A stretch of DNA of 64,000 nucleotides from a phage (GCA_024672315.1 GCA_024672315.1_4714.1), one strand, 5' to 3'; positions 1 to 64,000 are shown, counted from the stretch's first letter. Notes: generated by a model not told the origin, from the letters alone. Numbers and translations are program-made.

Positions 1-1137
1 CACCATCGCCAGAGCACCTGGGTTATGCGGACCAATACCACGAGCCGCGTTGCTGATTAAAGACTGTGCCCATGCCATGCCGCTGTTCAGCGTAGCGATG
101 GTACCAATCAGACCCAGCACGAAGCTGTTCGGTGTGAACGCATCCAGCTCCAGCGGGTAAACGCTGGTCATCACGTAACGCGGCTGGTACTGTACAGTCG
201 GCGGTACCGGATAGCCGTTAACCAGAACAGGGCCTTGGTTGAAGGTCGGGTTCTGCGGGCTGTAGGTCAGGTCAATGTAACCGGTGGTGGCGACCAGACG
301 CTGTTGACTATCGTAATCGCTCATCGCTTGACGGATGCGGTTAGAGATAGTTACAGTGATGTCAGAACGCACAGGGTTACCAACAATATCGCTGTCCTGC
401 ATACCGCTGGTGTTGTACTGAACGCTGCTGATTGGCTGATCGCTTGCCATCATGCCCAGGTTGAACTGCGGCAGACCCAGTTTATCACCGAGACGGATTT
501 CGATCGCGGTTTGGATTGCGTTATCTGCAGCAGACAGCAGGGTGGTTGCCAGATGCGCAGATTCAGCGGTGATTTCATTGGTCACCACAGCCAGACCAGC
601 GATACGAACAGTACCGTTAGACTTACCGCCAATAGCTGAATACATTGCCGCCATGACTTCGTTGATGAACGTACCGTTCAGGTTATCAACCCAGGTACGC
701 GGTACCAGAATGTTACCATGCGGACCTTGTTCTTCACGACGCGGCAGCGGAGCCAGACCAGCAACCAGCGGCAGGACGTAACCGAAGAAGTGGTTATGAT
801 CACCAACTTTTGCACCGCTCATAACAACCAGGGTCGGATACGGTACGCTGTACTGGTTCGGGTCAACCGCAACAAAGATGAAGTCGTCTTTGAACTGGGT
901 ATCTTCCAGATATTTCTCCATCAGACGACGGAGATTCAGTACCTGCTCGGAGCCGGTATTACGGCTGATACGACGGCTCAGTGTACGGTTGATCGTACGC
1001 ATCGTATGAGTTACTTTAGGACGGTCGGCAAAATCTGCAGCGGTTTCCAGCGCCTCATCAGCACGTTGTGCGGTGCGGGTTTCAGCTGCACGAATTTCTA
1101 CATTATCGTTACCGTTATTACGTACGTCTAAGCCCAT
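1..1137 (-). CDS. Highly expressed protein of unknown function, truncated by the window edge (at least 378 aa, N-terminus MGLDVRNNGND)
   Basis: Uninterrupted minus-strand reading frame from ATG at 1137 to the window edge; strongly biased codon usage (CGT, CTG, GGT, AAC) typical of abundant proteins; plus-strand ORFs listed here are shadow ORFs. Preceded by early-promoter-like motif at 1208-1240. Confidence 0.7.
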   Translation of the reverse strand, partial: MGLDVRNNGNDNVEIRAAETRTAQRADEALETAADFADRPKVTHTMRTINRTLSRRISRNTGSEQVLNLRRLMEKYLEDTQFKDDFIFVAVDPNQYSVPYPTLVVMSGAKVGDHNHFFGYVLPLVAGLAPLPRREEQGPHGNILVPRTWVDNLNGTFINEVMAAMYSAIGGKSNGTVRIAGLAVVTNEITAESAHLATTLLSAADNAIQTAIEIRLGDKLGLPQFNLGMMASDQPISSVQYNTSGMQDSDIVGNPVRSDITVTISNRIRQAMSDYDSQQRLVATTGYIDLTYSPQNPTFNQGPVLVNGYPVPPTVQYQPRYVMTSVYPLELDAFTPNSFVLGLIGTIATLNSGMAWAQSLISNAARGIGPHNPGALAMV

Positions 1138-1207
1138 TTGGGATTCCTCTTTTCTTAAACTTTATTAAATGACGTCATTGAATCAGCTTCTACTCGCTCA
1201 TTCACCT

Positions 1208-1240
1208 AGGTAATATAACCCTGAAATTTTTTTCAATATT
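1208..1240 (-). promoter_or_regulatory. Early-promoter-like motif copy 1 (minus-strand reading TATTGAAAAAAATTTCAGGGTTATATTACCTA)
   Basis: One of three near-identical ~33-nt elements (A-tract plus TATATTAC), about 70 nt upstream of the leftward gene start at 1137. Confidence 0.5.
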
Positions 1241-1391
1241 GGTGTAACCGCATTGAACGATATAAACCCCTAGGCGAACGCTGCCGAGAAGCAACATTCT
1301 TTCTACATATAATCAGGATATGTCTGTAAACTTTTACTTCTCTTATTGAGAGTAATGTCATATCCGTTTACCATCTTCTTACGGAGTTCGT

Positions 1392-2486
1392 ATGTTTCGT
1401 GTTTTAAATAACCTCCCGCGAACATCATCGGGTGTGCAACCCGTCCCTCAGAAAGACTATCTAATACGCGAAGTTCAAAGAAACCTACAGACAATCCAGA
1501 ACCACTATCAAGGTTTTACCTTCGCGGTTCAGAGCGATCACATCCTTGCGTTGCTGCTCGCACAGCTCCCTATGAGATACGACATCTCAGTACAAACTTA
1601 CTACGACATGATTCTCGATCTTACCCCAGAATTGGGTAATCGTGTCAAGTTGACAACATCAAGATACGCGGGTAAGTTATTCGACGGTGCTTTCTATCCG
1701 GGATTGCACGAAGCTATTATTGCAACCGGTGAAAGTCGTCTTATTTCACGTGACGTTCTTGATAACTGGCGTAATTGGTCACCAGTTAGAATCGTGACGC
1801 ATCCATACGCAAATCTTCGTTACATTCCTCTTCACCGAAAGCAGATTGAAGAAGGACGAGGTTTTGCGGTTATTATGGTTGATGTGCCTTTATTAGCGCT
1901 ACAGTATCGAATGTGGTCTTTGGTCATGGGTCATAACGACGACGGTAAATGGGTGGTTAAAGAACCGGTTACAAGCTTCCTTGCGAGTTTTCCGTTGGTT
2001 AACGCATTATACTCACACAACGATGTTGTTATACGCAATCGTTGTTTATGGATATCTCCGGCTAAGAATCCACTCAAATCACCAATTTACGTTAACGACC
2101 TTGATAACGTATTCAGCCAAGTCGTTCTGTCCGTACAGCATCATTTATTACGAAGAAGACGAAGCTACACCGACATGCTTAAACAGATACCGAGTTTATA
2201 CGGAGATCAGTACCAAGCAACCCGAATGGGCTACACCGTCGATCTTCGACAAACACGATGGGCAAGGGATCTGGGTTGTCTGTCATTATGGCAACAACTC
2301 GTCACATTGCAAAACGTATCTGAAAGCGTCGGGTTCAGCAGTCAAATCGATAATGACCTGTATCGTGCTGCCGACCGAAGTCTAAAAGAAGGTAACTGGG
2401 AGTCCTCTCCGTTACCTGGCGATTTAAGACGTGAAGTTATTGCACAGGTTGCCGACCTCTTAAAAATTCTTCCTGCTGGTGCATAA
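1392..2486 (+). CDS. Hypothetical protein (364 aa)
   Basis: Long ORF with ATG start preceded by a purine-rich RBS-like sequence (ACGGAG); no recognisable motifs. Confidence 0.6.
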   Translation: MFRVLNNLPRTSSGVQPVPQKDYLIREVQRNLQTIQNHYQGFTFAVQSDHILALLLAQLPMRYDISVQTYYDMILDLTPELGNRVKLTTSRYAGKLFDGAFYPGLHEAIIATGESRLISRDVLDNWRNWSPVRIVTHPYANLRYIPLHRKQIEEGRGFAVIMVDVPLLALQYRMWSLVMGHNDDGKWVVKEPVTSFLASFPLVNALYSHNDVVIRNRCLWISPAKNPLKSPIYVNDLDNVFSQVVLSVQHHLLRRRRSYTDMLKQIPSLYGDQYQATRMGYTVDLRQTRWARDLGCLSLWQQLVTLQNVSESVGFSSQIDNDLYRAADRSLKEGNWESSPLPGDLRREVIAQVADLLKILPAGA

Positions 2487-2489
2487 TCA

Positions 2490-2535
2490 CCTCCCTCTTC
2501 CCTTGCATCCTCCCAACCCGTAAGGGAAGGGAGGA
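2490..2535. terminator. Imperfect pyrimidine/purine-arm hairpin between convergent genes (candidate bidirectional terminator)
   Basis: CCTCCCTCTTCCCTT ... AAGGGAAGGGAGG inverted repeat between the + gene ending at 2486 and the - gene ending at 2553. Confidence 0.4.
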
Positions 2536-2552
2536 TGGGGTGGTGGATTATG

Positions 2553-4706
2553 TTACTCTGTGGTTTCTCGCTTCGGTAAATAACTTGCTGCAATGTCTTG
2601 GGCTAACAATGTATTGTTTTTATTCGAGATGAAAATACCGTAACTTTCCATTAACGCGTAATACGAACGCACGAGCGTAGAGATCAATCGACGAATATCC
2701 ATACCTTGAATAAAGATATCGGGAAGCCCGGAGGCTTCGATCACCGGTAATGGTATCGTTAAGTTGCTTATCGTTTTCTTATCGTTACGTACAATCCAAT
2801 CACGGAAACGTTGTTGTAACCCTTTATCCTCCCAGGAATCAATCCAATCGTTAAGAAGCGTTTTGTTCTTCGTCGCCAACGGCACACGAACCCCAACATA
2901 GGGTGGTTCCTGGCAATGGCCGTACGATTGAGCAAACACCTCTTCCCACATATCGTAAGACTGTTTCGTTACTGCAACATGCGGTTTCACTTTAACACGT
3001 GTTAAGAAATCAGGATCACCACGTTTCATGGACTCAACGATTTCGTTTTCTAACGAGATAATATCGTCAAGAACCAATCGAATGCTGATCTTCTCATTAC
3101 GTAACAGCTTATCCATGATACCGCACATCATGCGTTCAACACGTTTGACGATCATTTTTGGTGCTGACGCATCGCGCATAACCGGACCTTTCAATTCCAG
3201 CTTCGGTGGATTGATAGGAACCCCTTCACGCATGGTCATGTAACCGTAATAGTTTTTACCCATCGAGGTTAACGACAGAATCAAGAACATATATTCGTTC
3301 TTCATTTCCATCACGTACATATGCTCTTTCGCCACACCGATATTACCAGAACACATCGCCATCAGATGGACTGTAATCTGCGTAACCAGATAGATAAGCG
3401 TGTTTGCTAAGCGCGTCGAAACTGGATTGATCTCCATATTTCCAAATCGCCACTGAACCCACTCCTGGCAGGTAAACACTGTCGAGTCGGTATCAGACAA
3501 CACACCCACTTCACGGATTGCTGATGGGAAAGCATAAACGCCAGCCGGTTGATTCTCGGTACGCCAGAACGCCATAATCAAATCAGCGTAGCTTTGGATA
3601 CGCTGTAGCATTAATTTTGTCGTTGCTGCGGTAAGACGATAACCAAGTTCATTTCCTTTTTCTAGCGCTACGTAAATCGCCTCCCCATTCAAGAACTCCG
3701 TGCATTGTGCTGTAATCCAAGCAACCGTGTTGTTATCCATGGAAGCAATAATGGCTTTAGCCTCTTCCATCGTTTCAACAGGTTCGGATGCCAGTTCACA
3801 TAACGAGTCAAGAAAATCTCGAACAAATTCAGGATTAAGCTCACGTAACGAGTACAGGTTATTGCTGTACATGTAGCAGGCGCGTTCTAATGGCGTTAAA
3901 CCGGTAATTAGCTCCCGGATGGTCAGCTCTTTCTCTGGGTCGAAAGTATATCGATGCAAGCATTTCGATACGTTAGCCCAAACCTCTTCCGGCGTAGGGT
4001 AATGCAGTTTGTATTTTACCATTACCTGCTCAATGGCTTTACGATCGCTATTACGAACAATGCTCACGATGTTTTCAATTGCGATATCACAATCGTAATA
4101 ATGGAAATTGCCCGCAAGGAAGCGTTCGTTGTTCGCATTGGCTGAACCTGAAGCACAGCGACATGTTGTCGTTAAGCTTGGATGCGCAATCGGATTATAA
4201 AAAGGGTTGAACTTGGACGCCTGGGTTCCTGACAAACTGTTGTTATCTAACTTGGTGTTGGTTTGTCGCTTATCGTGTAACTCAGCTTCATCTTTACGTC
4301 CGTGTGCTTGTGCTATCGACATTTGTTTCTTTTGTTTCTTACGCAACTTACCGTTTTCAACCGCAAAGTCGCTTAGCACACTGGAGCGTGTCTCACGTGG
4401 ATAACAGTTAGCCCACACCGGCGTGATAATTAAATTATTTTCTTTAATATCGTTGAAGTATTGGCTGAACTTGATGACTTCTTTTTCACGATTTCCTTCG
4501 GTACGCTGTGTTAATACCAGGCAGTCGGGATCAACCATCCCGTATTTTCCACCAGGACGAACCGTTTCAAGAACAAACTGCAACGCTTCCTGCTGAGATA
4601 TCCCACGCATGCGCATTAAGAATAGGGTATAATCCTGTACCGCTTCTTTGGTCATATCCAACGTACGACCATATCCGTTTTCATCGTAAAAGAACGGATT
4701 TTCCAT
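2553..4706 (-). CDS. Hypothetical protein (717 aa)
   Basis: Long ORF; ATG at 4706 preceded by TGGAGGATTT (RBS); no motifs confidently recognised. Confidence 0.7.
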   Translation of the reverse strand: MENPFFYDENGYGRTLDMTKEAVQDYTLFLMRMRGISQQEALQFVLETVRPGGKYGMVDPDCLVLTQRTEGNREKEVIKFSQYFNDIKENNLIITPVWANCYPRETRSSVLSDFAVENGKLRKKQKKQMSIAQAHGRKDEAELHDKRQTNTKLDNNSLSGTQASKFNPFYNPIAHPSLTTTCRCASGSANANNERFLAGNFHYYDCDIAIENIVSIVRNSDRKAIEQVMVKYKLHYPTPEEVWANVSKCLHRYTFDPEKELTIRELITGLTPLERACYMYSNNLYSLRELNPEFVRDFLDSLCELASEPVETMEEAKAIIASMDNNTVAWITAQCTEFLNGEAIYVALEKGNELGYRLTAATTKLMLQRIQSYADLIMAFWRTENQPAGVYAFPSAIREVGVLSDTDSTVFTCQEWVQWRFGNMEINPVSTRLANTLIYLVTQITVHLMAMCSGNIGVAKEHMYVMEMKNEYMFLILSLTSMGKNYYGYMTMREGVPINPPKLELKGPVMRDASAPKMIVKRVERMMCGIMDKLLRNEKISIRLVLDDIISLENEIVESMKRGDPDFLTRVKVKPHVAVTKQSYDMWEEVFAQSYGHCQEPPYVGVRVPLATKNKTLLNDWIDSWEDKGLQQRFRDWIVRNDKKTISNLTIPLPVIEASGLPDIFIQGMDIRRLISTLVRSYYALMESYGIFISNKNNTLLAQDIAASYLPKRETTE

Positions 4707-4767
4707 AAATCCTCCAAAAGTTATTTAGTCTGTCTACATCATCTCGTATATCTGTTAAAAAAGAAGG

Positions 4768-4809
4768 ACGGCATAAAAAAGAACCGATCCAGCCGAAGCC
4801 AGATCGGTT
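4768..4809 (-). promoter_or_regulatory. Hairpin plus TTTTTTATGCCGTCC element upstream of the 717-aa gene (candidate terminator/late-promoter module)
   Basis: 8-bp stem AACCGATC/GATCGGTT followed on the coding strand by the U-rich TATGCCG motif, about 60 nt upstream of the ATG at 4706. Confidence 0.45.
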
Positions 4810-5005
4810 AAAAAGGATAATAACTGACAGAAAGATATCGATGATGTTCGTGAAACAAGATCTTCTCTCGTGCACAATGATGCTAGATCAGAGGGAGGTT
4901 GTAACACGAGAGGCGATTCGCCAAAGAAGGAATAAAAAACACGAATCTATCTTATTTCACTGATGGCACTAACCACTCAAAATATATAGTACTGTATGTA
5001 AAAGT

Positions 5006-5419
5006 TTACTGATTAATCAAGTCGTTAGCAACAATCTTAGTGTAACCTGCCTGATTAAGAATCTGATTAATTTTCGTCACGTCGGTCGCATCCTCAATAA
5101 CGATGCTGGGTTTATAGATCAGCGTCTTGGTAACGACGATTGTACTCTCCTTAATCCAAGGAATCCCTAGAATCACATACTCGCCATCGGCTGTAATGAC
5201 CTCGACGTAATTGTATCTCGTCGGATCGTTCGGTACACTAGACGGGAGCCGGGAATAAATCTGTTGGTGAATGGCGTCTACATCACGGCCGTTGCGCACA
5301 GCCGTACGATAATTGTACACGGCGCTAATTTCTACTCCGTTGAAGTTAACCCCAAGTTCTGGGGCGTATACATCAAAACTCACAACAGAGCCAATCTTTT
5401 CTAAATCAGAAGCTGGCAT
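5006..5419 (-). CDS. Hypothetical protein (137 aa)
   Basis: ORF in a co-directional minus-strand gene array. Confidence 0.55.
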   Translation of the reverse strand: MPASDLEKIGSVVSFDVYAPELGVNFNGVEISAVYNYRTAVRNGRDVDAIHQQIYSRLPSSVPNDPTRYNYVEVITADGEYVILGIPWIKESTIVVTKTLIYKPSIVIEDATDVTKINQILNQAGYTKIVANDLINQ

Positions 5420-5430
5420 AATAGCATCCT

Positions 5431-5952
5431 TTATTTAAAAATGTATTCGTATCCGAAGGTCGTCGCCGACCAGACCCGGATAGATGATAGTGTTCCGCCA
5501 CGATAAAACGTTTTTGTGAATTCCATATCCTGGGCAACACGATAATAAACACGTCCGATAATACGCACGATAAGGTTTCGTGATAACGATCTCTCCTCGC
5601 AGTACTCATCGATAAAGTCATCGTCGATATCCGATAAGACAACATCTGCAATTTCTTGCAGTAGATTCCTCATCAGCATCTGCCTTCCTTCGGTACCCCA
5701 CCCAGACAAACAGTAATCGTCTTCTGCCTGACTATAGATGTCGTTAACCGCCTGTTCGAGCAGTTGCTCAAGATAGTAGTCATCGCGTTTTATAACGTGG
5801 CGACGGCGCTCAGTGGCGTATTTTTCCATCCTGTGTTTCTCTTGTTCGGCGTATGTATTAACGACGCCACAGTCTTTTCTGGATCGTCCCACAATGCACG
5901 ACGAAAACTGGATACTACCATAACGGTAGGATAGATTTGTACAACCTCCCAT
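5431..5952 (-). CDS. Hypothetical protein (start uncertain; may begin at internal Met near 5829)
   Basis: ORF overlaps the upstream ORF 5790-6278 by 163 nt in another frame; an internal ATG (MEKYATERR) would reduce the overlap to about 40 nt. Confidence 0.4.
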   Translation of the reverse strand: MGGCTNLSYRYGSIQFSSCIVGRSRKDCGVVNTYAEQEKHRMEKYATERRRHVIKRDDYYLEQLLEQAVNDIYSQAEDDYCLSGWGTEGRQMLMRNLLQEIADVVLSDIDDDFIDEYCEERSLSRNLIVRIIGRVYYRVAQDMEFTKTFYRGGTLSSIRVWSATTFGYEYIFK

Positions 5953-6278
5953 CCGTAACGATGTGCGTTAGTCGTACGTCCGACATTGAACAGACATAGC
6001 TGATTTAAGAAACAGAGCTGCATCTTCGTAAACAACACCATGTCTTCACGTTTAACGTATCCGAGGATATACGCATTCTCGAACGCCTCGCGTGACAAGA
6101 CGGGACGATTAAGATACCGCAACGCCAGTACCAACAACGTTGTTATGCGCAACGGATCTTCTGGGTCATTCATGGTGCTCAGCTCTGCTTGTAACCAGTC
6201 AGGGATAGTAACCGTCAGACGATAGGTATCTGTTCCACGATCAACCACATTCAATGTTGAAAAAGGCAACATATCCAT
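5790..6278 (-). CDS. Hypothetical protein (162 aa)
   Basis: ORF in minus-strand array; small overlaps with neighbours. Confidence 0.45.
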   Translation of the reverse strand: MDMLPFSTLNVVDRGTDTYRLTVTIPDWLQAELSTMNDPEDPLRITTLLVLALRYLNRPVLSREAFENAYILGYVKREDMVLFTKMQLCFLNQLCLFNVGRTTNAHRYGWEVVQIYPTVMVVSSFRRALWDDPEKTVASLIHTPNKRNTGWKNTPLSAVATL

Positions 6279-6735
6279 GAATTCCTTCTAGCTCGAGGTT
6301 GTTCTCGCCGGTCTTCGGTAATAACCCACTGGCCGTTAACATCTGTGTCATCGAGTAGTCAAAGCACGGAAATATCAGGTTAACGGTTTCCTGGATCGCG
6401 TCAACATAACTATAAATGGCTTCATAATACTCACCATCATGATCTACGCTAACCAGTTCCTGACACAGTTCTTCGCTTATCATTTCATATACCGGTGGAT
6501 ACCACGATTGAAATGGTCGCTGCATACGTAACGACCAATACTCGTACGTCGTATACTGAAGCACGTCATATGCCGATACGTTAATGCGGTCGAAGAAAGT
6601 ATACTTGTCCATATGCTGATACAACATCGCCAGCACGGTTTCCAAGCACACCGATATCCGCACGCCGTCATCTTTCCCGTTAAGAAAATTAGGTTTCTGC
6701 CGATAACGCACAAATGCCGACGGCTTCGATTGCAT
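6241..6735 (-). CDS. Hypothetical protein (165 aa, start MQSKPSAFV)
   Basis: ATG at 6735 overlaps the upstream stop in a TAATG arrangement (translational coupling); the track start at 6816 would overlap the upstream gene. Confidence 0.55.
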   Translation of the reverse strand: MQSKPSAFVRYRQKPNFLNGKDDGVRISVCLETVLAMLYQHMDKYTFFDRINVSAYDVLQYTTYEYWSLRMQRPFQSWYPPVYEMISEELCQELVSVDHDGEYYEAIYSYVDAIQETVNLIFPCFDYSMTQMLTASGLLPKTGENNLELEGIHGYVAFFNIECG

Positions 6736-7418
6736 TATTCCACCACCAACCATAACGTCATACTCGTATCTAACGTAAAATTGAAATGCCACCAATCTTC
6801 TACACGTGGAATCCACGTACGAAGGATTTGGTTAACTTCGCTTCGCATCACCGATAAACGACAACGAAAATCGAACTTCTCATCATGGCCGTAGTCTTCA
6901 TGCATGAAAACTTCATCCAGAACGAACTCAAGTTGCATGTCGACATCACGGCCAGAGATATTCCGTTTGTACAAATACAACTCAATCGTGTCGTAAAGCA
7001 ACGTATGAATATCATAATTTCCGTTCGGTGAGAAATAAGGTAACCGCTCATCGAGCATCGAAAACAGATATTCGCTGTAGTTTAATAACGGGATGATGTA
7101 CCGACGCCCTGTCTGTGGTGTGCGAATATGTATCGAAACCTGACTTGGGCGCGGAATAACCGACGGCTTAGAATCGTCTCTCTGAAATTGCTCTAAAGAT
7201 CGCAACAAAGGTGGCCGCATTGTAACTCTCCAACGCCCAATTGTAAGGCCCTTCCAACATGTGTTCCCATACGTGAATAAACTCACTACCGAAGACAGGC
7301 TCCAGCGCCATGGTGAGATTCGTAAGTTCTGACGCGGCCGCATGGTAAGCATCAACATGTCTTTCCATTGACGGATCGTCTTCATTGAAAATACGTTCTG
7401 TATCGCCAGCCCGCTCAA
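6735..7418 (-). CDS. Hypothetical protein; only the C-terminal ~108 codons (from ATG near 7058) look protein-like
   Basis: N-terminal 120 codons of this frame are W/R-rich and low-complexity, while the overlapping frame 7168-7797 looks coding across the same region; see frameshift finding. Confidence 0.35.
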   Translation of the reverse strand: MSGLAIQNVFSMKTIRQWKDMLMLTMRPRQNLRISPWRWSLSSVVSLFTYGNTCWKGLTIGRWRVTMRPPLLRSLEQFQRDDSKPSVIPRPSQVSIHIRTPQTGRRYIIPLLNYSEYLFSMLDERLPYFSPNGNYDIHTLLYDTIELYLYKRNISGRDVDMQLEFVLDEVFMHEDYGHDEKFDFRCRLSVMRSEVNQILRTWIPRVEDWWHFNFTLDTSMTLWLVVE

Positions 7419-7797
7419 TAAGTTCGGTAATGAGATCTGTCCATGTCTCGTGACACGTCATCATTTCCTGCTCTCGACTTAGTATGCCGATGTCTGCGTG
7501 GACGCTGGACTCGAACCGGTCTAAAAGGACCCGAAGAACGTGCACCTTGTCGATGTATTTCACCGTTATCCAAGAAAGCGGTTGCCATCGACTCAACATC
7601 CATCCGGTACTCGGGAACCCCAAACTCATATAGTACGGGTTGCACCGGACCGAAGACGGAGCGACGTTGTTTAAATCGTTCCTTAAGGGCAAGGCCTTGT
7701 TTAATATAAACGGGTTCATTGGCGAGCTGTTCCGCTTTTCGTTTTGCGTGAGCCAATCGAAGTTCTTCCAATTGCCCAAGCCATTCAAATTGTTCAT
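7168..7797 (-). CDS. Hypothetical protein or C-terminal portion of the upstream gene after a frame change
   Basis: Protein-like translation through its stop at 7168; overlaps 7415-8392 by about 380 nt, and that ORF has a low-complexity basic C-terminal tail over the same region. Confidence 0.4.
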   Translation of the reverse strand: MNNLNGLGNWKNFDWLTQNEKRNSSPMNPFILNKALPLRNDLNNVAPSSVRCNPYYMSLGFPSTGWMLSRWQPLSWITVKYIDKVHVLRVLLDRFESSVHADIGILSREQEMMTCHETWTDLITELIERAGDTERIFNEDDPSMERHVDAYHAAASELTNLTMALEPVFGSEFIHVWEHMLEGPYNWALESYNAATFVAIFRAISERRF

Positions 7798-8392
7798 CTG
7801 TTAGCTCCTGGGGACGTTCAACAATCGCGCCAGACGGGCAGATATTGATCGTAATGTTAATTGACGGCATCGCCATCACTCGAGGATTACTATTACGTAC
7901 GCGGACAACGTGTTCGGTTGCTGATTTACGATCGACGCAATACTCTGTTTCTTGGAACTCAAATGCTTTTAACGGCGTTGGTTTTGTTTGACGTTTAGGA
8001 ACGCGGCCAAGATCAACAATATAGGCATAATCGCACACACGTTCTATTCCGTAAATACGGTTATCCGACCAGTTCTTACCAAACAGCTTATTGTGATGAT
8101 AAGACAGATATTCGGTTACCATACCCTGGACAACATCGAAGTCTTCTCGAAATTCAGGTTGGTACCAAATCGGGCCGAGAATATCTGCGAACGATTCATG
8201 ACGATATCGAGGATCATGTCGAGTCCAGGTCATTCTCTGGTTAAGATCGAAATCCACCAACAACTCGGTTAATTGCAATTTTTCCTTCGGAGAAAGCTGG
8301 CGTTGATGATGCAAACTCAGGCAATCGATAAGCGGTAATGAAACCCACGATGCTAATGTGTACAAATCGATCCTGGCTAATCTCTTGGTCAT
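7415..8392 (-). CDS. Hypothetical protein (325 aa)
   Basis: Long ORF; the C-terminal ~45 residues are basic and low-complexity (possible frame artefact). Confidence 0.55.
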   Translation of the reverse strand: MTKRLARIDLYTLASWVSLPLIDCLSLHHQRQLSPKEKLQLTELLVDFDLNQRMTWTRHDPRYRHESFADILGPIWYQPEFREDFDVVQGMVTEYLSYHHNKLFGKNWSDNRIYGIERVCDYAYIVDLGRVPKRQTKPTPLKAFEFQETEYCVDRKSATEHVVRVRNSNPRVMAMPSINITINICPSGAIVERPQELTDEQFEWLGQLEELRLAHAKRKAEQLANEPVYIKQGLALKERFKQRRSVFGPVQPVLYEFGVPEYRMDVESMATAFLDNGEIHRQGARSSGPFRPVRVQRPRRHRHTKSRAGNDDVSRDMDRSHYRTY

Positions 8393-8483
8393 ACTCTTTT
8401 CCTAAGTCCCCATTGTTTATACACACGATATCTGGGAATAGTTAAAATATACGGCGTAAAACGAAGCAGGAGAGTTTCTGACG

Positions 8484-8804
8484 TCATTTTCTCCCTCTTC
8501 GAATACCACCGATACCTCTTTCGTCTAAGACGTCCCAGGCACGCTTTATTTCATCCTCCGTTGCTCTGGTATCTGGAGGGACAACCATAACACAGTCGTG
8601 GAATGGCCAATGTGTAGGTCTGGGATTAGCGAACAAATCATCCCATTCAAATGTCCATTCTTTCTTTGAGCGATTGTAATAGAGCGTAAGGTACGTGTTG
8701 GTATACGCCGGATAACCACGCATAACCTCAATATCCTTGCGATCTTGCCGTTCCTGATTCCAATCGTTAAACCGCTTTCTTATTTTCTCCCACCACTTTC
8801 CCAT
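8484..8804 (-). CDS. Hypothetical protein (106 aa)
   Basis: ATG at 8804 preceded by TAGGAGAAAGC (RBS) and the hairpin/TATGCCG element. Confidence 0.6.
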   Translation of the reverse strand: MGKWWEKIRKRFNDWNQERQDRKDIEVMRGYPAYTNTYLTLYYNRSKKEWTFEWDDLFANPRPTHWPFHDCVMVVPPDTRATEDEIKRAWDVLDERGIGGIRRGRK

Positions 8805-8817
8805 GCTTTCTCCTACG

Positions 8818-8848
8818 CGGCATAAAAGCCTGCCCCGAAGGACAGGCT
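8818..8848 (-). promoter_or_regulatory. Hairpin plus TTTTATGCCGCG element (candidate terminator/late-promoter module)
   Basis: Short GC hairpin followed on the coding strand by TTTTATGCCG about 20 nt upstream of the ATG at 8804. Confidence 0.45.
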
Positions 8849-8857
8849 CGATAGAAC

Positions 8858-9058
8858 TTAATAACCATCCAATTTCAATGAAGGATGGTTGACGATATGT
8901 GCGTGTTTTGCTGGGTCATATAGCTGATATGGAAAATAGCCATGCCATTGACGGCCTTGGCATTTCGTACACAGGAACTGACCAGCACTTTGTCGATTCT
9001 CGTAAGCGAGTTCGGTACTATCAACATGACCGCAACGTTCGCAGATAAACAGCGACAT
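8858..9058 (-). CDS. Small zinc-ribbon protein (66 aa)
   Basis: Two CxxC pairs (CERC ... CTKC) spaced about 20 residues apart. Confidence 0.5.
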   Translation of the reverse strand: MSLFICERCGHVDSTELAYENRQSAGQFLCTKCQGRQWHGYFPYQLYDPAKHAHIVNHPSLKLDGY

Positions 9059-9095
9059 AGCGCATCCCCATTCACTTGAACTTTTTGGTTCGGTG

Positions 9096-10076
9096 TTAGA
9101 AAAGCAAGAAACCGCTATTCTTCGCTTCCGCTACAGTTTCGTCACCAACTTTCGGTGCCTGTTGACGTGCGTTACGATGTTCGATGTAACGTTTCGCTTC
9201 GTCCGCGATCTGTTTGATAATACCCCCTAAACGATCGGTACTTAAAACAAACGACGTCGCTTCACGAATCGGGCTGCTTTCAGGCACAAAACCATCACAG
9301 CTGTAAATAGCGCTAACGCCCATGACTTTGGTCGCGTCTTTCGGATAAAGCGTACAGAAAGCAATCGGGCTATCGTTCTCTTTCGTCCAATCGTATCCCA
9401 TGAACGTATTCAGTTCGGTGATCGTTGGTTCCAAACCGGTAACACGCGGATGGTTTAAGAAGTTTTCCAGGTCGGCGCTGTCAAGACGACGGTTCTCGCC
9501 AGAAAACAGAACACAAAGCTGGCTAATAACAACCTGCACGTCCAGGTTGACATCCTGCTCCGATTTCCCATTTTCGCCATTCATGTGATAGCTAACAATC
9601 ACTGGACGTTTCAACCCTTCTGCGGCTGCCATCAGTCCTTTGAAGGTGCGATCGGCGTTGATCGTCTGACGCTCATCATCGAACGAGGCAACGATACAAC
9701 ACACCACACGTTCACCGCGTTCCAGCAGATTAGCAACCAACGCAGGACCGGCAACAGAACCTGAACCACCGCTCAAACTAAAGACCACGATATTAAATTT
9801 ACCTGGCGTATGCTTATTGAGAATACCTGGGATTTGTGAACAGATCAGCTCAGCGTTCTCATCACGCTTCTTACCGGAACCGTCTAGCTCACGACCAGCT
9901 GCATCTTTAAAGATGTAAATATGATCGTCGCCCAGTGTGCTATCGCGTAGGTTAGCGCGGCTGGTATCAACATACGTCATGCTGTGTAATCCTTTCGCGA
10001 CTTCGCCTTCAAATGCTGAGCCGATTTCGCCACCACAACCACCGACAGCCCAAATATGTACTTGGTTCTCTTGCAT
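9096..10076 (-). CDS. phuZ: Phage tubulin/FtsZ-like GTPase (PhuZ-like)
   Basis: N-terminal IWAVGGCGGEIGSAF (GGxG nucleotide-binding loop) and FSLSGGSGSVAGPALVANL matching the tubulin GGGTGSG signature; 326 aa, as for PhuZ of phiKZ-like phages. Confidence 0.85.
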   Translation of the reverse strand: MQENQVHIWAVGGCGGEIGSAFEGEVAKGLHSMTYVDTSRANLRDSTLGDDHIYIFKDAAGRELDGSGKKRDENAELICSQIPGILNKHTPGKFNIVVFSLSGGSGSVAGPALVANLLERGERVVCCIVASFDDERQTINADRTFKGLMAAAEGLKRPVIVSYHMNGENGKSEQDVNLDVQVVISQLCVLFSGENRRLDSADLENFLNHPRVTGLEPTITELNTFMGYDWTKENDSPIAFCTLYPKDATKVMGVSAIYSCDGFVPESSPIREATSFVLSTDRLGGIIKQIADEAKRYIEHRNARQQAPKVGDETVAEAKNSGFLLF

Positions 10077-10140
10077 GTGAACTCCTAACTTAATATGTAT
10101 TTAACGCACAATGAATCTTACTTTGCTAAAGGGGTGACCC

Positions 10141-10983
10141 ATGGGTGCTATTGACTACAGTGTAGATCGTATCTGTCGTACAATACCGGCAGATATCCTA
10201 CAGTATTGCTATATCGATCGTTACGACTGGCGTAATCGCTATCCTCGTTCCGTAGAAGACATCATTACCGATTGGGTAATCCGTAAACGGGTTATCGGCG
10301 ACATCGATATCTACGGGGGACTACAAACCGTTATTCCCCTTGATGATGCCGGTGTCACTATCGAAGAAGTCACCATTAACTGTTATGTTTTCCACATCCC
10401 GTTGGAAGCCACGCAGGGACGTTATATCACGTCTGCATTATCCATTATTTCAGGGAGCGTGAACAACTACGGAATAAACTATAACGGTCAATGGGGCGCT
10501 TTCAACCAAACCCAATTTCAACGTCAGCTTTGCGGATGGAACCCCGCAAGCAACACATTACAGCAAGGGATGAACGCGTTCGGTCCCATGAACGTTCTTA
10601 GTACAGCCAACGTTGATATCATCGCCCCTAACACCATCATGGTGAACAACGTCACGCCTGTACAATTTCCCCTGAGTCTACGTTGTTTCCTTGCCCACGA
10701 TCCGGAACTTACTAACCTCAGCATGGAGGTTTGGAACGACTTCTACAAACTCTGTTTATACGCCACACAAAGTGACATCTACAACAGAACCGTTATCCGT
10801 CTTGATAGAGGTGTTACAGCACAAGGACAAGAAGTCGGTGCATTCAAGGAATACATCGATCGCTTTGCTGATGCTGAAAACACATATCAGGAATTCCTGA
10901 ACGAAACGTGGGCTGGCGTTGCTGCCTGGAACGATCCACAAACTAAACGTCGCGCCATTCGTTTGCAAACCGGTTACTTCTGA
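10141..10983 (+). CDS. Hypothetical protein (280 aa)
   Basis: ORF divergent from phuZ. Confidence 0.6.
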   Translation: MGAIDYSVDRICRTIPADILQYCYIDRYDWRNRYPRSVEDIITDWVIRKRVIGDIDIYGGLQTVIPLDDAGVTIEEVTINCYVFHIPLEATQGRYITSALSIISGSVNNYGINYNGQWGAFNQTQFQRQLCGWNPASNTLQQGMNAFGPMNVLSTANVDIIAPNTIMVNNVTPVQFPLSLRCFLAHDPELTNLSMEVWNDFYKLCLYATQSDIYNRTVIRLDRGVTAQGQEVGAFKEYIDRFADAENTYQEFLNETWAGVAAWNDPQTKRRAIRLQTGYF

Positions 10984-11510
10984 TTAACGATAGCTTCCTC
11001 CCTCGGTGTTTTCGAGGGAGGTATTTGCCGTTTAAACACTTTCAGCACGTTCGTAAATTCAGCAGCAATAATACAGGCCGAGGTTGATAGCTTATTGCTG
11101 AAAATGAGATCGTCCGGTAAACAATCGAACTGAATACCGTATTGCGTCTTTGTCTCATCAACGATCAATGACGGTGTCGATCTTGTCTTCGCAATGTCGG
11201 TGATATACAAACGTAAAAATAATTCACCGTCTTCGCTATCCATAAAACGATAGGCGTTACCAGAAAACGCAACACATGGTGTAACGATAAATTGAACACG
11301 ATCGTCGATCGGATGGATATTTAACCAACGTTCGATATCATTACTACTCACATTTTGCATATTTACTACGGTAAAAGCAAATAGCGTATCGTGATGCTTG
11401 GAATAATGCAGCACATACGCCGCACCTTTCTTTTTGTGAATCCCTTCAATGTATTCTATTGTCGTATAGCCGGATTTATATAGCTTTACTTGCGGTTTCT
11501 CACTCATCAT
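10974..11510 (-). CDS. Hypothetical protein (start re-assigned to MMSEKPQV)
   Basis: ATGATGA overlap with the upstream stop at 11507-11509; the track start at 11591 would overlap the upstream gene by 85 nt. Confidence 0.5.
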   Translation of the reverse strand: MMSEKPQVKLYKSGYTTIEYIEGIHKKKGAAYVLHYSKHHDTLFAFTVVNMQNVSSNDIERWLNIHPIDDRVQFIVTPCVAFSGNAYRFMDSEDGELFLRLYITDIAKTRSTPSLIVDETKTQYGIQFDCLPDDLIFSNKLSTSACIIAAEFTNVLKVFKRQIPPSKTPREEAIVNQK

Positions 11511-11806
11511 AACAGCCCTTCCCGTTTCATCGCAGCGCGCATACTTGCGTAAAGCGCATTCTTCATCGCACCTGGACGCAACGGATAACAAATCTCATAT
11601 CGACGTCCTTGTTTTACAGCAATTTTCCTTCCGTTCAGAAACAACGTGCCATTATCCAACAACAACTCACCTTGTAGTATCATGAGTCCTGCTTTAACAT
11701 GACGTCCTTCTTCTTTCGTTAAGACCTTATAGCCGTGTTTATCCAATAACCACAATTCGTAGATACCATGCGCAGCCTTCGGCATTACTTTCTTCTTCGT
11801 CGTCAT
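11507..11806 (-). CDS. Hypothetical protein (99 aa)
   Basis: ORF in minus-strand operon. Confidence 0.5.
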   Translation of the reverse strand: MTTKKKVMPKAAHGIYELWLLDKHGYKVLTKEEGRHVKAGLMILQGELLLDNGTLFLNGRKIAVKQGRRYEICYPLRPGAMKNALYASMRAAMKREGLL

Positions 11807-11818
11807 GGAAGATCCTCC

Positions 11819-12193
11819 TTAAACTCCTTGTCGGATCATCACCAACCGGAGCATGTTGTATTCCAATGTAGCGCTTTCTAATTCGAATTCATATCGATAC
11901 CAGAAATTCGGCTCTAATTGACCTACAACACATTTACGAACATCTGTCTGCACCTTCCTCGACAGCACCTGTAACAGTTGTGTTATCTCCGGCTTGAAGT
12001 AATGCGCCAAACCTAACTGATCAGAATAAAACAGGCCACAATCAAAGATGGCCTGTAAAATAACATATTCAACCATCAGGTGACGCGCATCGGGGTCAGG
12101 GAATGGCGAACGTAAAGCGAGGTCTAACACATCGACGATTGGGCCGACATAAATGGCGGCGCGGTACTCACGAATAACACTGATGTTATCCAT
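11819..12193 (-). CDS. Hypothetical protein (124 aa)
   Basis: ORF in minus-strand operon. Confidence 0.55.
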   Translation of the reverse strand: MDNISVIREYRAAIYVGPIVDVLDLALRSPFPDPDARHLMVEYVILQAIFDCGLFYSDQLGLAHYFKPEITQLLQVLSRKVQTDVRKCVVGQLEPNFWYRYEFELESATLEYNMLRLVMIRQGV

Positions 12194-12206
12194 GGTAGCC
12201 TATTCA

Positions 12207-13031
12207 TTAACTATCGCTTTCTGATGTATCGACGTAGTTGAAAATACGATCCCGTAAACACTCGTAACGAGGCAACGCGCTAAGAATGATCATCTTCAAC
12301 TGCATCGCGATCGATACGCGTTCTTCATCCGATGCATCATCTCCCCATTTACCCGGCTTAACCTGAATAGGTTCATGCGGATCCTGCGGGAATATAAAAC
12401 TTAACAACAGATAATCCGTACGGAACTCCCACACTTCTCGACCGTCGTTATCGGTTTCTTTACGTAACGTGAAGAGTTGACGTTCGGTGGTTGGATCCAG
12501 CATCAGCGGTCGACCACGAACAATCTCCAGTTTACGTGGGCTGACGAACGTCGTACGTTCGGGAAGGTATTTTTCAACATCATCCGTATCCAACAAGAAC
12601 AAAATGATGTCGTCGAAATACTTCGGTGCGTACGTGTGTATCGGTTCACCGTCGCTATACGAAGAGATCTCTTGGAGTATTGGTGTCTTACACGAAAAGT
12701 TCTGGCATGAACCACGGGTGATCGGTAAGGTGGTCCATTGATGTTCTGTAGACAATTCAACAGGCACCAACGGATAGTCATCAATGAATACCACACACGT
12801 TGTGCTAATGGGTATTCTTCCGTCATTACCCGGTTCAAAAACCAAACGTATCTTACCAGTAATCAGCGCCATCTCATCTGGCATTAAATGGCTTGCTGAC
12901 CGGGCAAGTCTGAAACCGCTCGCCTGTTTATAAGGTTCGGGTTTATAGCCACGGACAATAAGAGAGACATCCGCAAGTTCAACGCTCACGAATGCATCTT
13001 TGGTGTCTTCATTGTTCGTCGTTAACGTCAT
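12207..13031 (-). CDS. Hypothetical protein (274 aa)
   Basis: ORF in minus-strand operon. Confidence 0.6.
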   Translation of the reverse strand: MTLTTNNEDTKDAFVSVELADVSLIVRGYKPEPYKQASGFRLARSASHLMPDEMALITGKIRLVFEPGNDGRIPISTTCVVFIDDYPLVPVELSTEHQWTTLPITRGSCQNFSCKTPILQEISSYSDGEPIHTYAPKYFDDIILFLLDTDDVEKYLPERTTFVSPRKLEIVRGRPLMLDPTTERQLFTLRKETDNDGREVWEFRTDYLLLSFIFPQDPHEPIQVKPGKWGDDASDEERVSIAMQLKMIILSALPRYECLRDRIFNYVDTSESDS

Positions 13032-14046
13032 TGTTCATTTTCTCCATTGCAACGAATCGTTCAAGCTCGCGTAATAAACGCTCTTTTAACGCAGGATCAA
13101 CTTCCGGAGCATGTTTATCACGATACCATTCGGTCCCGTTGTATTGCAGGCTAACATGCCACGTTCCTAACGGGCTTTCCTCTGCAGCAGCGATGAAATT
13201 CTTAACGCCGGTTTTGGTAGGATACTCCATGATAGGAACAGCCTGCTTCAGATCCATTACGGTAAGATCCTGGAAGTTATAATCCAGAAGCGTTAACGCA
13301 CGTTTGTCGCGTAACAGTAACCCGCAATCCAAGATGGTGAAATCAATACCCCAGAAACGTAACTTACCTCCAACCCCAACAGGAGTGTGACCACGATAAA
13401 CCGCGAGATAAATCTCACCTTTATCGGTTTCTTTGTTGTATCCAGCAATAAAAGCGGCTGTGATTAATGGTTGGTGTCCTTTCGCTAAGAAGACAGGGTG
13501 GTTATGATACAACCAGTCACTACGAATCAGATCGGTAACCTGACCTAAACGTGCTGTTGGTACCATCACCGATCCCAGAGTCTCATCAACAGGAACCTGG
13601 TAATATTCAAACAGAACACCATCGATTTCTTCGGTAGCGTAAGGCGTACGTGTAGGATCGTTAAGGAGTTTACGGAGTTTTGTGTCGATTTCGTTAACAC
13701 GGCTACCCTGCTCTTTCTCACGACTGCCGATAACAAAAGCAACAAGATTGCGCACGCTAACAAAAACATCATCTTTCTCAGTGTCGCTGAGATCAGCTTC
13801 ATCCGGCATTGTTGTCCAATGTAACGGACCTTCAACAACCTTAAGCCATTTATCTTCACGTTCAGGATAAACAAAAGGCTTATGCACAGGAACACTGGTG
13901 TGCTGAACTCGCAATAACAGGCTACATAACGGCGGTAATGTTTTCTCTAGAGGAGGAACAATACCTGAGGTAACGGAAATAACGTAACGATTAAGAACAA
14001 GAGAAGCTGAATAAGTGATGTTATCTAATCCTGGTAATTGATCCAT
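13009..14046 (-). CDS. Hypothetical protein (345 aa)
   Basis: ORF; a 305-nt AT-rich intergenic region lies upstream. Confidence 0.6.
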   Translation of the reverse strand: MDQLPGLDNITYSASLVLNRYVISVTSGIVPPLEKTLPPLCSLLLRVQHTSVPVHKPFVYPEREDKWLKVVEGPLHWTTMPDEADLSDTEKDDVFVSVRNLVAFVIGSREKEQGSRVNEIDTKLRKLLNDPTRTPYATEEIDGVLFEYYQVPVDETLGSVMVPTARLGQVTDLIRSDWLYHNHPVFLAKGHQPLITAAFIAGYNKETDKGEIYLAVYRGHTPVGVGGKLRFWGIDFTILDCGLLLRDKRALTLLDYNFQDLTVMDLKQAVPIMEYPTKTGVKNFIAAAEESPLGTWHVSLQYNGTEWYRDKHAPEVDPALKERLLRELERFVAMEKMNNDVNDEQ

Positions 14047-14301
14047 GATAGAAATCCTTAGTATATTTGATATGTTGTTTAATTGACATATTAAGTTTAA
14101 AAGAGGTTATGTTTTACGTATTGTTAATAACGTATTCTTATCTCTATTAAGTTATGTTCTATCTAAAGATAGTAAACAGATATAATGCTCCCCACCTCCC
14201 CATTCTCCCAAGTAATACTGGCCTACCGGCCCTCTCCTTTTTAAGGGAGAGAGTAAGCATTCAGTATTGCTCAAATGAATAAGCAAAACAGTATAAACTT
14301 A

Positions 14302-14325
14302 CCGTCTCGAGATAACTCGAGACGG
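14302..14325 (-). terminator. Perfect 10-bp hairpin CCGTCTCGAG-ataa-CTCGAGACGG (candidate intrinsic terminator)
   Basis: Located 27 nt downstream of the stop of gene 14352-14705 on the minus strand, followed by a moderately U-rich tract. Confidence 0.5.
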
Positions 14326-14351
14326 CGTAGTATCTGTTTATCTCTTTTATG

Positions 14352-14705
14352 TTAACAGCCTATTTCTGCATGAACCTTTAACGATTCGAATACATCTTCC
14401 TTCTTTATCATCGTCTTGTATAAACGTGATTGAGCAATGATCTTTATCCATTGTTGCGGATCGCGTAAATTCACATTTTCAAAACGGGGTGGGGTATTAT
14501 CTCCGTCGAGTCGGATATACCCTAAGAGCAATCCTTCATGGTGTCCTCGACGGATTTCGATATGCGGTTTGAGGAAGATGCGGTTATCTGGTGGATACCA
14601 GCTTACGGTGTAATAATGGTTTCCTGAAACAACGAACTCATGAACGGTTTTTGTTTCATCATCAATGACCGCGTTTACGCTGGGAATCATTAATTTTTGA
14701 AGCAC
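14352..14705 (-). CDS. Hypothetical protein (117 aa)
   Basis: ORF. Confidence 0.55.
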   Translation of the reverse strand: MLQKLMIPSVNAVIDDETKTVHEFVVSGNHYYTVSWYPPDNRIFLKPHIEIRRGHHEGLLLGYIRLDGDNTPPRFENVNLRDPQQWIKIIAQSRLYKTMIKKEDVFESLKVHAEIGC

Positions 14706-15289
14706 GGGACATAAACCTCCATCAACATCGCATAAAGCGCACCAAGCCCATGCAGGACTTGGTTAGGTGCAAAGGTCGGTGTGTAACATACTTGTTCGGT
14801 TGGTGCTTGTTGACGTAAGTCTAGCGGATCCCCGTTAATAAGCATCTGCAGGAGATCGGCGTCATCTTGCAATGTGTCTTCATCGATGTATGCGTCAACA
14901 CAAAGCAGTCGGTGTAACTGTTCTGGTTTAATTGAAATACCGACAACCATGCAGTTGTTGTAAGTGGCGTTGTCCAGAAAGAAGTGAATGACACCCGCCT
15001 GAGGATCGCCACCGTAGTGGAGCCAACGCGTAAAGCCAGCCGACATCATCCATAGCGGGTTGTGTTGTAACGCACTGACGACGCGGGTCTCGAATTCCAA
15101 ACCAAACTTCTGGAAGATCGCACCCATCTGGAAACGATCTTCATCGAGACGGTAGCGGAATATACAAGCATCCGATCCCGTTGAGTTGTCGTACACCGAA
15201 AGATACCCACGATGGATTTCCACGGTAACATTGTTGTCGTCAAGCGTAGCGCTCGCAACGCCGTTAGAAAAGGTTGGAACAAAGCTCAT
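14690..15289 (-). CDS. Hypothetical protein (199 aa)
   Basis: ORF. Confidence 0.55.
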   Translation of the reverse strand: MSFVPTFSNGVASATLDDNNVTVEIHRGYLSVYDNSTGSDACIFRYRLDEDRFQMGAIFQKFGLEFETRVVSALQHNPLWMMSAGFTRWLHYGGDPQAGVIHFFLDNATYNNCMVVGISIKPEQLHRLLCVDAYIDEDTLQDDADLLQMLINGDPLDLRQQAPTEQVCYTPTFAPNQVLHGLGALYAMLMEVYVPCFKN

Positions 15290-15837
15290 CTTGTAATCCT
15301 TAATTTACCTGAATGAATTATTGTTGACGGGTCCACGACGCGACCGTATTTCGCATTACGTAATACACGATGTCCAAAGAAGTCGGCGGTTTCCAAAACA
15401 ACCGTGTAACAACCCAGCTGATGTTGATGTCCCCAAAACCGTTCAATGGGAATCCAGCAGGGCGACATGCCTTTGTGTCGCCAATCCGTAACACAACCGA
15501 ATTCAGCAAACTGTTCAGTAAACCACTCGTCAATGTCGGTATCCGTAAAGAGAAATACGTGGTTTTTAACCAGATAAGCGAACCCAGGATAAAAAAGCTG
15601 AGGGTCATCCGGGTCACGTAGATAAACACGAAGTTTGTCTAGCGTACCCTCGACAACGATTGTATCGGGTAATCCTGGCGGCGTGAACCGAAGTTGGAAG
15701 TTATCCTCGTTTGCCGAGGCGTTAACCAAATACCCCAGTTGAAGGGGTCGATGCAGTTCGAAAAGGTTAAACGTTAATGCATATTCGATATACTCTAATC
15801 CTATATTCATGTCTGACCTATGTGGTATGGACGGCAT
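15286..15837 (-). CDS. Hypothetical protein (183 aa; start could be ATG at 15810)
   Basis: ORF; a GHQHQ histidine motif is noted but not assigned to a family. Confidence 0.55.
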   Translation of the reverse strand: MPSIPHRSDMNIGLEYIEYALTFNLFELHRPLQLGYLVNASANEDNFQLRFTPPGLPDTIVVEGTLDKLRVYLRDPDDPQLFYPGFAYLVKNHVFLFTDTDIDEWFTEQFAEFGCVTDWRHKGMSPCWIPIERFWGHQHQLGCYTVVLETADFFGHRVLRNAKYGRVVDPSTIIHSGKLRITR

Positions 15838-15942
15838 TGCATTGCCTTCCGCGAGTGTAATCAGGAAGGTAATGTAGGTTTATTTTAATCTCCATTTCGC
15901 GATGATATGACAGTCTTTATTACGTTTACCATCTGAGGGAGC

Positions 15943-17187
15943 ATGCTCATGTCTTCTATTTTACAGGTGTTTAATGCGCATGCGGAAGGCATTGACATCG
16001 ACGAGTATTTTGTTAATCAGGTTATCCGTTACGCGACACGCTTCCGTACGCAAGACCAAGAACATATGCGTTTTTTCGGTGGGGTTCTGTTAGGTGTACA
16101 GAAAATCCGATTCACAACAAGACATAACGATATGTGGTTTTCCGACGTCTTGATGATGGATGAAGAAAGCTTACGGCGCGATTTGAGTAAACTGCCCTTT
16201 TACAATACACAGACCAACCGTGTCGCCTCGAACGCCTTTAATCTAAGTTGCTGTTGGTTGCTTTATGCGATCTTCCACAGCAAACAAATCAAAAAAGAAA
16301 AGGTTCGTGAAGCCGGGATGCTTGCAGCAATGCAAGTCCTCCATTATAAATTCATTTGCGGTCTGGTAGCACGACGTTATCCTTATAACGCTGATCCGGC
16401 TATCGCTATTAAGGCGTACGATGAGTTAACACTCAAATCAGGCATCAAGCGCATGAATAGCTGGAATGAGTACATCGACGAACGCTGTAATGCCATCATT
16501 GCGCGCAATAGTACACATTTCAGTCGCTGGTCAACCCTGGAACCTGATAGTGTCGCCGAACGTTTTGTACGTGATGTGAATACTGGAATCCGTAAGGTTA
16601 TCAACCGTATCACCGATACGTACTACGCGATGTACGAAGAAGGTAAGAAGATAGGCACGTCTTCTCAAACTGTAGAATTAGACGATGGTCTCGCTGTTCG
16701 CGATATTAAACGCAACGAAACCACTTATCGTCAATATCTGTTCGAGATCGCTTATGACCGAACAAGTTTCGTTAAACGTGAACTCATGGTCGTCATCCTC
16801 GACGTGCATCATACGACCAATCTTTTATCCCTTGAGCGAGCGTTAAGCTATATCAGCGCTAACGTAGAACGACCGACAAGAGACGGAAAACAGGTCTCTC
16901 AGATGTTGCGGCTTGTAATGGAACATGCTATCGAGTATATCATCTTGAATAAGGTCGATATGCGCGATCTCACGTTCTTATTCTACATGCGTAACGTGTA
17001 CACGTCTAACCGTACCAGCAACCCGAAACTGTTAGAGCTGCGTAAACTCGGCTCTGAAGTCATTAAGAAAGCAACCAACGCGAGAAACGACGCTGAAGCC
17101 GCAGCGACACGTACCGGTGTCTTTCTGTATATCCTGCTTCGGGTGTTTAGCCGTAACTATTACGTTCGACGTGCGATGTCACGTTAA
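15943..17187 (+). CDS. Hypothetical protein (414 aa)
   Basis: ORF with a GGGAGC RBS-like sequence upstream. Confidence 0.6.
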   Translation: MLMSSILQVFNAHAEGIDIDEYFVNQVIRYATRFRTQDQEHMRFFGGVLLGVQKIRFTTRHNDMWFSDVLMMDEESLRRDLSKLPFYNTQTNRVASNAFNLSCCWLLYAIFHSKQIKKEKVREAGMLAAMQVLHYKFICGLVARRYPYNADPAIAIKAYDELTLKSGIKRMNSWNEYIDERCNAIIARNSTHFSRWSTLEPDSVAERFVRDVNTGIRKVINRITDTYYAMYEEGKKIGTSSQTVELDDGLAVRDIKRNETTYRQYLFEIAYDRTSFVKRELMVVILDVHHTTNLLSLERALSYISANVERPTRDGKQVSQMLRLVMEHAIEYIILNKVDMRDLTFLFYMRNVYTSNRTSNPKLLELRKLGSEVIKKATNARNDAEAAATRTGVFLYILLRVFSRNYYVRRAMSR

Positions 17188-17339
17188 CAATGTAACGGTA
17201 AAACTTTACTGACGTTGGTTATTATTTGAAGCATAGGGCTTCACCCAGGAGTACCATCCCTTTAAGTCGTTTGTCCTCTCCTGGTTAACTGTCGTTCTCT
17301 CACAGTGCTCGACAGACCAAAAATGCTCAGGCCTCATAG

Positions 17340-17368
17340 CCTCCTCTGGGAATGGAACCCAGAGGAGG
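17340..17368 (+). terminator. Perfect 11-bp hairpin CCTCCTCTGGG-aatggaa-CCCAGAGGAGG
   Basis: Downstream of the + gene ending at 17187; followed by ACTATGTTTGCC. Confidence 0.5.
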
Positions 17369-17380
17369 ACTATGTTTGCC

Positions 17381-17689
17381 TTAAAATTCAATGCGACCTT
17401 TTGTCGTAAACAATACACCTCTTTGCCAACAGAAAAGATCCTCCGATTGAGCACAAACACGAATACCCGCATCGAATAGATGTTTTGTTCTGGCGCTTAA
17501 ACAATCTGGATCTTCTACATACAACAGAAGACGTTGGCATTTATTTTGAATGCGTTCGACAAGGATATTCTTATCGCTTAAAATAAAATGCGCGTTATCT
17601 GTTAAGTTATCGTCGGTTTCCAGCTGCTTGACAAGTTTGATTAAAATACGTAATTGCTCAAGTGTGTCATGATCAAGTGAATCACCCAT
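17381..17689 (-). CDS. Hypothetical protein (start re-assigned to MGDSLDHD)
   Basis: ATG at 17689 preceded by TGAGGTACGCC (RBS). Confidence 0.5.
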   Translation of the reverse strand: MGDSLDHDTLEQLRILIKLVKQLETDDNLTDNAHFILSDKNILVERIQNKCQRLLLYVEDPDCLSARTKHLFDAGIRVCAQSEDLFCWQRGVLFTTKGRIEF

Positions 17690-17774
17690 GGCGTACCTCA
17701 ACGTTATACGTCGTTTGTATTATAATACGCTATAGTCTCCCCGCCTATATTAACGGGGAGTCTGCAGACTACTC

Positions 17775-20006
17775 TTAGAAAAAACCGCCCGGACGGTATT
17801 GACCCATCGTCATCCACGCATTACGAGAAATATTCCGTTCATTCGAAGAGCGGCTTATTTGACGATAAGTATTCGCTCGTTCCTCCCTTGCTTTCGTGAT
17901 CATCGCATCAATAGAAACAGCCGCTGAATCCTCCCCACGTATTTTTCCTTTATACGTAAGAAGCTCTGCCTCCAATCGATCCAAGATAAGGCCGTTGGTT
18001 TCGGTCTTAAGCAACTCATAAATTTCAGCAACGCGCTGACGTAGCTTCGCTTGCTGTTGGTTAAGATACGCTTCATACGGATCGATTTCACCCGTCACAG
18101 ATGCCGGTAAACGACTCATGACTTTAAGCGGATCGATACCGTAATGAATCTGTTTCTTAGCACGCTTGATGAACCACATCGCTAACATCCAGGCGAACGT
18201 CATGTCATCATGCATTCCATCCTGGTGATCGACACGCCCATCTTTGATAACCAATCCAAGGATCTCGGAACACAACATCTTGTCGCGTAATTGCCCGCGA
18301 GTTTCTACAATACCTTCCATCAAGATGTCGGAATACAACTCCATACGTTTGCGTGCATCCGTTGTGAAGCCCAAATGCCGTTTACGTTGAGCGTACCAAC
18401 TTTCATCACGCATGCTCAATGGCAGTTTCAGGTCTTCGAACATCGCTGGGTTATCAGCATGTCTGTCCACAATCGTGTTGTATACACGTTTGAACACGTC
18501 GATGCCCGCTTGTCTCAGGAACTCTTCAATTGCGTCTAACAACATGATTGCACTGCTTTTACGTTCAGGAATCAACGTAACGTTCTTAAAACGCATCATG
18601 AAGTTGGCCATCCAACGAGCAAAAGAAAGCAGGCTCAGTTTATTAAAACGTCCTGTCGCAACAACTTCTGCTGTTTCCACATCCACCATCACCAAACCGA
18701 TAGCGTCACGACCTATCGCATCACTGGTATCTAAACCAGCAACCACCTTATTGTTCTGCATGTATGTCTCGATTTGACCTCGAGGTATATACCAGTTAAT
18801 GCAGTAGCCTTCAGGTGAGATCTCGATATGGTCGATTTCACGTTGTCCCGCCATGATCATCTCAACCATCTCAGCGGTTAACGGACTTTCTGCTGAACCG
18901 TTGGTCCAAATGTTCATGTAGTCGCGGTCTTTCTGAAGTTTATCACCTTCCGTTTCGTTCATGGTTTTTGCTAACCATTCGTCACTGAAGCCCAGCTGAG
19001 CATGGTTCCATTGTGCCCCGATCCTGACGGTCGCTTTGCTGAGCTCGCACGGTACGTTGTTCAATACCGTCTGATGCAGATGCTTTTCGTTACGGCAGTC
19101 AAAGAAACTTTCAGAGAACGGCGCTGAACGCATGAAAACTTCATAAGCCCATTTACCTTCACGTTTATCCAATTCACCTGCCGTTGTCGTATAGATGATA
19201 CTTGTCAGGTCGCCGTTGCTTAATGCTTCGTCACGTGCTGCACCCATCGCACCGATACCAGCAGGAACAATGATTTCGATGTATTTCGTAAACGCGGTTT
19301 CGTCGCTGTGGAATAGCGGGGTTGTTAGACCACGACCGATGTTTGTTGCTTGTTTCTTATCCGAACGCGGAATCTTTACCGATAACTTGTTCTTAAACCG
19401 CGTGTAGGTTACGTTCTCTTTGTTCGATGAATCGCGACTATCCAGCGTCCAGAGATATGCAGGCAACAGATCGCGTATACTACGCACGTCTTCTACCGTT
19501 TTCGTACGGGCATCACCGTCTTTTGTTAACTGAATAACCTCGGTGTTTCGACTACGAACATAGGTTAGATAACAGAACAATCCTAACATGGTCATGGATT
19601 TACCGGTCTGACGTATCTGTATCTGATACCAGTTCGTTCGGGTAAATATCCCCCAAAGCATCGGAATGTTACCACGGTTAGCACGGAATGAAATTTTGTT
19701 ATCGCCCGCTTTAGCCGGAACACGCATCACTTCACGGAAGAAGTACCACGGATTAAGATAGCATTCCGCACTGATCATCTGAATCTGTTCTGACGTCAAA
19801 TTCGGTGCGTGGGGATCAACGCCAATCAATCTTGGGTTTAATAACGCCATGAAAAACGCAGAGTTCCGGACACCGAATTCACGACGATACAAGATCGCTA
19901 AATCACGCCAACTTGTGTTTGTTGTTTCCCAGTGTGGAACAGCCTGAGGAAAATAATCCCAATCTTCCTCAAACAGGATGATTTTCTTCGGATCAACAAT
20001 CGACAT
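17775..20006 (-). CDS. Terminase large subunit candidate (743 aa)
   Basis: Walker A-like IRQTGKSM motif near residue 130 (compare T4 gp17 RQLGKT), a Walker B-like LFHSDE and a plausible C-terminal nuclease region; ATG at 20006 preceded by GGAGGAG. Confidence 0.55.
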   Translation of the reverse strand: MSIVDPKKIILFEEDWDYFPQAVPHWETTNTSWRDLAILYRREFGVRNSAFFMALLNPRLIGVDPHAPNLTSEQIQMISAECYLNPWYFFREVMRVPAKAGDNKISFRANRGNIPMLWGIFTRTNWYQIQIRQTGKSMTMLGLFCYLTYVRSRNTEVIQLTKDGDARTKTVEDVRSIRDLLPAYLWTLDSRDSSNKENVTYTRFKNKLSVKIPRSDKKQATNIGRGLTTPLFHSDETAFTKYIEIIVPAGIGAMGAARDEALSNGDLTSIIYTTTAGELDKREGKWAYEVFMRSAPFSESFFDCRNEKHLHQTVLNNVPCELSKATVRIGAQWNHAQLGFSDEWLAKTMNETEGDKLQKDRDYMNIWTNGSAESPLTAEMVEMIMAGQREIDHIEISPEGYCINWYIPRGQIETYMQNNKVVAGLDTSDAIGRDAIGLVMVDVETAEVVATGRFNKLSLLSFARWMANFMMRFKNVTLIPERKSSAIMLLDAIEEFLRQAGIDVFKRVYNTIVDRHADNPAMFEDLKLPLSMRDESWYAQRKRHLGFTTDARKRMELYSDILMEGIVETRGQLRDKMLCSEILGLVIKDGRVDHQDGMHDDMTFAWMLAMWFIKRAKKQIHYGIDPLKVMSRLPASVTGEIDPYEAYLNQQQAKLRQRVAEIYELLKTETNGLILDRLEAELLTYKGKIRGEDSAAVSIDAMITKAREERANTYRQISRSSNERNISRNAWMTMGQYRPGGFF

Positions 20007-20018
20007 ATAAACTCCTCC

Positions 20019-20045
20019 GATGGAGGGTGCCCAGCACCCTCCATC
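20019..20045 (-). promoter_or_regulatory. Perfect 11-bp hairpin immediately upstream of the terminase RBS
   Basis: GATGGAGGGTG-cccag-CACCCTCCATC located between the stop of gene 20057-21796 and the terminase start; candidate terminator or translational control structure. Confidence 0.4.
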
Positions 20046-20056
20046 GTTGTATTACC

Positions 20057-21796
20057 TTATGCGACTTTACTAATAACGACTGCTGTGATACCGAGATGTA
20101 GGTCGACGCCATTCTGTACTTTAATCCAACGGATATACAGGTTAGCGTTATCCTGTCCCGTACCACCTGGGACGTTATTGTTCCTATTCCATTGCGAGAT
20201 TTCGAAACGTTTCTGCACGTTAGGACCAACCATGATTTCAAAGTGGGTCGGTTCTGGTGCTTTCGATTCCGTTTTCTCAAGATAGAGCGGATGCGTCGGG
20301 TAGTAAAGCTGCTTCAACCATTCACCCAGATCTGAGTGTTTGTTCGTCAAGTCAACATACGCGTTACCAGCAACATCGTAAGTAAACAACGCTTTCGTGT
20401 TACGACCGTACACATCCGTTGTCGTCGGCGTTGTTTGCGAGCTGAACGTTACTGTCCAGTAGTCACCGGATGTTGCCGAACCTGCTTGCAGTAGCGTCAT
20501 TCGAATAGTCTGCGTATGACGTACGCGCTTGTAAACGGTAGGATCGACTTCATCTAACCAGATGTTGTACGCAAATTCCTGAGGTTGTCCGTATTTCTTC
20601 GGATTAAACTCAGGACTGTTCAGTGCCAATTGTACTTTATCGGTTACGTTGTAGTATCGCTCACGGTCAACGTTGTACAACCAGAATACCAGCTCATATC
20701 CCACCGCATCAGATACCCATTGCGGATAGCAGAACAGTTTAACACTGTATGCCCCTTTCGCTTCTTTAGAAACAACGGTATAAGGGACACTAATATGTTT
20801 CACTGCACCAGGTAACGCGTAGGACGTGTCCTCATCGTCGTCCAGGTAGTAGTGTAACGCCAGCGGATGTTTGCTGTTGATGACCTGGGACGTGAAGACG
20901 TTAAGGCCGTCCAACACAACCTTGTTACCAGTAACCGGCCATTGTTTAATGGAGCCGTCACTGTAGGTGACTTCAGCCTGAAGGTCAACGGAGTCCAGGT
21001 TGACGTTGATCGGTAACTCGAGTAGTTTGGTATCGCTGCTGCTCAACCACGTTGACTTCAGTCGTACCCCGTCTTCCAGAATATATTTAATACCCTGGTC
21101 TGGGGTGCGTACATAGTCAGTGATACGAACGATCATGCGTTTCATGGATAGCGGCTGCGGACCGTCACCATAACCTACTACCATCACCTGCTCAAAATCT
21201 TCGACCGGCTTGATGCAGTAACCTTCGCGGGGTGCCCAGATAGCTTTATTCGTTCCGTCTTTGTAAGCGATAAGCTGGCACGGAATGAAATCGCTAATCT
21301 TATTCCCGCTGTTATCATACATCGCACTGATGATTTCGCCTTTGGCGCTAATATCAGAACCGCGGAACACCGCGATACGTCGAATATCCGAGCCGTGTAG
21401 ATGGAAACGACGATCGATGTTCATTGTAGCAGGGATCGTGTTCGTATTAATCAATACACGCCATGTGTCGTATGACCACGTAGGATCAATACCTTCGAAG
21501 GTTGTCGTCCCATCACCCTGGCCGTCGAACGGAGCAGACAGCTGACCGATAAGTTTAAGGGTACTTAGTTTAGTGCGATCGTCTACGGCGATAACGCGGT
21601 ACACCGCATTCGTATCCCAGTCTTCAACTTTATCATCCACGTTGGGAACGTAAAGTTTCCAGTCTTCTTCAACGCCATTATAGATCTCTTTATACGCATA
21701 GGTGGTATAGCGTCTGTCGAGATCCTGAATAGCGAGTTTATCCGGATGCTGTTGTGCATAAAGCACCGGATTGGTAATCTCTCTTCCCATTATCAC
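20057..21796 (-). CDS. Hypothetical protein, probable virion protein (579 aa)
   Basis: Long ORF tightly coupled to the upstream 864-aa ORF. Confidence 0.6.
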   Translation of the reverse strand: MIMGREITNPVLYAQQHPDKLAIQDLDRRYTTYAYKEIYNGVEEDWKLYVPNVDDKVEDWDTNAVYRVIAVDDRTKLSTLKLIGQLSAPFDGQGDGTTTFEGIDPTWSYDTWRVLINTNTIPATMNIDRRFHLHGSDIRRIAVFRGSDISAKGEIISAMYDNSGNKISDFIPCQLIAYKDGTNKAIWAPREGYCIKPVEDFEQVMVVGYGDGPQPLSMKRMIVRITDYVRTPDQGIKYILEDGVRLKSTWLSSSDTKLLELPINVNLDSVDLQAEVTYSDGSIKQWPVTGNKVVLDGLNVFTSQVINSKHPLALHYYLDDDEDTSYALPGAVKHISVPYTVVSKEAKGAYSVKLFCYPQWVSDAVGYELVFWLYNVDRERYYNVTDKVQLALNSPEFNPKKYGQPQEFAYNIWLDEVDPTVYKRVRHTQTIRMTLLQAGSATSGDYWTVTFSSQTTPTTTDVYGRNTKALFTYDVAGNAYVDLTNKHSDLGEWLKQLYYPTHPLYLEKTESKAPEPTHFEIMVGPNVQKRFEISQWNRNNNVPGGTGQDNANLYIRWIKVQNGVDLHLGITAVVISKVA

Positions 21797-24387
21797 TCAC
21801 CTTTGATTGTGTAAAACTTCGTGAAGTCCACGCGATCTTTCAAGAACTCACGACTGACGCGTTCTAAGAACCGCAGTTGTTTAACCGTAACTTCAAGCGG
21901 CGTCCAACTGTCGTGTGGATGAATAGAGACCATCCGCCAATCGTAATTACGTAACGCAGGATCGTAGTCATAGAACCATTTATACGGCTCCATGAAATCC
22001 ATCAGTTTAACGTCCTGCATGTCAGGATCGGGATCGATAACACCATTGATAAGATCGTACGTTACCGCCATCAACGTTGGGCTGATAAGCTGGTATTTGT
22101 TTTCAATCGTTACCGGCGTATCGTACTTCACACGAGGGAAATACAAGGACATATAGTCTTCAACGCGTTTATCGGTTTCAAGACTTTTGTCGCGTAGATA
22201 ATACGTGTCTGTGTTCACGAGACCGCGGATAGGGGCAATAACGTGGTAAATCGCATAAGGTACCCCATCGTTGACTTTGATGTCGGCAGGGTATTGCGTG
22301 TCCTCTGCGGTAACCACTTCGCTACGATCGTAAATACGTCCACCAACCACAATACGAACAACGTGATCGTCACGAACATTAAACACATCGTCGTAAGAAA
22401 GCTGATTATGCATCGTCCAACCGGTATCGTAAACGGTTTCACCGGTTAAGTCCGTACGCGGAAAACCGGTGCATCTCACGGTAACCGTGTGTGTGTTCCC
22501 TTCACTGAAATAACGTTTCGCGTTGATCACGATCGTTGGCCATTTTACGATATAGTCGATATCGCGTACCAAGCTGTAGCTTTTGGTTGCTCGCTCGTCA
22601 CCTAACCACACTTCGATTTGACCAGGTTCGAAAGGCAGCGGATATTCAACATCAATACCTGTCGTAACATCCAACCATACGGTGTGGTTACGATGTTGTA
22701 CTGTGGTCTTATACGCTAAGAAGTAGGTGTCGAACAATACTAAACCGGTTTGCTTTCTTCCATCCAACGACCATTTTATCACCCCGTTCTCTTCCGTTAC
22801 CACAGAAGCATCGTCGGTAACATCCTTCCATGTGTTCGCAACAGGTTGTCCGTTACGAAGGTTTACGCTATAGCAACGGTAGCTTGCCCATTCACGGATT
22901 GGGACGTCGGCAACACCCATTACGTAATCAAGCGTTCTCCCACCAACACCCGATCGACCCTCAACATAGGACGTGGTTTCATATTGCGGATAAAAATGTC
23001 GACCTGCCGGATGTTGCGTGATACCCAATAATAGACCGTCACTGTCGTACTCGAAAAACGTCGCATTTGCACGCAAACCCCACGGTACTTCAGCAGTAGG
23101 TGTACCCATATCGTCAGTAACGCGTTGTGGACTATCTGCAACCAGTTTCGCCATCGCGTTATACCCGTAAGCGGAGGTCACCATGTCGATCGTGATATTG
23201 CTTTCCTTATTACGCATGATGCGTGTATAATCACTGGCTTCAAGCGTACGTGCAAAGAACTCAGGTATATTAGCGTTCTGTTCTAACATCGCACCGACGA
23301 TGACGTCGTCTGGAAGTTTATACAACTCGTGGATGCGGTTATGTTCAAAGGTTAACTGCGTTTTCAAACCGCTATCACGGACAACCACTTCCAGGGTTAA
23401 ATCACGAAGCGATTCTGCGCCATCAATCCGTTCAACGAAGTAGCTGACATAATCAACAGGAATCCCGTAATCACGATGCGTGAGCATGCGGATACTATTT
23501 TCCTGGTTGGTGTGGTAATAACGTCCTTTTCCGTTAGGGCCTTTCACGTAGATATCAACGTCATCACGATACCGGATCTTGGTATCCACTTCATCTTTCG
23601 GTGGATGAATAAGATACTTCACTTTTTTGTCCAGATCGCTATTGTACGTTTTAAGATCTTCTACACGGAAGCTGTACCGATGAACAACCGTACCGTCATA
23701 GACGACCTGAATGCTATCACCAATCTTAAAACTTGACGGCGGAATGTCTTCAACCGCTTCACCGTTGATGCTGCAGTGCGTCCAGCCGATACCGGTTTCC
23801 TGGATCTTTTTACGCCAGGCGTATAGCTGGCGCTGCCACTGCAGAACCTGTGTCGAGCTGGTTACGATCCCCCCAAGGACATGCACTTCACGCCCCGTCG
23901 GTTTCGTGTATGATGGATAGCCTTCCGCGAAGTCAGCGTTGAGATAAGTGCGCCAGTAATAATCACCAACGCCAAGGTCAGCGATATTCGGTTGGTCTAG
24001 CACACAGACCAGCATCGTTTCGTTTTCCAGATTACCCGTCCACGTTAATGTCAACGGGAATTCTTTACCGTCCTCGGTATAGATATTGTAATACGATCCC
24101 TTCACTTCACAGAACTTGCTGAGTTCTCGCCACCACAACCGCCCAGCCCCGACATTAAAATCCTCTCCCATATGTCGTCCAATAACAAACACATGGAACG
24201 TATTCGTATCGTCAGGAAGATTGAATGTACGATGCCAAGCCGTAAAGTTTTTTACTGCGCCGGTCTTTCCGGTAATACGACGCATCTTGATACGATGCTG
24301 GTTGTCCATTAATGGACGACAGTTCACATTCAGCGCAGCATGATTTATCAAGTATTGCGCTGTAGGATTAGAAGCGTTCAACACCAC
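21793..24387 (-). CDS. Hypothetical protein, probable virion protein (864 aa)
   Basis: Long ORF; no motifs recognised. Confidence 0.65.
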   Translation of the reverse strand: MVLNASNPTAQYLINHAALNVNCRPLMDNQHRIKMRRITGKTGAVKNFTAWHRTFNLPDDTNTFHVFVIGRHMGEDFNVGAGRLWWRELSKFCEVKGSYYNIYTEDGKEFPLTLTWTGNLENETMLVCVLDQPNIADLGVGDYYWRTYLNADFAEGYPSYTKPTGREVHVLGGIVTSSTQVLQWQRQLYAWRKKIQETGIGWTHCSINGEAVEDIPPSSFKIGDSIQVVYDGTVVHRYSFRVEDLKTYNSDLDKKVKYLIHPPKDEVDTKIRYRDDVDIYVKGPNGKGRYYHTNQENSIRMLTHRDYGIPVDYVSYFVERIDGAESLRDLTLEVVVRDSGLKTQLTFEHNRIHELYKLPDDVIVGAMLEQNANIPEFFARTLEASDYTRIMRNKESNITIDMVTSAYGYNAMAKLVADSPQRVTDDMGTPTAEVPWGLRANATFFEYDSDGLLLGITQHPAGRHFYPQYETTSYVEGRSGVGGRTLDYVMGVADVPIREWASYRCYSVNLRNGQPVANTWKDVTDDASVVTEENGVIKWSLDGRKQTGLVLFDTYFLAYKTTVQHRNHTVWLDVTTGIDVEYPLPFEPGQIEVWLGDERATKSYSLVRDIDYIVKWPTIVINAKRYFSEGNTHTVTVRCTGFPRTDLTGETVYDTGWTMHNQLSYDDVFNVRDDHVVRIVVGGRIYDRSEVVTAEDTQYPADIKVNDGVPYAIYHVIAPIRGLVNTDTYYLRDKSLETDKRVEDYMSLYFPRVKYDTPVTIENKYQLISPTLMAVTYDLINGVIDPDPDMQDVKLMDFMEPYKWFYDYDPALRNYDWRMVSIHPHDSWTPLEVTVKQLRFLERVSREFLKDRVDFTKFYTIKGE

Positions 24388-25315
24388 GGCATGCCTCCAG
24401 GAGGTATTTCATGTTGGCTTGGAAATCATTGACGTCACGCGCCATACGACGCTGATCCGCCATGAGACGAGCCAACACGGTATCACGGTAACCACGATCG
24501 TGGTCGGCAGCAGAGCATAAAAGAATAAATGTTGGTGGATGCTCTAAAGCAATCCCAGCAACTTCTTTACTATAACCCCCAACCCAGCTGTAAGCGGTGA
24601 TTTCAAACAACAACGCTTGGGTTAACGTGTTCAAACGGGGACTAATATTACTTTCTTTTAATGCTGTTACGAAAGCTGCCATGTTAGGGATATAACCAAG
24701 GTTTTCGGTTACGATACCGATGCTCGCAAAATCGTAACGAAGCGTTGTCTGGATGGTGCGCACCATAGTTAGTCTTTCATTATTTGTAAGGCTATCTTTA
24801 AACAGGCAAAGATAATACCATGCTGTTATGATGGCAACATCACGACGTTGTTGAAGGTCCAACCCTAAACGCTGTGTGATTTGTCCGCTAATCCAATCAC
24901 AAAAGACACGCATCGGGATAGGGCCAAGACGTTCAAAAGGACGTGTGCCCAAGGATTCCCATCCTACCTGAAGATACGCACGTGATTGAAGAAAGTTATA
25001 TTCACGTTCGTTAACAACGGTAGTACGCGATCCTGGGCGTGAAGTATCTGTTGGGGTGCGCGCGTAGGCGCGTTGGTCGATAACAACGCGCTGTCCGTCC
25101 ATCACTGTTTTAATAACCAACGGATGGCCGAAAGAAGGGATATCGTCCAACGTATTTTTGTTGCCGATGACTTCGAGAACGGGAGTGTTTACGCCACTTT
25201 CTTCACCGGGTGCACTTAACAATCCGCCGACGTAAGCAACTTCGATAGCGGTTCGGATACGGTCAATGCCTTTTAGTTTTGTTCCAACAGTTGTGTCGTA
25301 AGGAGAGATGAACAT
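24368..25315 (-). CDS. Hypothetical protein (315 aa)
   Basis: ATG at 25315 preceded by the TATATGCCGTAAT element. Confidence 0.6.
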   Translation of the reverse strand: MFISPYDTTVGTKLKGIDRIRTAIEVAYVGGLLSAPGEESGVNTPVLEVIGNKNTLDDIPSFGHPLVIKTVMDGQRVVIDQRAYARTPTDTSRPGSRTTVVNEREYNFLQSRAYLQVGWESLGTRPFERLGPIPMRVFCDWISGQITQRLGLDLQQRRDVAIITAWYYLCLFKDSLTNNERLTMVRTIQTTLRYDFASIGIVTENLGYIPNMAAFVTALKESNISPRLNTLTQALLFEITAYSWVGGYSKEVAGIALEHPPTFILLCSAADHDRGYRDTVLARLMADQRRMARDVNDFQANMKYLLEACRGVERF

Positions 25316-25330
25316 ATGTAATTCCTTTAT

Positions 25331-25343
25331 TACGGCATATAAG
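25331..25343 (-). promoter_or_regulatory. TATATGCCGTAAT element (late-promoter-like) without an adjacent hairpin
   Basis: Same TATGCCG core as the hairpin-associated copies, about 20 nt upstream of the ATG at 25315. Confidence 0.35.
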
Positions 25344-25388
25344 AAAACGGGTTAAGCACACAGATTTACGCATAATTGTAATATTTTA

Positions 25389-25401
25389 CGTTATGCCTAT
25401 G
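25389..25401 (+). promoter_or_regulatory. CGTTATGCCTATG element (late-promoter-like) upstream of the 690-aa gene
   Basis: T-rich tract plus TATGCC about 55 nt upstream of the ATG at 25459. Confidence 0.35.
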
Positions 25402-25458
25402 ACATTGTGTCACGTGTGCAATTATGTCATACAATTTCCTTAAATTAAGGAGAGTTCC

Positions 25459-27531
25459 ATGAGGCTTAAGAATAGCACGCCTCGCGCGATTTTTACGGGC
25501 TTTAAAGAGGGTCTTACCACGGATCCGGTTACAGCCCCAGAGATCACGCCCATTCACCTCCCGTATGTTTTCATTCAGGGTGGTCGTGGTAAAGAGGACA
25601 CCTTGCTGTTAACAGGGGACGCCCTGTCTACAGTCTATGGTGAAGATATGCTGAACTACCGCAGTAAGTACGCTTCTCCGGCAACACTGATTGCTCGCCA
25701 GGCGGCTTCTACAGGTAGCGCGATCTTCACAAAACGTTTGGTTGCGCCGGATGCAACGGCAGCACGCATCCGTATCGGTGTTGAAGTGGTCGCCGATAAA
25801 CTGGTCGTTTACCAGCGTAACGCTGACGGGTCCTTTATGAAGGACACCGATGGCAACAAAATCCCTGACGGCGATAAAACCGTTGACGGGGTGAAAATGC
25901 GTTGGATTGTTAACCACGACAAAGATGCCGTAGCGCCTAACGCCTTCGGTAAAGATGAAGTGGTTATCGGACAAATGACCGCAGCTGATGGTACCCAGAG
26001 CAACTACTATCCTATTCTGGATGGAATGGTGAGCTGGCGTGGTGCTGAAGGGGACAACATCGGCTTACGTCTGGAAGCACCGACCGCGCTGAGCAGCAAC
26101 CCTACCCGTACCGATATCATCGAACGCATCGGTGCTTTCCTGTACCGCATTCAGTTCGTGGAACGTAAGTCTTCACGTACTGCGCCGACGGTCATTCGTA
26201 CGATCAGCGGCATGGAACAAGAAACCTTCGCGTTGCAGGAAGGTGTTATCCAGCCTGATGACGAAACCGATCTGTCCTTCGGTAAAGTGGTCGTTGATGC
26301 CTACGAGTATAATGAGACGGGTAACACCCCGATCTTTGCTCCGATGGATCAGATGCATCTTTATCAGAAGAACATCGATGAAGTCGTCAAGAAGCTGTAC
26401 GAATCTGAAAGCAAAGTTAACAAAGATCTGTTAACCGACGTTGAATTCGTCGAAGGTCAGATGAACATCTTCACCGGTGTCGATTACAACGGCATCCCTT
26501 ATCAAACCATCGAAGTTCTCGATGCGGATCAGGGCGGCGTCATCTTTGATGGTACCAGCACCTTCTACGCAATTGATGGTAGCGACGGTGACGTTGACTG
26601 GGATACCTTCGACGCGTTAGCGAAACAGCAGTTCGAATCGTTCGGCAGAATGGGCGAAGATCTGGAAGACATGGCTTTCTATCCGTTCTCCATCGTGTAT
26701 GACATTGGTTACAAAGTCGACACGAAGAAAGCGATGGCAAACGTCTTGTCTCTGCGTCCGGATGTCATGATCATTGCGTCAACCCATACCTGGAAGGGTG
26801 TGGAACTGAATGTCGATGAAGAAAGCTCCATGGGCGCAATGCTGCGTAACTACTATCGTCTGCATCCAGAAAGCGTGCTTTACAATACCCCAGCTTGCCG
26901 TGCTGCTGTATTCATGCAATACGGTGAAAGCATCGAAGCACCAAGCCTGGGTAAAGTTCCGTTGACGCTGGAAGTTGCTAATAAACTGGCAACTTACATG
27001 GGTGCTTCGGATGGTGTTATCCGTGGTACCCGCATCGATAACAACCCTGGTAACGTTGTCACAACGATGCGTAAAATCAACAAGACGTATCGTAACGCAA
27101 CGGTCCGTGATCGTGATTGGGAAAACGGCTTGAACTATGTTCAGACCTACAACCGTAATTCCAACTTCTTCCCGGCTTGGGGTACGATCTACAATAACGA
27201 CCGTTCGGTATGGCGTTCGTTGATCAACGTGATCATCGGTTGCGATCTGACTCGTGTCTGCTATCGTCTCTGGGCAGAAACCACCGGTACTACAGGAATG
27301 GATGAAACGCTGTTCCTGAAACTGATGGGCGAACGCTTCCTGGAATACACCACGGGCCGTTACAACGACCACGTGACTGTTAAGGGACGTTTCTACCTGG
27401 ATAAAGAAGACGGTTATAACGGCTTCAGCTATCACGGCGATATCAGCCTGATCGGCGATCCAGGCATGACCGTGGGTACGTTTACCATCACCGGGCTGCG
27501 TCGTAACACCGAAGCAGCAGAAGCGGCGTAA
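25459..27531 (+). CDS. Abundant late structural protein, candidate tail sheath (690 aa)
   Basis: Strong RBS (AAGGAGAG) and highly biased codon usage; the size and the immediately following ~33 kDa ORF resemble the sheath/tube pair of phiKZ-like myophages. Product assignment is by analogy, not by a recognised motif. Confidence 0.6.
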   Translation: MRLKNSTPRAIFTGFKEGLTTDPVTAPEITPIHLPYVFIQGGRGKEDTLLLTGDALSTVYGEDMLNYRSKYASPATLIARQAASTGSAIFTKRLVAPDATAARIRIGVEVVADKLVVYQRNADGSFMKDTDGNKIPDGDKTVDGVKMRWIVNHDKDAVAPNAFGKDEVVIGQMTAADGTQSNYYPILDGMVSWRGAEGDNIGLRLEAPTALSSNPTRTDIIERIGAFLYRIQFVERKSSRTAPTVIRTISGMEQETFALQEGVIQPDDETDLSFGKVVVDAYEYNETGNTPIFAPMDQMHLYQKNIDEVVKKLYESESKVNKDLLTDVEFVEGQMNIFTGVDYNGIPYQTIEVLDADQGGVIFDGTSTFYAIDGSDGDVDWDTFDALAKQQFESFGRMGEDLEDMAFYPFSIVYDIGYKVDTKKAMANVLSLRPDVMIIASTHTWKGVELNVDEESSMGAMLRNYYRLHPESVLYNTPACRAAVFMQYGESIEAPSLGKVPLTLEVANKLATYMGASDGVIRGTRIDNNPGNVVTTMRKINKTYRNATVRDRDWENGLNYVQTYNRNSNFFPAWGTIYNNDRSVWRSLINVIIGCDLTRVCYRLWAETTGTTGMDETLFLKLMGERFLEYTTGRYNDHVTVKGRFYLDKEDGYNGFSYHGDISLIGDPGMTVGTFTITGLRRNTEAAEAA

Positions 27532-27546
27532 TGAGAGGAGTCCATA

Positions 27547-28437
27547 ATGCGTCCTGATAATACCCTACTCGGTGAACAGGGTGTTGGTGCTCTTAGCAAC
27601 GCGGCTATGGTCGATATTCGTGCGGGTGCCCAAAACGGGTACATCAGCAATATCGGTACGTACGTTGCTAACGCCAACTACATTCCGAACCAAATGTTCT
27701 GTCTCCTGCTGGAGGCACCACGTGGTTTCAACTATCTGCCTAACCCGGATGTACAGATTGGTTATCTGAAGGCGTTGGTAGAAGAAGTTGCGCATTCGAT
27801 TACCGGTCTGCAACGCGGATTGGAAGTTGAATTCGTTAGCGTCCCGGTTTCTGGTTCCGGTGAAATCCAGGAAGAAGTCTCTGACGTTAAACGTCCTCGC
27901 TCTAACCCGACTTTCGGGATCTATGAGAAAGAAGGTCGTTCCGTTAGCTACTTCCTGGAACAATGGATCACGTATCTGTTGATGGATCCGGATGCCAAAT
28001 ATCCGATGTTGTCGTCTATCGTATCCACCGGTGGTCCAACCGACCTGCTGGCGGATTATCGTAGCGCAACAATGCTGTTCGTTGAGCCAGACCGTCAACA
28101 CAAGAAAGTGGTTAACGCCTGGCTGTGCACGAACATGATGCCTCACGGTACCGGTGACTGGACATCACGTCGTAACAAGAACGATGCGCCAAACGTGGTA
28201 GAATTGAGCATTCAGTTCACCGCGTTAACACAGACCAACTACGGCGTGCGTGCTTTTGCACAACGTCTGCTGGATAAGATGAACCTGCTTAAAGTGAACC
28301 CGGATTTCCGTCCGGCTTATCTGAGCGACATCGATCCGGCTGTGGCAGCGCAGAAGGTTGGCTACACCTTCGACTTTGATAACAACGATACCTTTGAGGT
28401 ACCGAATACTTATCAAAACGTAACACCTCGCGTGTAA
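27547..28437 (+). CDS. Abundant late structural protein, candidate tail tube (296 aa)
   Basis: RBS GAGGAG 6 nt upstream; biased codon usage; tightly coupled to the upstream gene. Confidence 0.55.
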   Translation: MRPDNTLLGEQGVGALSNAAMVDIRAGAQNGYISNIGTYVANANYIPNQMFCLLLEAPRGFNYLPNPDVQIGYLKALVEEVAHSITGLQRGLEVEFVSVPVSGSGEIQEEVSDVKRPRSNPTFGIYEKEGRSVSYFLEQWITYLLMDPDAKYPMLSSIVSTGGPTDLLADYRSATMLFVEPDRQHKKVVNAWLCTNMMPHGTGDWTSRRNKNDAPNVVELSIQFTALTQTNYGVRAFAQRLLDKMNLLKVNPDFRPAYLSDIDPAVAAQKVGYTFDFDNNDTFEVPNTYQNVTPRV

Positions 28438-28462
28438 CGTAAAAAAAAAGCATATTAACCTC

Positions 28463-28499
28463 CCTTCCTTCCCTAGCCGTCAAGGCCGGGGAAGGAAGG
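28463..28499. terminator. Perfect 11-bp hairpin CCTTCCTTCCC ... GGGAAGGAAGG followed by TTTATGG
   Basis: Between convergent genes (27547-28437 + and 28512-29051 -); preceded by an A9 run. Confidence 0.55.
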
Positions 28500-28511
28500 T
28501 TTATGGTTTAT

Positions 28512-29051
28512 TTACTGTGTGTTCTTAGCTTCACGAATGAAAATAACATCAGGATATTCTTGGGATTCAATGAATTCAGGATTACGATAACGACGAATAT
28601 GACGCATCGTCGTACAAGCAAGTTTGTAAAGATGTTCCTCCTCACGTTGTGTTAATAACATCAGTTGCGCGTCTGGGATCACGAATGGGAGTCTTTCACT
28701 CACGTATTCTCGAAGGTCATCGAGATCATCGTGATGAATGCCCTCTGAGAGCTTATATAACGCTTCCAGCAATTCTAATCCACCGAACTGGTAACTTCCT
28801 ATTGTTGTCTTAAACAATGCGCCAGAACGCGTGGTGGATGCTCTATCGGCGACATCGTATTGTTCTAACATATATCCGTAGACCATGCTACGTCGATCCA
28901 GTGTATCCGTAACGAGATTACGCCACCGTTCCAGTCTTTCGAGCGCTTTGTCGATAGAGTAAACGATCATGCCATGTTCATCCAACTCTTCCGCAATACC
29001 CAATAGTTCATTGTTGTTAGGTTTTGCTGCACCGATAAGAAAAACACTCAT
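28512..29051 (-). CDS. Hypothetical protein (179 aa)
   Basis: ORF. Confidence 0.55.
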   Translation of the reverse strand: MSVFLIGAAKPNNNELLGIAEELDEHGMIVYSIDKALERLERWRNLVTDTLDRRSMVYGYMLEQYDVADRASTTRSGALFKTTIGSYQFGGLELLEALYKLSEGIHHDDLDDLREYVSERLPFVIPDAQLMLLTQREEEHLYKLACTTMRHIRRYRNPEFIESQEYPDVIFIREAKNTQ

Positions 29052-29464
29052 TACTCAAACTCCTTATTCCAAAACTCGATTAATGAATCGAGCTGTTCCT
29101 TACTGGTTATCTCACCTCCCCTAACAAAATGAAATCGTTCTTGAATGGCGATCTTTTCCAGGATATCGGTAAGCAAATGACGGTGACAGAAATTTCCTGC
29201 AGGACAATAACACCCTAACACCACAACCGGATGGGAGAATAAAGCCAACCATTCCGGTGTATGATCAACAAAGCTTTTGCGCATAAGCGTGTAGTAGCCT
29301 GCGGTATATTCATCCTCGGTTAACGTTTTTGATTTGATTCCTGTAACAAGTTCCCATGAAGGTGCGAAGAGTGGGTTACCTGTTTTCACCGTCGTGTCCA
29401 GTAGGAACGCTCGTGTGTCTGAAAGCCAACGATGTTTGGCTAATTGAAGGGTGTATAAAAACAC
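29051..29464 (-). CDS. DUF488-like protein (137 aa)
   Basis: LGCYCPAGNFCHRHLL resembles the Cys/His motif of DUF488-family proteins; recalled from memory, unverified. Confidence 0.45.
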   Translation of the reverse strand: MFLYTLQLAKHRWLSDTRAFLLDTTVKTGNPLFAPSWELVTGIKSKTLTEDEYTAGYYTLMRKSFVDHTPEWLALFSHPVVVLGCYCPAGNFCHRHLLTDILEKIAIQERFHFVRGGEITSKEQLDSLIEFWNKEFE

Positions 29465-29567
29465 AGCGCTAACCCCAAAGGATAAAAATAAAACCTTGAC
29501 ATAACCACCACCGCAACCCCATACAGGGCTACGGTGGGGTCATACAGAGAGACGTGTTAGGTTACAA

Positions 29568-30047
29568 TCAGTCTTTCAGCAGCTCAGCTGCATACGCACT
29601 GATGTTGTCGCGAATATGCTTAACCTGAGTTGTTGGGAAAGATTTCTTATACGCGGTGGTCAGGCGTCCGTAAACCTGTTTCTTCTCGTTAGAGCCGAAA
29701 CCAACTTCAGCGCTGCGTTGAACGGTTGCGGACACAACGTCTTTGCCCAGCGGCAGGGTTACAGAAACAACGTCAACCTGTTTGTTATCCGCCATGAACT
29801 GCGCGCCAACGCGGCCAACCGCCAGACCGTGAGCCAGACCGATATCGGTGGTCAGTTTCTGTGCTTTTTCCAGGATTTCTTTTTCTTCCGGTGTTACCAG
29901 AGTACCCAGGAAATCACTGCCTAGCTTCTGGCTACCAGATTCGTCCAGTTTAATACCAGCGGCGATTTTATCAGAAAGAGCCTGAACTTCCGGACGTACG
30001 TTAGAAGTGGTTTCAGTCGCTACGGTGGTTTCTACAGCTTCAGACAT
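29568..30047 (-). CDS. Highly expressed small protein of unknown function (159 aa)
   Basis: Very biased codon usage; preceded by early-promoter-like motif copy 2. Confidence 0.7.
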   Translation of the reverse strand: MSEAVETTVATETTSNVRPEVQALSDKIAAGIKLDESGSQKLGSDFLGTLVTPEEKEILEKAQKLTTDIGLAHGLAVGRVGAQFMADNKQVDVVSVTLPLGKDVVSATVQRSAEVGFGSNEKKQVYGRLTTAYKKSFPTTQVKHIRDNISAYAAELLKD

Positions 30048-30167
30048 GTTAATACTCCAATTAGTTTTTTCGATCGATCAAAAGGATAAAATCAGAAGAT
30101 TCTTTCTTCATAGGGAAAACACAAGTCGGTTAAGGTTTACTTCTTAAACTCCTTGCGTTCTATCAGT

Positions 30168-30201
30168 TAGGTAATATAGACCTCAACTTTTTTCCAATAA
30201 T
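30168..30201 (-). promoter_or_regulatory. Early-promoter-like motif copy 2 (minus-strand reading TATTGGAAAAAAGTTGAGGTCTATATTACCTA)
   Basis: Near-identical to copies 1 and 3; about 125 nt upstream of the leftward gene start at 30047. Confidence 0.5.
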
Positions 30202-30983
30202 GCCGCAACGTTCCGTGCGAAGCGAATCACCTTGTAATTGCGGGTCTGTTTGATATCTTCTTCCCCATCACTGTCACCTTCAGACGGATCTTCCCACATG
30301 AAGTCTTGTTCGTCCGCTTTCTGTAAGTAGCGGTATAACTGCACCATGCTGCGTGCGGTCGGAGAGATAGCGCGAAGCTCATCCAATTCTTCATCCGTCA
30401 ACAGAACGTGCGATGAACGCAGCGGCTCCATTGTCGTATTACACAACAGACGAATCAGCAGATCGACGCACGGAATAACAGAACCTGGTGCGGCGATTTC
30501 TGGGTGTAACGTATAACCCCAATATACGGTGTTAAAATACGTCAAAACAGCAGGTAGTGACGGATGTTCCATCGCACGACCAATTTGTTGTCTTACGATA
30601 GATGCACGATCGTTCAATACATCGAAAGTAATCTGCTGCGGTTCCATAACCGCAAGTGAAATACCGTATGCGTCAGCCACGCCCAGGATTTCATGAAGGG
30701 CCGAACGTTCTTCTTCGGCGGATATTGTCCCGATTGCTTTACGCCCTGCAAGGTCAATCAGCATCGGTGAAACAGCTTCTTTAACCGCATTAAAAGAAGC
30801 CTGGTAAGCGTGTTTGTGAATATACAATGTCCACGCTAATGCGCGTTCAGCCGCATGAAGCAGATCGACATAAGACAGTTCTTGATGGCATGGGCCATAC
30901 ACGCTCACAGCAAGCTTGGTGGCTTTCTCAGAGGCTTGCATAATAACATCCGGTGATTTAGGCATATCGCGTTCTTCTTGCAT
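30183..30983 (-). CDS. Hypothetical protein (266 aa)
   Basis: ORF; its 3' end overlaps motif copy 2. Confidence 0.6.
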   Translation of the reverse strand: MQEERDMPKSPDVIMQASEKATKLAVSVYGPCHQELSYVDLLHAAERALAWTLYIHKHAYQASFNAVKEAVSPMLIDLAGRKAIGTISAEEERSALHEILGVADAYGISLAVMEPQQITFDVLNDRASIVRQQIGRAMEHPSLPAVLTYFNTVYWGYTLHPEIAAPGSVIPCVDLLIRLLCNTTMEPLRSSHVLLTDEELDELRAISPTARSMVQLYRYLQKADEQDFMWEDPSEGDSDGEEDIKQTRNYKVIRFARNVAALLEKS

Positions 30984-31060
30984 CTTTTAAATTCCTACTT
31001 AACAATAAAGTTCATATACGGCGTATGTATCCGTAGAATAATGGGTTCTGGTAAGATCTT

Positions 31061-31103
31061 ACATCAAAATGACGGCATAAAAAGTACCTCCTTACCCACA
31101 TGG
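31061..31103 (-). promoter_or_regulatory. Perfect 12-bp hairpin plus ACTTTTTATGCCGTC element
   Basis: ACCTCCTTACCC-acat-GGGTAAGGAGGT followed on the coding strand by TTTTTATGCCGTC, about 90 nt upstream of the ATG at 30983. Confidence 0.5.
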
Positions 31104-31244
31104 GTAAGGAGGTTCGTCCATCACGACGAAAGGACGTTATGTGACGCGGTGTCCATAACGGCCCTGGTAGCAGGCATCAAAGATAACAAAAAGGATGTAA
31201 GTTGAGCTAAACCACCTAAATACGGTAACGATTACTTCCGTACA

Positions 31245-31274
31245 CAATATAACGTAACGTATTTTTTTACCAAT
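31245..31274 (-). promoter_or_regulatory. Degenerate fourth copy of the early-promoter-like motif
   Basis: CAATATA-N8-ATTTTTTTACCAAT matches the A-tract and spacing of copies 1-3 but reads TATATTGT instead of TATATTAC; it overlaps the 3' end of gene 31267-32076. Confidence 0.3.
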
Positions 31275-32076
31275 GATTAAAGCTGCCCGCTTTAACGACG
31301 TCACAACGTAGGTGGTTACGTAACTGATCCAGGAAGACAACCGGACTGTCGCCAGACAACATGGCCAGCGCGTGTTGACCACCTGAACGAACAACAAGCT
31401 CATCAACCATTGGTGCTGTAATCGGAAGATCATACGCGTCCATGATTGCTTTGGCTTCCTGTTCTACGTCTTTCTGGAACCCTTCCATCGTCGGAGAGTC
31501 ATATTTGGTTGCAAACTCGATCCCAGGCAAGTTAACGTAATCGTAAGTCATGACACGGGTCATAACACGACGGCGCTCACGTTGCCAGATCTGAGGATCA
31601 GTTAATGCGCGAACCGAAAAACATACGTTCACCAGCGGTGTTTCAAAATCTTTACGTAATGGATCACCGTACGGTCCGCAAGGAATAACATCCCCCATCA
31701 CCATTACGACAGGACGACCACGACGATCGCGTCCAGCTTCCTCTAACCAAATCTTAGAAAAACAATGGCTCACCTTCGTTTCTTCGATTCGTAATGCTCG
31801 CTGTAAAAAGCTGGTTGCATCCTGACCGATCTCCGGTTTAGGGTGACCGTATTCACCTTTCAACGAACGATTGCGCGCGTTTGTTTGCAATAAACTGTTT
31901 TCCAGGAACAGCGGTTTCGAACGCTCAAGTTCGTAATATTCTTCGGTATTGTTAAAACAGTTAAATCCGCCGATAACACAGGTGTAGGCACCGTCAGCAT
32001 TAGGACGGATAATACCTTTCTTATTCACACCAAGATAACTGGTGCAAACAAGATTACTAATTGGTGGTTGCATCAT
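31267..32076 (-). CDS. Hypothetical protein (269 aa)
   Basis: ORF. Confidence 0.6.
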   Translation of the reverse strand: MMQPPISNLVCTSYLGVNKKGIIRPNADGAYTCVIGGFNCFNNTEEYYELERSKPLFLENSLLQTNARNRSLKGEYGHPKPEIGQDATSFLQRALRIEETKVSHCFSKIWLEEAGRDRRGRPVVMVMGDVIPCGPYGDPLRKDFETPLVNVCFSVRALTDPQIWQRERRRVMTRVMTYDYVNLPGIEFATKYDSPTMEGFQKDVEQEAKAIMDAYDLPITAPMVDELVVRSGGQHALAMLSGDSPVVFLDQLRNHLRCDVVKAGSFNHW

Positions 32077-32154
32077 AACCCCTTTATAAGCAACTGAATG
32101 AAAAAGCGTTACCTTCCCACTTTTACGTCAAGAAGGCGACGTGTAAGCGTTATA

Positions 32155-32886
32155 TCACCATTCATACGATCCGGCGCACTGATGCCCCAATAGTACCAAC
32201 GCGTCGTCTTTGGCCGCCAGATATTTTTCTAACGTTATCCGTGAAACAGACACATTAGAGAAATCCATCACGCCTAAGCGATGATCGTAATGGTTAATTT
32301 GCATCCGGTAATAACCTTTCTTTACCACCAGAAACTCGCCTTGACGCAACCATAGCGGAACGTTGTCAACCTCCGCATGGATATAAAACACCGGACATTC
32401 TGTCGTAACGGAGTTTTCCTTCCCATCGCTATCTGTAATCTTCCCTTTGGGAACAGCCGCGATAAAACATTCACCGATACGCTCGGTTTGGTACCCGTTT
32501 GGATAACGCGGATCGTGAAATAACCAATGCTCATCGCTAATATCAACATCGGATAATAACGTACGATGTGGACGTAAGGCGATATCAAACGGAACACGAT
32601 AGATAACGTACCCGCCTAACCAATGGGCTAAGTGACCGCCGGAATAGTACTGCTTGATTGCGGTACTGTAACCGTATATACACCCCATCAAACTGCTGGA
32701 TACACAGATCCTTGGAAACGACCCGTCTTCCATACGCAAGGTACGTTGTGGGATACGCGGCATCATCGTTTTCAGTTCGGTGTCGGTGCTGATATGCAAT
32801 AAACCGAAAGGAAGCGTTTTACTCGGTACCCACGCGCAACGTTCCATGATCGCTCTTGGGACAATAGTCTCGATAGACGATAACAT
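32155..32886 (-). CDS. Hypothetical protein (243 aa)
   Basis: ORF in an operon with abutting stop/start codons. Confidence 0.6.
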   Translation of the reverse strand: MLSSIETIVPRAIMERCAWVPSKTLPFGLLHISTDTELKTMMPRIPQRTLRMEDGSFPRICVSSSLMGCIYGYSTAIKQYYSGGHLAHWLGGYVIYRVPFDIALRPHRTLLSDVDISDEHWLFHDPRYPNGYQTERIGECFIAAVPKGKITDSDGKENSVTTECPVFYIHAEVDNVPLWLRQGEFLVVKKGYYRMQINHYDHRLGVMDFSNVSVSRITLEKYLAAKDDALVLLGHQCAGSYEW

Positions 32887-32887
32887 A

Positions 32888-33598
32888 TCACCCCCTCAGA
32901 ATCGCTTCTGTTTCGCTGATCGTATCCGCAGGATAAACCAAACTACTATCGATTGCGTTATTCACGTAACCACCCATTAAGTTGGTGATGGTGTTTGTAC
33001 CACTATCGATAATGTTTCGTAATCCGATGTCGATGGCTTTTAACGTACTGCGTTCCTCATCCGAAAGCAGACGCCACGCTCGACGACGATCGTTGGGGTC
33101 GCGTGTGGTGATAGAAGCCAGAACAGAATAGATGCTGCTGTCTGCGTTCAATTTAACGCCAGCCAATTTCGCTGACGTGTAGAGCAGCTGATATTTTTCT
33201 TTCTCAGTGTACCACCATGGCACTTTACCGAGCGTATAGATCTCGTTATACATCAGCCATGGGAAAGAGTTTCGCATCACGACATCGGTCGACACCAACA
33301 CCGTGTCGCCGGGAAGAAACACAAATTCATAAAACGGCTGACCATCCATGGTAATCTCACGGATGTCAGACGGGTCGATATGGAGCTGGGTCAATGCGTG
33401 GCTGACACCATACTGTCCATCAGGAAGAATAATCGGGCAGCACGCACAAACCCGGTTCTCACTCCCGATGATAGATAAACCCAATCCCTCGTAACGGACG
33501 GGTGTCAGAATCGAACACCCGCCACGAGTAACAACAGATTTATCTTCTTGTATGTCCCAGTCCGCAAGCACCGCAGCACCGTTGCGGACAAGCGCCAT
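32888..33598 (-). CDS. Hypothetical protein (236 aa)
   Basis: ORF in the same operon. Confidence 0.6.
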   Translation of the reverse strand: MALVRNGAAVLADWDIQEDKSVVTRGGCSILTPVRYEGLGLSIIGSENRVCACCPIILPDGQYGVSHALTQLHIDPSDIREITMDGQPFYEFVFLPGDTVLVSTDVVMRNSFPWLMYNEIYTLGKVPWWYTEKEKYQLLYTSAKLAGVKLNADSSIYSVLASITTRDPNDRRRAWRLLSDEERSTLKAIDIGLRNIIDSGTNTITNLMGGYVNNAIDSSLVYPADTISETEAILRG

Positions 33599-35122
33599 TT
33601 ACACCTCGCTAATCTGGATAACGTAAAGCTGCTGGGCCACGTAATCGGTGGTCAGATGCATCGTTGCGATGGTCGCTGCTTCGAACACCGTGAGTTCAGG
33701 ACGTTCACGCATAATCAAATCGATCTCGTCGATGAGACGGTTAACGCCTTGAGCGTCTTCATGATGCATCGTTTTCACGTAGAGTGTACGGAAATACTGC
33801 TGGAAGTTAGCTACGTCGGTATCGGTAAGGTTAGCAACTTCACCACGCACAATTTCCATGACCTTCTTACGGGTATCTTCATCGAGGTCTACCGTAATCA
33901 GGTCAGCAAATACACCCTGCAATGCCAGCGCGTATGCACGTAAGCGGTTTGCGGCTTGCTGGCTGGCTTTCATGTTGATGTAGTTACGGTAATGCTGCAT
34001 GAAGCCAGCACCGTTAGCCAGCAGTTCATCTTTACTGATGAGTTCACGCTCTAACAGGACAGCTGCGGTTAATGCTTCCGGTGAACCGCCTTCTTGCAGA
34101 TAACCCATGTAGACATCTGCGTTAACGAAAATCGTCATCGCTGACGCGTCTTCAGCACGTTGAATCTGAGAAGCTGACGGTGCAGAAAGAATCAGTTCAC
34201 CACGCTCCATACGCAGGATACGATCACGACCGACGCGTGCCATCCCGTTAATCGCTGCAGCACGAGCTTGTTGCATTTTAGCGCGGTAGTTTTCAAGCAT
34301 CATGTCGTTGCCGTCCTGGATATCTTCCAGCAGGTTAACGGCCCACATATAGCAGAGGAATGCAGGAGTTGCCGCAGCGCGGGAACCGTGGAATGCAACG
34401 TTATCGCTATCCGGATACGTAATCAGATAAGCGGTGTTGTTCGAAGAAGGAGCGGAACCACGGAAGAAATAGTTGTAGATGTCTTCCAGTGCCTGGTCGC
34501 TCATCCCTTCCGTCGCTTGCTGTACAAAGCGATCCAGGTTTTCATTACCGGTATACAGCAACGTACGCAGCTTATCACCGGTGATAAACGCAAGCTTTCC
34601 GGTTGGAGTGAAATCGTTATTAATCGAAATCAAGCCGTTAAGATCGTAATCGCTAACTAAGGCCTGGTACTCTTCGGAGTTATAAAACTCAGGATAGTAA
34701 CTCAGACTTACTGTCGGGATCAGTTTCGGTGCCAGGATGATCGAATCGATGCGTTTTTCCAGTTCCGGGTACAGCGCACGGCATTTCGGCAGGATGGTAT
34801 TACGCGCCAACTCTTTGGCATACACCACTTTTTCCACCACGTCTTGAACTGCGGTCTGTAAAACTTCATCGTGGATATAAACCTCGCGTTCGCTGGCAGG
34901 TGCTACAACGCCATCTTCGGTTTCATCAAGTGTTTCAGCAACAACCATACGTTCAGCACTAAGCTGCACCAACGCATCTGCGTCTTCCGGTGGCTGGTTC
35001 CAATGCATGGTTTCACAAACCGCGGCTAACGGGGTACCTGGAATGGCTGCGACGATTTGGTTACGTTTGATAAACCCTTCGACAATAGGCTCAACGGCAT
35101 AAACGGTTTTATTGGTGATCAT
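33599..35122 (-). CDS. Hypothetical protein (507 aa), possibly virion-associated
   Basis: ORF immediately downstream of the RNAP beta gene in the same operon. Confidence 0.65.
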   Translation of the reverse strand: MITNKTVYAVEPIVEGFIKRNQIVAAIPGTPLAAVCETMHWNQPPEDADALVQLSAERMVVAETLDETEDGVVAPASEREVYIHDEVLQTAVQDVVEKVVYAKELARNTILPKCRALYPELEKRIDSIILAPKLIPTVSLSYYPEFYNSEEYQALVSDYDLNGLISINNDFTPTGKLAFITGDKLRTLLYTGNENLDRFVQQATEGMSDQALEDIYNYFFRGSAPSSNNTAYLITYPDSDNVAFHGSRAAATPAFLCYMWAVNLLEDIQDGNDMMLENYRAKMQQARAAAINGMARVGRDRILRMERGELILSAPSASQIQRAEDASAMTIFVNADVYMGYLQEGGSPEALTAAVLLERELISKDELLANGAGFMQHYRNYINMKASQQAANRLRAYALALQGVFADLITVDLDEDTRKKVMEIVRGEVANLTDTDVANFQQYFRTLYVKTMHHEDAQGVNRLIDEIDLIMRERPELTVFEAATIATMHLTTDYVAQQLYVIQISEV

Positions 35123-35355
35123 TACTGCGCTCCCTCCAACGCATTACTACCTACGGGTTCTTTGGTTTCCAGACGGCTGTTTAAGCGCGCAGCAACCGCA
35201 TCTTCCAATCCCAACGGCATAACCTTTTTGTTCACGTCGGGATCGGCGGCATCATTACCAACGGTTTGACGTACGACCTCAGCAACCAACGTTACCGCGT
35301 TCGTCAGCGCAACAAAGCTCGCTGCCCGAGCCGTGTTAAGTTGTTCTTGGTTCAT
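35122..35355 (-). CDS. Small hypothetical protein (77 aa)
   Basis: ATG preceded by AAAGGAAAAGTGA (RBS). Confidence 0.45.
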   Translation of the reverse strand: MNQEQLNTARAASFVALTNAVTLVAEVVRQTVGNDAADPDVNKKVMPLGLEDAVAARLNSRLETKEPVGSNALEGAQ

Positions 35356-35430
35356 TCACTTTTCCTTTTAATGTCAGAGCATCGCATTCTTGACATGCGT
35401 CAAGAAGGTATTGCGTTCAGCGAAATAAAC

Positions 35431-35456
35431 GAGCAGGGGCATGACGCCCCCTGCTC
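35431..35456 (-). terminator. Perfect 11-bp hairpin GAGCAGGGGGC-atgac-GCCCCCTGCTC directly after the beta gene stop
   Basis: Followed on the minus strand by GTTTATTTCGC (U-rich). Confidence 0.55.
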
Positions 35457-38400
35457 TTATTTAGCGTCGTTAAAGTAAATATCAACAGCTCGTTCCGTTG
35501 CGTAGAGGAGACCAAGATTCACAGTCCCAACCACTTCCGGTGAACCGATGATACGGTTAGCGATACTGGTGCCACTGAAGATAGCATCAAGGGTGTGCCC
35601 GTCTTCGGTTTTGTTCACACCATGACCCACGGAAGAGACAACGGATTTCGCTTGTGCTGCGAAGGTACCTTTATCACCCATCCCCGCACCAAGGTCGTAA
35701 CGCATGAAAATACGGATAGCGATCTGGTTCTCGCCTAACGGATTACCGTCTATTCTCACGTTACTGTTATTGATACGCCCTGTTGTTGCCTCGCTGAGTT
35801 TCAGTTCCTTGACGCGTTTAGCTCGCGCTTTATCCGCTTCACCGACGAGCGCCGCCATGGTTTCGCTCATATCCTCAATCTGAGCGCGGTACAGTACATC
35901 GATCTGTACAACTTCACCATGAACATCAGCACGTGGGTTATACTGACTCATACGACGTAATGCTTCAACGGCTTCCTGACTCTCATCACTCAGATCAGTT
36001 GCGATCGGTTCTTCCAGTGTTGCAAGAATCGTTCGCGGTTCAACGTGGTCGCCGATTTTCACAAGACCACGAATGTTGAGATGGGCGTCAACGATAAGCG
36101 TACGGCTCTTAATCGATGGTGTTACGAGACGATCAGCAAGATTGTCGAAGATATACGAACTGTCCTCGTGAGTCTCTGGAATATCCAGAATACCGACAAG
36201 AGACAGAACACCTGCGCGCCAAACAACCTGACCCGGGTTCCACCAATCGCGTTTAAAATAAAGACGATGGAAAACCACCACATCCTGATCCTTAACGCGA
36301 TCCCCGACTTTATAATCGGTAATGAGATCATGGGGATAATACTTACCTGGTCCTTTCCCGATTATCGTACCGAGCTGGAAAACCTCTTCCCCTAACTCTG
36401 GATCGTCGTATTGTATCGTAAGCGCGGTTTTGGTGACCTTCTTCACAACACCATCGCCTTGGGCAGCTGCTGCGAAGAGCTTACCAACACGATGCGCGAT
36501 GACAGTCTCACCACCTGTACGCCACGGTTGTACATCGTAACCTTCAGCAGCAATCATGCGGTTGTGTTGGATCCCGACAAAGACCAGACGTTTTCCATCG
36601 TCGCGGTCTACAGCCGGAACAGCTAACGCTGACGTACTCATTACCGATGAAATGCCGTCTGTCTTTTCATCGAATGGTCGTGTTTCACCATATACCGACA
36701 CGATATTAGCATTAGGTGCGAGGTAAGCAGAAATACCTACGTCCCCGCTATCTTTCGTACCCTCTGACACAATACCAACATCGGACTTGTCGTATTCACG
36801 ATCGCGTGCGCGTCGAAGCGATGTCTTTGAACGACCTCCGATACCGGTCATCGTCGCTTCTTCACCCTGCTTGATATCCAACATCGGGTTGGTTTCATCA
36901 ATCACGATGGAAGCACTGTCGTCGAGAATCTGGTTCCAGACACTTACCGGACTGATTGATATTTTCTGGCGATTTCCTTGACTGCTGTTCTCATTCTGAC
37001 GAATAGCACCAACCAGGTCCTTATACACCAATTCAGCGAACTTATCGTACGTTTTAAAACGTTGGTAGTTCACATCGTTCGTGTTAGGAGCCCAATCATC
37101 CAGAAGCAGTTCAACAGCACGCAGTAACAACATGGCGAAATCGGTAGGTTCTCCCATGTTCTGTAGCAACGTACGGCTTACCGGATCAACGAAAAGACGC
37201 TCCATGAGTTCAAGTTCGCGTAAATGACGAACCTTAAGTCCAGCACCATCGACAACGTTAAAATAGATATCTCGATTGTCAAAAGCGCCGCGAGCGTAAC
37301 CGATGTAGTTACGGTATTCGTTAAACCCACCCAGCAACAACGTCGTCATGCGATCGTCTTTACTGAAGATCAAACTTTCGTCATCAAAGCTCACCGCGAA
37401 TTCATCGGGTGCTAGACCCATACGAGAACCGCGAGGTACCGTACGATAGTTCGCTTTAAGATGTTCTAATAACGGGGTAAGTCCACCCAGATAACTTAGA
37501 ACAACACCGACCGGAATACGTACACCCATGAATTCAAGATCGGCGGCTTCGATCGGCATCTTAGCCGCATTGATACCGAAGAAATCAGGGAACGTCCCTA
37601 CAGGTGTTGGTGTTTGTCCTGACTGACAGATATAGAGCTGATTGCGTTTATCGATTGCTAAGAATTCACCCAGCGTGTTACGCGCAAACGTCAGGAGCCC
37701 TTCGGCTAACTGTTCGTTGAACCGATCTTCCCCGATGAACTCCGGCAATGTCTTTGTATCGAGACGTATATCCCAATCAGCAAATTGGATTTGGGTATAG
37801 TTGCGTGCAAGCACAGCGAAGTAATACGGAACTTTGACGGCCGGATCAAAGACGTTACCGCGTTTCAACGTGGTTAAGGGTGAGGATTTATCGTAATACA
37901 TCGCCGTAAGTTGACGTGTTAGCCAACGACCGGCGTTATTAACGACGCGCTCTGAACGTTTAACAAACACCTTACCGTAGGCGGTACTCAACGCAACTTC
38001 AGATGACGATACCTTTCTAATAGGTTTATCAACACGTTGTTTACGCATCCGGTATTTGATGCCGTTAACGACATAAATGCCATCCTTACGAACCTTCGGC
38101 AACATCACCGGGAACGTGGTCGGGACACCGCCTACGGGAGCCAGTTTAATCGTGATGACTTGATAATCCCCCATCACGTCAACAACATCTTCGACTTTAT
38201 ATCCCGTAACAGGGTAACCCGCCTGCTGTACCGCAACAACAGCGGCTGCGATGTCCTTTTGCATTACGTGTTCAACGTAATGTTTATCCCACACCGCAAG
38301 CGTCGATTTACACAGGCTCTTATCGACGATAACATCCGCTTCCGGCATAACCTTTGCAGGAGCTAATTTCGCGGCTTTTGGTTTAACTTCAACATACTCG

Positions 38401-39803
38401 GCAAGTGTTAATCCAGAACCGTCGGGTGCTTCGATTTCATGGATGGCGTCAGCATTACGCATCGCTGCTTTATATTGGACACCGCTTAACTGACCTGCAT
38501 CGGCCAGATCGCTCGCGCGCACCAACACCGCATCCGATAACGACTGAATATACTCACCGTGTGTTTTTGGTAACGTTGTCGCGTCAAAGACATCAACCTT
38601 TTCTTCTTCGGTATCGTCGGTAACGACTTCGAAGAGATCGTCGGTAATGTCCTGATCTTCATCAGGTTGGAAATCCGGTTGTACTTCTACCCCAGGTACT
38701 TCACGGACATCTTCGAACGAGCGTTCTACAATGGCGTTCCACGCATCAGCGTCATCGTCTTCATCCGACCCGCCGACCAACTCAGCTTCTAACTCATCGG
38801 GATCAAGAACGGTAGCCAGATCCTCACCGTTAGGAAGCACGACGTCGCGATCATCGTACTCCGCATCCGGGCTGTCCGCAAGAATATCTCGCTCCTGACG
38901 AAGAACCTGTTCCTCTTCTTGTTTCTGTTCTTCTTCATTCGCGCTCTGCGACCACAGACGTGTTACCGCCATCATCCAACGACGTTGGAAGGTTTCAAGT
39001 GTCGTTTTATCGAGTTCTTCCCCTTCCTTTACAAGTCCGGTACGCCATTCTTCCAGCAGGCCGAGATTCAGCGTAAAGAAGTACACGCCGTCTGTGAATA
39101 CAACGTTAAGCTTGTCCAGCGTGGCTCTGTCTAACGAAGCCATCGTGCTGTTCTCACGATCGGTTCCCAGCCAGCGGAAGAAGTCAAAGAACGACAGCTC
39201 CTCCGGTGTGGCGAAATTCATGAGGTTGTTACGGGTCGGTGCCTGTTGCGTGGTACGCATCAACGAAATCTTCGGCAATGTTGACGGTATACGGAACAAC
39301 AAAAAGTGTTGGCGATCGCTTTGCTGTGCGATTTCGTTGGCTTTCGACCAAATTGTTTTACGTACATTGAACCATTCATCATACCAACGGGTGAGCGTTG
39401 GACGATAAATGTACATGTGGTTAAGATGCGCGTAGTTAGCAACGATCTGAGCGTTGATGTTTTTCTCCACCGTGCTTAGATCGGTAACCAAACGAAAACG
39501 ACGATGTGATGCACGATAATCCAATTTCGCTCGTGGGAGTTGGAATCGTTGATCGCGTCGAGGTGCACCCTGTTTGGTTGCGAGATCATCAGCAAACGAA
39601 ATCCATAGTTGAGCATTTTCTTTACTCAGCATGTATTCGTTTTCTGGAGGACCTATCAATGAAGGATCCGTTGCGATGTAATGATAGACAGCATAACGCG
39701 GCAGCTGCAATAGCTGCACTAAACGTAATCTTGGTGATAGTAACTCTTGGTAGCGTCTGACACCAAACTGTCGGTAGTAATCAAGGTATTTAAGTTTTGC
39801 CAT
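35457..39803 (-). CDS. Multisubunit RNA polymerase beta-like subunit (N-terminal part of beta; 1448 aa)
   Basis: TGIGGRS..RRARDREYD..VGIVSEGTKDSGDVGISAYLAPNA aligns with E. coli RpoB [40 protein letters not shown]; downstream AVPAV and GDKG segments align with beta NMQRQAVP and GDKxAGRHGNKG. No GEME region, so the beta C-terminal part is presumably encoded elsewhere. ATG at 39803 preceded by GGAG and an in-frame stop 2 codons upstream. Confidence 0.8.
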   Translation of the reverse strand: MAKLKYLDYYRQFGVRRYQELLSPRLRLVQLLQLPRYAVYHYIATDPSLIGPPENEYMLSKENAQLWISFADDLATKQGAPRRDQRFQLPRAKLDYRASHRRFRLVTDLSTVEKNINAQIVANYAHLNHMYIYRPTLTRWYDEWFNVRKTIWSKANEIAQQSDRQHFLLFRIPSTLPKISLMRTTQQAPTRNNLMNFATPEELSFFDFFRWLGTDRENSTMASLDRATLDKLNVVFTDGVYFFTLNLGLLEEWRTGLVKEGEELDKTTLETFQRRWMMAVTRLWSQSANEEEQKQEEEQVLRQERDILADSPDAEYDDRDVVLPNGEDLATVLDPDELEAELVGGSDEDDDADAWNAIVERSFEDVREVPGVEVQPDFQPDEDQDITDDLFEVVTDDTEEEKVDVFDATTLPKTHGEYIQSLSDAVLVRASDLADAGQLSGVQYKAAMRNADAIHEIEAPDGSGLTLAEYVEVKPKAAKLAPAKVMPEADVIVDKSLCKSTLAVWDKHYVEHVMQKDIAAAVVAVQQAGYPVTGYKVEDVVDVMGDYQVITIKLAPVGGVPTTFPVMLPKVRKDGIYVVNGIKYRMRKQRVDKPIRKVSSSEVALSTAYGKVFVKRSERVVNNAGRWLTRQLTAMYYDKSSPLTTLKRGNVFDPAVKVPYYFAVLARNYTQIQFADWDIRLDTKTLPEFIGEDRFNEQLAEGLLTFARNTLGEFLAIDKRNQLYICQSGQTPTPVGTFPDFFGINAAKMPIEAADLEFMGVRIPVGVVLSYLGGLTPLLEHLKANYRTVPRGSRMGLAPDEFAVSFDDESLIFSKDDRMTTLLLGGFNEYRNYIGYARGAFDNRDIYFNVVDGAGLKVRHLRELELMERLFVDPVSRTLLQNMGEPTDFAMLLLRAVELLLDDWAPNTNDVNYQRFKTYDKFAELVYKDLVGAIRQNENSSQGNRQKISISPVSVWNQILDDSASIVIDETNPMLDIKQGEEATMTGIGGRSKTSLRRARDREYDKSDVGIVSEGTKDSGDVGISAYLAPNANIVSVYGETRPFDEKTDGISSVMSTSALAVPAVDRDDGKRLVFVGIQHNRMIAAEGYDVQPWRTGGETVIAHRVGKLFAAAAQGDGVVKKVTKTALTIQYDDPELGEEVFQLGTIIGKGPGKYYPHDLITDYKVGDRVKDQDVVVFHRLYFKRDWWNPGQVVWRAGVLSLVGILDIPETHEDSSYIFDNLADRLVTPSIKSRTLIVDAHLNIRGLVKIGDHVEPRTILATLEEPIATDLSDESQEAVEALRRMSQYNPRADVHGEVVQIDVLYRAQIEDMSETMAALVGEADKARAKRVKELKLSEATTGRINNSNVRIDGNPLGENQIAIRIFMRYDLGAGMGDKGTFAAQAKSVVSSVGHGVNKTEDGHTLDAIFSGTSIANRIIGSPEVVGTVNLGLLYATERAVDIYFNDAK

Positions 39804-39806
39804 GGG

Positions 39807-39986
39807 TTAGGCTCCACGAGGTCCCGTTAAGTTGCGTAATAGGAACGCAACCGTATCGTAACCAATATCGATGTTGAATTTATTTTTACCACTTACCCAG
39901 AAAGCACGCTTCTTGTGCGAGTTGGTAATTTCGTCAATGGCTTCCATGGAATAAAGAACGTTAACCGAGACCGTATCGCCGTCGAA
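39807..39986 (-). CDS. RNA polymerase beta-prime-like subunit, exon 2 (59 codons: FDGDTVSVNVLYSMEAIDEI...)
   Basis: Translation aligns with E. coli RpoC [21 protein letters not shown] immediately after the catalytic aspartates; the exon stop is 3 nt before the beta start codon. Splice boundary inferred, plus or minus a few nt. Confidence 0.6.
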   Translation of the reverse strand, partial: FDGDTVSVNVLYSMEAIDEITNSHKKRAFWVSGKNKFNIDIGYDTVAFLLRNLTGPRGA

Positions 39987-40505
39987 CCTTGTCTTCGCCT
40001 CAGGTCGCTACGCTGAGACCGCCTGCGTGGATACGTACATCACAGGCTGCTTGCACTTTCATGCAAGAGGAGACTATATCAAACCGTCAGCTTCACCTGC
40101 TACGGTAACCTACACTTCGAAGACGCTTGTCCTCTACAGGGTGGTAAATCCCTTAGTCGTTGAACCTGCGTTGTTTCACATTCTTGTTTGCAAGAATGCC
40201 GTATTGCTACGCAACAACCAGGCTGCTGATTGCCCATTATCACGCACCTTAGCACCGCTTACGCGGCTTTTCTTTCAGCCTAAGCCTCCGTGGGAGGTAG
40301 TGCATCTCAACTGTTGTTTCCGCCTTTCGGCACCTCATGGGTTGTTGAGCTTTAGGGGTTCCCAGCAATTCGTAGGTTTTTCAAGCACTCCCTTTCGGGA
40401 ATACCGGACCAATTCAGTTAGTAAACAACATTATTACCATCCCTCATTCTTAAGGGTTAATTTTTTAAAATGATAAAATTAATGTGTTTTTGGGCTAACT
40501 CGAAG
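39987..40505 (-). other. Group I self-splicing intron (about 519 nt) within the RNAP beta-prime gene
   Basis: On the minus strand in canonical order: P-like AATTGCTGGGAAC (plus 40358-40370), Q-like AATCAGCAGCC (40221-40231), R-like GTTCAACGACTAAGG (40151-40165) and S-like GATATAGTC (40072-40080); exon 1 ends in U, the intron ends in G; no long ORF on the intron coding strand. Confidence 0.75.
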
Positions 40506-41972
40506 ATCACCGCCTAAACCGGCGAGGTATGGCGCAGGAACAATAGTCGTTTCTACGAACGAAGCATTAGGTAACCAGTCGGGGTATTCCCATGCGATAA
40601 ATCGTTCATCCGTTATTGGTTCCCAGTTACTATCCAGTTCGGTTTTCGGTTTTGCAGCGACGGTTGTACGCGCGTAACAGGTTAACGGGATAACGGATTG
40701 CATACCCGATACCGGATAACGTGTTACCATCGCAGCCAGGTTATTCCAGTACTTATATCCGGCGATATAGATAAGCTCGGTGTAAGTAATGGGGTGAACA
40801 TCCGCACCAGGTTTATTCAACATCTCTGGGGGTAATTCACTCATACCACGGAATAACCGAAACGAATCGTTGTTCACATAGACGAGGCAAAGATAACGTC
40901 CATTAACCATGATAGGCTCGTTACGCACACCAGGATCGCTTAAGGTGTTCAATAAACGTTCTATTCCGTCCCATGTTGTAAAGTCATCGATGGTATCTGG
41001 GTCTAACGTGACACGTTCACGTTCCATCGTTTCGATATCGATAAGTTCAACTTCTGTAACATCACGGACAAATATTTCCTGCAAAATCCCCGTACGTAGC
41101 GCATGTTGCGTTACAGGGAGAGCAGCTTTACTCATCTGGTATAACCCTAACTGAACCGCGGTACAGGAAGGCTGGTTAGGCGACCCTAATACCTCCGTTG
41201 TGGGGTTAATTGCCGAAATAACGTTACGGGTTGAGTTCCAAACGCGACGTGAGCCGAACTTACCTTGGAAGATCCCTTTCTTACCCTGGAACATATCCAA
41301 CAGTAAAGCGTAGATATCGTTAAATGTTCTCTGTAAGCTCCAACGTTGACCGTCGTAAACGGGATCAGAATAATCTTTTAATCCATCAGGGACGGTGTTA
41401 GAAATTGCAAGGAAACGACGATACAACTCCGTGATTTCTTGCTCGCTTTCATACCCACCTTCTTTTACTTCTATTTCACGTAAGCCTGCAGGCAATACCA
41501 GTAAGTGACGGGTCATCGCTTTGAACATGTTCTCTTCGACAACTTTAATTCGTAGCTCTCGTTGAGCTGAACCCGTTGAAACGAACTTGATATCAGCGAC
41601 GTGTTGTGCAAAGAACCCGTATCCTGTTTGTCCTGTTAATGCATCAGACGCAACGAAGTCGCGTTGTTCAGGATCCCAACGAGCATACGCCTTTCCCGAC
41701 ATGATATCACCATAGAGGTGTTTTAGTCGAATGAGGCGGTCGTAAATGACGGGATGCAGGATTTCAACTTTGCATTCAATCACCGCAAATCGACGGTCTC
41801 GATCTTCACTACCTGCGCTACCAAAGATGGTGTAAGAATAGAAACCATCATCGTGGAAATTACCGGTGCTTGGGTCACGAATGCTCATGCTCGTGATCTT
41901 GGGGAGAAAACGTAACTGCTGTTTATCGAGGTGTAAAATGCTAATGTTAAACGGCTCTCTGACTTTAGCCAT
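40506..41972 (-). CDS. RNA polymerase beta-prime-like subunit N-terminal part, exon 1
   Basis: AVIECKVEILHPVIY (compare GHIELAAPVAH), LLVLPAGLREIEV..EITELYRRFLAISN (compare VLPVLPPDLRPL..DLNDLYRRVINRNN) and FQGKKGIFQGKFGSRRVWNSTRNVIS (compare [23 protein letters not shown]); ATG at 41972 preceded by AAGAGGAG. The unspliced frame runs 8 codons into the intron to a stop at 40479. Confidence 0.8.
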
Positions 41973-42217
41973 GGAGACACTCCTCTTTACCACCACCGGC
42001 TGCGGCGGTATCATCTGAACACACGAGAGACGTAATGGGTGATGGCGTCACCCATCGCTTCCTTGCCTGATGCCAGGAAGTTATTAGGTTACGTACCGGC
42101 TTGATAAAATCAAGCAGGCGATGTGTGAAGTTACGCTTCAACATTATCAATGCCGAAGGTAAGCTTCGTGCATCACGTTCCAACGTAACATGGGAACGTA
42201 TCGAACTGGAGGTATAC

Positions 42218-45200
42218 ATGGTAGATAAAACCCGTGTTGAGGGTGATGATAATTGGGATAACTGGGATGAAGACTTCTCCCTGGATCTCGATTTCAACGA
42301 ACCCAAAGACGATCGTAAACCGATAACACGCTTTGCGATAGGAGCGGTTAAAGGTGCCGCTGAGGATCTTACTTCCTACGAAAGAATGAAGGAGATCGCC
42401 AGAAACGCATTGCCTAAGGGCTACAGCGACGGTATGGATCTTATCGATTCCGCCGTCGGATCCACGAAGGAACTATACAATGAAGCCGTTCGTGACGTTC
42501 TTCCTAAGGTCCAAAGCTCAAAACGGTTAGCTGCACAACTGACCAAGAAATACCGCGCGAGCATGCCCGATTTCTCGAAGAAAATTCTCGAGCAATGGGA
42601 GCGAGAAGCCAAGGAAGAAGACGAACGTAAACATGCTGAAGAAACCCTTCGTCAACGCATGGCGAGCGCGGGGGACGATGAGATTGCCCGCAAGGTTGCC
42701 GAGGCATTAGGCGAATCAGCAAACCAAAACGCGGATCAGTTCGCTGAACAGCAAGCGAAAGAGAGTATCCGTGACGATATCGCTGATAAACGGTACGCTG
42801 TAACCAACAAACAAATGAGTGCGATGCAAGAAGGCGTCGCCAAGATGGTTGGTTTCAACAACGAATTCGCTGCACGTTACATGCGTAAAAGCCTGGAACT
42901 GAAATATCGTTCCTTAGCGATTCAACGTGCAAGTTTTGATCAGCATAAAAAGTTAGCCGAAGTCTATATCGGTTTATTACAAAACATCCAGAAGAATACG
43001 GCTTTACCTGATGCGGCTAAAGCGAAAATGTCGGAAGAATTCCGTCGTAGCGCATACCAACGTTTCTTTGGTAATGCGTTAGATGCGATGGGTTCTTTCG
43101 AGAACCGTTTCTTTGCCGATGTTAAGAAGAACCTTGCCACCAACGCATTAGGTGCTTTAAAAGGCGTCGTGTCTGGCGCAAACGATGCGTTATACGGTTT
43201 AAACGAAGCGCGTGACTCGATGTCCATGATGGACGGGATGGGGTCAGAAGGCGATATTAAGGAAATGCAAGGAAAGATGTTGGGTCAGTTCATTGGCTCA
43301 ACTGTCGCACCATGGATGGCTAATAAAGGCAGGATGGCGTTACGTGATTTAGCAAAACGCCACCCCAATGCTAAATTCGCAAGTGCGTTAAAAGCCGTGG
43401 ATCAAGGTGGTGAGGCTGCCGCTTACACGACGCGTAATCTCGGTAAACTGCTCCAGGAAGATATTCGTAAAAACGAATTCAATCTTAGCGATCCGTTTTA
43501 CAAGCAATTAATACGCGGCGCAGGGCGTTGGGCGTTCAACATGGACAGCGGACGTAACTTCCGTGTGATGAACGACACCGCTGAAACGCTGGCGGAGCAA
43601 ACGTCTTTCGACGGTTTAACCTACCGCAGCATCAACGAGGTTATTCCAGGCTTTCTTGCACGCATTCTGAAAAGCAGTGAAGGTATCCGCACCGGAAACA
43701 GCGATCCTGACTACGAGGTCTATGACGGCATCAGCGGGCAATTCGTGTCTCAGCGCACGCGTGAGCAAAGCGTCAACGACACACTGTTTAACAAACGTAC
43801 GTTTGGTTATTACGCCAGCCGTTTCAACGAGGTTATCTCGGTCATCGATCCCGATAAGAAATTATCGGAAAAAGCCAGGAAGGCACTGGCTAAGCAGCTG
43901 GCACGAGATAGCGACGCAAACATCGCATTCGACCCAGCTCGTTTTACGGATGAAAGCAACTTCGATCGTAGTATTGACCGCGACGCTATTAAGGAACTTT
44001 CCACGTACTTTCGTGATCGTTACGGTATTCGTGACGATATCAACGATAAGGGCGAACGTCATCAGGTCATTGGAAACCGCGGGCAATATTACACGGAACG
44101 TAACCGAGCTGACCTTCGCTACGGTAATCTGAAATCTTTACAGCCGGATATTCAGCGTAACCTTAACCTACTGAAACGTACTGGTGACGTCCAATATCTG
44201 GAACGTATTGGTATCGTAACGAGAAATAGCGACGGAAGCTACTCGGTTAATCACGATCGGTATTTCTCTGAAATCGATCGATACATCGACCGACCGGAGT
44301 ACGCTGAACGTAACGACGTTAATACGCGATTAACCGCTCAGGAAACAAGAGCGCTGGCGTTGGGTTATCGTGACGCAAAACCATCAGCTGATGACGTCCA
44401 AAATGCGGGTCTGCCACACATCGGTCGTAAGGCTGTTGGAACAGTAACCGTTGATGAAAACATCGGCTACGATAAATGGTGGAACGACACAGGTGTTATC
44501 ACCACATCGCTTGAAGAACAGAATCGAGCGTGGCAAGAACTCTATCTCGAAGCGTTATCTGAAGCATCCGAACAACGTACTGAAATGCTTGCGTTACTGA
44601 AAGCCATTTCTGAGAAAGACCGGTCTAATAACGTTTCGTTGGACGGCGAAGATGTACCTGAAGGTACGGCACCCATTTCATTTATCGATCGTGCCAAACA
44701 AAAACTCGGTGCACGCAACCCCTTTAAAGGCGGCCGTAATCTCCTCTGGAAAGGAATTAAAAATACCGCACGTTGGGGTGTTAAAGGCGCGCGCTGGGGT
44801 GCAGAACGCACGTTGGGTAGTTTGGTAAATTCTGGCCGTCGCATTATCAATTTCAACCGTTTTGTGTTCGGTGCATTATCCAAAGTCGATCAGGTTCCGT
44901 TTGACATTTACGTTAAAGGGGAATCCCAACCACGCATACTGGCTGCTAAACTTCGTCAGGGGTTATACTTCGACGAAGCGACAGGAAAAGCCGTAAAACG
45001 GATGAAGGATATCAAAGGCCCACTCGTTGATGCTGATGGAAACATCGTAATCAGCAACGAGGATATCGAGAAAGGGTTGGTCACTCGCGCGGGTCGTGCC
45101 TTTGAGAATTCAGGACTTAAGGCGTGGGCACGTGAAGGTCTTAATGGAATCACGACGGTATTAAGTCTACCACGGATGTTAAAACGCGGTGCGGTCGAGA

Positions 45201-48200
45201 TCTACAAACAGCTTGACAAGACGCCCGACGTTTACGTCAAGGGAGAATCAACGCCTCGTCTGTTGTCCATGGTGTTAGCAGCGGGTGGGTATTTCCGTCG
45301 GTCGGATGGACAAGTCATCAAAAATCTTGAAGACATCGATGGTGATGTTGTTGATGCACAAGGTAACGTCGTACTTACGCTTGCCGACATGCAGAAAGGA
45401 CTTGTCGATAAATACGGTAAAGCGATTCGTCGCTTAAAAGAAAAGCTCATCAACTTCGGTGTAAAAGCTTTTACGTTACCGTTAACGCTGCTACGTAAGA
45501 CAAAGGACATCCTTAAAGCCCTTCCAGGTAAAGCCGTTAACGGTCTACGACGGATGGGATTAAACTTCCAATCACCTGACGCATTACTGGTGGGAACAAC
45601 GTCGAGTATGGTAGATCGTCTCGATGCGATTTACCAGCTTCTTGACCAGCGTATGCCGGGTGGTGATAAGGATTACCGCGATTGGAATGGCGATGGTGTT
45701 CGAGAAGGATCGCTGGAAGACCTAAAACGTAAGCGTGAAGCCAAGGAAAACGGTAAGGACGACACCGGCAAAGATTCCAATAAAGGGGAAGAAAAGGAGA
45801 AGAAACGAGGATTACTCGGAAGCCTTTTCGATATGCTCGGCGATACCGCATTAGGCAAACGACTCATGGCGAGTCCGCTTGGAAAAATTCTAGGTGGTCT
45901 TGGGGCGGTGTTAAGCGGCGGTGCATCGTTAACCGGGTTGTTGGGCAAGGGTCTCATTAGTGGAACCGGCGCGCTGGTCAAGGGGGGACTAAGTGCGGCA
46001 GGATGGTTAGGACGTGGTGCGTTAATGGCGGGTGGGGCCGCGTTGAACGCCGTTGGTGGGTTATCGGGATTAGGTGCATTCCTTATCTCACCTGTTGGGC
46101 TTGCTATCGCTGGCGGTGCATTGGCTGCTTATGCTGGATGGAAGATCTATCAGCATTTCGCTGAGAAGCCTGACCCGATGCAGAAACTCCGTCTTATTGC
46201 ATACGGTGCAAAAGGGGACGATAAAGACTTCAATAAGAAGCTGCTTGCGACAGAAACATACCTCACCGATCACGTGGTTATGACCGGGGATACCATCGGA
46301 TTCGATCCGAAAGCGGATTCTGAAAAGATTCTCGAAATCTGGGAATTGTCCCTGGAAGATTCCGACCGAATGAACGAATGGAAACGCTGGTATCTGCATC
46401 GTTTTATTCCTGTTTTCGCTCGTGCGTACAAACTCTGGAAAGAGCATATGCCGGACGAGAAGAAATACATGGAAATGGATAAATATCCGAACGGTGAGAA
46501 CAAAGTGAAATGGTCGGAAGCGTTTATCTGGCCTTCCGATAGTCCTGACGGTCCGTATTACGTCGAAGCTAACCCGTTGGGTTCTTCTGGTGCGACGCGT
46601 TATATTGCTGGTCAAGACGTCAAAACCTTGATGCTGAAACAACTCGAAGCCATCAAGAAAGAGTACCAGAATCAGATTAAGCAATACACTCATGATGAGG
46701 CTATTGCTGATTGGTCACGGATGTCTGACACGCAACGTAAATCCGTTGCGCCTAACGCATTACGCGGTCAGAAAGCGTCGTTACGTTTTAACGATAAACG
46801 TTACAACAGTGCTGGCGCTAAAGGACGACAGAAGCTTGACGCAACCGCGGTTATTGAAAGCGTAGACCGTCGTGGTAGAAAATGGGTTGCCGGTGGATAC
46901 ATCGATGAACTCACCAGTCTCCGTGTTCGTGCGTACGGTATCAAGGTTCCGTTGTTAAGTCAGATAAAAGTGCTGATGGAACTCGAAGACGCTGTAGAAC
47001 CTGGCGTAGTCGCTGAAGGTAAAGGTGTTAAATACGGTGGCGATCTTGTTGCGCTCTACAAGAAATTCGCGACGAAGTTCGGAAGAGACGTTAACAGCAA
47101 GCGGGATCAGGATATCTGGTTCGCTTGGATGAATAACCGTTTCCTGCCCGTCTTTTTAACCTATTACCAACAAGTTAGCGACATGGGCGGTCAAGGACTT
47201 CTGTCCGACGTGGTACAGAACCTGAAAGACAGCCAACGCTGGGAAATCGGTGAAGCACTTGTCGCAACGCAATACCGTGATGAGAAAGGTACACTGCAGC
47301 CTGTATGGTCCTGGAATAGTTGTGGTTTCTCCGGTACTGAAGCTAACACCACCAGCAGTTCAACAAAGAGCCAGCTCGATCTGTTAAAAGAATATGCGGA
47401 TAAAGAGAAGGTTCGTGAGAAGAACGCGGAAGCATCGCAAGAGGATGCCGATAAATTATCGAAGATCCAAGAGCTGATGATGAAGCAGGCTGGGTACGAG
47501 AAGAAAGACGGTGTCTGGCAGAAGAAATCACGCATTACCGGCGGGATGAGTAACGCCGAAGCGAATTACAACCCCAATGGGAATAGGGTAGGTGCAAGCA
47601 GCTTTACTGCTTCGGCTACTTCCAGTGCTGGGTTGGGGTCAACCGGCGATCTTACTGGATTGCCTAACATGGGCTTACAGAAACCTGCAATGGGACCAGG
47701 TCCTGAAGCTGGACGTCGTGCGCTTGTTAAATCCGCTGTAAAACGCGGCATTACCGATCCAATGGAAATGGCGATGTTCCTCGCGAACATCGAACATGAA
47801 TCAGGGAACTACACTCACGTACGTGAGGGGAACTATAAGACACCAGAGCGTCTTAAACAGGTCTTCCCTTACAAATTCCGTGATGTACAGGATGCCGCAC
47901 AGACGATCAGCATGGGGCCGGAAGCGGTATTCGAACGTGTGTATGGTAATCGTAAAGATCTCGGGAACACACAGAAAGGGGACGGGGCGAAGTATTTAGG
48001 ACGTGGCTTCATTCAGGTTACCGGTAAAGCTAACTACGCTCGTCTGTCCAAGACCTTGAATAAGGATCTTGTCAGCGATCCGACATACCTGGAAACGCCG
48101 GAAGGTGCGGCGGAAGGTAGTGTCGCATGGTGGCTCAACCGAGGTAACGTGTTACGCGATCCCGCAAAACGGGGTGATGTACGCCAAGTTCGTTATCTGG

Positions 48201-48883
48201 TTAACGGCGGTTTTAACGGATTACGCGATGTTGAACAACGTTCAGCTTATTGGATTCAGGCGGCTAAGAATGGCACCCTGAAGAGAATGATGGACGAGTT
48301 ATCAGGGTCAACATCAGACGATCAAGCTGAAGGACCGACCACTGCCGAACAGGTGAAGAACGAAGCAGCACAAGAGGCAAACGGAACACCTGCTGTAAGC
48401 AACGATCCGCAAGCCCCAGTATCTTCTACTACCCCTGAAGCTAAACCGTCTGCGGCTGCCGGGACGGCCCCAGCACCTGGAGAAGCATCACCAACGCCTG
48501 GAAGTTTCGAAACAGCAAAAGCCGCGGCAGGACAACCGACATCAACTCCAGCACCTAGCGATTTGCCGTCAAACCCGGGCGCAAATCGAGGGATATCGGT
48601 TCCGAATACGCCTGCACAGGTTGCGCAGTCTGCGACACAAACATCGGTTGCAAGTGAGAACTTCTACGGTAGCGCAGGTGAAATTCTCCGACAGCAGCTG
48701 ACCACGCAGCAGAACATCGAGAAGAACACCGGTAGAACGAATGAACTTATTTCGGAATTAATCCAAGCCGTTAAGGGTTCTTCTATCGGTAAGGGTTCTG
48801 CAGGTCCTTCTCAACAACAGACGATGTCGCTACCTAATCGTCCGCAAGGAATCTCTCCAACACGGACAAGGTACGCACAGTAG
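42218..48883 (+). CDS. Giant virion protein (2221 aa) with glycine-zipper membrane segment and C-terminal GH19-like muralytic domain
   Basis: Start re-assigned to ATG at 42218 (GGAGGTATAC RBS). Gly-rich hydrophobic segment at about 45900-46150; GH19/chitinase-like motifs ANIEHESGNY and YLGRGFIQVTGKANY at about 47760-48270; P/A/S/T-rich linker at 48290-48600. Size and domain order resemble the ~2237-aa phiKZ gp181 family. Confidence 0.8.
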   Translation: MVDKTRVEGDDNWDNWDEDFSLDLDFNEPKDDRKPITRFAIGAVKGAAEDLTSYERMKEIARNALPKGYSDGMDLIDSAVGSTKELYNEAVRDVLPKVQSSKRLAAQLTKKYRASMPDFSKKILEQWEREAKEEDERKHAEETLRQRMASAGDDEIARKVAEALGESANQNADQFAEQQAKESIRDDIADKRYAVTNKQMSAMQEGVAKMVGFNNEFAARYMRKSLELKYRSLAIQRASFDQHKKLAEVYIGLLQNIQKNTALPDAAKAKMSEEFRRSAYQRFFGNALDAMGSFENRFFADVKKNLATNALGALKGVVSGANDALYGLNEARDSMSMMDGMGSEGDIKEMQGKMLGQFIGSTVAPWMANKGRMALRDLAKRHPNAKFASALKAVDQGGEAAAYTTRNLGKLLQEDIRKNEFNLSDPFYKQLIRGAGRWAFNMDSGRNFRVMNDTAETLAEQTSFDGLTYRSINEVIPGFLARILKSSEGIRTGNSDPDYEVYDGISGQFVSQRTREQSVNDTLFNKRTFGYYASRFNEVISVIDPDKKLSEKARKALAKQLARDSDANIAFDPARFTDESNFDRSIDRDAIKELSTYFRDRYGIRDDINDKGERHQVIGNRGQYYTERNRADLRYGNLKSLQPDIQRNLNLLKRTGDVQYLERIGIVTRNSDGSYSVNHDRYFSEIDRYIDRPEYAERNDVNTRLTAQETRALALGYRDAKPSADDVQNAGLPHIGRKAVGTVTVDENIGYDKWWNDTGVITTSLEEQNRAWQELYLEALSEASEQRTEMLALLKAISEKDRSNNVSLDGEDVPEGTAPISFIDRAKQKLGARNPFKGGRNLLWKGIKNTARWGVKGARWGAERTLGSLVNSGRRIINFNRFVFGALSKVDQVPFDIYVKGESQPRILAAKLRQGLYFDEATGKAVKRMKDIKGPLVDADGNIVISNEDIEKGLVTRAGRAFENSGLKAWAREGLNGITTVLSLPRMLKRGAVEIYKQLDKTPDVYVKGESTPRLLSMVLAAGGYFRRSDGQVIKNLEDIDGDVVDAQGNVVLTLADMQKGLVDKYGKAIRRLKEKLINFGVKAFTLPLTLLRKTKDILKALPGKAVNGLRRMGLNFQSPDALLVGTTSSMVDRLDAIYQLLDQRMPGGDKDYRDWNGDGVREGSLEDLKRKREAKENGKDDTGKDSNKGEEKEKKRGLLGSLFDMLGDTALGKRLMASPLGKILGGLGAVLSGGASLTGLLGKGLISGTGALVKGGLSAAGWLGRGALMAGGAALNAVGGLSGLGAFLISPVGLAIAGGALAAYAGWKIYQHFAEKPDPMQKLRLIAYGAKGDDKDFNKKLLATETYLTDHVVMTGDTIGFDPKADSEKILEIWELSLEDSDRMNEWKRWYLHRFIPVFARAYKLWKEHMPDEKKYMEMDKYPNGENKVKWSEAFIWPSDSPDGPYYVEANPLGSSGATRYIAGQDVKTLMLKQLEAIKKEYQNQIKQYTHDEAIADWSRMSDTQRKSVAPNALRGQKASLRFNDKRYNSAGAKGRQKLDATAVIESVDRRGRKWVAGGYIDELTSLRVRAYGIKVPLLSQIKVLMELEDAVEPGVVAEGKGVKYGGDLVALYKKFATKFGRDVNSKRDQDIWFAWMNNRFLPVFLTYYQQVSDMGGQGLLSDVVQNLKDSQRWEIGEALVATQYRDEKGTLQPVWSWNSCGFSGTEANTTSSSTKSQLDLLKEYADKEKVREKNAEASQEDADKLSKIQELMMKQAGYEKKDGVWQKKSRITGGMSNAEANYNPNGNRVGASSFTASATSSAGLGSTGDLTGLPNMGLQKPAMGPGPEAGRRALVKSAVKRGITDPMEMAMFLANIEHESGNYTHVREGNYKTPERLKQVFPYKFRDVQDAAQTISMGPEAVFERVYGNRKDLGNTQKGDGAKYLGRGFIQVTGKANYARLSKTLNKDLVSDPTYLETPEGAAEGSVAWWLNRGNVLRDPAKRGDVRQVRYLVNGGFNGLRDVEQRSAYWIQAAKNGTLKRMMDELSGSTSDDQAEGPTTAEQVKNEAAQEANGTPAVSNDPQAPVSSTTPEAKPSAAAGTAPAPGEASPTPGSFETAKAAAGQPTSTPAPSDLPSNPGANRGISVPNTPAQVAQSATQTSVASENFYGSAGEILRQQLTTQQNIEKNTGRTNELISELIQAVKGSSIGKGSAGPSQQQTMSLPNRPQGISPTRTRYAQ

Positions 48884-48894
48884 TCATTAGTTAA

Positions 48895-48913
48895 GGGCGG
48901 GAGATTCCCGCCC
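48895..48913 (+). terminator. Short GC hairpin GGGCGGG-agatt-CCCGCCC after the giant gene
   Basis: Located 12 nt after the stop at 48883; a weak U-tract suggests attenuation rather than a strong terminator. Confidence 0.35.
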
Positions 48914-48932
48914 TCTTCTTGAGGAATGTTAC

Positions 48933-51074
48933 ATGGGTATTCTTGTTCAAAACGCCCTAATAACCAAACAAGCGTTTTTATTACCTGGCGATAGCAGCAC
49001 GCTTAGTGCTGACATGATTAAAGCGAGACATACACCGTATTCCTACGATAACGTCGATGATACCACCTTAGGTGGGAACTGGGTGCTTAACCCGCCACCG
49101 CAATATACCAAATTTGCCGACATCAAAGAACGCCGACGTGCGGTTATGCCGGGATCAACGGGCATGGGCCGAGGCTATAGTGAAAGCATTAACAGCTTTA
49201 AAGAAGTCGTTACCTTACGATTCGGTAAACCTCGCTTTACAGGCGCAAGTATCTTCTTTACCGATTTCTACGACGCCGATGTTGCCGTAACGGTTAAAAC
49301 CGGTCGCGATCCCGGTATTCTTTATTACGCAGCCAAAGCGTATACCACCGTTCTTTCTTACCTCACACCGCTACCTTACCTGTATATGGTTGGACGTATC
49401 GGTCGATATTTCCTGGGTAAGCCTACCAGTCAATATTACTATCAAGTACCAACCATGCACGTGTATTGGGCGTCTTTCCAGACGCTGGTAAACCAAACAG
49501 CGATAAACATGGGTCTTATCGCCGGTGCCGGTAAAGATAAAGGCTACGTGGAAGAAGGGGGTACCGTACTCCATCAATATTCAATCGGTGGTCAGAACGT
49601 TGAAGAATTCATCAACTACGCCTCTAAGACGCTACCGGGGATTTATAAGAAAGGTGGTGGGATCGATATCTACCAGATTGCAACACGTCGTCAGCGTATA
49701 CAAAACGCATGGGTACGTCGTATTCAATCCATGATGGAAAACGATTACTCGTCTTACGAGGAGTTCTGGAACGATCTTGATAAACGACTTGATAGCGGAG
49801 CATTTCCATCGGATGTAACCGGTCGTACGTTAACGCAGTATCTCGCCGACACACAGAAGTCTGCTGTTTACAGTGCGACAGCTGGTGATAATAAACAAAC
49901 GATGGACGACCTTTTATTCGGAAGGGCCTCATACACCAACAAGGATGCTGATGCTAACTTCAATGTCTCAGCGGCTACCTCCGACGGCGGTACGTCAACA
50001 CAGAGTCAGGGTACAACAGCCAATGTCGGTAATTCAACATCGGGGACAACGCAGGCTTCAACAGCAGCATCCACGGCTGGAGGCGCGAACGTACAGAGCA
50101 AAGGAATCGGACAAACGAATGCAGCCGAAGAAGCTACGTTTCTTGATCTGATGGACGCTGAATTGGCCGACGGTGCTCAGTTCATCAGTTTTCGAGTCGA
50201 TTCTGTCACCAGTGTAACCGAAACGTTTTCAAACAGTGCTTCAGAAAGTTCAATCGCACAGACGATGAACAGCCGTGCACAAGCGAACATCGAACGTCGT
50301 TTCACCCTCTCCGGCGGTAATACAGGTTGGGCTGTACTGGACGAAGCCATCAAAGCCGGTTCCGACCTCGTTAATGGCGCTATTTCCGGGATGGGTTTGG
50401 ATGGTATTTTTGGTGCCTTCATGGGTTCCGGCTTCGCTGACATTCCGAAATTCTATTCTGGGTCTTCGGTAAGTCTACCGCGTGCGGATCTGACGATGGA
50501 ATTGCGTTCCTGGAGTGGGGATCGTTGGTCGATCTTTACGAACCTCATGGTACCTCTTTTAGCGATCCTTGCAGGTGGTTTACCTCAGGCTACCGGTAAA
50601 TCGTCCTACGGGATGCCATTCATGTGTGAGTGTTATATTCCCGGTAAAGTCCAGATTAAAATGGGTCTTATCGATAACATCACTGTGACGCGTCATGTTG
50701 GGAACGTACCATCAACGCGTGAGCGATTACCGTTGGGTATCGATGTCAGCTTCAGTGTTTATGACCTGTCGTCCATCGTCGCCATGCCGATCACAACGAC
50801 AGCCGCATCGATCGCAAAACTGGATCCTCGTGGCTTCTTAAGTGATCTTCTTGCTGATGATACCCCACTCAACAACTATCTTGCTGTATTATCGGCATTG
50901 ACACTTACGGAACAAGTTTACATGATTCCTGATTTAAGTCGTCGTATGCATAAAACCATGGCCGATATCGATAGTTTCTGGAGCAAAGGTAATTTTGCTA
51001 GCTGGTTATCTGACACCATGCCAGGCAGGATAGCATCAGGGCTGTTATGGAAACGTACAGAACGACCGTTCTGA
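48933..51074 (+). CDS. Hypothetical protein, probable virion protein (713 aa)
   Basis: Long ORF immediately downstream of the giant gene; contains a Ser/Thr/Gly-rich low-complexity region. Confidence 0.7.
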   Translation: MGILVQNALITKQAFLLPGDSSTLSADMIKARHTPYSYDNVDDTTLGGNWVLNPPPQYTKFADIKERRRAVMPGSTGMGRGYSESINSFKEVVTLRFGKPRFTGASIFFTDFYDADVAVTVKTGRDPGILYYAAKAYTTVLSYLTPLPYLYMVGRIGRYFLGKPTSQYYYQVPTMHVYWASFQTLVNQTAINMGLIAGAGKDKGYVEEGGTVLHQYSIGGQNVEEFINYASKTLPGIYKKGGGIDIYQIATRRQRIQNAWVRRIQSMMENDYSSYEEFWNDLDKRLDSGAFPSDVTGRTLTQYLADTQKSAVYSATAGDNKQTMDDLLFGRASYTNKDADANFNVSAATSDGGTSTQSQGTTANVGNSTSGTTQASTAASTAGGANVQSKGIGQTNAAEEATFLDLMDAELADGAQFISFRVDSVTSVTETFSNSASESSIAQTMNSRAQANIERRFTLSGGNTGWAVLDEAIKAGSDLVNGAISGMGLDGIFGAFMGSGFADIPKFYSGSSVSLPRADLTMELRSWSGDRWSIFTNLMVPLLAILAGGLPQATGKSSYGMPFMCECYIPGKVQIKMGLIDNITVTRHVGNVPSTRERLPLGIDVSFSVYDLSSIVAMPITTTAASIAKLDPRGFLSDLLADDTPLNNYLAVLSALTLTEQVYMIPDLSRRMHKTMADIDSFWSKGNFASWLSDTMPGRIASGLLWKRTERPF

Positions 51075-51092
51075 TATTCACCGCATAAACCC

Positions 51093-51124
51093 CCCTCTCC
51101 CTTCCCTGATGGGTCGGGAGAGGG
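51093..51124. terminator. Perfect 9-bp hairpin CCCTCTCCC-TTCCCTGATGGGTC-GGGAGAGGG
   Basis: Between convergent genes; loop nearly identical to the hairpin at 63955-63986. Confidence 0.55.
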
Positions 51125-51130
51125 ATTATG

Positions 51131-52198
51131 TTAACCTAACGTCACTGTCGGTAAATCAGGATAAAGTTTCTTCAATCCCGCCATCGTGGTGGTAGTCGTA
51201 TAATTCTTACCCATCACAGCAAGAGATGCGTATTTCCTACTGCGGGAGAAAAGGGAATAAAACCCACTGGATGTTTCCATCCACATCGTGAGGAGTTCTG
51301 CATCCTTACCGTGATAGTTCGTTTTACCCCATCCGGGTTTAAACGCATCGGCAAAATCAATTAAACGCGAGGCTTCAGCGTCGTATTCTTTAAGGGTAAG
51401 GTACGATGGGATACGGTAGTTACGGAACAGTAACGTAATGAGTTCAGGGACAACGCTACGGGCACGTTCAGCCGTAATGAGTTCGGTGATAACAGCAGCT
51501 GTACGGAAATCGCCGTTAAGACCAACGCTGCTTAACGATTCCGCTAAAGTGGTCGCCATCGCCACTTTATCCTCCGCTGACCCAGAGTCATACAGACTAC
51601 GTACATCGATATAGTTGCCTGCTAATGCGGCTTGACGAATCAACGACGTGACAACCGTCCGGTTCGTCTTATAGTCGTTGTAGCTGAATTCGGTTCGCGT
51701 TTTCCCTTGATCCTCGAGATACCGATCAACAATCGTCGACAGTTTATAATACTCATCGCCAGACATCAGACTATCGAGAAGCTTAACATTTCCATCTTTA
51801 TCGATAAGCTTCCCTAACGCACCATTGGATTGCTGGTTAATGGTGCTGTAAATCTGGTCTTTTACTTGCGATAGGATGTTATCGGTTGACGATATATTCA
51901 GGCCAGTAACATCTTTGATCTTATTCATCAACGCGTTTTCATTCAGGGAGATTTTGCCTCCGCTGATATCGATGAAAGAATTAAGATCGCTTATGGAAAT
52001 CAGGTTTCCTGTTAACGCCGATAATGTACTATTGATACTGTTCGTAATACTGCTACGAAAACTGGTTAACGCATCCGCCGCTGAAACAGCGGTACCGCTA
52101 ACCGCTTTAAGGAGCGTATCACGCCCTGTCGAAAAATCGCTGGTGATGGTTTTGATCTTGGACGTATCTATACTCGGCAGTTTGTCGTAAAGACTCAT
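51131..52198 (-). CDS. Hypothetical protein (356 aa; start re-assigned to MSLYDK)
   Basis: ATG at 52198 preceded by CAGGAGGACGTG (strong RBS); the track start at 52249 lies inside the hairpin/TATGCCG element. Confidence 0.6.
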   Translation of the reverse strand: MSLYDKLPSIDTSKIKTITSDFSTGRDTLLKAVSGTAVSAADALTSFRSSITNSINSTLSALTGNLISISDLNSFIDISGGKISLNENALMNKIKDVTGLNISSTDNILSQVKDQIYSTINQQSNGALGKLIDKDGNVKLLDSLMSGDEYYKLSTIVDRYLEDQGKTRTEFSYNDYKTNRTVVTSLIRQAALAGNYIDVRSLYDSGSAEDKVAMATTLAESLSSVGLNGDFRTAAVITELITAERARSVVPELITLLFRNYRIPSYLTLKEYDAEASRLIDFADAFKPGWGKTNYHGKDAELLTMWMETSSGFYSLFSRSRKYASLAVMGKNYTTTTTMAGLKKLYPDLPTVTLG

Positions 52199-52227
52199 CA
52201 CGTCCTCCTGAAAAAGAAAAAAGAAAT

Positions 52228-52264
52228 ACGGCATAAAGCCTACCCACACAATGGTGGGTAGGCT
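52228..52264 (-). promoter_or_regulatory. Perfect 10-bp hairpin plus TTTATGCCGTATTTC element
   Basis: AGCCTACCCA-cacaa-TGGGTAGGCT followed on the coding strand by TTTATGCCGT, about 30 nt upstream of the ATG at 52198. Confidence 0.5.
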
Positions 52265-52280
52265 AAGATCAACATCGATG

Positions 52281-52793
52281 TTAAACTTCTTCGTTTTCTG
52301 AACCTAGTGATTCAGCATCTGGATCGTCAACAGGAATGGTTGCGTCAAAATACCGTTTCGTATGCGTGGTTGTATATCCTACGCTATCTGTGATGGAAAT
52401 CGTAAACGTGACTTCTCTTGCACGGATTAAGCGTAGTTTATTCATGAAGTTACGGAACGGCATCGATCCCCGATTCAACTCCTTAATGACGTTTCCCCGA
52501 ATACTGGAAATGTCTTTATTCGTTTTATCAGGATGTCGTTTCTTCACATCACGCATATGTCGGGTAATATACGAATTGAGCTGATTTGCGCCGATCCCTC
52601 TCTCCGTATAAATCTGCAACAGGAACTCCGTAAGGAAATCCTGTCTACCCGTAGGCGTCCAGAAATTGTTACCGTGATTGTAGTTAGTCGCTCGTCCTCG
52701 ATTGCTTTGAGGATTTTCATCATCGCTTTCGTCACGACGCTTAAGCGGATTAATGCGCGCGCGAAAAGAGACTTCATTATATTTATTTGTCAT
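52281..52793 (-). CDS. Hypothetical protein (start re-assigned to MTNKYNEV)
   Basis: The track start at 52838 is a TTG codon; the first ATG is at 52793 and overlaps the upstream stop. Confidence 0.5.
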   Translation of the reverse strand: MTNKYNEVSFRARINPLKRRDESDDENPQSNRGRATNYNHGNNFWTPTGRQDFLTEFLLQIYTERGIGANQLNSYITRHMRDVKKRHPDKTNKDISSIRGNVIKELNRGSMPFRNFMNKLRLIRAREVTFTISITDSVGYTTTHTKRYFDATIPVDDPDAESLGSENEEV

Positions 52794-53305
52794 AATACAC
52801 CAGTGTACTGACTGAGTGCGAAGGTTAGGAGTTCGCAACAGTCTCTCGCTAGTTTCCTTGTTTTGCGTAATCCATAAGCCGCATCCAAATCGTCACGTTC
52901 CGCCAGCGCGTCTAACCACGTCGCAAGTATGCGTCCATACTCGATAACGTCACGCATGAGAACGTCGAACTGGATAACACGACCATCGGCATCAGCAAGC
53001 CAACGATTGAATGTGATTTGTGGTGCTAGTATTGCATATGTTCTCTCCTCTAATGCTATTATGTTTATGTTGCCTTCGTTATCGAACGCTTGATGCCAAC
53101 GGCGAAGGTCAAGCATCAACGACTCAGCGTCCATATACCACAACGGTAAATACGTTTTACGTGCAACGCGTATATCGTAGATGTTGTGAACCCAGGACGT
53201 TGTTTTGTAAAGCAACAAGAGTTCGTTTAACCGTTGCCTATCATCTTGAAACGTCTTCCTTTTATAACGTTGGAACGCACGCCTCAAGAAAAAGCGATGT
53301 AACAT
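52790..53305 (-). CDS. Hypothetical protein (171 aa)
   Basis: ATG at 53305; first gene downstream of early-promoter-like motif copy 3. Confidence 0.6.
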   Translation of the reverse strand: MLHRFFLRRAFQRYKRKTFQDDRQRLNELLLLYKTTSWVHNIYDIRVARKTYLPLWYMDAESLMLDLRRWHQAFDNEGNINIIALEERTYAILAPQITFNRWLADADGRVIQFDVLMRDVIEYGRILATWLDALAERDDLDAAYGLRKTRKLARDCCELLTFALSQYTGVL

Positions 53306-53394
53306 GGCATCACCTATGTATCATTCTTGCAGGCATCAATGAAGCCATCACAAGAAGGTAACGTTATACGTCGCCTTCATGACTGTCATCATGA

Positions 53395-53426
53395 AGGTAA
53401 TATAGTCCTGTTATTTTTTTCAATAC
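53395..53426 (-). promoter_or_regulatory. Early-promoter-like motif copy 3 (minus-strand reading TATTGAAAAAAATAACAGGACTATATTACCTT)
   Basis: Near-identical to copies 1 and 2; about 95 nt upstream of the leftward gene start at 53305, in a divergent intergenic region. Confidence 0.5.
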
Positions 53427-53438
53427 GGAGAATGTAAA

Positions 53439-54068
53439 ATGAGCGAATATGGTGTTGCCCCCGTAGATGATGAACCGCAAGAAGCACCTGATAAATTCGA
53501 GGTCCGTCTTGACGAAACCCGTAATATCCGCCAACGATTTATTCAACGCCTTGAAATGCTGTTAGATAGCGAATTCAAAGAATTTGAGCATAACCCCGGT
53601 GCTGATAATAAAGCCATCGTTGACGTCGAAAACGTCGACCGCATAGGTAAGCTGTTATTGAAATCGTTGGGTGATAACGACAAAGTCGACTTAACGTTGA
53701 AACGTATCAGCGCCGACCAGGCCATGAACGACAGCGCATTGAAAACAGCACAGGCCCTAACCGAAACCATGCTGCGCCGCTTAGGTCAGATGGATCAACA
53801 TCCTCTCGCAGCAGGGGCTGTTTATGAAGGCGAAGTCGTGAAGCCAGTCACGCCTGAAGAACGTGATCGTCGACTTGGTTTTGCGTCATTGGAAGAGTTC
53901 GACAGCAAGGAGTTTTCACCAGGCGTTCTCATCCAGGGACGTGTCGAAGAAACCAGCGATGCTTTCTATGCTAGAATGGCTCAACTGACGGCGTCGGTTC
54001 GTGAGGAGGTATCTCAGAAGATGGCTGCAGATCATCAGTCTTCGGAGGCGTCACACGAGGAGGAATAA
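53439..54068 (+). CDS. Acidic hypothetical protein (209 aa)
   Basis: ATG preceded by GGAGAATGTAAA; the 3' end overlaps the convergent ORF 53971-54759. Confidence 0.6.
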   Translation: MSEYGVAPVDDEPQEAPDKFEVRLDETRNIRQRFIQRLEMLLDSEFKEFEHNPGADNKAIVDVENVDRIGKLLLKSLGDNDKVDLTLKRISADQAMNDSALKTAQALTETMLRRLGQMDQHPLAAGAVYEGEVVKPVTPEERDRRLGFASLEEFDSKEFSPGVLIQGRVEETSDAFYARMAQLTASVREEVSQKMAADHQSSEASHEEE

Positions 54069-54759
54069 AATAACTGAACCATTTTATTCCAAAGAACCGC
54101 ATGAACATCACAGGTGCGTTAGAAAGTTCGATTGCTTCGTAAAGTTTGTCATAAGCCAGATCGGAATCAGGGATGGTTTCGCTGATTCGTCTGGCTACAA
54201 CCAGTACGTTACAAATCGGATTGTCTTCTAACAGCATCTGATTGGGGAGGTGCCAGCGTTTGAAATCGTAAAAGAACATCGCGTTATACGTCTTACGGAT
54301 TTCTGACGGATGCAGTGTGGCCGGATGACGGTAAATAATCTCGACGCTATCTTGCGCACCGAGGTATTGCTGGATGCCTTCTTTTAACGCAATTGCAGCA
54401 TCTCCCACAAATTCAAACGGGTACGTATTCACATGAACCGAAAAATCCGGTGCAGCAATCCCTGTCAAGCGGTCTTTCATGTAATCCGCGACCACGTAAC
54501 ATAATCGCCACATCAACTCCGTCGGAATGCATTTATCGAGAATGGTTTCGTCGATATTTGCCATCGCGTCCTTAAACTCTTCGTAAGTGTAAGTAACACC
54601 CGCCTGCTTCTCCGGCTCCAGGTTATAGGGTCGGTAATGCCATTTCTTCCCCCACTTTCTGATAGCCTCAGGATCCAACGTTGTTGCTACCGCCATTTCG
54701 ATATCAAGCAGCGCCTCGAGTTCTACGTACACCGTCACTAACGCCGCATTTCCAGTCAT
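53971..54759 (-). CDS. Hypothetical protein (262 aa)
   Basis: ORF; the C-terminal ~30 codons are proline-rich and overlap the convergent + gene. Confidence 0.5.
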   Translation of the reverse strand: MTGNAALVTVYVELEALLDIEMAVATTLDPEAIRKWGKKWHYRPYNLEPEKQAGVTYTYEEFKDAMANIDETILDKCIPTELMWRLCYVVADYMKDRLTGIAAPDFSVHVNTYPFEFVGDAAIALKEGIQQYLGAQDSVEIIYRHPATLHPSEIRKTYNAMFFYDFKRWHLPNQMLLEDNPICNVLVVARRISETIPDSDLAYDKLYEAIELSNAPVMFMRFFGIKWFSYFIPPRVTPPKTDDLQPSSEIPPHEPTPSVEPF

Positions 54760-55463
54760 CGTTGCTCTCCAGCTTCACCGGTTAACATCTGCATATCGGG
54801 AGACATTTTAATTTTCTTCTCGTACTCTTTTGTTTGTTTGAATACCAATTCACCGATTTCTTCCAATTCTTCAACGGTAACGGTATGCAAATAAAGCAAT
54901 GGAATAAACCAGGTATTCGCACGAAGCATATCCCGAATATCATCAACGGTGGGTAATTCCGTAAAGAACTGTTCGTCTACCGCGAATAAATCCCGTGCGA
55001 TACCATCCACCAGTTTATGATTGCTTTCATGGATCCATGCAAAACTTCCAGCAAGATGATCGATAAGCATATCGATGTCCTCGTCCGTTGAGAACACTGT
55101 ACGGCGAACATGCGTTGTGAGGTCCATCGTAAAACCCATTAACGAAGGGGTTTCCTCAGAACGGAGTTCACGCCAAAGACGGAGCATGTTTTCAGGGATA
55201 AACAAATCGTGGATGAACGTCACACTGAATTTCGTAACCCAGTCACGAATTGTTGCACCTTTGGCATATTGTTGCGGTGGGGAATACAAATACACCCAAC
55301 GTTTTGTGTACGCGATAACTTCCTTTCGCATCACCGCATCTAAAACAAGCACGTAACGATCGGAAGCAAGCTCTTCTAATAAAAGCTCGAACGCATCATC
55401 ACTCTCTGGAGAGAACGATCGTTTTATTTCTGCGATACGTCGTGATAACCGACCACGTAACAT
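54756..55463 (-). CDS. Hypothetical protein (235 aa)
   Basis: ORF with ATGA stop/start overlap with the downstream gene. Confidence 0.6.
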   Translation of the reverse strand: MLRGRLSRRIAEIKRSFSPESDDAFELLLEELASDRYVLVLDAVMRKEVIAYTKRWVYLYSPPQQYAKGATIRDWVTKFSVTFIHDLFIPENMLRLWRELRSEETPSLMGFTMDLTTHVRRTVFSTDEDIDMLIDHLAGSFAWIHESNHKLVDGIARDLFAVDEQFFTELPTVDDIRDMLRANTWFIPLLYLHTVTVEELEEIGELVFKQTKEYEKKIKMSPDMQMLTGEAGEQR

Positions 55464-55465
55464 AA

Positions 55466-56140
55466 TTAGCCCTCATCAAGGTTATTCTGGAGATGCATCG
55501 CGGTGAGGATAACACCAACCGCCGAAACCGATTTTGCCTTGCTGTCTTCAGGGAGCTGCTCCAAGCTTACGGTACCTGTCTCTAACAGCATGCGGTTCAT
55601 CGCGTTGAATTTCTTATCGTCACCACCACGAGCCTGCATCAACTCTCTGTTCACGTTCGGCATCGACCGTCCTAACGTCGCTTGCATTTCCGGCTGGCTC
55701 CAAGTGGAACCTTTACTATCACCCGTCGGCTGATTAGTCAGCTGGTCCTTGGTGTTGTTGTTTTTCGGAATCGAAATTTTAGCACTCAACGTTTCGGCTT
55801 GTCGGCGGTTTGGAATCAGGTACAATCTGGTTGGGCGGTCACGAAGCACCAATTGCCCTGTTTTCTGGTCGGTGAGATAAATACGCTGGAAGAAGGGGAA
55901 ACCGTATTTCTTACCGACTTCCAACGCACGTTTTATCGTCACCTCGTTTTTGTTCATGTTGGGTACCCAGATGGGTAGAATCTCTTTCTTATCCCGACAT
56001 AAACGCATATAGGCATCAAACGTCTCATCATCGATTTCAGCAAAACGTTTTTTGTAAATAGCGTAAGTCGGGCTCGATTCACCCACCAGGTCTTTGATAT
56101 ACCCAAGAATGAATTTTTCTGCTGCAGCGCGGTTGGACAT
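55466..56140 (-). CDS. Hypothetical protein (224 aa)
   Basis: ORF. Confidence 0.6.
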   Translation of the reverse strand: MSNRAAAEKFILGYIKDLVGESSPTYAIYKKRFAEIDDETFDAYMRLCRDKKEILPIWVPNMNKNEVTIKRALEVGKKYGFPFFQRIYLTDQKTGQLVLRDRPTRLYLIPNRRQAETLSAKISIPKNNNTKDQLTNQPTGDSKGSTWSQPEMQATLGRSMPNVNRELMQARGGDDKKFNAMNRMLLETGTVSLEQLPEDSKAKSVSAVGVILTAMHLQNNLDEG

Positions 56141-56149
56141 AAACGTCTC

Positions 56150-56491
56150 CTATTGTCGTGTCTGTTGCGGAAATACCCGAAACACCTGGACAATGATGTT
56201 CTTGTCCTCGCGGTTGGCGATGTCGATCATGTGTTTTGTTCCAGGACTTTTGAAATCCCAGAACGCAATTAGATGCGTAATGACATCGCCCATCCACTCA
56301 TTGCGTCTGAATCCAGCACCTTTACGATAAGGGCCATCCCAATCGGCAGGAAACGTGGTGTATTTAAACCCGTAATCCTTCGCGTAGCGGCGCACATGCA
56401 AATCAGCGCCTGAATGCGCACCGCCAGCAATGAGATGAACTTTGTCGTGAGGAAGGTTGTGTAACATCTGGTTCATACGCTTTTCGAACAA
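56150..56491 (-). CDS. DUF2493/SLOG-like small protein (113 aa)
   Basis: IAGGAHSGADLHVRRYAKDYG..FPADWDGPYRKGAGFRRNEWM matches the recalled DUF2493 pattern (GGAxGAD ... W ... AGxxRN); unverified. Confidence 0.45.
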   Translation of the reverse strand: MFEKRMNQMLHNLPHDKVHLIAGGAHSGADLHVRRYAKDYGFKYTTFPADWDGPYRKGAGFRRNEWMGDVITHLIAFWDFKSPGTKHMIDIANREDKNIIVQVFRVFPQQTRQ

Positions 56492-56544
56492 GGGATAATC
56501 ATCCCAGTAGCGTGATCCTGATACCCCTACACGATAGGGTTCGC

Positions 56545-56865
56545 TTATCTTCCACCGCGCAATGACTTTACGTTACGTGCAATAAAGGGTGCAACATAAT
56601 CACGGAAATTATGGATCCATCCTTTAATGGGTTGGTTGTCGAGTAAGCACTCACGTACCGAAAACGTACTTACTTCTAACACACCAAACTGCAGTCGCCA
56701 ATAGCGATTGATTTCAGCTTGGGTATGTTCTAATGTCATGTACTCAGGAACACGAGCCAGTAGGTCGTGTTTAAATTGCTCAGCAATCGCTGGTTGATGT
56801 GACGCAATTGTCTGCGTGATAACATCAATCAGTTCATGTGCATGCTTGATAGCAGGTGCGGTCAT
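56545..56865 (-). CDS. Hypothetical protein (106 aa)
   Basis: ORF. Confidence 0.5.
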   Translation of the reverse strand: MTAPAIKHAHELIDVITQTIASHQPAIAEQFKHDLLARVPEYMTLEHTQAEINRYWRLQFGVLEVSTFSVRECLLDNQPIKGWIHNFRDYVAPFIARNVKSLRGGR

Positions 56866-56877
56866 TTATTTAGCCTT

Positions 56878-58368
56878 TTATTTTTTACTCGGACGATTCA
56901 ATGCGGGTACCGGGTTCTTTGGTTGCTTTGTCTTTTCATCCATCCAGTACGGGAAGTACTCACCAGTACGCATACGCAATAAGTCCATTGTAGACAGGAA
57001 CGGCAGTGGGTTAGGATCGTCCAAATACGTCCAGTAACCACGCGTGTTTAACAATACATCCCAATCGAAACCTTTTGCTTTAAGATCGTCGTATAGTTCC
57101 TGTGGGGTGCAATACAGCTGTGGGTTTTCGTAAACCTCTTGACGCCAGAGATTATGCATCTGACACAGCTCCGACGTGATTTCCAGAGCACGCTGTAAAT
57201 ACTCATCCTCTTCGCAGAGAGAACGAATGGTCGTACGCTGCAACGCAACATCCGGATAAATATCCAAATATACCGTTGAAGCACCATCCGCTGACTTACC
57301 ACCTGACGCATGCATACCCCAACCACGCATCCAATCTTTATCACGCAGGTAGTGGTATTCCGTTAATGATGGTTTAACCCCTTCGCTCTGACTAACCACA
57401 ATCGGGAACGGTAAACCGGTAGGTCCGTTTTTAGCGCGCATGTTGAAGACTTGAATCAACTGCAGATCGGTATCCCCGATAAGGTTGTCACCAGGCCCAC
57501 GCGGATAAAGGACGCGTTTATCGGCGTTCTGAAGAATCGTCAGTTTATCGATTTTCCAGAGGTTATTCGTATAAAACGTGAAGCGTTCCGGGACGTTCTT
57601 AAACTTCTCATCGCCCTTAAACCCTTTCAGTTTTCGTACCGGCTGCTGGCCTGGCATACCACCAACGTTTACACCGTCACCAAGGTGGGCGGTCATGGTA
57701 ATGTAGATACCCGCCGACGCTGTGAGTACCGGCATCTGTGATAGAATCTGGCTTTTCGCTGCGGCTGAACGCATCGCTTCGGCATTCAGTTTTGCACCAC
57801 CTGCGGTTTCTTTATCGAACAGTGCATCAACGGCGTCGATTGGTAATCCAGAGAAACTGTCGATGAGTACAACGGTTGGCAACCACCAGGTATAGTTCTC
57901 ACCGTGTTTATTAATGAACGGAACGGCTTTGCGTTGAGATTTATCTTTGACCTTGTCATCACGGAATTTCTTAATCGCATCAAACCAAATGTTACCGCTC
58001 ATCTGAACAGCATCGGTGATAAACACACGTTCTTCTTCGAAAAGATCGACGCCTGCGATATTAGACATGTTCATCGCAAGCGTTAAGATACGTGTCGTCG
58101 TTAACGACATTTCTGTGTCGTAAACGCTACTATTGCTGTTTGCGTAACGATCGATAACGCGTAACAAGCGAAACATTATGAACGTGGTTTTGTTCATGTT
58201 GCCGCGAGCGCCTGCGCCCTCAACAAGCATCATACCGCCGTTACAAATGCTTTCACCGTGTTTACCGACATAGTACCGACCACCAGATGTGGGAATATCC
58301 ATTAAGCAGCCAATGTTGAGATTAAAACGCATCTCTTCACCGGGAGAAAGGTACTTATTAAGATTCAT
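56878..58368 (-). CDS. Hypothetical protein (496 aa)
   Basis: Long ORF; no motifs recognised with confidence. Confidence 0.65.
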   Translation of the reverse strand: MNLNKYLSPGEEMRFNLNIGCLMDIPTSGGRYYVGKHGESICNGGMMLVEGAGARGNMNKTTFIMFRLLRVIDRYANSNSSVYDTEMSLTTTRILTLAMNMSNIAGVDLFEEERVFITDAVQMSGNIWFDAIKKFRDDKVKDKSQRKAVPFINKHGENYTWWLPTVVLIDSFSGLPIDAVDALFDKETAGGAKLNAEAMRSAAAKSQILSQMPVLTASAGIYITMTAHLGDGVNVGGMPGQQPVRKLKGFKGDEKFKNVPERFTFYTNNLWKIDKLTILQNADKRVLYPRGPGDNLIGDTDLQLIQVFNMRAKNGPTGLPFPIVVSQSEGVKPSLTEYHYLRDKDWMRGWGMHASGGKSADGASTVYLDIYPDVALQRTTIRSLCEEDEYLQRALEITSELCQMHNLWRQEVYENPQLYCTPQELYDDLKAKGFDWDVLLNTRGYWTYLDDPNPLPFLSTMDLLRMRTGEYFPYWMDEKTKQPKNPVPALNRPSKK

Positions 58369-58466
58369 TGGGTAAAGACTCCTTCGATTCTTCGACTAAT
58401 TCTTAGTGTTCAGAGAATAACTATTTTTAGTTAAGACTGACAACCACTATTTCCACGAGGACCATC

Positions 58467-59309
58467 ATGCATAAATTTACCATTCCTGAAGACCCGATTA
58501 CACTGCAGACCCTTTGGGATTCACATCGTGCTTTATCAATGGAAGGCTTTGCGCAAGACTTCGCTTCACTTACCGCAGTAACGAATCTTCGTAGCATGTT
58601 TACCAACGGTAAGAAGTTTGTTACCGATTGGCTTAAGAAACGTGATGTGACGGTTTATCCTAAAGTCTTCGATGACCTCGATACCATCTTTAGCAACAAC
58701 GCTTACAGCGATCTCATTGGGTATCGCGCTTTTATTCCGAATGGTTTAAATGCGCCGATGTCAGATTATGTTGTTGCTTTAACCCAGAGTCTGGATAGCG
58801 TAATTGGCACCATCCTACCTGATTTGGATAAGTTGACCGTAACGTGCGCTAAAGCCGTCAACGACGTTAACTTCCGTCGCAGTAGTGGTATGGCTCAAAC
58901 GCTACCTAAAAACGATCCAGAGAACGTTCTAGAGACGTTACGTGCGATGTTCAAACAAGGGACGGTAACACAGACCACTGTAGGCCGTGCATATAAGAAC
59001 GAAGATGATATTCGTCAGATCGGAAAAGATCTGGATGCTTCCCGTATCCGTGCGCTTGACGTTAATCCTAAAGACGTGAAGAAGGCAATCGAACGTTTCA
59101 TGGAGGTGGCTGACCGTTTAACCGAAATCCTGGTTCAAGACTACAATGAAGGTGCGGTGAGCAACGCGATGATTCGCGATATTAGCGATGCTATCTACCA
59201 AACAGCCAAGCAGGCTGAACTGTATGCGTTTCTCGTGAACGCTTTGGCTGAGGCGATCATCGCATATAACGATACCTGGGACGCCGTTAAAAAGAACGCG
59301 AAAAAATAA
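58467..59309 (+). CDS. Hypothetical protein (280 aa)
   Basis: ORF. Confidence 0.6.
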   Translation: MHKFTIPEDPITLQTLWDSHRALSMEGFAQDFASLTAVTNLRSMFTNGKKFVTDWLKKRDVTVYPKVFDDLDTIFSNNAYSDLIGYRAFIPNGLNAPMSDYVVALTQSLDSVIGTILPDLDKLTVTCAKAVNDVNFRRSSGMAQTLPKNDPENVLETLRAMFKQGTVTQTTVGRAYKNEDDIRQIGKDLDASRIRALDVNPKDVKKAIERFMEVADRLTEILVQDYNEGAVSNAMIRDISDAIYQTAKQAELYAFLVNALAEAIIAYNDTWDAVKKNAKK

Positions 59310-59317
59310 CATAATAA

Positions 59318-59353
59318 CCCACCCTACTACCCCGTTAAGGGCGGTAGGGTGGG
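59318..59353. terminator. Perfect 10-bp hairpin CCCACCCTAC ... GTAGGGTGGG followed by GGTTTATTTGCCGTATAG
   Basis: Between convergent genes 58467-59309 (+) and 59361-59792 (-). Confidence 0.55.
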
Positions 59354-59360
59354 ATAAGGT

Positions 59361-59792
59361 TTATTTGCCGTATAGATGTACCACTCGTTGTGTCGTAGGA
59401 ACGCAGACTCTTACCAGAAGCTTCTTAATCTCCTGACGAATCGTTGCTTTATCATCATAATAAAGCCATGGTGGAACGCGCTGCATTATGCACTGCACGG
59501 CTTCATCGTAGTTCGTCGTCTCATTGAGTAACGTCTCACTATCCAAATCTTTCCATGCAGTAATACCAAGTCGCGCAGCAAACATCAACGCTGAAACCGA
59601 CTCAGCTATCTCCAATCGCTCATTCATATCCGCAAGACCTTTTAGCATGATGTAATTATCATCATGCTGATGTAAAGTGCCATACAAACTTCCGAAGAGA
59701 AGTATACGTTTAGCTTTTGCGGTTAAGAGGAACGACAGGAGAGCGTGTTTCAACGGTTGTTTCTCACGTTCTACCTGTTCGACCATCACCAT
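59361..59792 (-). CDS. Hypothetical protein (143 aa)
   Basis: ORF. Confidence 0.5.
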   Translation of the reverse strand: MVMVEQVEREKQPLKHALLSFLLTAKAKRILLFGSLYGTLHQHDDNYIMLKGLADMNERLEIAESVSALMFAARLGITAWKDLDSETLLNETTNYDEAVQCIMQRVPPWLYYDDKATIRQEIKKLLVRVCVPTTQRVVHLYGK

Positions 59793-59795
59793 TGA

Positions 59796-61322
59796 TTACT
59801 CCAACACATAACGTGGGTTACTGTATATGTTAGCCCATATACCAACGTCGTCTCCTGATTCGATAATCACAGCGAAACGAAACGCAACATCAGATTCACG
59901 ATAAGTTACCGCGTACGCTTTCGTTTCTGGAGATGCTAAATAGCTCAAGTTCAGACGTTGAGGTAGGTCTAACCCCAAGGACATGGTACAAGACGTAACG
60001 CCCTGCTTATCAGGGTTCAGTCTGTAATTCACGTCCACCTTCAGGCTTTTCGTAACCTGCGTAATCGCACTATGCACTTTGGTAACCGTTTTGCCTTTCT
60101 TATCCTTTTCTGTTTCGAAAAGAACATCGGTAATTTCGGTTACAACCAGGCGTGGTGTGGATTCGCGGTTAGCGTCAAGCCATTCATCCAGTAACGTCTT
60201 TAAGAAGTTCAAGGAATCAATCGCACGCCAAGCAAGGTTAGGCGGATTACATGCTTCCATTAAAATGGCTGTGTTCGATCCACCTAGCGGAAGATGCACG
60301 CTCTTACCGAGGCCTGTCGGACGCATCGTAAGATCGCACTCACCCTCAAGAATATCGCGATGATATTGACGATGATGAAGGTTATCCGTGTATGCGATAT
60401 ACACTGACTCCGTTGTCCCATGCTCTAATACCCGAGACGCATGCGTACGCATAATCTCAACAGCATCATCCGGCTTGCTTAAATAGATAACACTGTACGC
60501 ACTATCGCTAATCCTTTTCCCTAACTCAAGACGTCCCTTGTTGTCTTTATCGGTGTTACCACCGAAATAGATGTAGCGGCCATCTTTCGCACGCTCTTGC
60601 TGCTGGTTGGTGGTAAAGTAGCAGCGCGAGAACGTAAAGAACGGGCTTATTTCCGGTTCGGGACTCCAATACCCCTTAGCCGGAAGTTCGCGACGTATTT
60701 GGGTTCTTACAGCCCAGTCCTGGTTTTGTGACAGATATGTTCCACGCGTTGCCAGCATATCCGCACGTTCGTTACCAACATTGCCCTCATGTCCAGGAAC
60801 GTAGCGCAGCGAAATATCGATAGCGTCGCGCTTCGCATCCCTTATCACGCTATCGAGTTTCCGCCACCGTTCCGCATTCATTAACGGTTTATTGTCGGAT
60901 TTAACCCAGTTGTTCTCTCGCCAGTTAGCAAGATGGTTGGTGGCACCTACAACAACATATTGGCTGTCCGACAACAGCTGGATCCGTTTTGCCCCCTTTG
61001 CTTTTCCAAGTTCAATCGCACGTATTGCAGCATCCAACTCAGCCTGATTGTTAGTTACGTTGAAACCCAAAGCCTCTAACTCATCCACGTATTCCTTGGG
61101 TTCGACCAGCACAGCGTCTTTAGGAAAGTCGAGTTTAGGGTCAACATAACCGTATTGCGTTGGTTTGGGCTTCCCACTTTTTGAGGGTTCCAAGGTGCCT
61201 TTTATTTCTTTCACCATATCGTAGGTGTAGCCGTGCACGCCGTAGCCACCATACCCACTCGATGTTGGACGGGATCCTCCATCACAGTAGAAAACGGCAC
61301 CGAGCTCAGTATTTCCTGCCAT
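59796..61322 (-). CDS. RNase HI-domain protein fused to a ~300-aa C-terminal domain of unknown function
   Basis: N-terminal ~200 aa carry RNase HI motifs: YCDGG, TNNQAELDAAIRAIE, LLSDSQYVV and VPGHEGNVGNERADMLATRG (compare E. coli RnhA NNRMELMAAI, TDSQYV, VKGHAGHPENERCDELAR). Start re-assigned to ATG at 61322 (GAGG RBS). Confidence 0.75.
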   Translation of the reverse strand: MAGNTELGAVFYCDGGSRPTSSGYGGYGVHGYTYDMVKEIKGTLEPSKSGKPKPTQYGYVDPKLDFPKDAVLVEPKEYVDELEALGFNVTNNQAELDAAIRAIELGKAKGAKRIQLLSDSQYVVVGATNHLANWRENNWVKSDNKPLMNAERWRKLDSVIRDAKRDAIDISLRYVPGHEGNVGNERADMLATRGTYLSQNQDWAVRTQIRRELPAKGYWSPEPEISPFFTFSRCYFTTNQQQERAKDGRYIYFGGNTDKDNKGRLELGKRISDSAYSVIYLSKPDDAVEIMRTHASRVLEHGTTESVYIAYTDNLHHRQYHRDILEGECDLTMRPTGLGKSVHLPLGGSNTAILMEACNPPNLAWRAIDSLNFLKTLLDEWLDANRESTPRLVVTEITDVLFETEKDKKGKTVTKVHSAITQVTKSLKVDVNYRLNPDKQGVTSCTMSLGLDLPQRLNLSYLASPETKAYAVTYRESDVAFRFAVIIESGDDVGIWANIYSNPRYVLE

Positions 61323-61372
61323 TGTAAACCTCATTAATCATTGTCCGTATGATAGCCCAAAGTTGTACGGTA

Positions 61373-61924
61373 TTACCGATTACCGTCGGTTGACGTTGGT
61401 TGATCGCGATCGACTTTCATTGACCGCAGTTTTCCGCCGTTAATTACACATTGATTGCGTTGTTTGGCGGAGGTCAGACTATTACAGACGTAATAGGTAT
61501 CGATAAAACGTTCAACGCGTTCTTGAAACTCCCTCTCGTCAACTTTATCTTTTTCAAAGGTTCGTAACGCTCGATCAACCTCACCCTGGAGAATCCGGTT
61601 CTGTTCAACCATACTGTCGATTAAACGGCCTCGTACTTCGTTCGATGTGTAGAGTTGACGAATCAGTTCTCGGTTGGTGTCTCGCGCATAACGCAATGTT
61701 GCATTTTCCTGACGTAAACTCGTCACGTCAGCCATCAAGGTAATGATTTTTTCGCCAGCGAATAACGTCACGATACCCAATACGATGAAAAAGCCCGTAA
61801 TCAAGAATATCGAGGACTGTCGAGCTCCATCTCGACGATAGCGTGTGGGCGGTCGCTTACTTCGCCGAAACAACTCGCGAAGAAAAGGGAAAAGCCAGGG
61901 CAACGCCTTGAGTGTAGTAAACAT
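61373..61924 (-). CDS. Membrane-anchored coiled-coil protein (184 aa; start re-assigned to MFTTLKA)
   Basis: Basic N-terminus, one hydrophobic helix (IFLITGFFIVLGIVTLFAG), then a charged coiled-coil-like region; ATG at 61924 preceded by AAGGA. Confidence 0.5.
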   Translation of the reverse strand: MFTTLKALPWLFPFLRELFRRSKRPPTRYRRDGARQSSIFLITGFFIVLGIVTLFAGEKIITLMADVTSLRQENATLRYARDTNRELIRQLYTSNEVRGRLIDSMVEQNRILQGEVDRALRTFEKDKVDEREFQERVERFIDTYYVCNSLTSAKQRNQCVINGGKLRSMKVDRDQPTSTDGNR

Positions 61925-61978
61925 GCGTGTGTCCTTGATAGTATGAAATTTCCAATACAACTTAACCGAGGACGTCGA

Positions 61979-63319
61979 ATGATTAGTATTTTTGGTTTTT
62001 ATACGTACAAAGGGTACGCTAATAACCACCCAAAAACCACGGCGAAATTCGGTGAGTTCAGTCAGCACAGTGCTACGTTCAGTCGCGAGATCGGCATCTA
62101 TTCCAACACGGCGTACGCACGTACGACCTTATTAGTGTTGAATGCCGAAAACGAAGCTGGTGAAGCACAAACGCTGAATGACGACACCGCAGGCCGTATT
62201 CTTCAGGTTGGTCAATGGTTGCTGGAAAAAGCCGCATCGGGCGAAATCCAGGAAGACCGAGACCAGGTTATCAGTTACCTAAAAGACGACTTCACAACGT
62301 ATCTGGATTCTATCGACATCCCAACACCCACCACCGATGGTACAGTCTATCTACCGGCGTGGATCAGTTTCAAGATAACCGCCACCGGCGATGTTGTCAA
62401 GATTTGGTTGTCTGATAGCGTATTCCAAAGTCAATATCCAAAATACGAATATGAAGTCGTTCCCCCTGTTCCTAAGGATCAGTTAGATACCTTCTTCGAA
62501 GATCTGGCAACATTGAAGAAACTGGTTGACAGTCGAAGCAGCGAGAAACTGACCGAAGAAATCAACGAGGTGCGCGACCAATTCCCAGACACACAATTGT
62601 GGACGAAAACCTATAAAGCGTATGATTACACCGACGATTCGAAATACATTAATACCGATTGGACGGTGATTATCTACGGTGCGGCAGGTAACAACATTGA
62701 TAATATCAAGGAGTTCCTGCAAAACTGGATTCTTAGCAATAGCACACACGGACGTCCAGACTGGGAAATCGTTCTGCCGGATCTTTTTATTCCGACAGAA
62801 CACATCTTCATCCCGATCTGGAACCGCCACAGTGCTCCAGAGATGACCAATCAGGCACGTATCTATAGTCCTATCTTCGATGATTCGTTGATGGATACCT
62901 ACCTGAAAAACTTTGCTGATGGTTACGGCGAAACCGCCGAAGTCCGTAAGTCGCTTCAAGCGGTGCCGACGCTGTGGCGCTCGATCGGTTTCTTAAGTGT
63001 TGGTAACTCACGTAACCGAGACGGTAAACTTAAGTTCTACGATCGTTGGCCGCAATACGCGCTCATCAGCACAACCAGCATCGACATTAACCGTATCGAT
63101 GATGCGACACGTGAATTCATCACGTTCACTTACGAAATGCTGAAACTGGCAGAATCGCTCACCGAAGACGACCCGGTACCGTTGGGTTATAGTCGTGTTA
63201 CGCGCGGTAGCAATAGCTTCTTAGCGAAAAGCCACAACGATGTTCAGTATCTCTTCTTAACAAAAGAAGCGTTCCTGAAGAAAATGCCGGATGAAGCCGA
63301 CACACCCGTTGGAGGTTGA
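61979..63319 (+). CDS. Hypothetical protein (start re-assigned to MISIFGFY)
   Basis: ATG at 61979 preceded by GAGGACGTCGA; the track start at 61943 leaves only an 18-nt divergent intergenic gap. Confidence 0.55.
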   Translation: MISIFGFYTYKGYANNHPKTTAKFGEFSQHSATFSREIGIYSNTAYARTTLLVLNAENEAGEAQTLNDDTAGRILQVGQWLLEKAASGEIQEDRDQVISYLKDDFTTYLDSIDIPTPTTDGTVYLPAWISFKITATGDVVKIWLSDSVFQSQYPKYEYEVVPPVPKDQLDTFFEDLATLKKLVDSRSSEKLTEEINEVRDQFPDTQLWTKTYKAYDYTDDSKYINTDWTVIIYGAAGNNIDNIKEFLQNWILSNSTHGRPDWEIVLPDLFIPTEHIFIPIWNRHSAPEMTNQARIYSPIFDDSLMDTYLKNFADGYGETAEVRKSLQAVPTLWRSIGFLSVGNSRNRDGKLKFYDRWPQYALISTTSIDINRIDDATREFITFTYEMLKLAESLTEDDPVPLGYSRVTRGSNSFLAKSHNDVQYLFLTKEAFLKKMPDEADTPVGG

Positions 63320-63948
63320 TTATGGCTGTAACACGCATGACGCCAAGTCCCGGTGCGGTCGGGGTATTCACAGTATCAGCGCCGTTTACCGTTGGTGCGT
63401 CGACGCTATATACCGTTACAGCGTTGCGAAGATTTAGCGAAGTCATCGGTAGTGGAATCGATCTATTTACGGAACTGTACGAACCGTTATCGATAGACAA
63501 ATCCACTTTCGAAGCGCATCTCGAAGCGAATGCTTATCTCGTCACGTTGCAACCAGATTATGGTGCGCCCGTACTGGTACCCGACACGTATATCACGTCG
63601 TACCCAAAGAACGATTCCTTGCGGTATCGTCGCATTATTCTGGGTATCGATTTCGGGCCTCTTCCTCCCGGTCTTGACCTTTCGTATTTAACAACGATAT
63701 TGAAAGGTAAGGCCAGTGATATTCTTGGTGTCGAACCTGAAGTTAAAACGATGGAAATCACGCTCGATGATACCGTTACTCAGGAACAACATCAGATAAA
63801 CGAAGCCCGTCGTCAGGCTGCGATAAAAGAGCGAGATACCATTTACGCACGCTGTGAAACGCAAGAGAAGCAGATAACGGCTTTACTTGCAACCCAAAAG
63901 CAACTTATCAAATTGCTTCAAGACGCCGGAATCAATCCGACACCTTAA
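63316..63948 (+). CDS. Hypothetical protein (210 aa)
   Basis: ATGA-overlapped with the upstream gene; C-terminal coiled-coil-like region. Confidence 0.6.
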   Translation: MIMAVTRMTPSPGAVGVFTVSAPFTVGASTLYTVTALRRFSEVIGSGIDLFTELYEPLSIDKSTFEAHLEANAYLVTLQPDYGAPVLVPDTYITSYPKNDSLRYRRIILGIDFGPLPPGLDLSYLTTILKGKASDILGVEPEVKTMEITLDDTVTQEQHQINEARRQAAIKERDTIYARCETQEKQITALLATQKQLIKLLQDAGINPTP

Positions 63949-63954
63949 CATATT

Positions 63955-63986
63955 CCCTCCTCCTTCCCTGTTGGGTTGGAGGAGGG
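63955..63986 (+). terminator. Perfect 9-bp hairpin CCCTCCTCC-TTCCCTGTTGGGTT-GGAGGAGGG followed by GTTATGCCGTC
   Basis: Immediately after the stop at 63948; same loop family as 51093-51124 and followed by the TATGCCG element. Confidence 0.55.
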
Positions 63987-64000
63987 TTATGCCGTCAAGC

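Follow-up and report, generated by a model that had tools for sequence, protein, structure and literature searches.

Nucleus-forming jumbo phages (Chimalliviridae) transcribe their genomes by means of their own multisubunit RNA polymerases. In phiKZ, ONT-cappable-seq yielded 61 terminators with the motif 5'-BCCYCCCCHWWDGGGRRGGBYTTATKYYGT-3', defined by mapped 3' ends in which termination and processing are not fully separable (Putzeys et al. 2024, Microlife, PMC10914365), and six bidirectional terminator regions lie between convergent genes (PMC10914365). A similar terminator motif (n = 59) and 15 bidirectional sites are described for 201phi2-1, with motifs A and A+B giving elongated hairpins; in a reporter assay, the variants with elongated stems terminated most strongly (PMC11512511). 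Within the phiKZ DNA there are CCCTCCC-loop-GGGAGGG sites followed by CTTATG or CATTATG, and the convergent junctions at 25215, 34918 and 43770 carry a CATAAG...CATTATG palindrome, as in the Goslar-type units described below. Taken literally, the published IUPAC string does not occur in its strict form within the first 50 kb of phiKZ, so the comparison made here rests on shared architecture and not on the exact pattern.

The window, a stretch of 64,000 nucleotides of phage DNA, shares ~96.5–97% identity with the chimallivirus Escherichia phage Goslar. The Goslar annotation includes several RNA polymerase beta and beta-prime homologues of the phiKZ type, one of them (Goslar_00231) inside the span of the window; these subunit assignments are those of the depositors. 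An original prediction placed hairpins with pyrimidine-only 5' arms and purine-only 3' arms at four points where plus-strand genes end. All four are present with such arms (2490-2535, 28463-28499, 51093-51124 and 63955-63986), and plus-strand stops (2486, 28437, 51074 and 63948) lie 4–26 nt upstream of them. Minus-strand genes also end just downstream of the hairpins (2553, 28512 and 51131), and the sites are therefore convergent junctions. Three more hairpins in the window, at 10997, 17335 and 59318, have phiKZ-type arms (pyrimidine-rich 5', purine-rich 3') and are absent from the original list. Overall the window holds seven two-way sites, all seven at convergent gene ends, and about six one-way sites. 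Beginning 1–3 nt past the stem, on the transcript-downstream side, is a tail with the consensus (W)TTATGCYGT (W-T-TATG-C-Y-G-T); at convergent junctions it stands on both sides of the hairpin, as CATA upstream and TATG downstream. The two-way sites are:

2482..2552, both strands: composite unit between the + gene end at 2486 and the - gene end at 2553, corresponding to the 2490-2535 site; RNAfold-preferred core 2506-2537, CATCCTCCC-AA-CCC-GTAA-GGG-AA-GGGAGGATG, nested in a longer outer helix (2484-2550); CATAA 2482-86, TATG 2549-52; fold energy -33.4 (+) and -33.1 (-) kcal/mol.
10997..11031, + strand: hairpin 10997-11021, CCTCCCTCG-GTGTTTT-CGAGGGAGG, with the degenerate tail TATTTGCCGT; 14 nt past the + gene stop at 10983 and within the last 16 codons of an overlapping - ORF.
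17335..17374, both strands: CATAG-CCTCCTCTGGG-AATGGAA-CCCAGAGGAGG-A-CTATG, between the + orthologue of Goslar_00211 and the - orthologue of Goslar_00212; -32.1 (+) and -32.8 (-) kcal/mol.
28441..28505, both strands: unit flanked by the + gene end at 28437 and the - gene end at 28512; hairpin 28463-28499, CCTTCCTTCCC...GGGGAAGGAAGG, loop subtype TAGCCGTCAAGGCCG; + tail TTTATG (TATG 28502-05), - tail from CATA 28451-54, the A9 run at 28441-49 giving U9 after the tail on the - strand; -31.3 kcal/mol on both strands.
51084..51130, both strands: unit between the + gene stop at 51074 and the - gene end at 51131; hairpin 51093-51124, CCCTCTCCC-TT-CCC-TGAT-GGG-TC-GGGAGAGGG, with outer stem 51093-51101/51116-51124, TT/TC internal loop, inner stem CCC 51104-06/GGG 51111-13 and tetraloop TGAT; CATA 51084-87 (TATG on the - strand); + tail ATTATG (TATG 51127-30), matching TTATG but not the rest of the consensus; -26.4 (+) and -26.5 (-) kcal/mol.
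59310..59353: hairpin 59318-59353, CCCACCCTACTACCC-CGTTAA-GGGCGGTAGGGTGGG, flanked by the + gene end at 59309 and the - gene end at 59361; a TATG tail on the - strand alone, from CATA 59310-13; putative terminator in the annotation of the Goslar orthologue.
63949..63995, both strands: unit after the + gene stop at 63948; CATA 63949-52; hairpin 63955-63986, CCCTCCTCC-TT-CCC-TGTT-GGG-TT-GGAGGAGGG, with a nested CCC/GGG mini-stem; tail TTATGCCGT at 63987-95, an exact consensus match; the converging - gene (Goslar_00001 in Goslar) falls past the window end; -29.3 (+) and -28.2 (-) kcal/mol.

A good tail is missing on one side at 10997 (-), at 59318 (+) and at Goslar 11186. Because it overlaps the end of a - ORF, the 10997 hairpin probably serves + transcripts only. 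The one-way sites are:

4768..4809 (-): hairpin AACCGATCTGGC-TTCG-GCTGGATCGGTT, then CTTTTTTATGCCGT, a T-run and tail combined.
8817..8849 (-): hairpin GAGCCTGTCC-TTCG-GGGCAGGCTT, then TTATGCCGC; likewise a putative terminator in the annotation of the Goslar orthologue.
14288..14331 (-): hairpin GCCGTCTCGAG-TTAT-CTCGAGACGGT...TTATACTGT, a variant tail.
29500..29544 (-): hairpin TATGACCCCACCGTAGCCC-TGTATG-GGGTTGCGGTGGTGGTTATG, the tail pairing into the stem base.
31072..31113 (-): hairpin ACCTCCTTACCC-ATGT-GGGTAAGGAGGT, then ACTTTTTATGCCGT.
52228..52264 (-): hairpin AGCCTACCCAC-CATTGT-GTGGGTAGGCT in a co-directional - strand gap, followed directly by TTATGCCGT (52228-36).

The stem of the last of these is not pyrimidine-first, and it is therefore the tail that defines the family. 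The window has six perfect pyrimidine-first stems of at least 8 bp, where 200 dinucleotide shuffles predict 0.045, and no purine-first stems of that length (0.065 predicted by the same number of shuffles), so that the pyrimidine-first pattern in the window is not due to chance. Fold energies of the hairpins span -19 to -33 kcal/mol, with z-scores of -2.8 to -7.0. Across Goslar, about 33 of 39 pyrimidine-first hairpins are intergenic, G+C-rich and placed after stop codons. A strong hairpin is found at 18 of its 20 convergent junctions, the remaining two being overlapping genes, and these hairpins are pyrimidine-first except for the one at 232609, which has A residues in an arm. The conserved directional signal, overlooked in the original prediction, is the TTATGCYGT tail. 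In Goslar, TATG is found within 12 nt on 37 of 47 transcript-downstream sides (background 2.5%), in 29 of these 37 cases 1–3 nt from the stem, but at one-way sites it appears on only 2 of 15 upstream sides (Fisher p = 9e-6).

The tails are mixed A/U, for example AUUAUG and UUAUGCCGU, with no U run (at least 5 of 8) after the stem. Classical U-tract terminators occur at chance level (24 found, 20.5 expected), and a consensus intrinsic-terminator scan of positions 44001–64000 detected neither 51093 nor 63955. The canonical Rho-independent terminator was rejected as a description of these elements, since no U run follows the stem and the consensus scan is blind to them. An Rfam 15 scan of the window at gathering score gave a single match, a group I intron (40050-40434), and matched none of the hairpins.

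It had been proposed that the asymmetry of the arms gives the hairpins different stabilities on the two transcribed strands. This is refuted by folding seven sites on both strands, where the energies differ by at most 1.1 kcal/mol. The reverse complement of a pyrimidine arm, loop and purine arm is again a pyrimidine arm, loop and purine arm, and the hairpin therefore reads identically on both strands. In an alignment of the stems of paralogous copies, 98.2% of cells are paired, and five stem pairs show double-sided compensatory changes while none is changed on a single side. The variation consists of double-sided C-G to U-A swaps and never passes via G-U, which leaves pairing intact on both strands.

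The 14-nt loops of 51093 and 63955 are alike, as had been claimed (12 of 14 positions identical), and folding of either strand predicts the nested CCC/GGG mini-stem. The loop module recurs ~15 times in Goslar (19 pattern matches, 1.4 expected), again in agreement with the original prediction, and is absent from the phiKZ and Ea35-70 terminators that were examined. It is found in either orientation: the Goslar orthologue of 51093 (224384-224415) has the loop reversed, and the module is exactly inverted between the orthologues Goslar 48116 and L013:8907. The shared loop is thus a nested mini-stem of the Goslar lineage and unlikely to be a recognition sequence, because its orientation flips between orthologous sites. 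Accordingly, the view that these are not generic terminators holds as regards the lack of a U-tract and the presence of a conserved sequence signal, but not as regards a recognised loop. The loop subtype of 28463 is also present at Goslar 11186 and 84366 (- strand). Among the Goslar copies, 27746 and 71990 are nearly identical over ~50 nt, and 48107 is identical over a 32-nt core; similarity between copies stops at the hairpin and tail.

The Goslar-type hairpins are a version of an already known stop signal and not a new type of element. Like the phiKZ motif, they pair a pyrimidine 5' arm with a purine 3' arm and have the TTATKYYGT tail after a spacer of 1–3 nt. In both, the element follows stop codons, is used in both directions where genes converge, and belongs to a phage family that has its own multisubunit polymerases. 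They differ in having stems of 9–12 bp (7 bp in phiKZ) and, in many copies, a 2x2 internal loop, CCC/GGG and a tetraloop in place of the 4-nt phiKZ loop. The short HWWD loop of ~4 nt was not seen in Goslar-type units, which have a 14-nt loop region or loops of 5–7 nt. Such loops are a variant of this lineage, much as 201phi2-1 has its elongated A+B hairpins (PMC11512511). 201phi2-1 too has a conserved, sequence-defined chimallivirus terminator family, with elongated stems and many bidirectional sites, in a different host and lineage. The Erwinia phage Ea35-70 has GCATAA-hairpin-TTATGCCG(T) palindromes at convergent junctions, with arms likewise segregated into purines and pyrimidines but with reversed polarity (seven purine-first, no pyrimidine-first in 50 kb). 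Since its purine-first arms go with the same tail, arm polarity is a lineage trait and not a requirement. Bacterial bidirectional intrinsic terminators are similar in having a G+C-rich hairpin at convergent ends, used on both strands and followed by a weak A/U-rich segment, but where bacterial intrinsic terminators have A-tract, G+C hairpin and U-tract, here there is a specific mixed A/U tail with an invariant TATG. At its base, the 3' arm of typical E. coli terminators is C-rich and that of the Goslar type purine-rich.

The hairpins are a real family at gene ends, and terminators are the best reading of them. Very probably these hairpins are conserved chimallivirus transcription terminators; from the homology of design with the mapped relatives, we infer that transcripts of this phage have their 3' ends at these sites, and that their release is factor-independent. 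The unit would consist of a stable G+C-rich hairpin, its arms segregated into pyrimidines and purines, and the (W)TTATGCYGT tail 1–3 nt past the stem. With the polymerase positioned at the tail, whose UUAU hybrid is A/U-rich and weak, the nascent hairpin would fold, and release of the transcript would follow a few nucleotides past the stem. At convergent junctions the unit is a palindrome, CATAA-hairpin-TTATG, so that transcripts from either strand would meet the same hairpin polarity and tail, and one element of 45–70 bp could stop both. The 14-nt loop of 51093 and 63955 is probably a Goslar-lineage extension of the stem that adds stability, its copies kept alike by common descent or gene conversion.

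The same hairpins might instead be 3'-end stability or processing elements, the polymerase reading through and nucleases trimming back to the hairpin or cutting the tail, so that mature 3' ends are marked and protected without termination being caused. RNase E-type cleavage contexts have a single-stranded A/U-rich stretch adjoining a stem, which the tail resembles, and the hairpins are very stable (-19 to -33 kcal/mol). The phiKZ 3' ends cannot formally exclude such a role (PMC10914365), but 201phi2-1 terminators of the same type blocked a downstream reporter in vivo, a measure of termination and not of trimming (PMC11512511). Read-through at convergent junctions would also yield long antisense RNA to the neighbouring gene, and the tail is kept across phages whose hosts differ in their nuclease sets, all of which makes processing quite unlikely. 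A role at the DNA level, as cruciforms or protein-binding palindromes (in recombination, packaging or nucleoid organisation) or as selfish REP/MITE-like intergenic repeats, would suit the near-identical copies (Goslar 27746 and 71990 over ~50 nt, 48107 over its 32-nt core), the perfect Watson-Crick symmetry without G-U, and the inversion of the loop between orthologues, which takes place at the DNA level by way of the inverted arms. It is nevertheless highly improbable: the elements are restricted to gene 3' ends, the one-way tail is directional (37/47 downstream, 2/15 upstream), copy similarity ends at the hairpin and tail, and in phiKZ (PMC10914365) and 201phi2-1 (PMC11512511) RNA 3' ends have been mapped to elements of homologous design.

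Least credible of all is translational control, with the GGAGG of the purine 3' arm as a masked Shine-Dalgarno sequence and the tail ATG as the downstream start codon. GGAGG followed by ATG 4–8 nt on is a textbook ribosome-binding site, and the tail ATG is the annotated start at about five co-directional Goslar sites (49776, 117670, 152277, 166928 and 191778), but these are only ~5 of ~15; at most co-directional sites the ATG lies 19–200 nt from the next start. Convergent junctions have no downstream gene, the ATGs at 51093 lead into reading frames just 3 and 2 codons long, and in Ea35-70, where the purine arm comes first and cannot serve as a Shine-Dalgarno sequence for the tail ATG, the tail is retained. 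The sites may also be stop-restart junctions, at which the tail TATG doubles as a late promoter for the non-virion polymerase, with a start at G, ending one transcript and beginning the next (or an antisense RNA at convergent junctions). Late promoters of phiKZ have precisely TATG as their consensus, its G being position +1, and initiation depends on it (PMC4666361). In the gaps between co-directional genes, the tail precedes the next start codon by 19–200 nt, which would be a plausible length for a leader. Dual use of this kind is nonetheless unlikely. TATG alone is insufficient for promoter activity, downstream sequence being needed, and the additional conserved CYGT of the tail is not found in late promoters (PMC4666361). 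No hairpin lies upstream of P119L, the model late promoter, and a restart at convergent junctions would give antisense RNA only.

For the terminators themselves, the core of the tail, TATG, is the same invariant tetramer as in the phiKZ late promoter, where it marks initiation. Neither of the two papers describing the terminator motif mentions TATG (PMC10914365, PMC11512511). The non-virion polymerase binds TATG, through a permanently attached core subunit, on the non-template strand at positions -3 to +1. Tentatively, and with less than even likelihood, the elongating enzyme might re-read the TATG that emerges 1–3 nt behind the hairpin, a sequence-specific pause then replacing the bacterial U-tract. 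If so, the RNA 3' end would lie ~4–7 nt from the stem, the hairpin would release the transcript, an immediate restart at G might follow, and a single polymerase pocket would serve both start and stop signals.

The window is collinear, at 96.5–97% identity, with the final 64 kb of a nucleus-forming jumbo phage, Escherichia phage Goslar. The genome consists mostly of minus-strand genes, with short plus-strand islands between them. The four hairpins of the original prediction are present at the reported sites and do lie at plus-strand gene ends; each is in fact at the junction of converging plus and minus genes. For the site at 2490-2535 the hairpin stands but its extent does not, folding giving a better description as a core hairpin (2506-2537) within a longer helix. 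Scanning the window for perfect stems of at least 8 bp returned six with a pyrimidine-only 5' arm, against 0.045 in dinucleotide shuffles, and none that was purine-first. Two further sites came from this stem scan and one from a folding scan, as follows.

Hairpins of the window
2490-2535, between plus stop 2486 and minus stop 2553: core hairpin 2506-2537 within a longer helix
10997-11021: further site, stem scan
17335-17374: further site, stem scan
28463-28499, between plus stop 28437 and minus stop 28512: hairpin with a loop unlike that of 51093 and 63955
51093-51124, between plus stop 51074 and minus stop 51131: CCCTCTCCC-TT-CCC-TGAT-GGG-TC-GGGAGAGGG
59318-59353: further site, folding scan
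63955-63986, after plus stop 63948: CCCTCCTCC-TT-CCC-TGTT-GGG-TT-GGAGGAGGG

The hairpins are real and highly non-random. None matched a family in an Rfam scan, and a canonical terminator and promoter scan did not detect them, classical terminators being at chance level. At window 10974-11031, a plus gene (stop 10983) and a minus ORF (stop 10974) overlap tail to tail, with hairpin 10997-11021 falling within the final 16 codons of the minus ORF (translated ...IPPSKTPREEAIVNQK*); either the end of this ORF is dispensable or mis-called, or minus transcripts must read through the hairpin.

The whole Goslar genome was surveyed together with its annotation. A strong hairpin occurs at 18 of the 20 convergent junctions, and at the other two the genes overlap. 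The convergent-junction hairpins are listed as pyrimidine-first, except that at 232609, which has A residues in an arm. Genome-wide, stems of at least 7 bp are pyrimidine-first in 39 cases vs purine-first in 8, and about 33 of the 39 are intergenic, G+C-rich and placed after stop codons. Only a minority of the hairpins are marked in the Goslar record: its putative terminators number just 18, and the 20 convergent junctions account for 5 of these. A literature search found no paper mapping or describing these hairpins in Goslar. When the ends of that record are joined (237246-237307 to 1-100), about 55 nt appear twice: part of the 237246 hairpin, the tail that follows it and an A-run. The two record ends therefore share sequence, whether from a terminal repeat or from an overlap left by assembly, and the window stops (64000) just within the shared region.

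On its minus strand, window 40050-40434 holds a group I intron (RF00028 in Rfam, at 63.6 bits), between the large minus-strand ORFs 35457-39803 and 40479-42014, the latter being the orthologue of a Goslar RNA polymerase beta-like subunit gene. Relative to window 40096-40505, Goslar 211863-213797 has about 1.5 kb extra, including Goslar_00230, which resembles phiKZ ORF179 (endonuclease-like). This ORF is absent from the window's phage, so the two close relatives differ in whether it is present at the intron region.

Terminators have been mapped in two other nucleus-forming jumbo phages (chimalliviruses). In phiKZ, long-read mapping of primary transcript ends gave 133 termination sites, 61 of them with the common motif 5'-BCCYCCCCHWWDGGGRRGGBYTTATKYYGT-3', in which a pyrimidine arm and a purine arm enclose a short loop and a 2-nt spacer leads to TTATKYYGT; six regions between convergent genes are bidirectional terminators (PMC10914365). 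A closely similar motif is present in 59 of 132 terminators of 201phi2-1, which has 15 bidirectional sites, and a reporter assay in its host found termination to be strongest for variants with an elongated stem (PMC11512511). The first 50 kb of phiKZ DNA contains 13 CCCTCCC-loop-GGGAGGG sites, usually followed by CTTATG or CATTATG, and the convergent junctions at 25215, 34918 and 43770 show the same CATAAG-hairpin-CATTATG palindrome as the window. Searched for literally, the IUPAC string is not found in phiKZ 1-50 kb; the published motif is a consensus summary, and the comparison was made by architecture. This shared architecture identifies the window hairpins as Goslar-lineage members of a known terminator family. 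By this design equivalence to mapped phiKZ and 201phi2-1 sites, their earlier reading as terminators appears to be right, while the kind of element is not new, the family having already been described in related phages.

The feature originally overlooked is the flanking TATG tail. CATA 5' and TATG 3' of the hairpins amount to TATG after the hairpin on both strands, and in co-directional gaps TATG is found solely on the transcript-downstream side. In Goslar, 37 of 47 downstream sides have TATG within 12 nt, against a genomic background of 2.5% by the same test; at one-way sites only 2 of 15 upstream sides have it (Fisher p = 9e-6). The spacing from stem end to TATG is 1–3 nt in 29 of the 37, and the consensus around the tetramer is W-T-TATG-C-Y-G-T. 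The tail is not confined to pyrimidine-first stems, as other, ordinary hairpins have it too (e.g. window 52237-64, minus strand, followed by TTATGCCGT). Its ATG is the start codon of the next gene at only about 5 sites; elsewhere 19–200 nt separate it from the following start codon. The tail is thus an independent signal, and is the conserved, directional part of the terminator signal. A hairpin at 15845-15869 (CCTTCC...GGAAGG) is without the tail and away from gene ends, in a divergent promoter-side gap (minus gene start near 15837, plus gene start 15943), and so is probably unrelated to the terminator family.

Arm asymmetry had been expected to give unequal stability on the two transcribed strands. 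Fold energies of the two strands are instead nearly equal at seven sites (-26.4/-26.5, -31.3/-31.3 and -32.1/-32.8 kcal/mol, for example; largest difference 1.1). The reverse complement of a pyrimidine-arm/loop/purine-arm hairpin keeps its polarity, so that hairpins of one kind form in both transcripts: the element is symmetric in polarity rather than asymmetric. Among 14 distinct copies of the nested form (outer stem, internal loop, mini-stem and tetraloop), 98.2% of stem cells are paired, with compensatory C-G to U-A changes at five pairs and one-sided changes at none. G-U pairs are absent, as expected where pairing is required on both strands. Runs of at least seven A residues (plus strand) lie just upstream of 4 of the 19 Goslar convergent-junction hairpins (36846, 48107, 146607, 200229), that at 237246 has a downstream A-run, and none of the 19 has a plus-strand T-run. 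In the window, an A-run at 28441-28449 precedes hairpin 28463-28499. On the minus strand, an upstream A-run reads as hairpin, then TATG, then U-run, a classical U-tract for minus transcripts only; here, in contrast to arm composition, the two strands do differ.

Arm polarity was compared by one identical scan of four sequences, including Erwinia phage Ea35-70, also a chimallivirus.

Hairpins by arm polarity (common scan)
Window: 10 pyrimidine-first, 1 purine-first
Goslar: 41 pyrimidine-first, 6 purine-first
phiKZ (107 kb): 25 pyrimidine-first, 1 purine-first
Ea35-70 (50 kb): 0 pyrimidine-first, 7 purine-first

The terminator-like Ea35-70 hairpins (5447, 6053, 11378, 24075, 27578, 47095, 49563), with arms such as GAGGGAGAGG...CCTCTCCCTC, retain the tail (TTATGCCG), TATGYYG following 6 of the 7, and convergent junctions in the same 50 kb have the same layout, GCATAA-hairpin-TTATGC. 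Pyrimidine-first polarity as a family-wide requirement is thereby ruled out. Segregation of purines and pyrimidines between arms, and the tail, are common across lineages; the order of the two arms is a trait of the lineage.

The 14-nt loop region shared by 51093 and 63955 consists of a CCC/GGG stem set between a 2x2 internal loop and a tetraloop. Its proposed recurrence is borne out, with about 15 copies in Goslar (19 matches to the nested pattern vs 1.4 expected from shuffling), and of 2.9 million viral contigs just three, all Goslar-like, have the exact core. The loop's proposed role as a recognised element is not supported, its orientation not being fixed. The loop at Goslar 48116 is AACCCGTAAGGGAA, and the orthologue at position 8907 of L013, a 182-kb relative, is its exact reverse complement between identical flanks. 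The window loop at 51102-51115 is TTCCCTGATGGGTC, and that of its Goslar orthologue (224393-224406) is AACCCGTGAGGGAA; the former is identical at 13 of 14 positions to the Goslar copy at 237255. Here the change would be either an inversion with three extra changes or a conversion from the 237255 copy. These genomes thus appear to undergo small inversions through the arms of the hairpins. Since the two orientations are different as RNA (AA/AA vs UU/UU; GUAA vs UUAC), a reader of the loop sequence is unlikely. GNRA-type tetraloops (GTAA, GTGA) do not track the transcribed strand, four one-way minus-strand sites having them on the non-transcribed strand. The module is absent from phiKZ and Ea35-70 terminators; loop content is lineage-specific and flips between close relatives, and the likeness between 51093 and 63955 reflects a paralogous family kept alike through descent or gene conversion. 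The reasons given for special status, strand asymmetry and the loop, are wrong.

Anatomy, distribution, directionality, covariation and the design equivalence to mapped terminators are best read as a composite terminator of hairpin plus tail. A fast-folding, very stable hairpin would form, with UUAUG 1–3 nt later; the polymerase would then be on a weak A/U hybrid, and release would come a few nt beyond the stem. Being palindromic, the unit would offer both transcripts the same signal at convergent junctions. We infer that 3' ends form at these sites in the window's phage, and that no factor is needed. The RNA-binding protein ChmC was rejected as hairpin reader, no motif being reported for it and its binding being near start codons.

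The tail core is also the polymerase's promoter tetramer. The phiKZ late-promoter consensus is TATG, with G the start (PMC4666361), and in a 2026 structure (PMC12809450) the beta-like core subunit GP123 binds the non-template TATG at -3 to +1. As a core subunit stays with the enzyme during elongation, we hypothesize that the same promoter pocket re-reads TATG behind the hairpin; its grip would pause the enzyme and place the RNA 3' end about 4–7 nt from the stem. A terminator hairpin was looked for upstream of the model late promoter P119L, and none is present. Unlike tails, promoters have no CYGT after TATG, and start and stop contexts are physically separate. There is a small chance that the tail also restarts transcription; co-directional gaps would allow this, but a restart between convergent genes would hardly make sense.

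The chance is slighter that the hairpins are processing or stability elements, the 201phi2-1 reporter assays favouring true termination. A purely DNA-level role is very improbable, given its conflict with the directional tail and the confinement to gene 3' ends. Masking of ribosome-binding sites, with the purine arm as Shine-Dalgarno sequence and the tail ATG as start codon, is scarcely credible: it fits the roughly 5 co-directional sites, too few for a main function, but is impossible at convergent ones and fails for the purine-first lineage.

Hairpin plus TTATGCYGT offers a simple rule for annotating where transcription units end in genomes of Goslar-like phages and other chimalliviruses; most of these sites escape standard terminator finders. 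The findings go a little beyond the published motif, adding a conserved directional tail, lineage-specific polarity and loop, and a tail core equal to the promoter tetramer. Through this last match, termination by sigma-less polymerases becomes directly testable.
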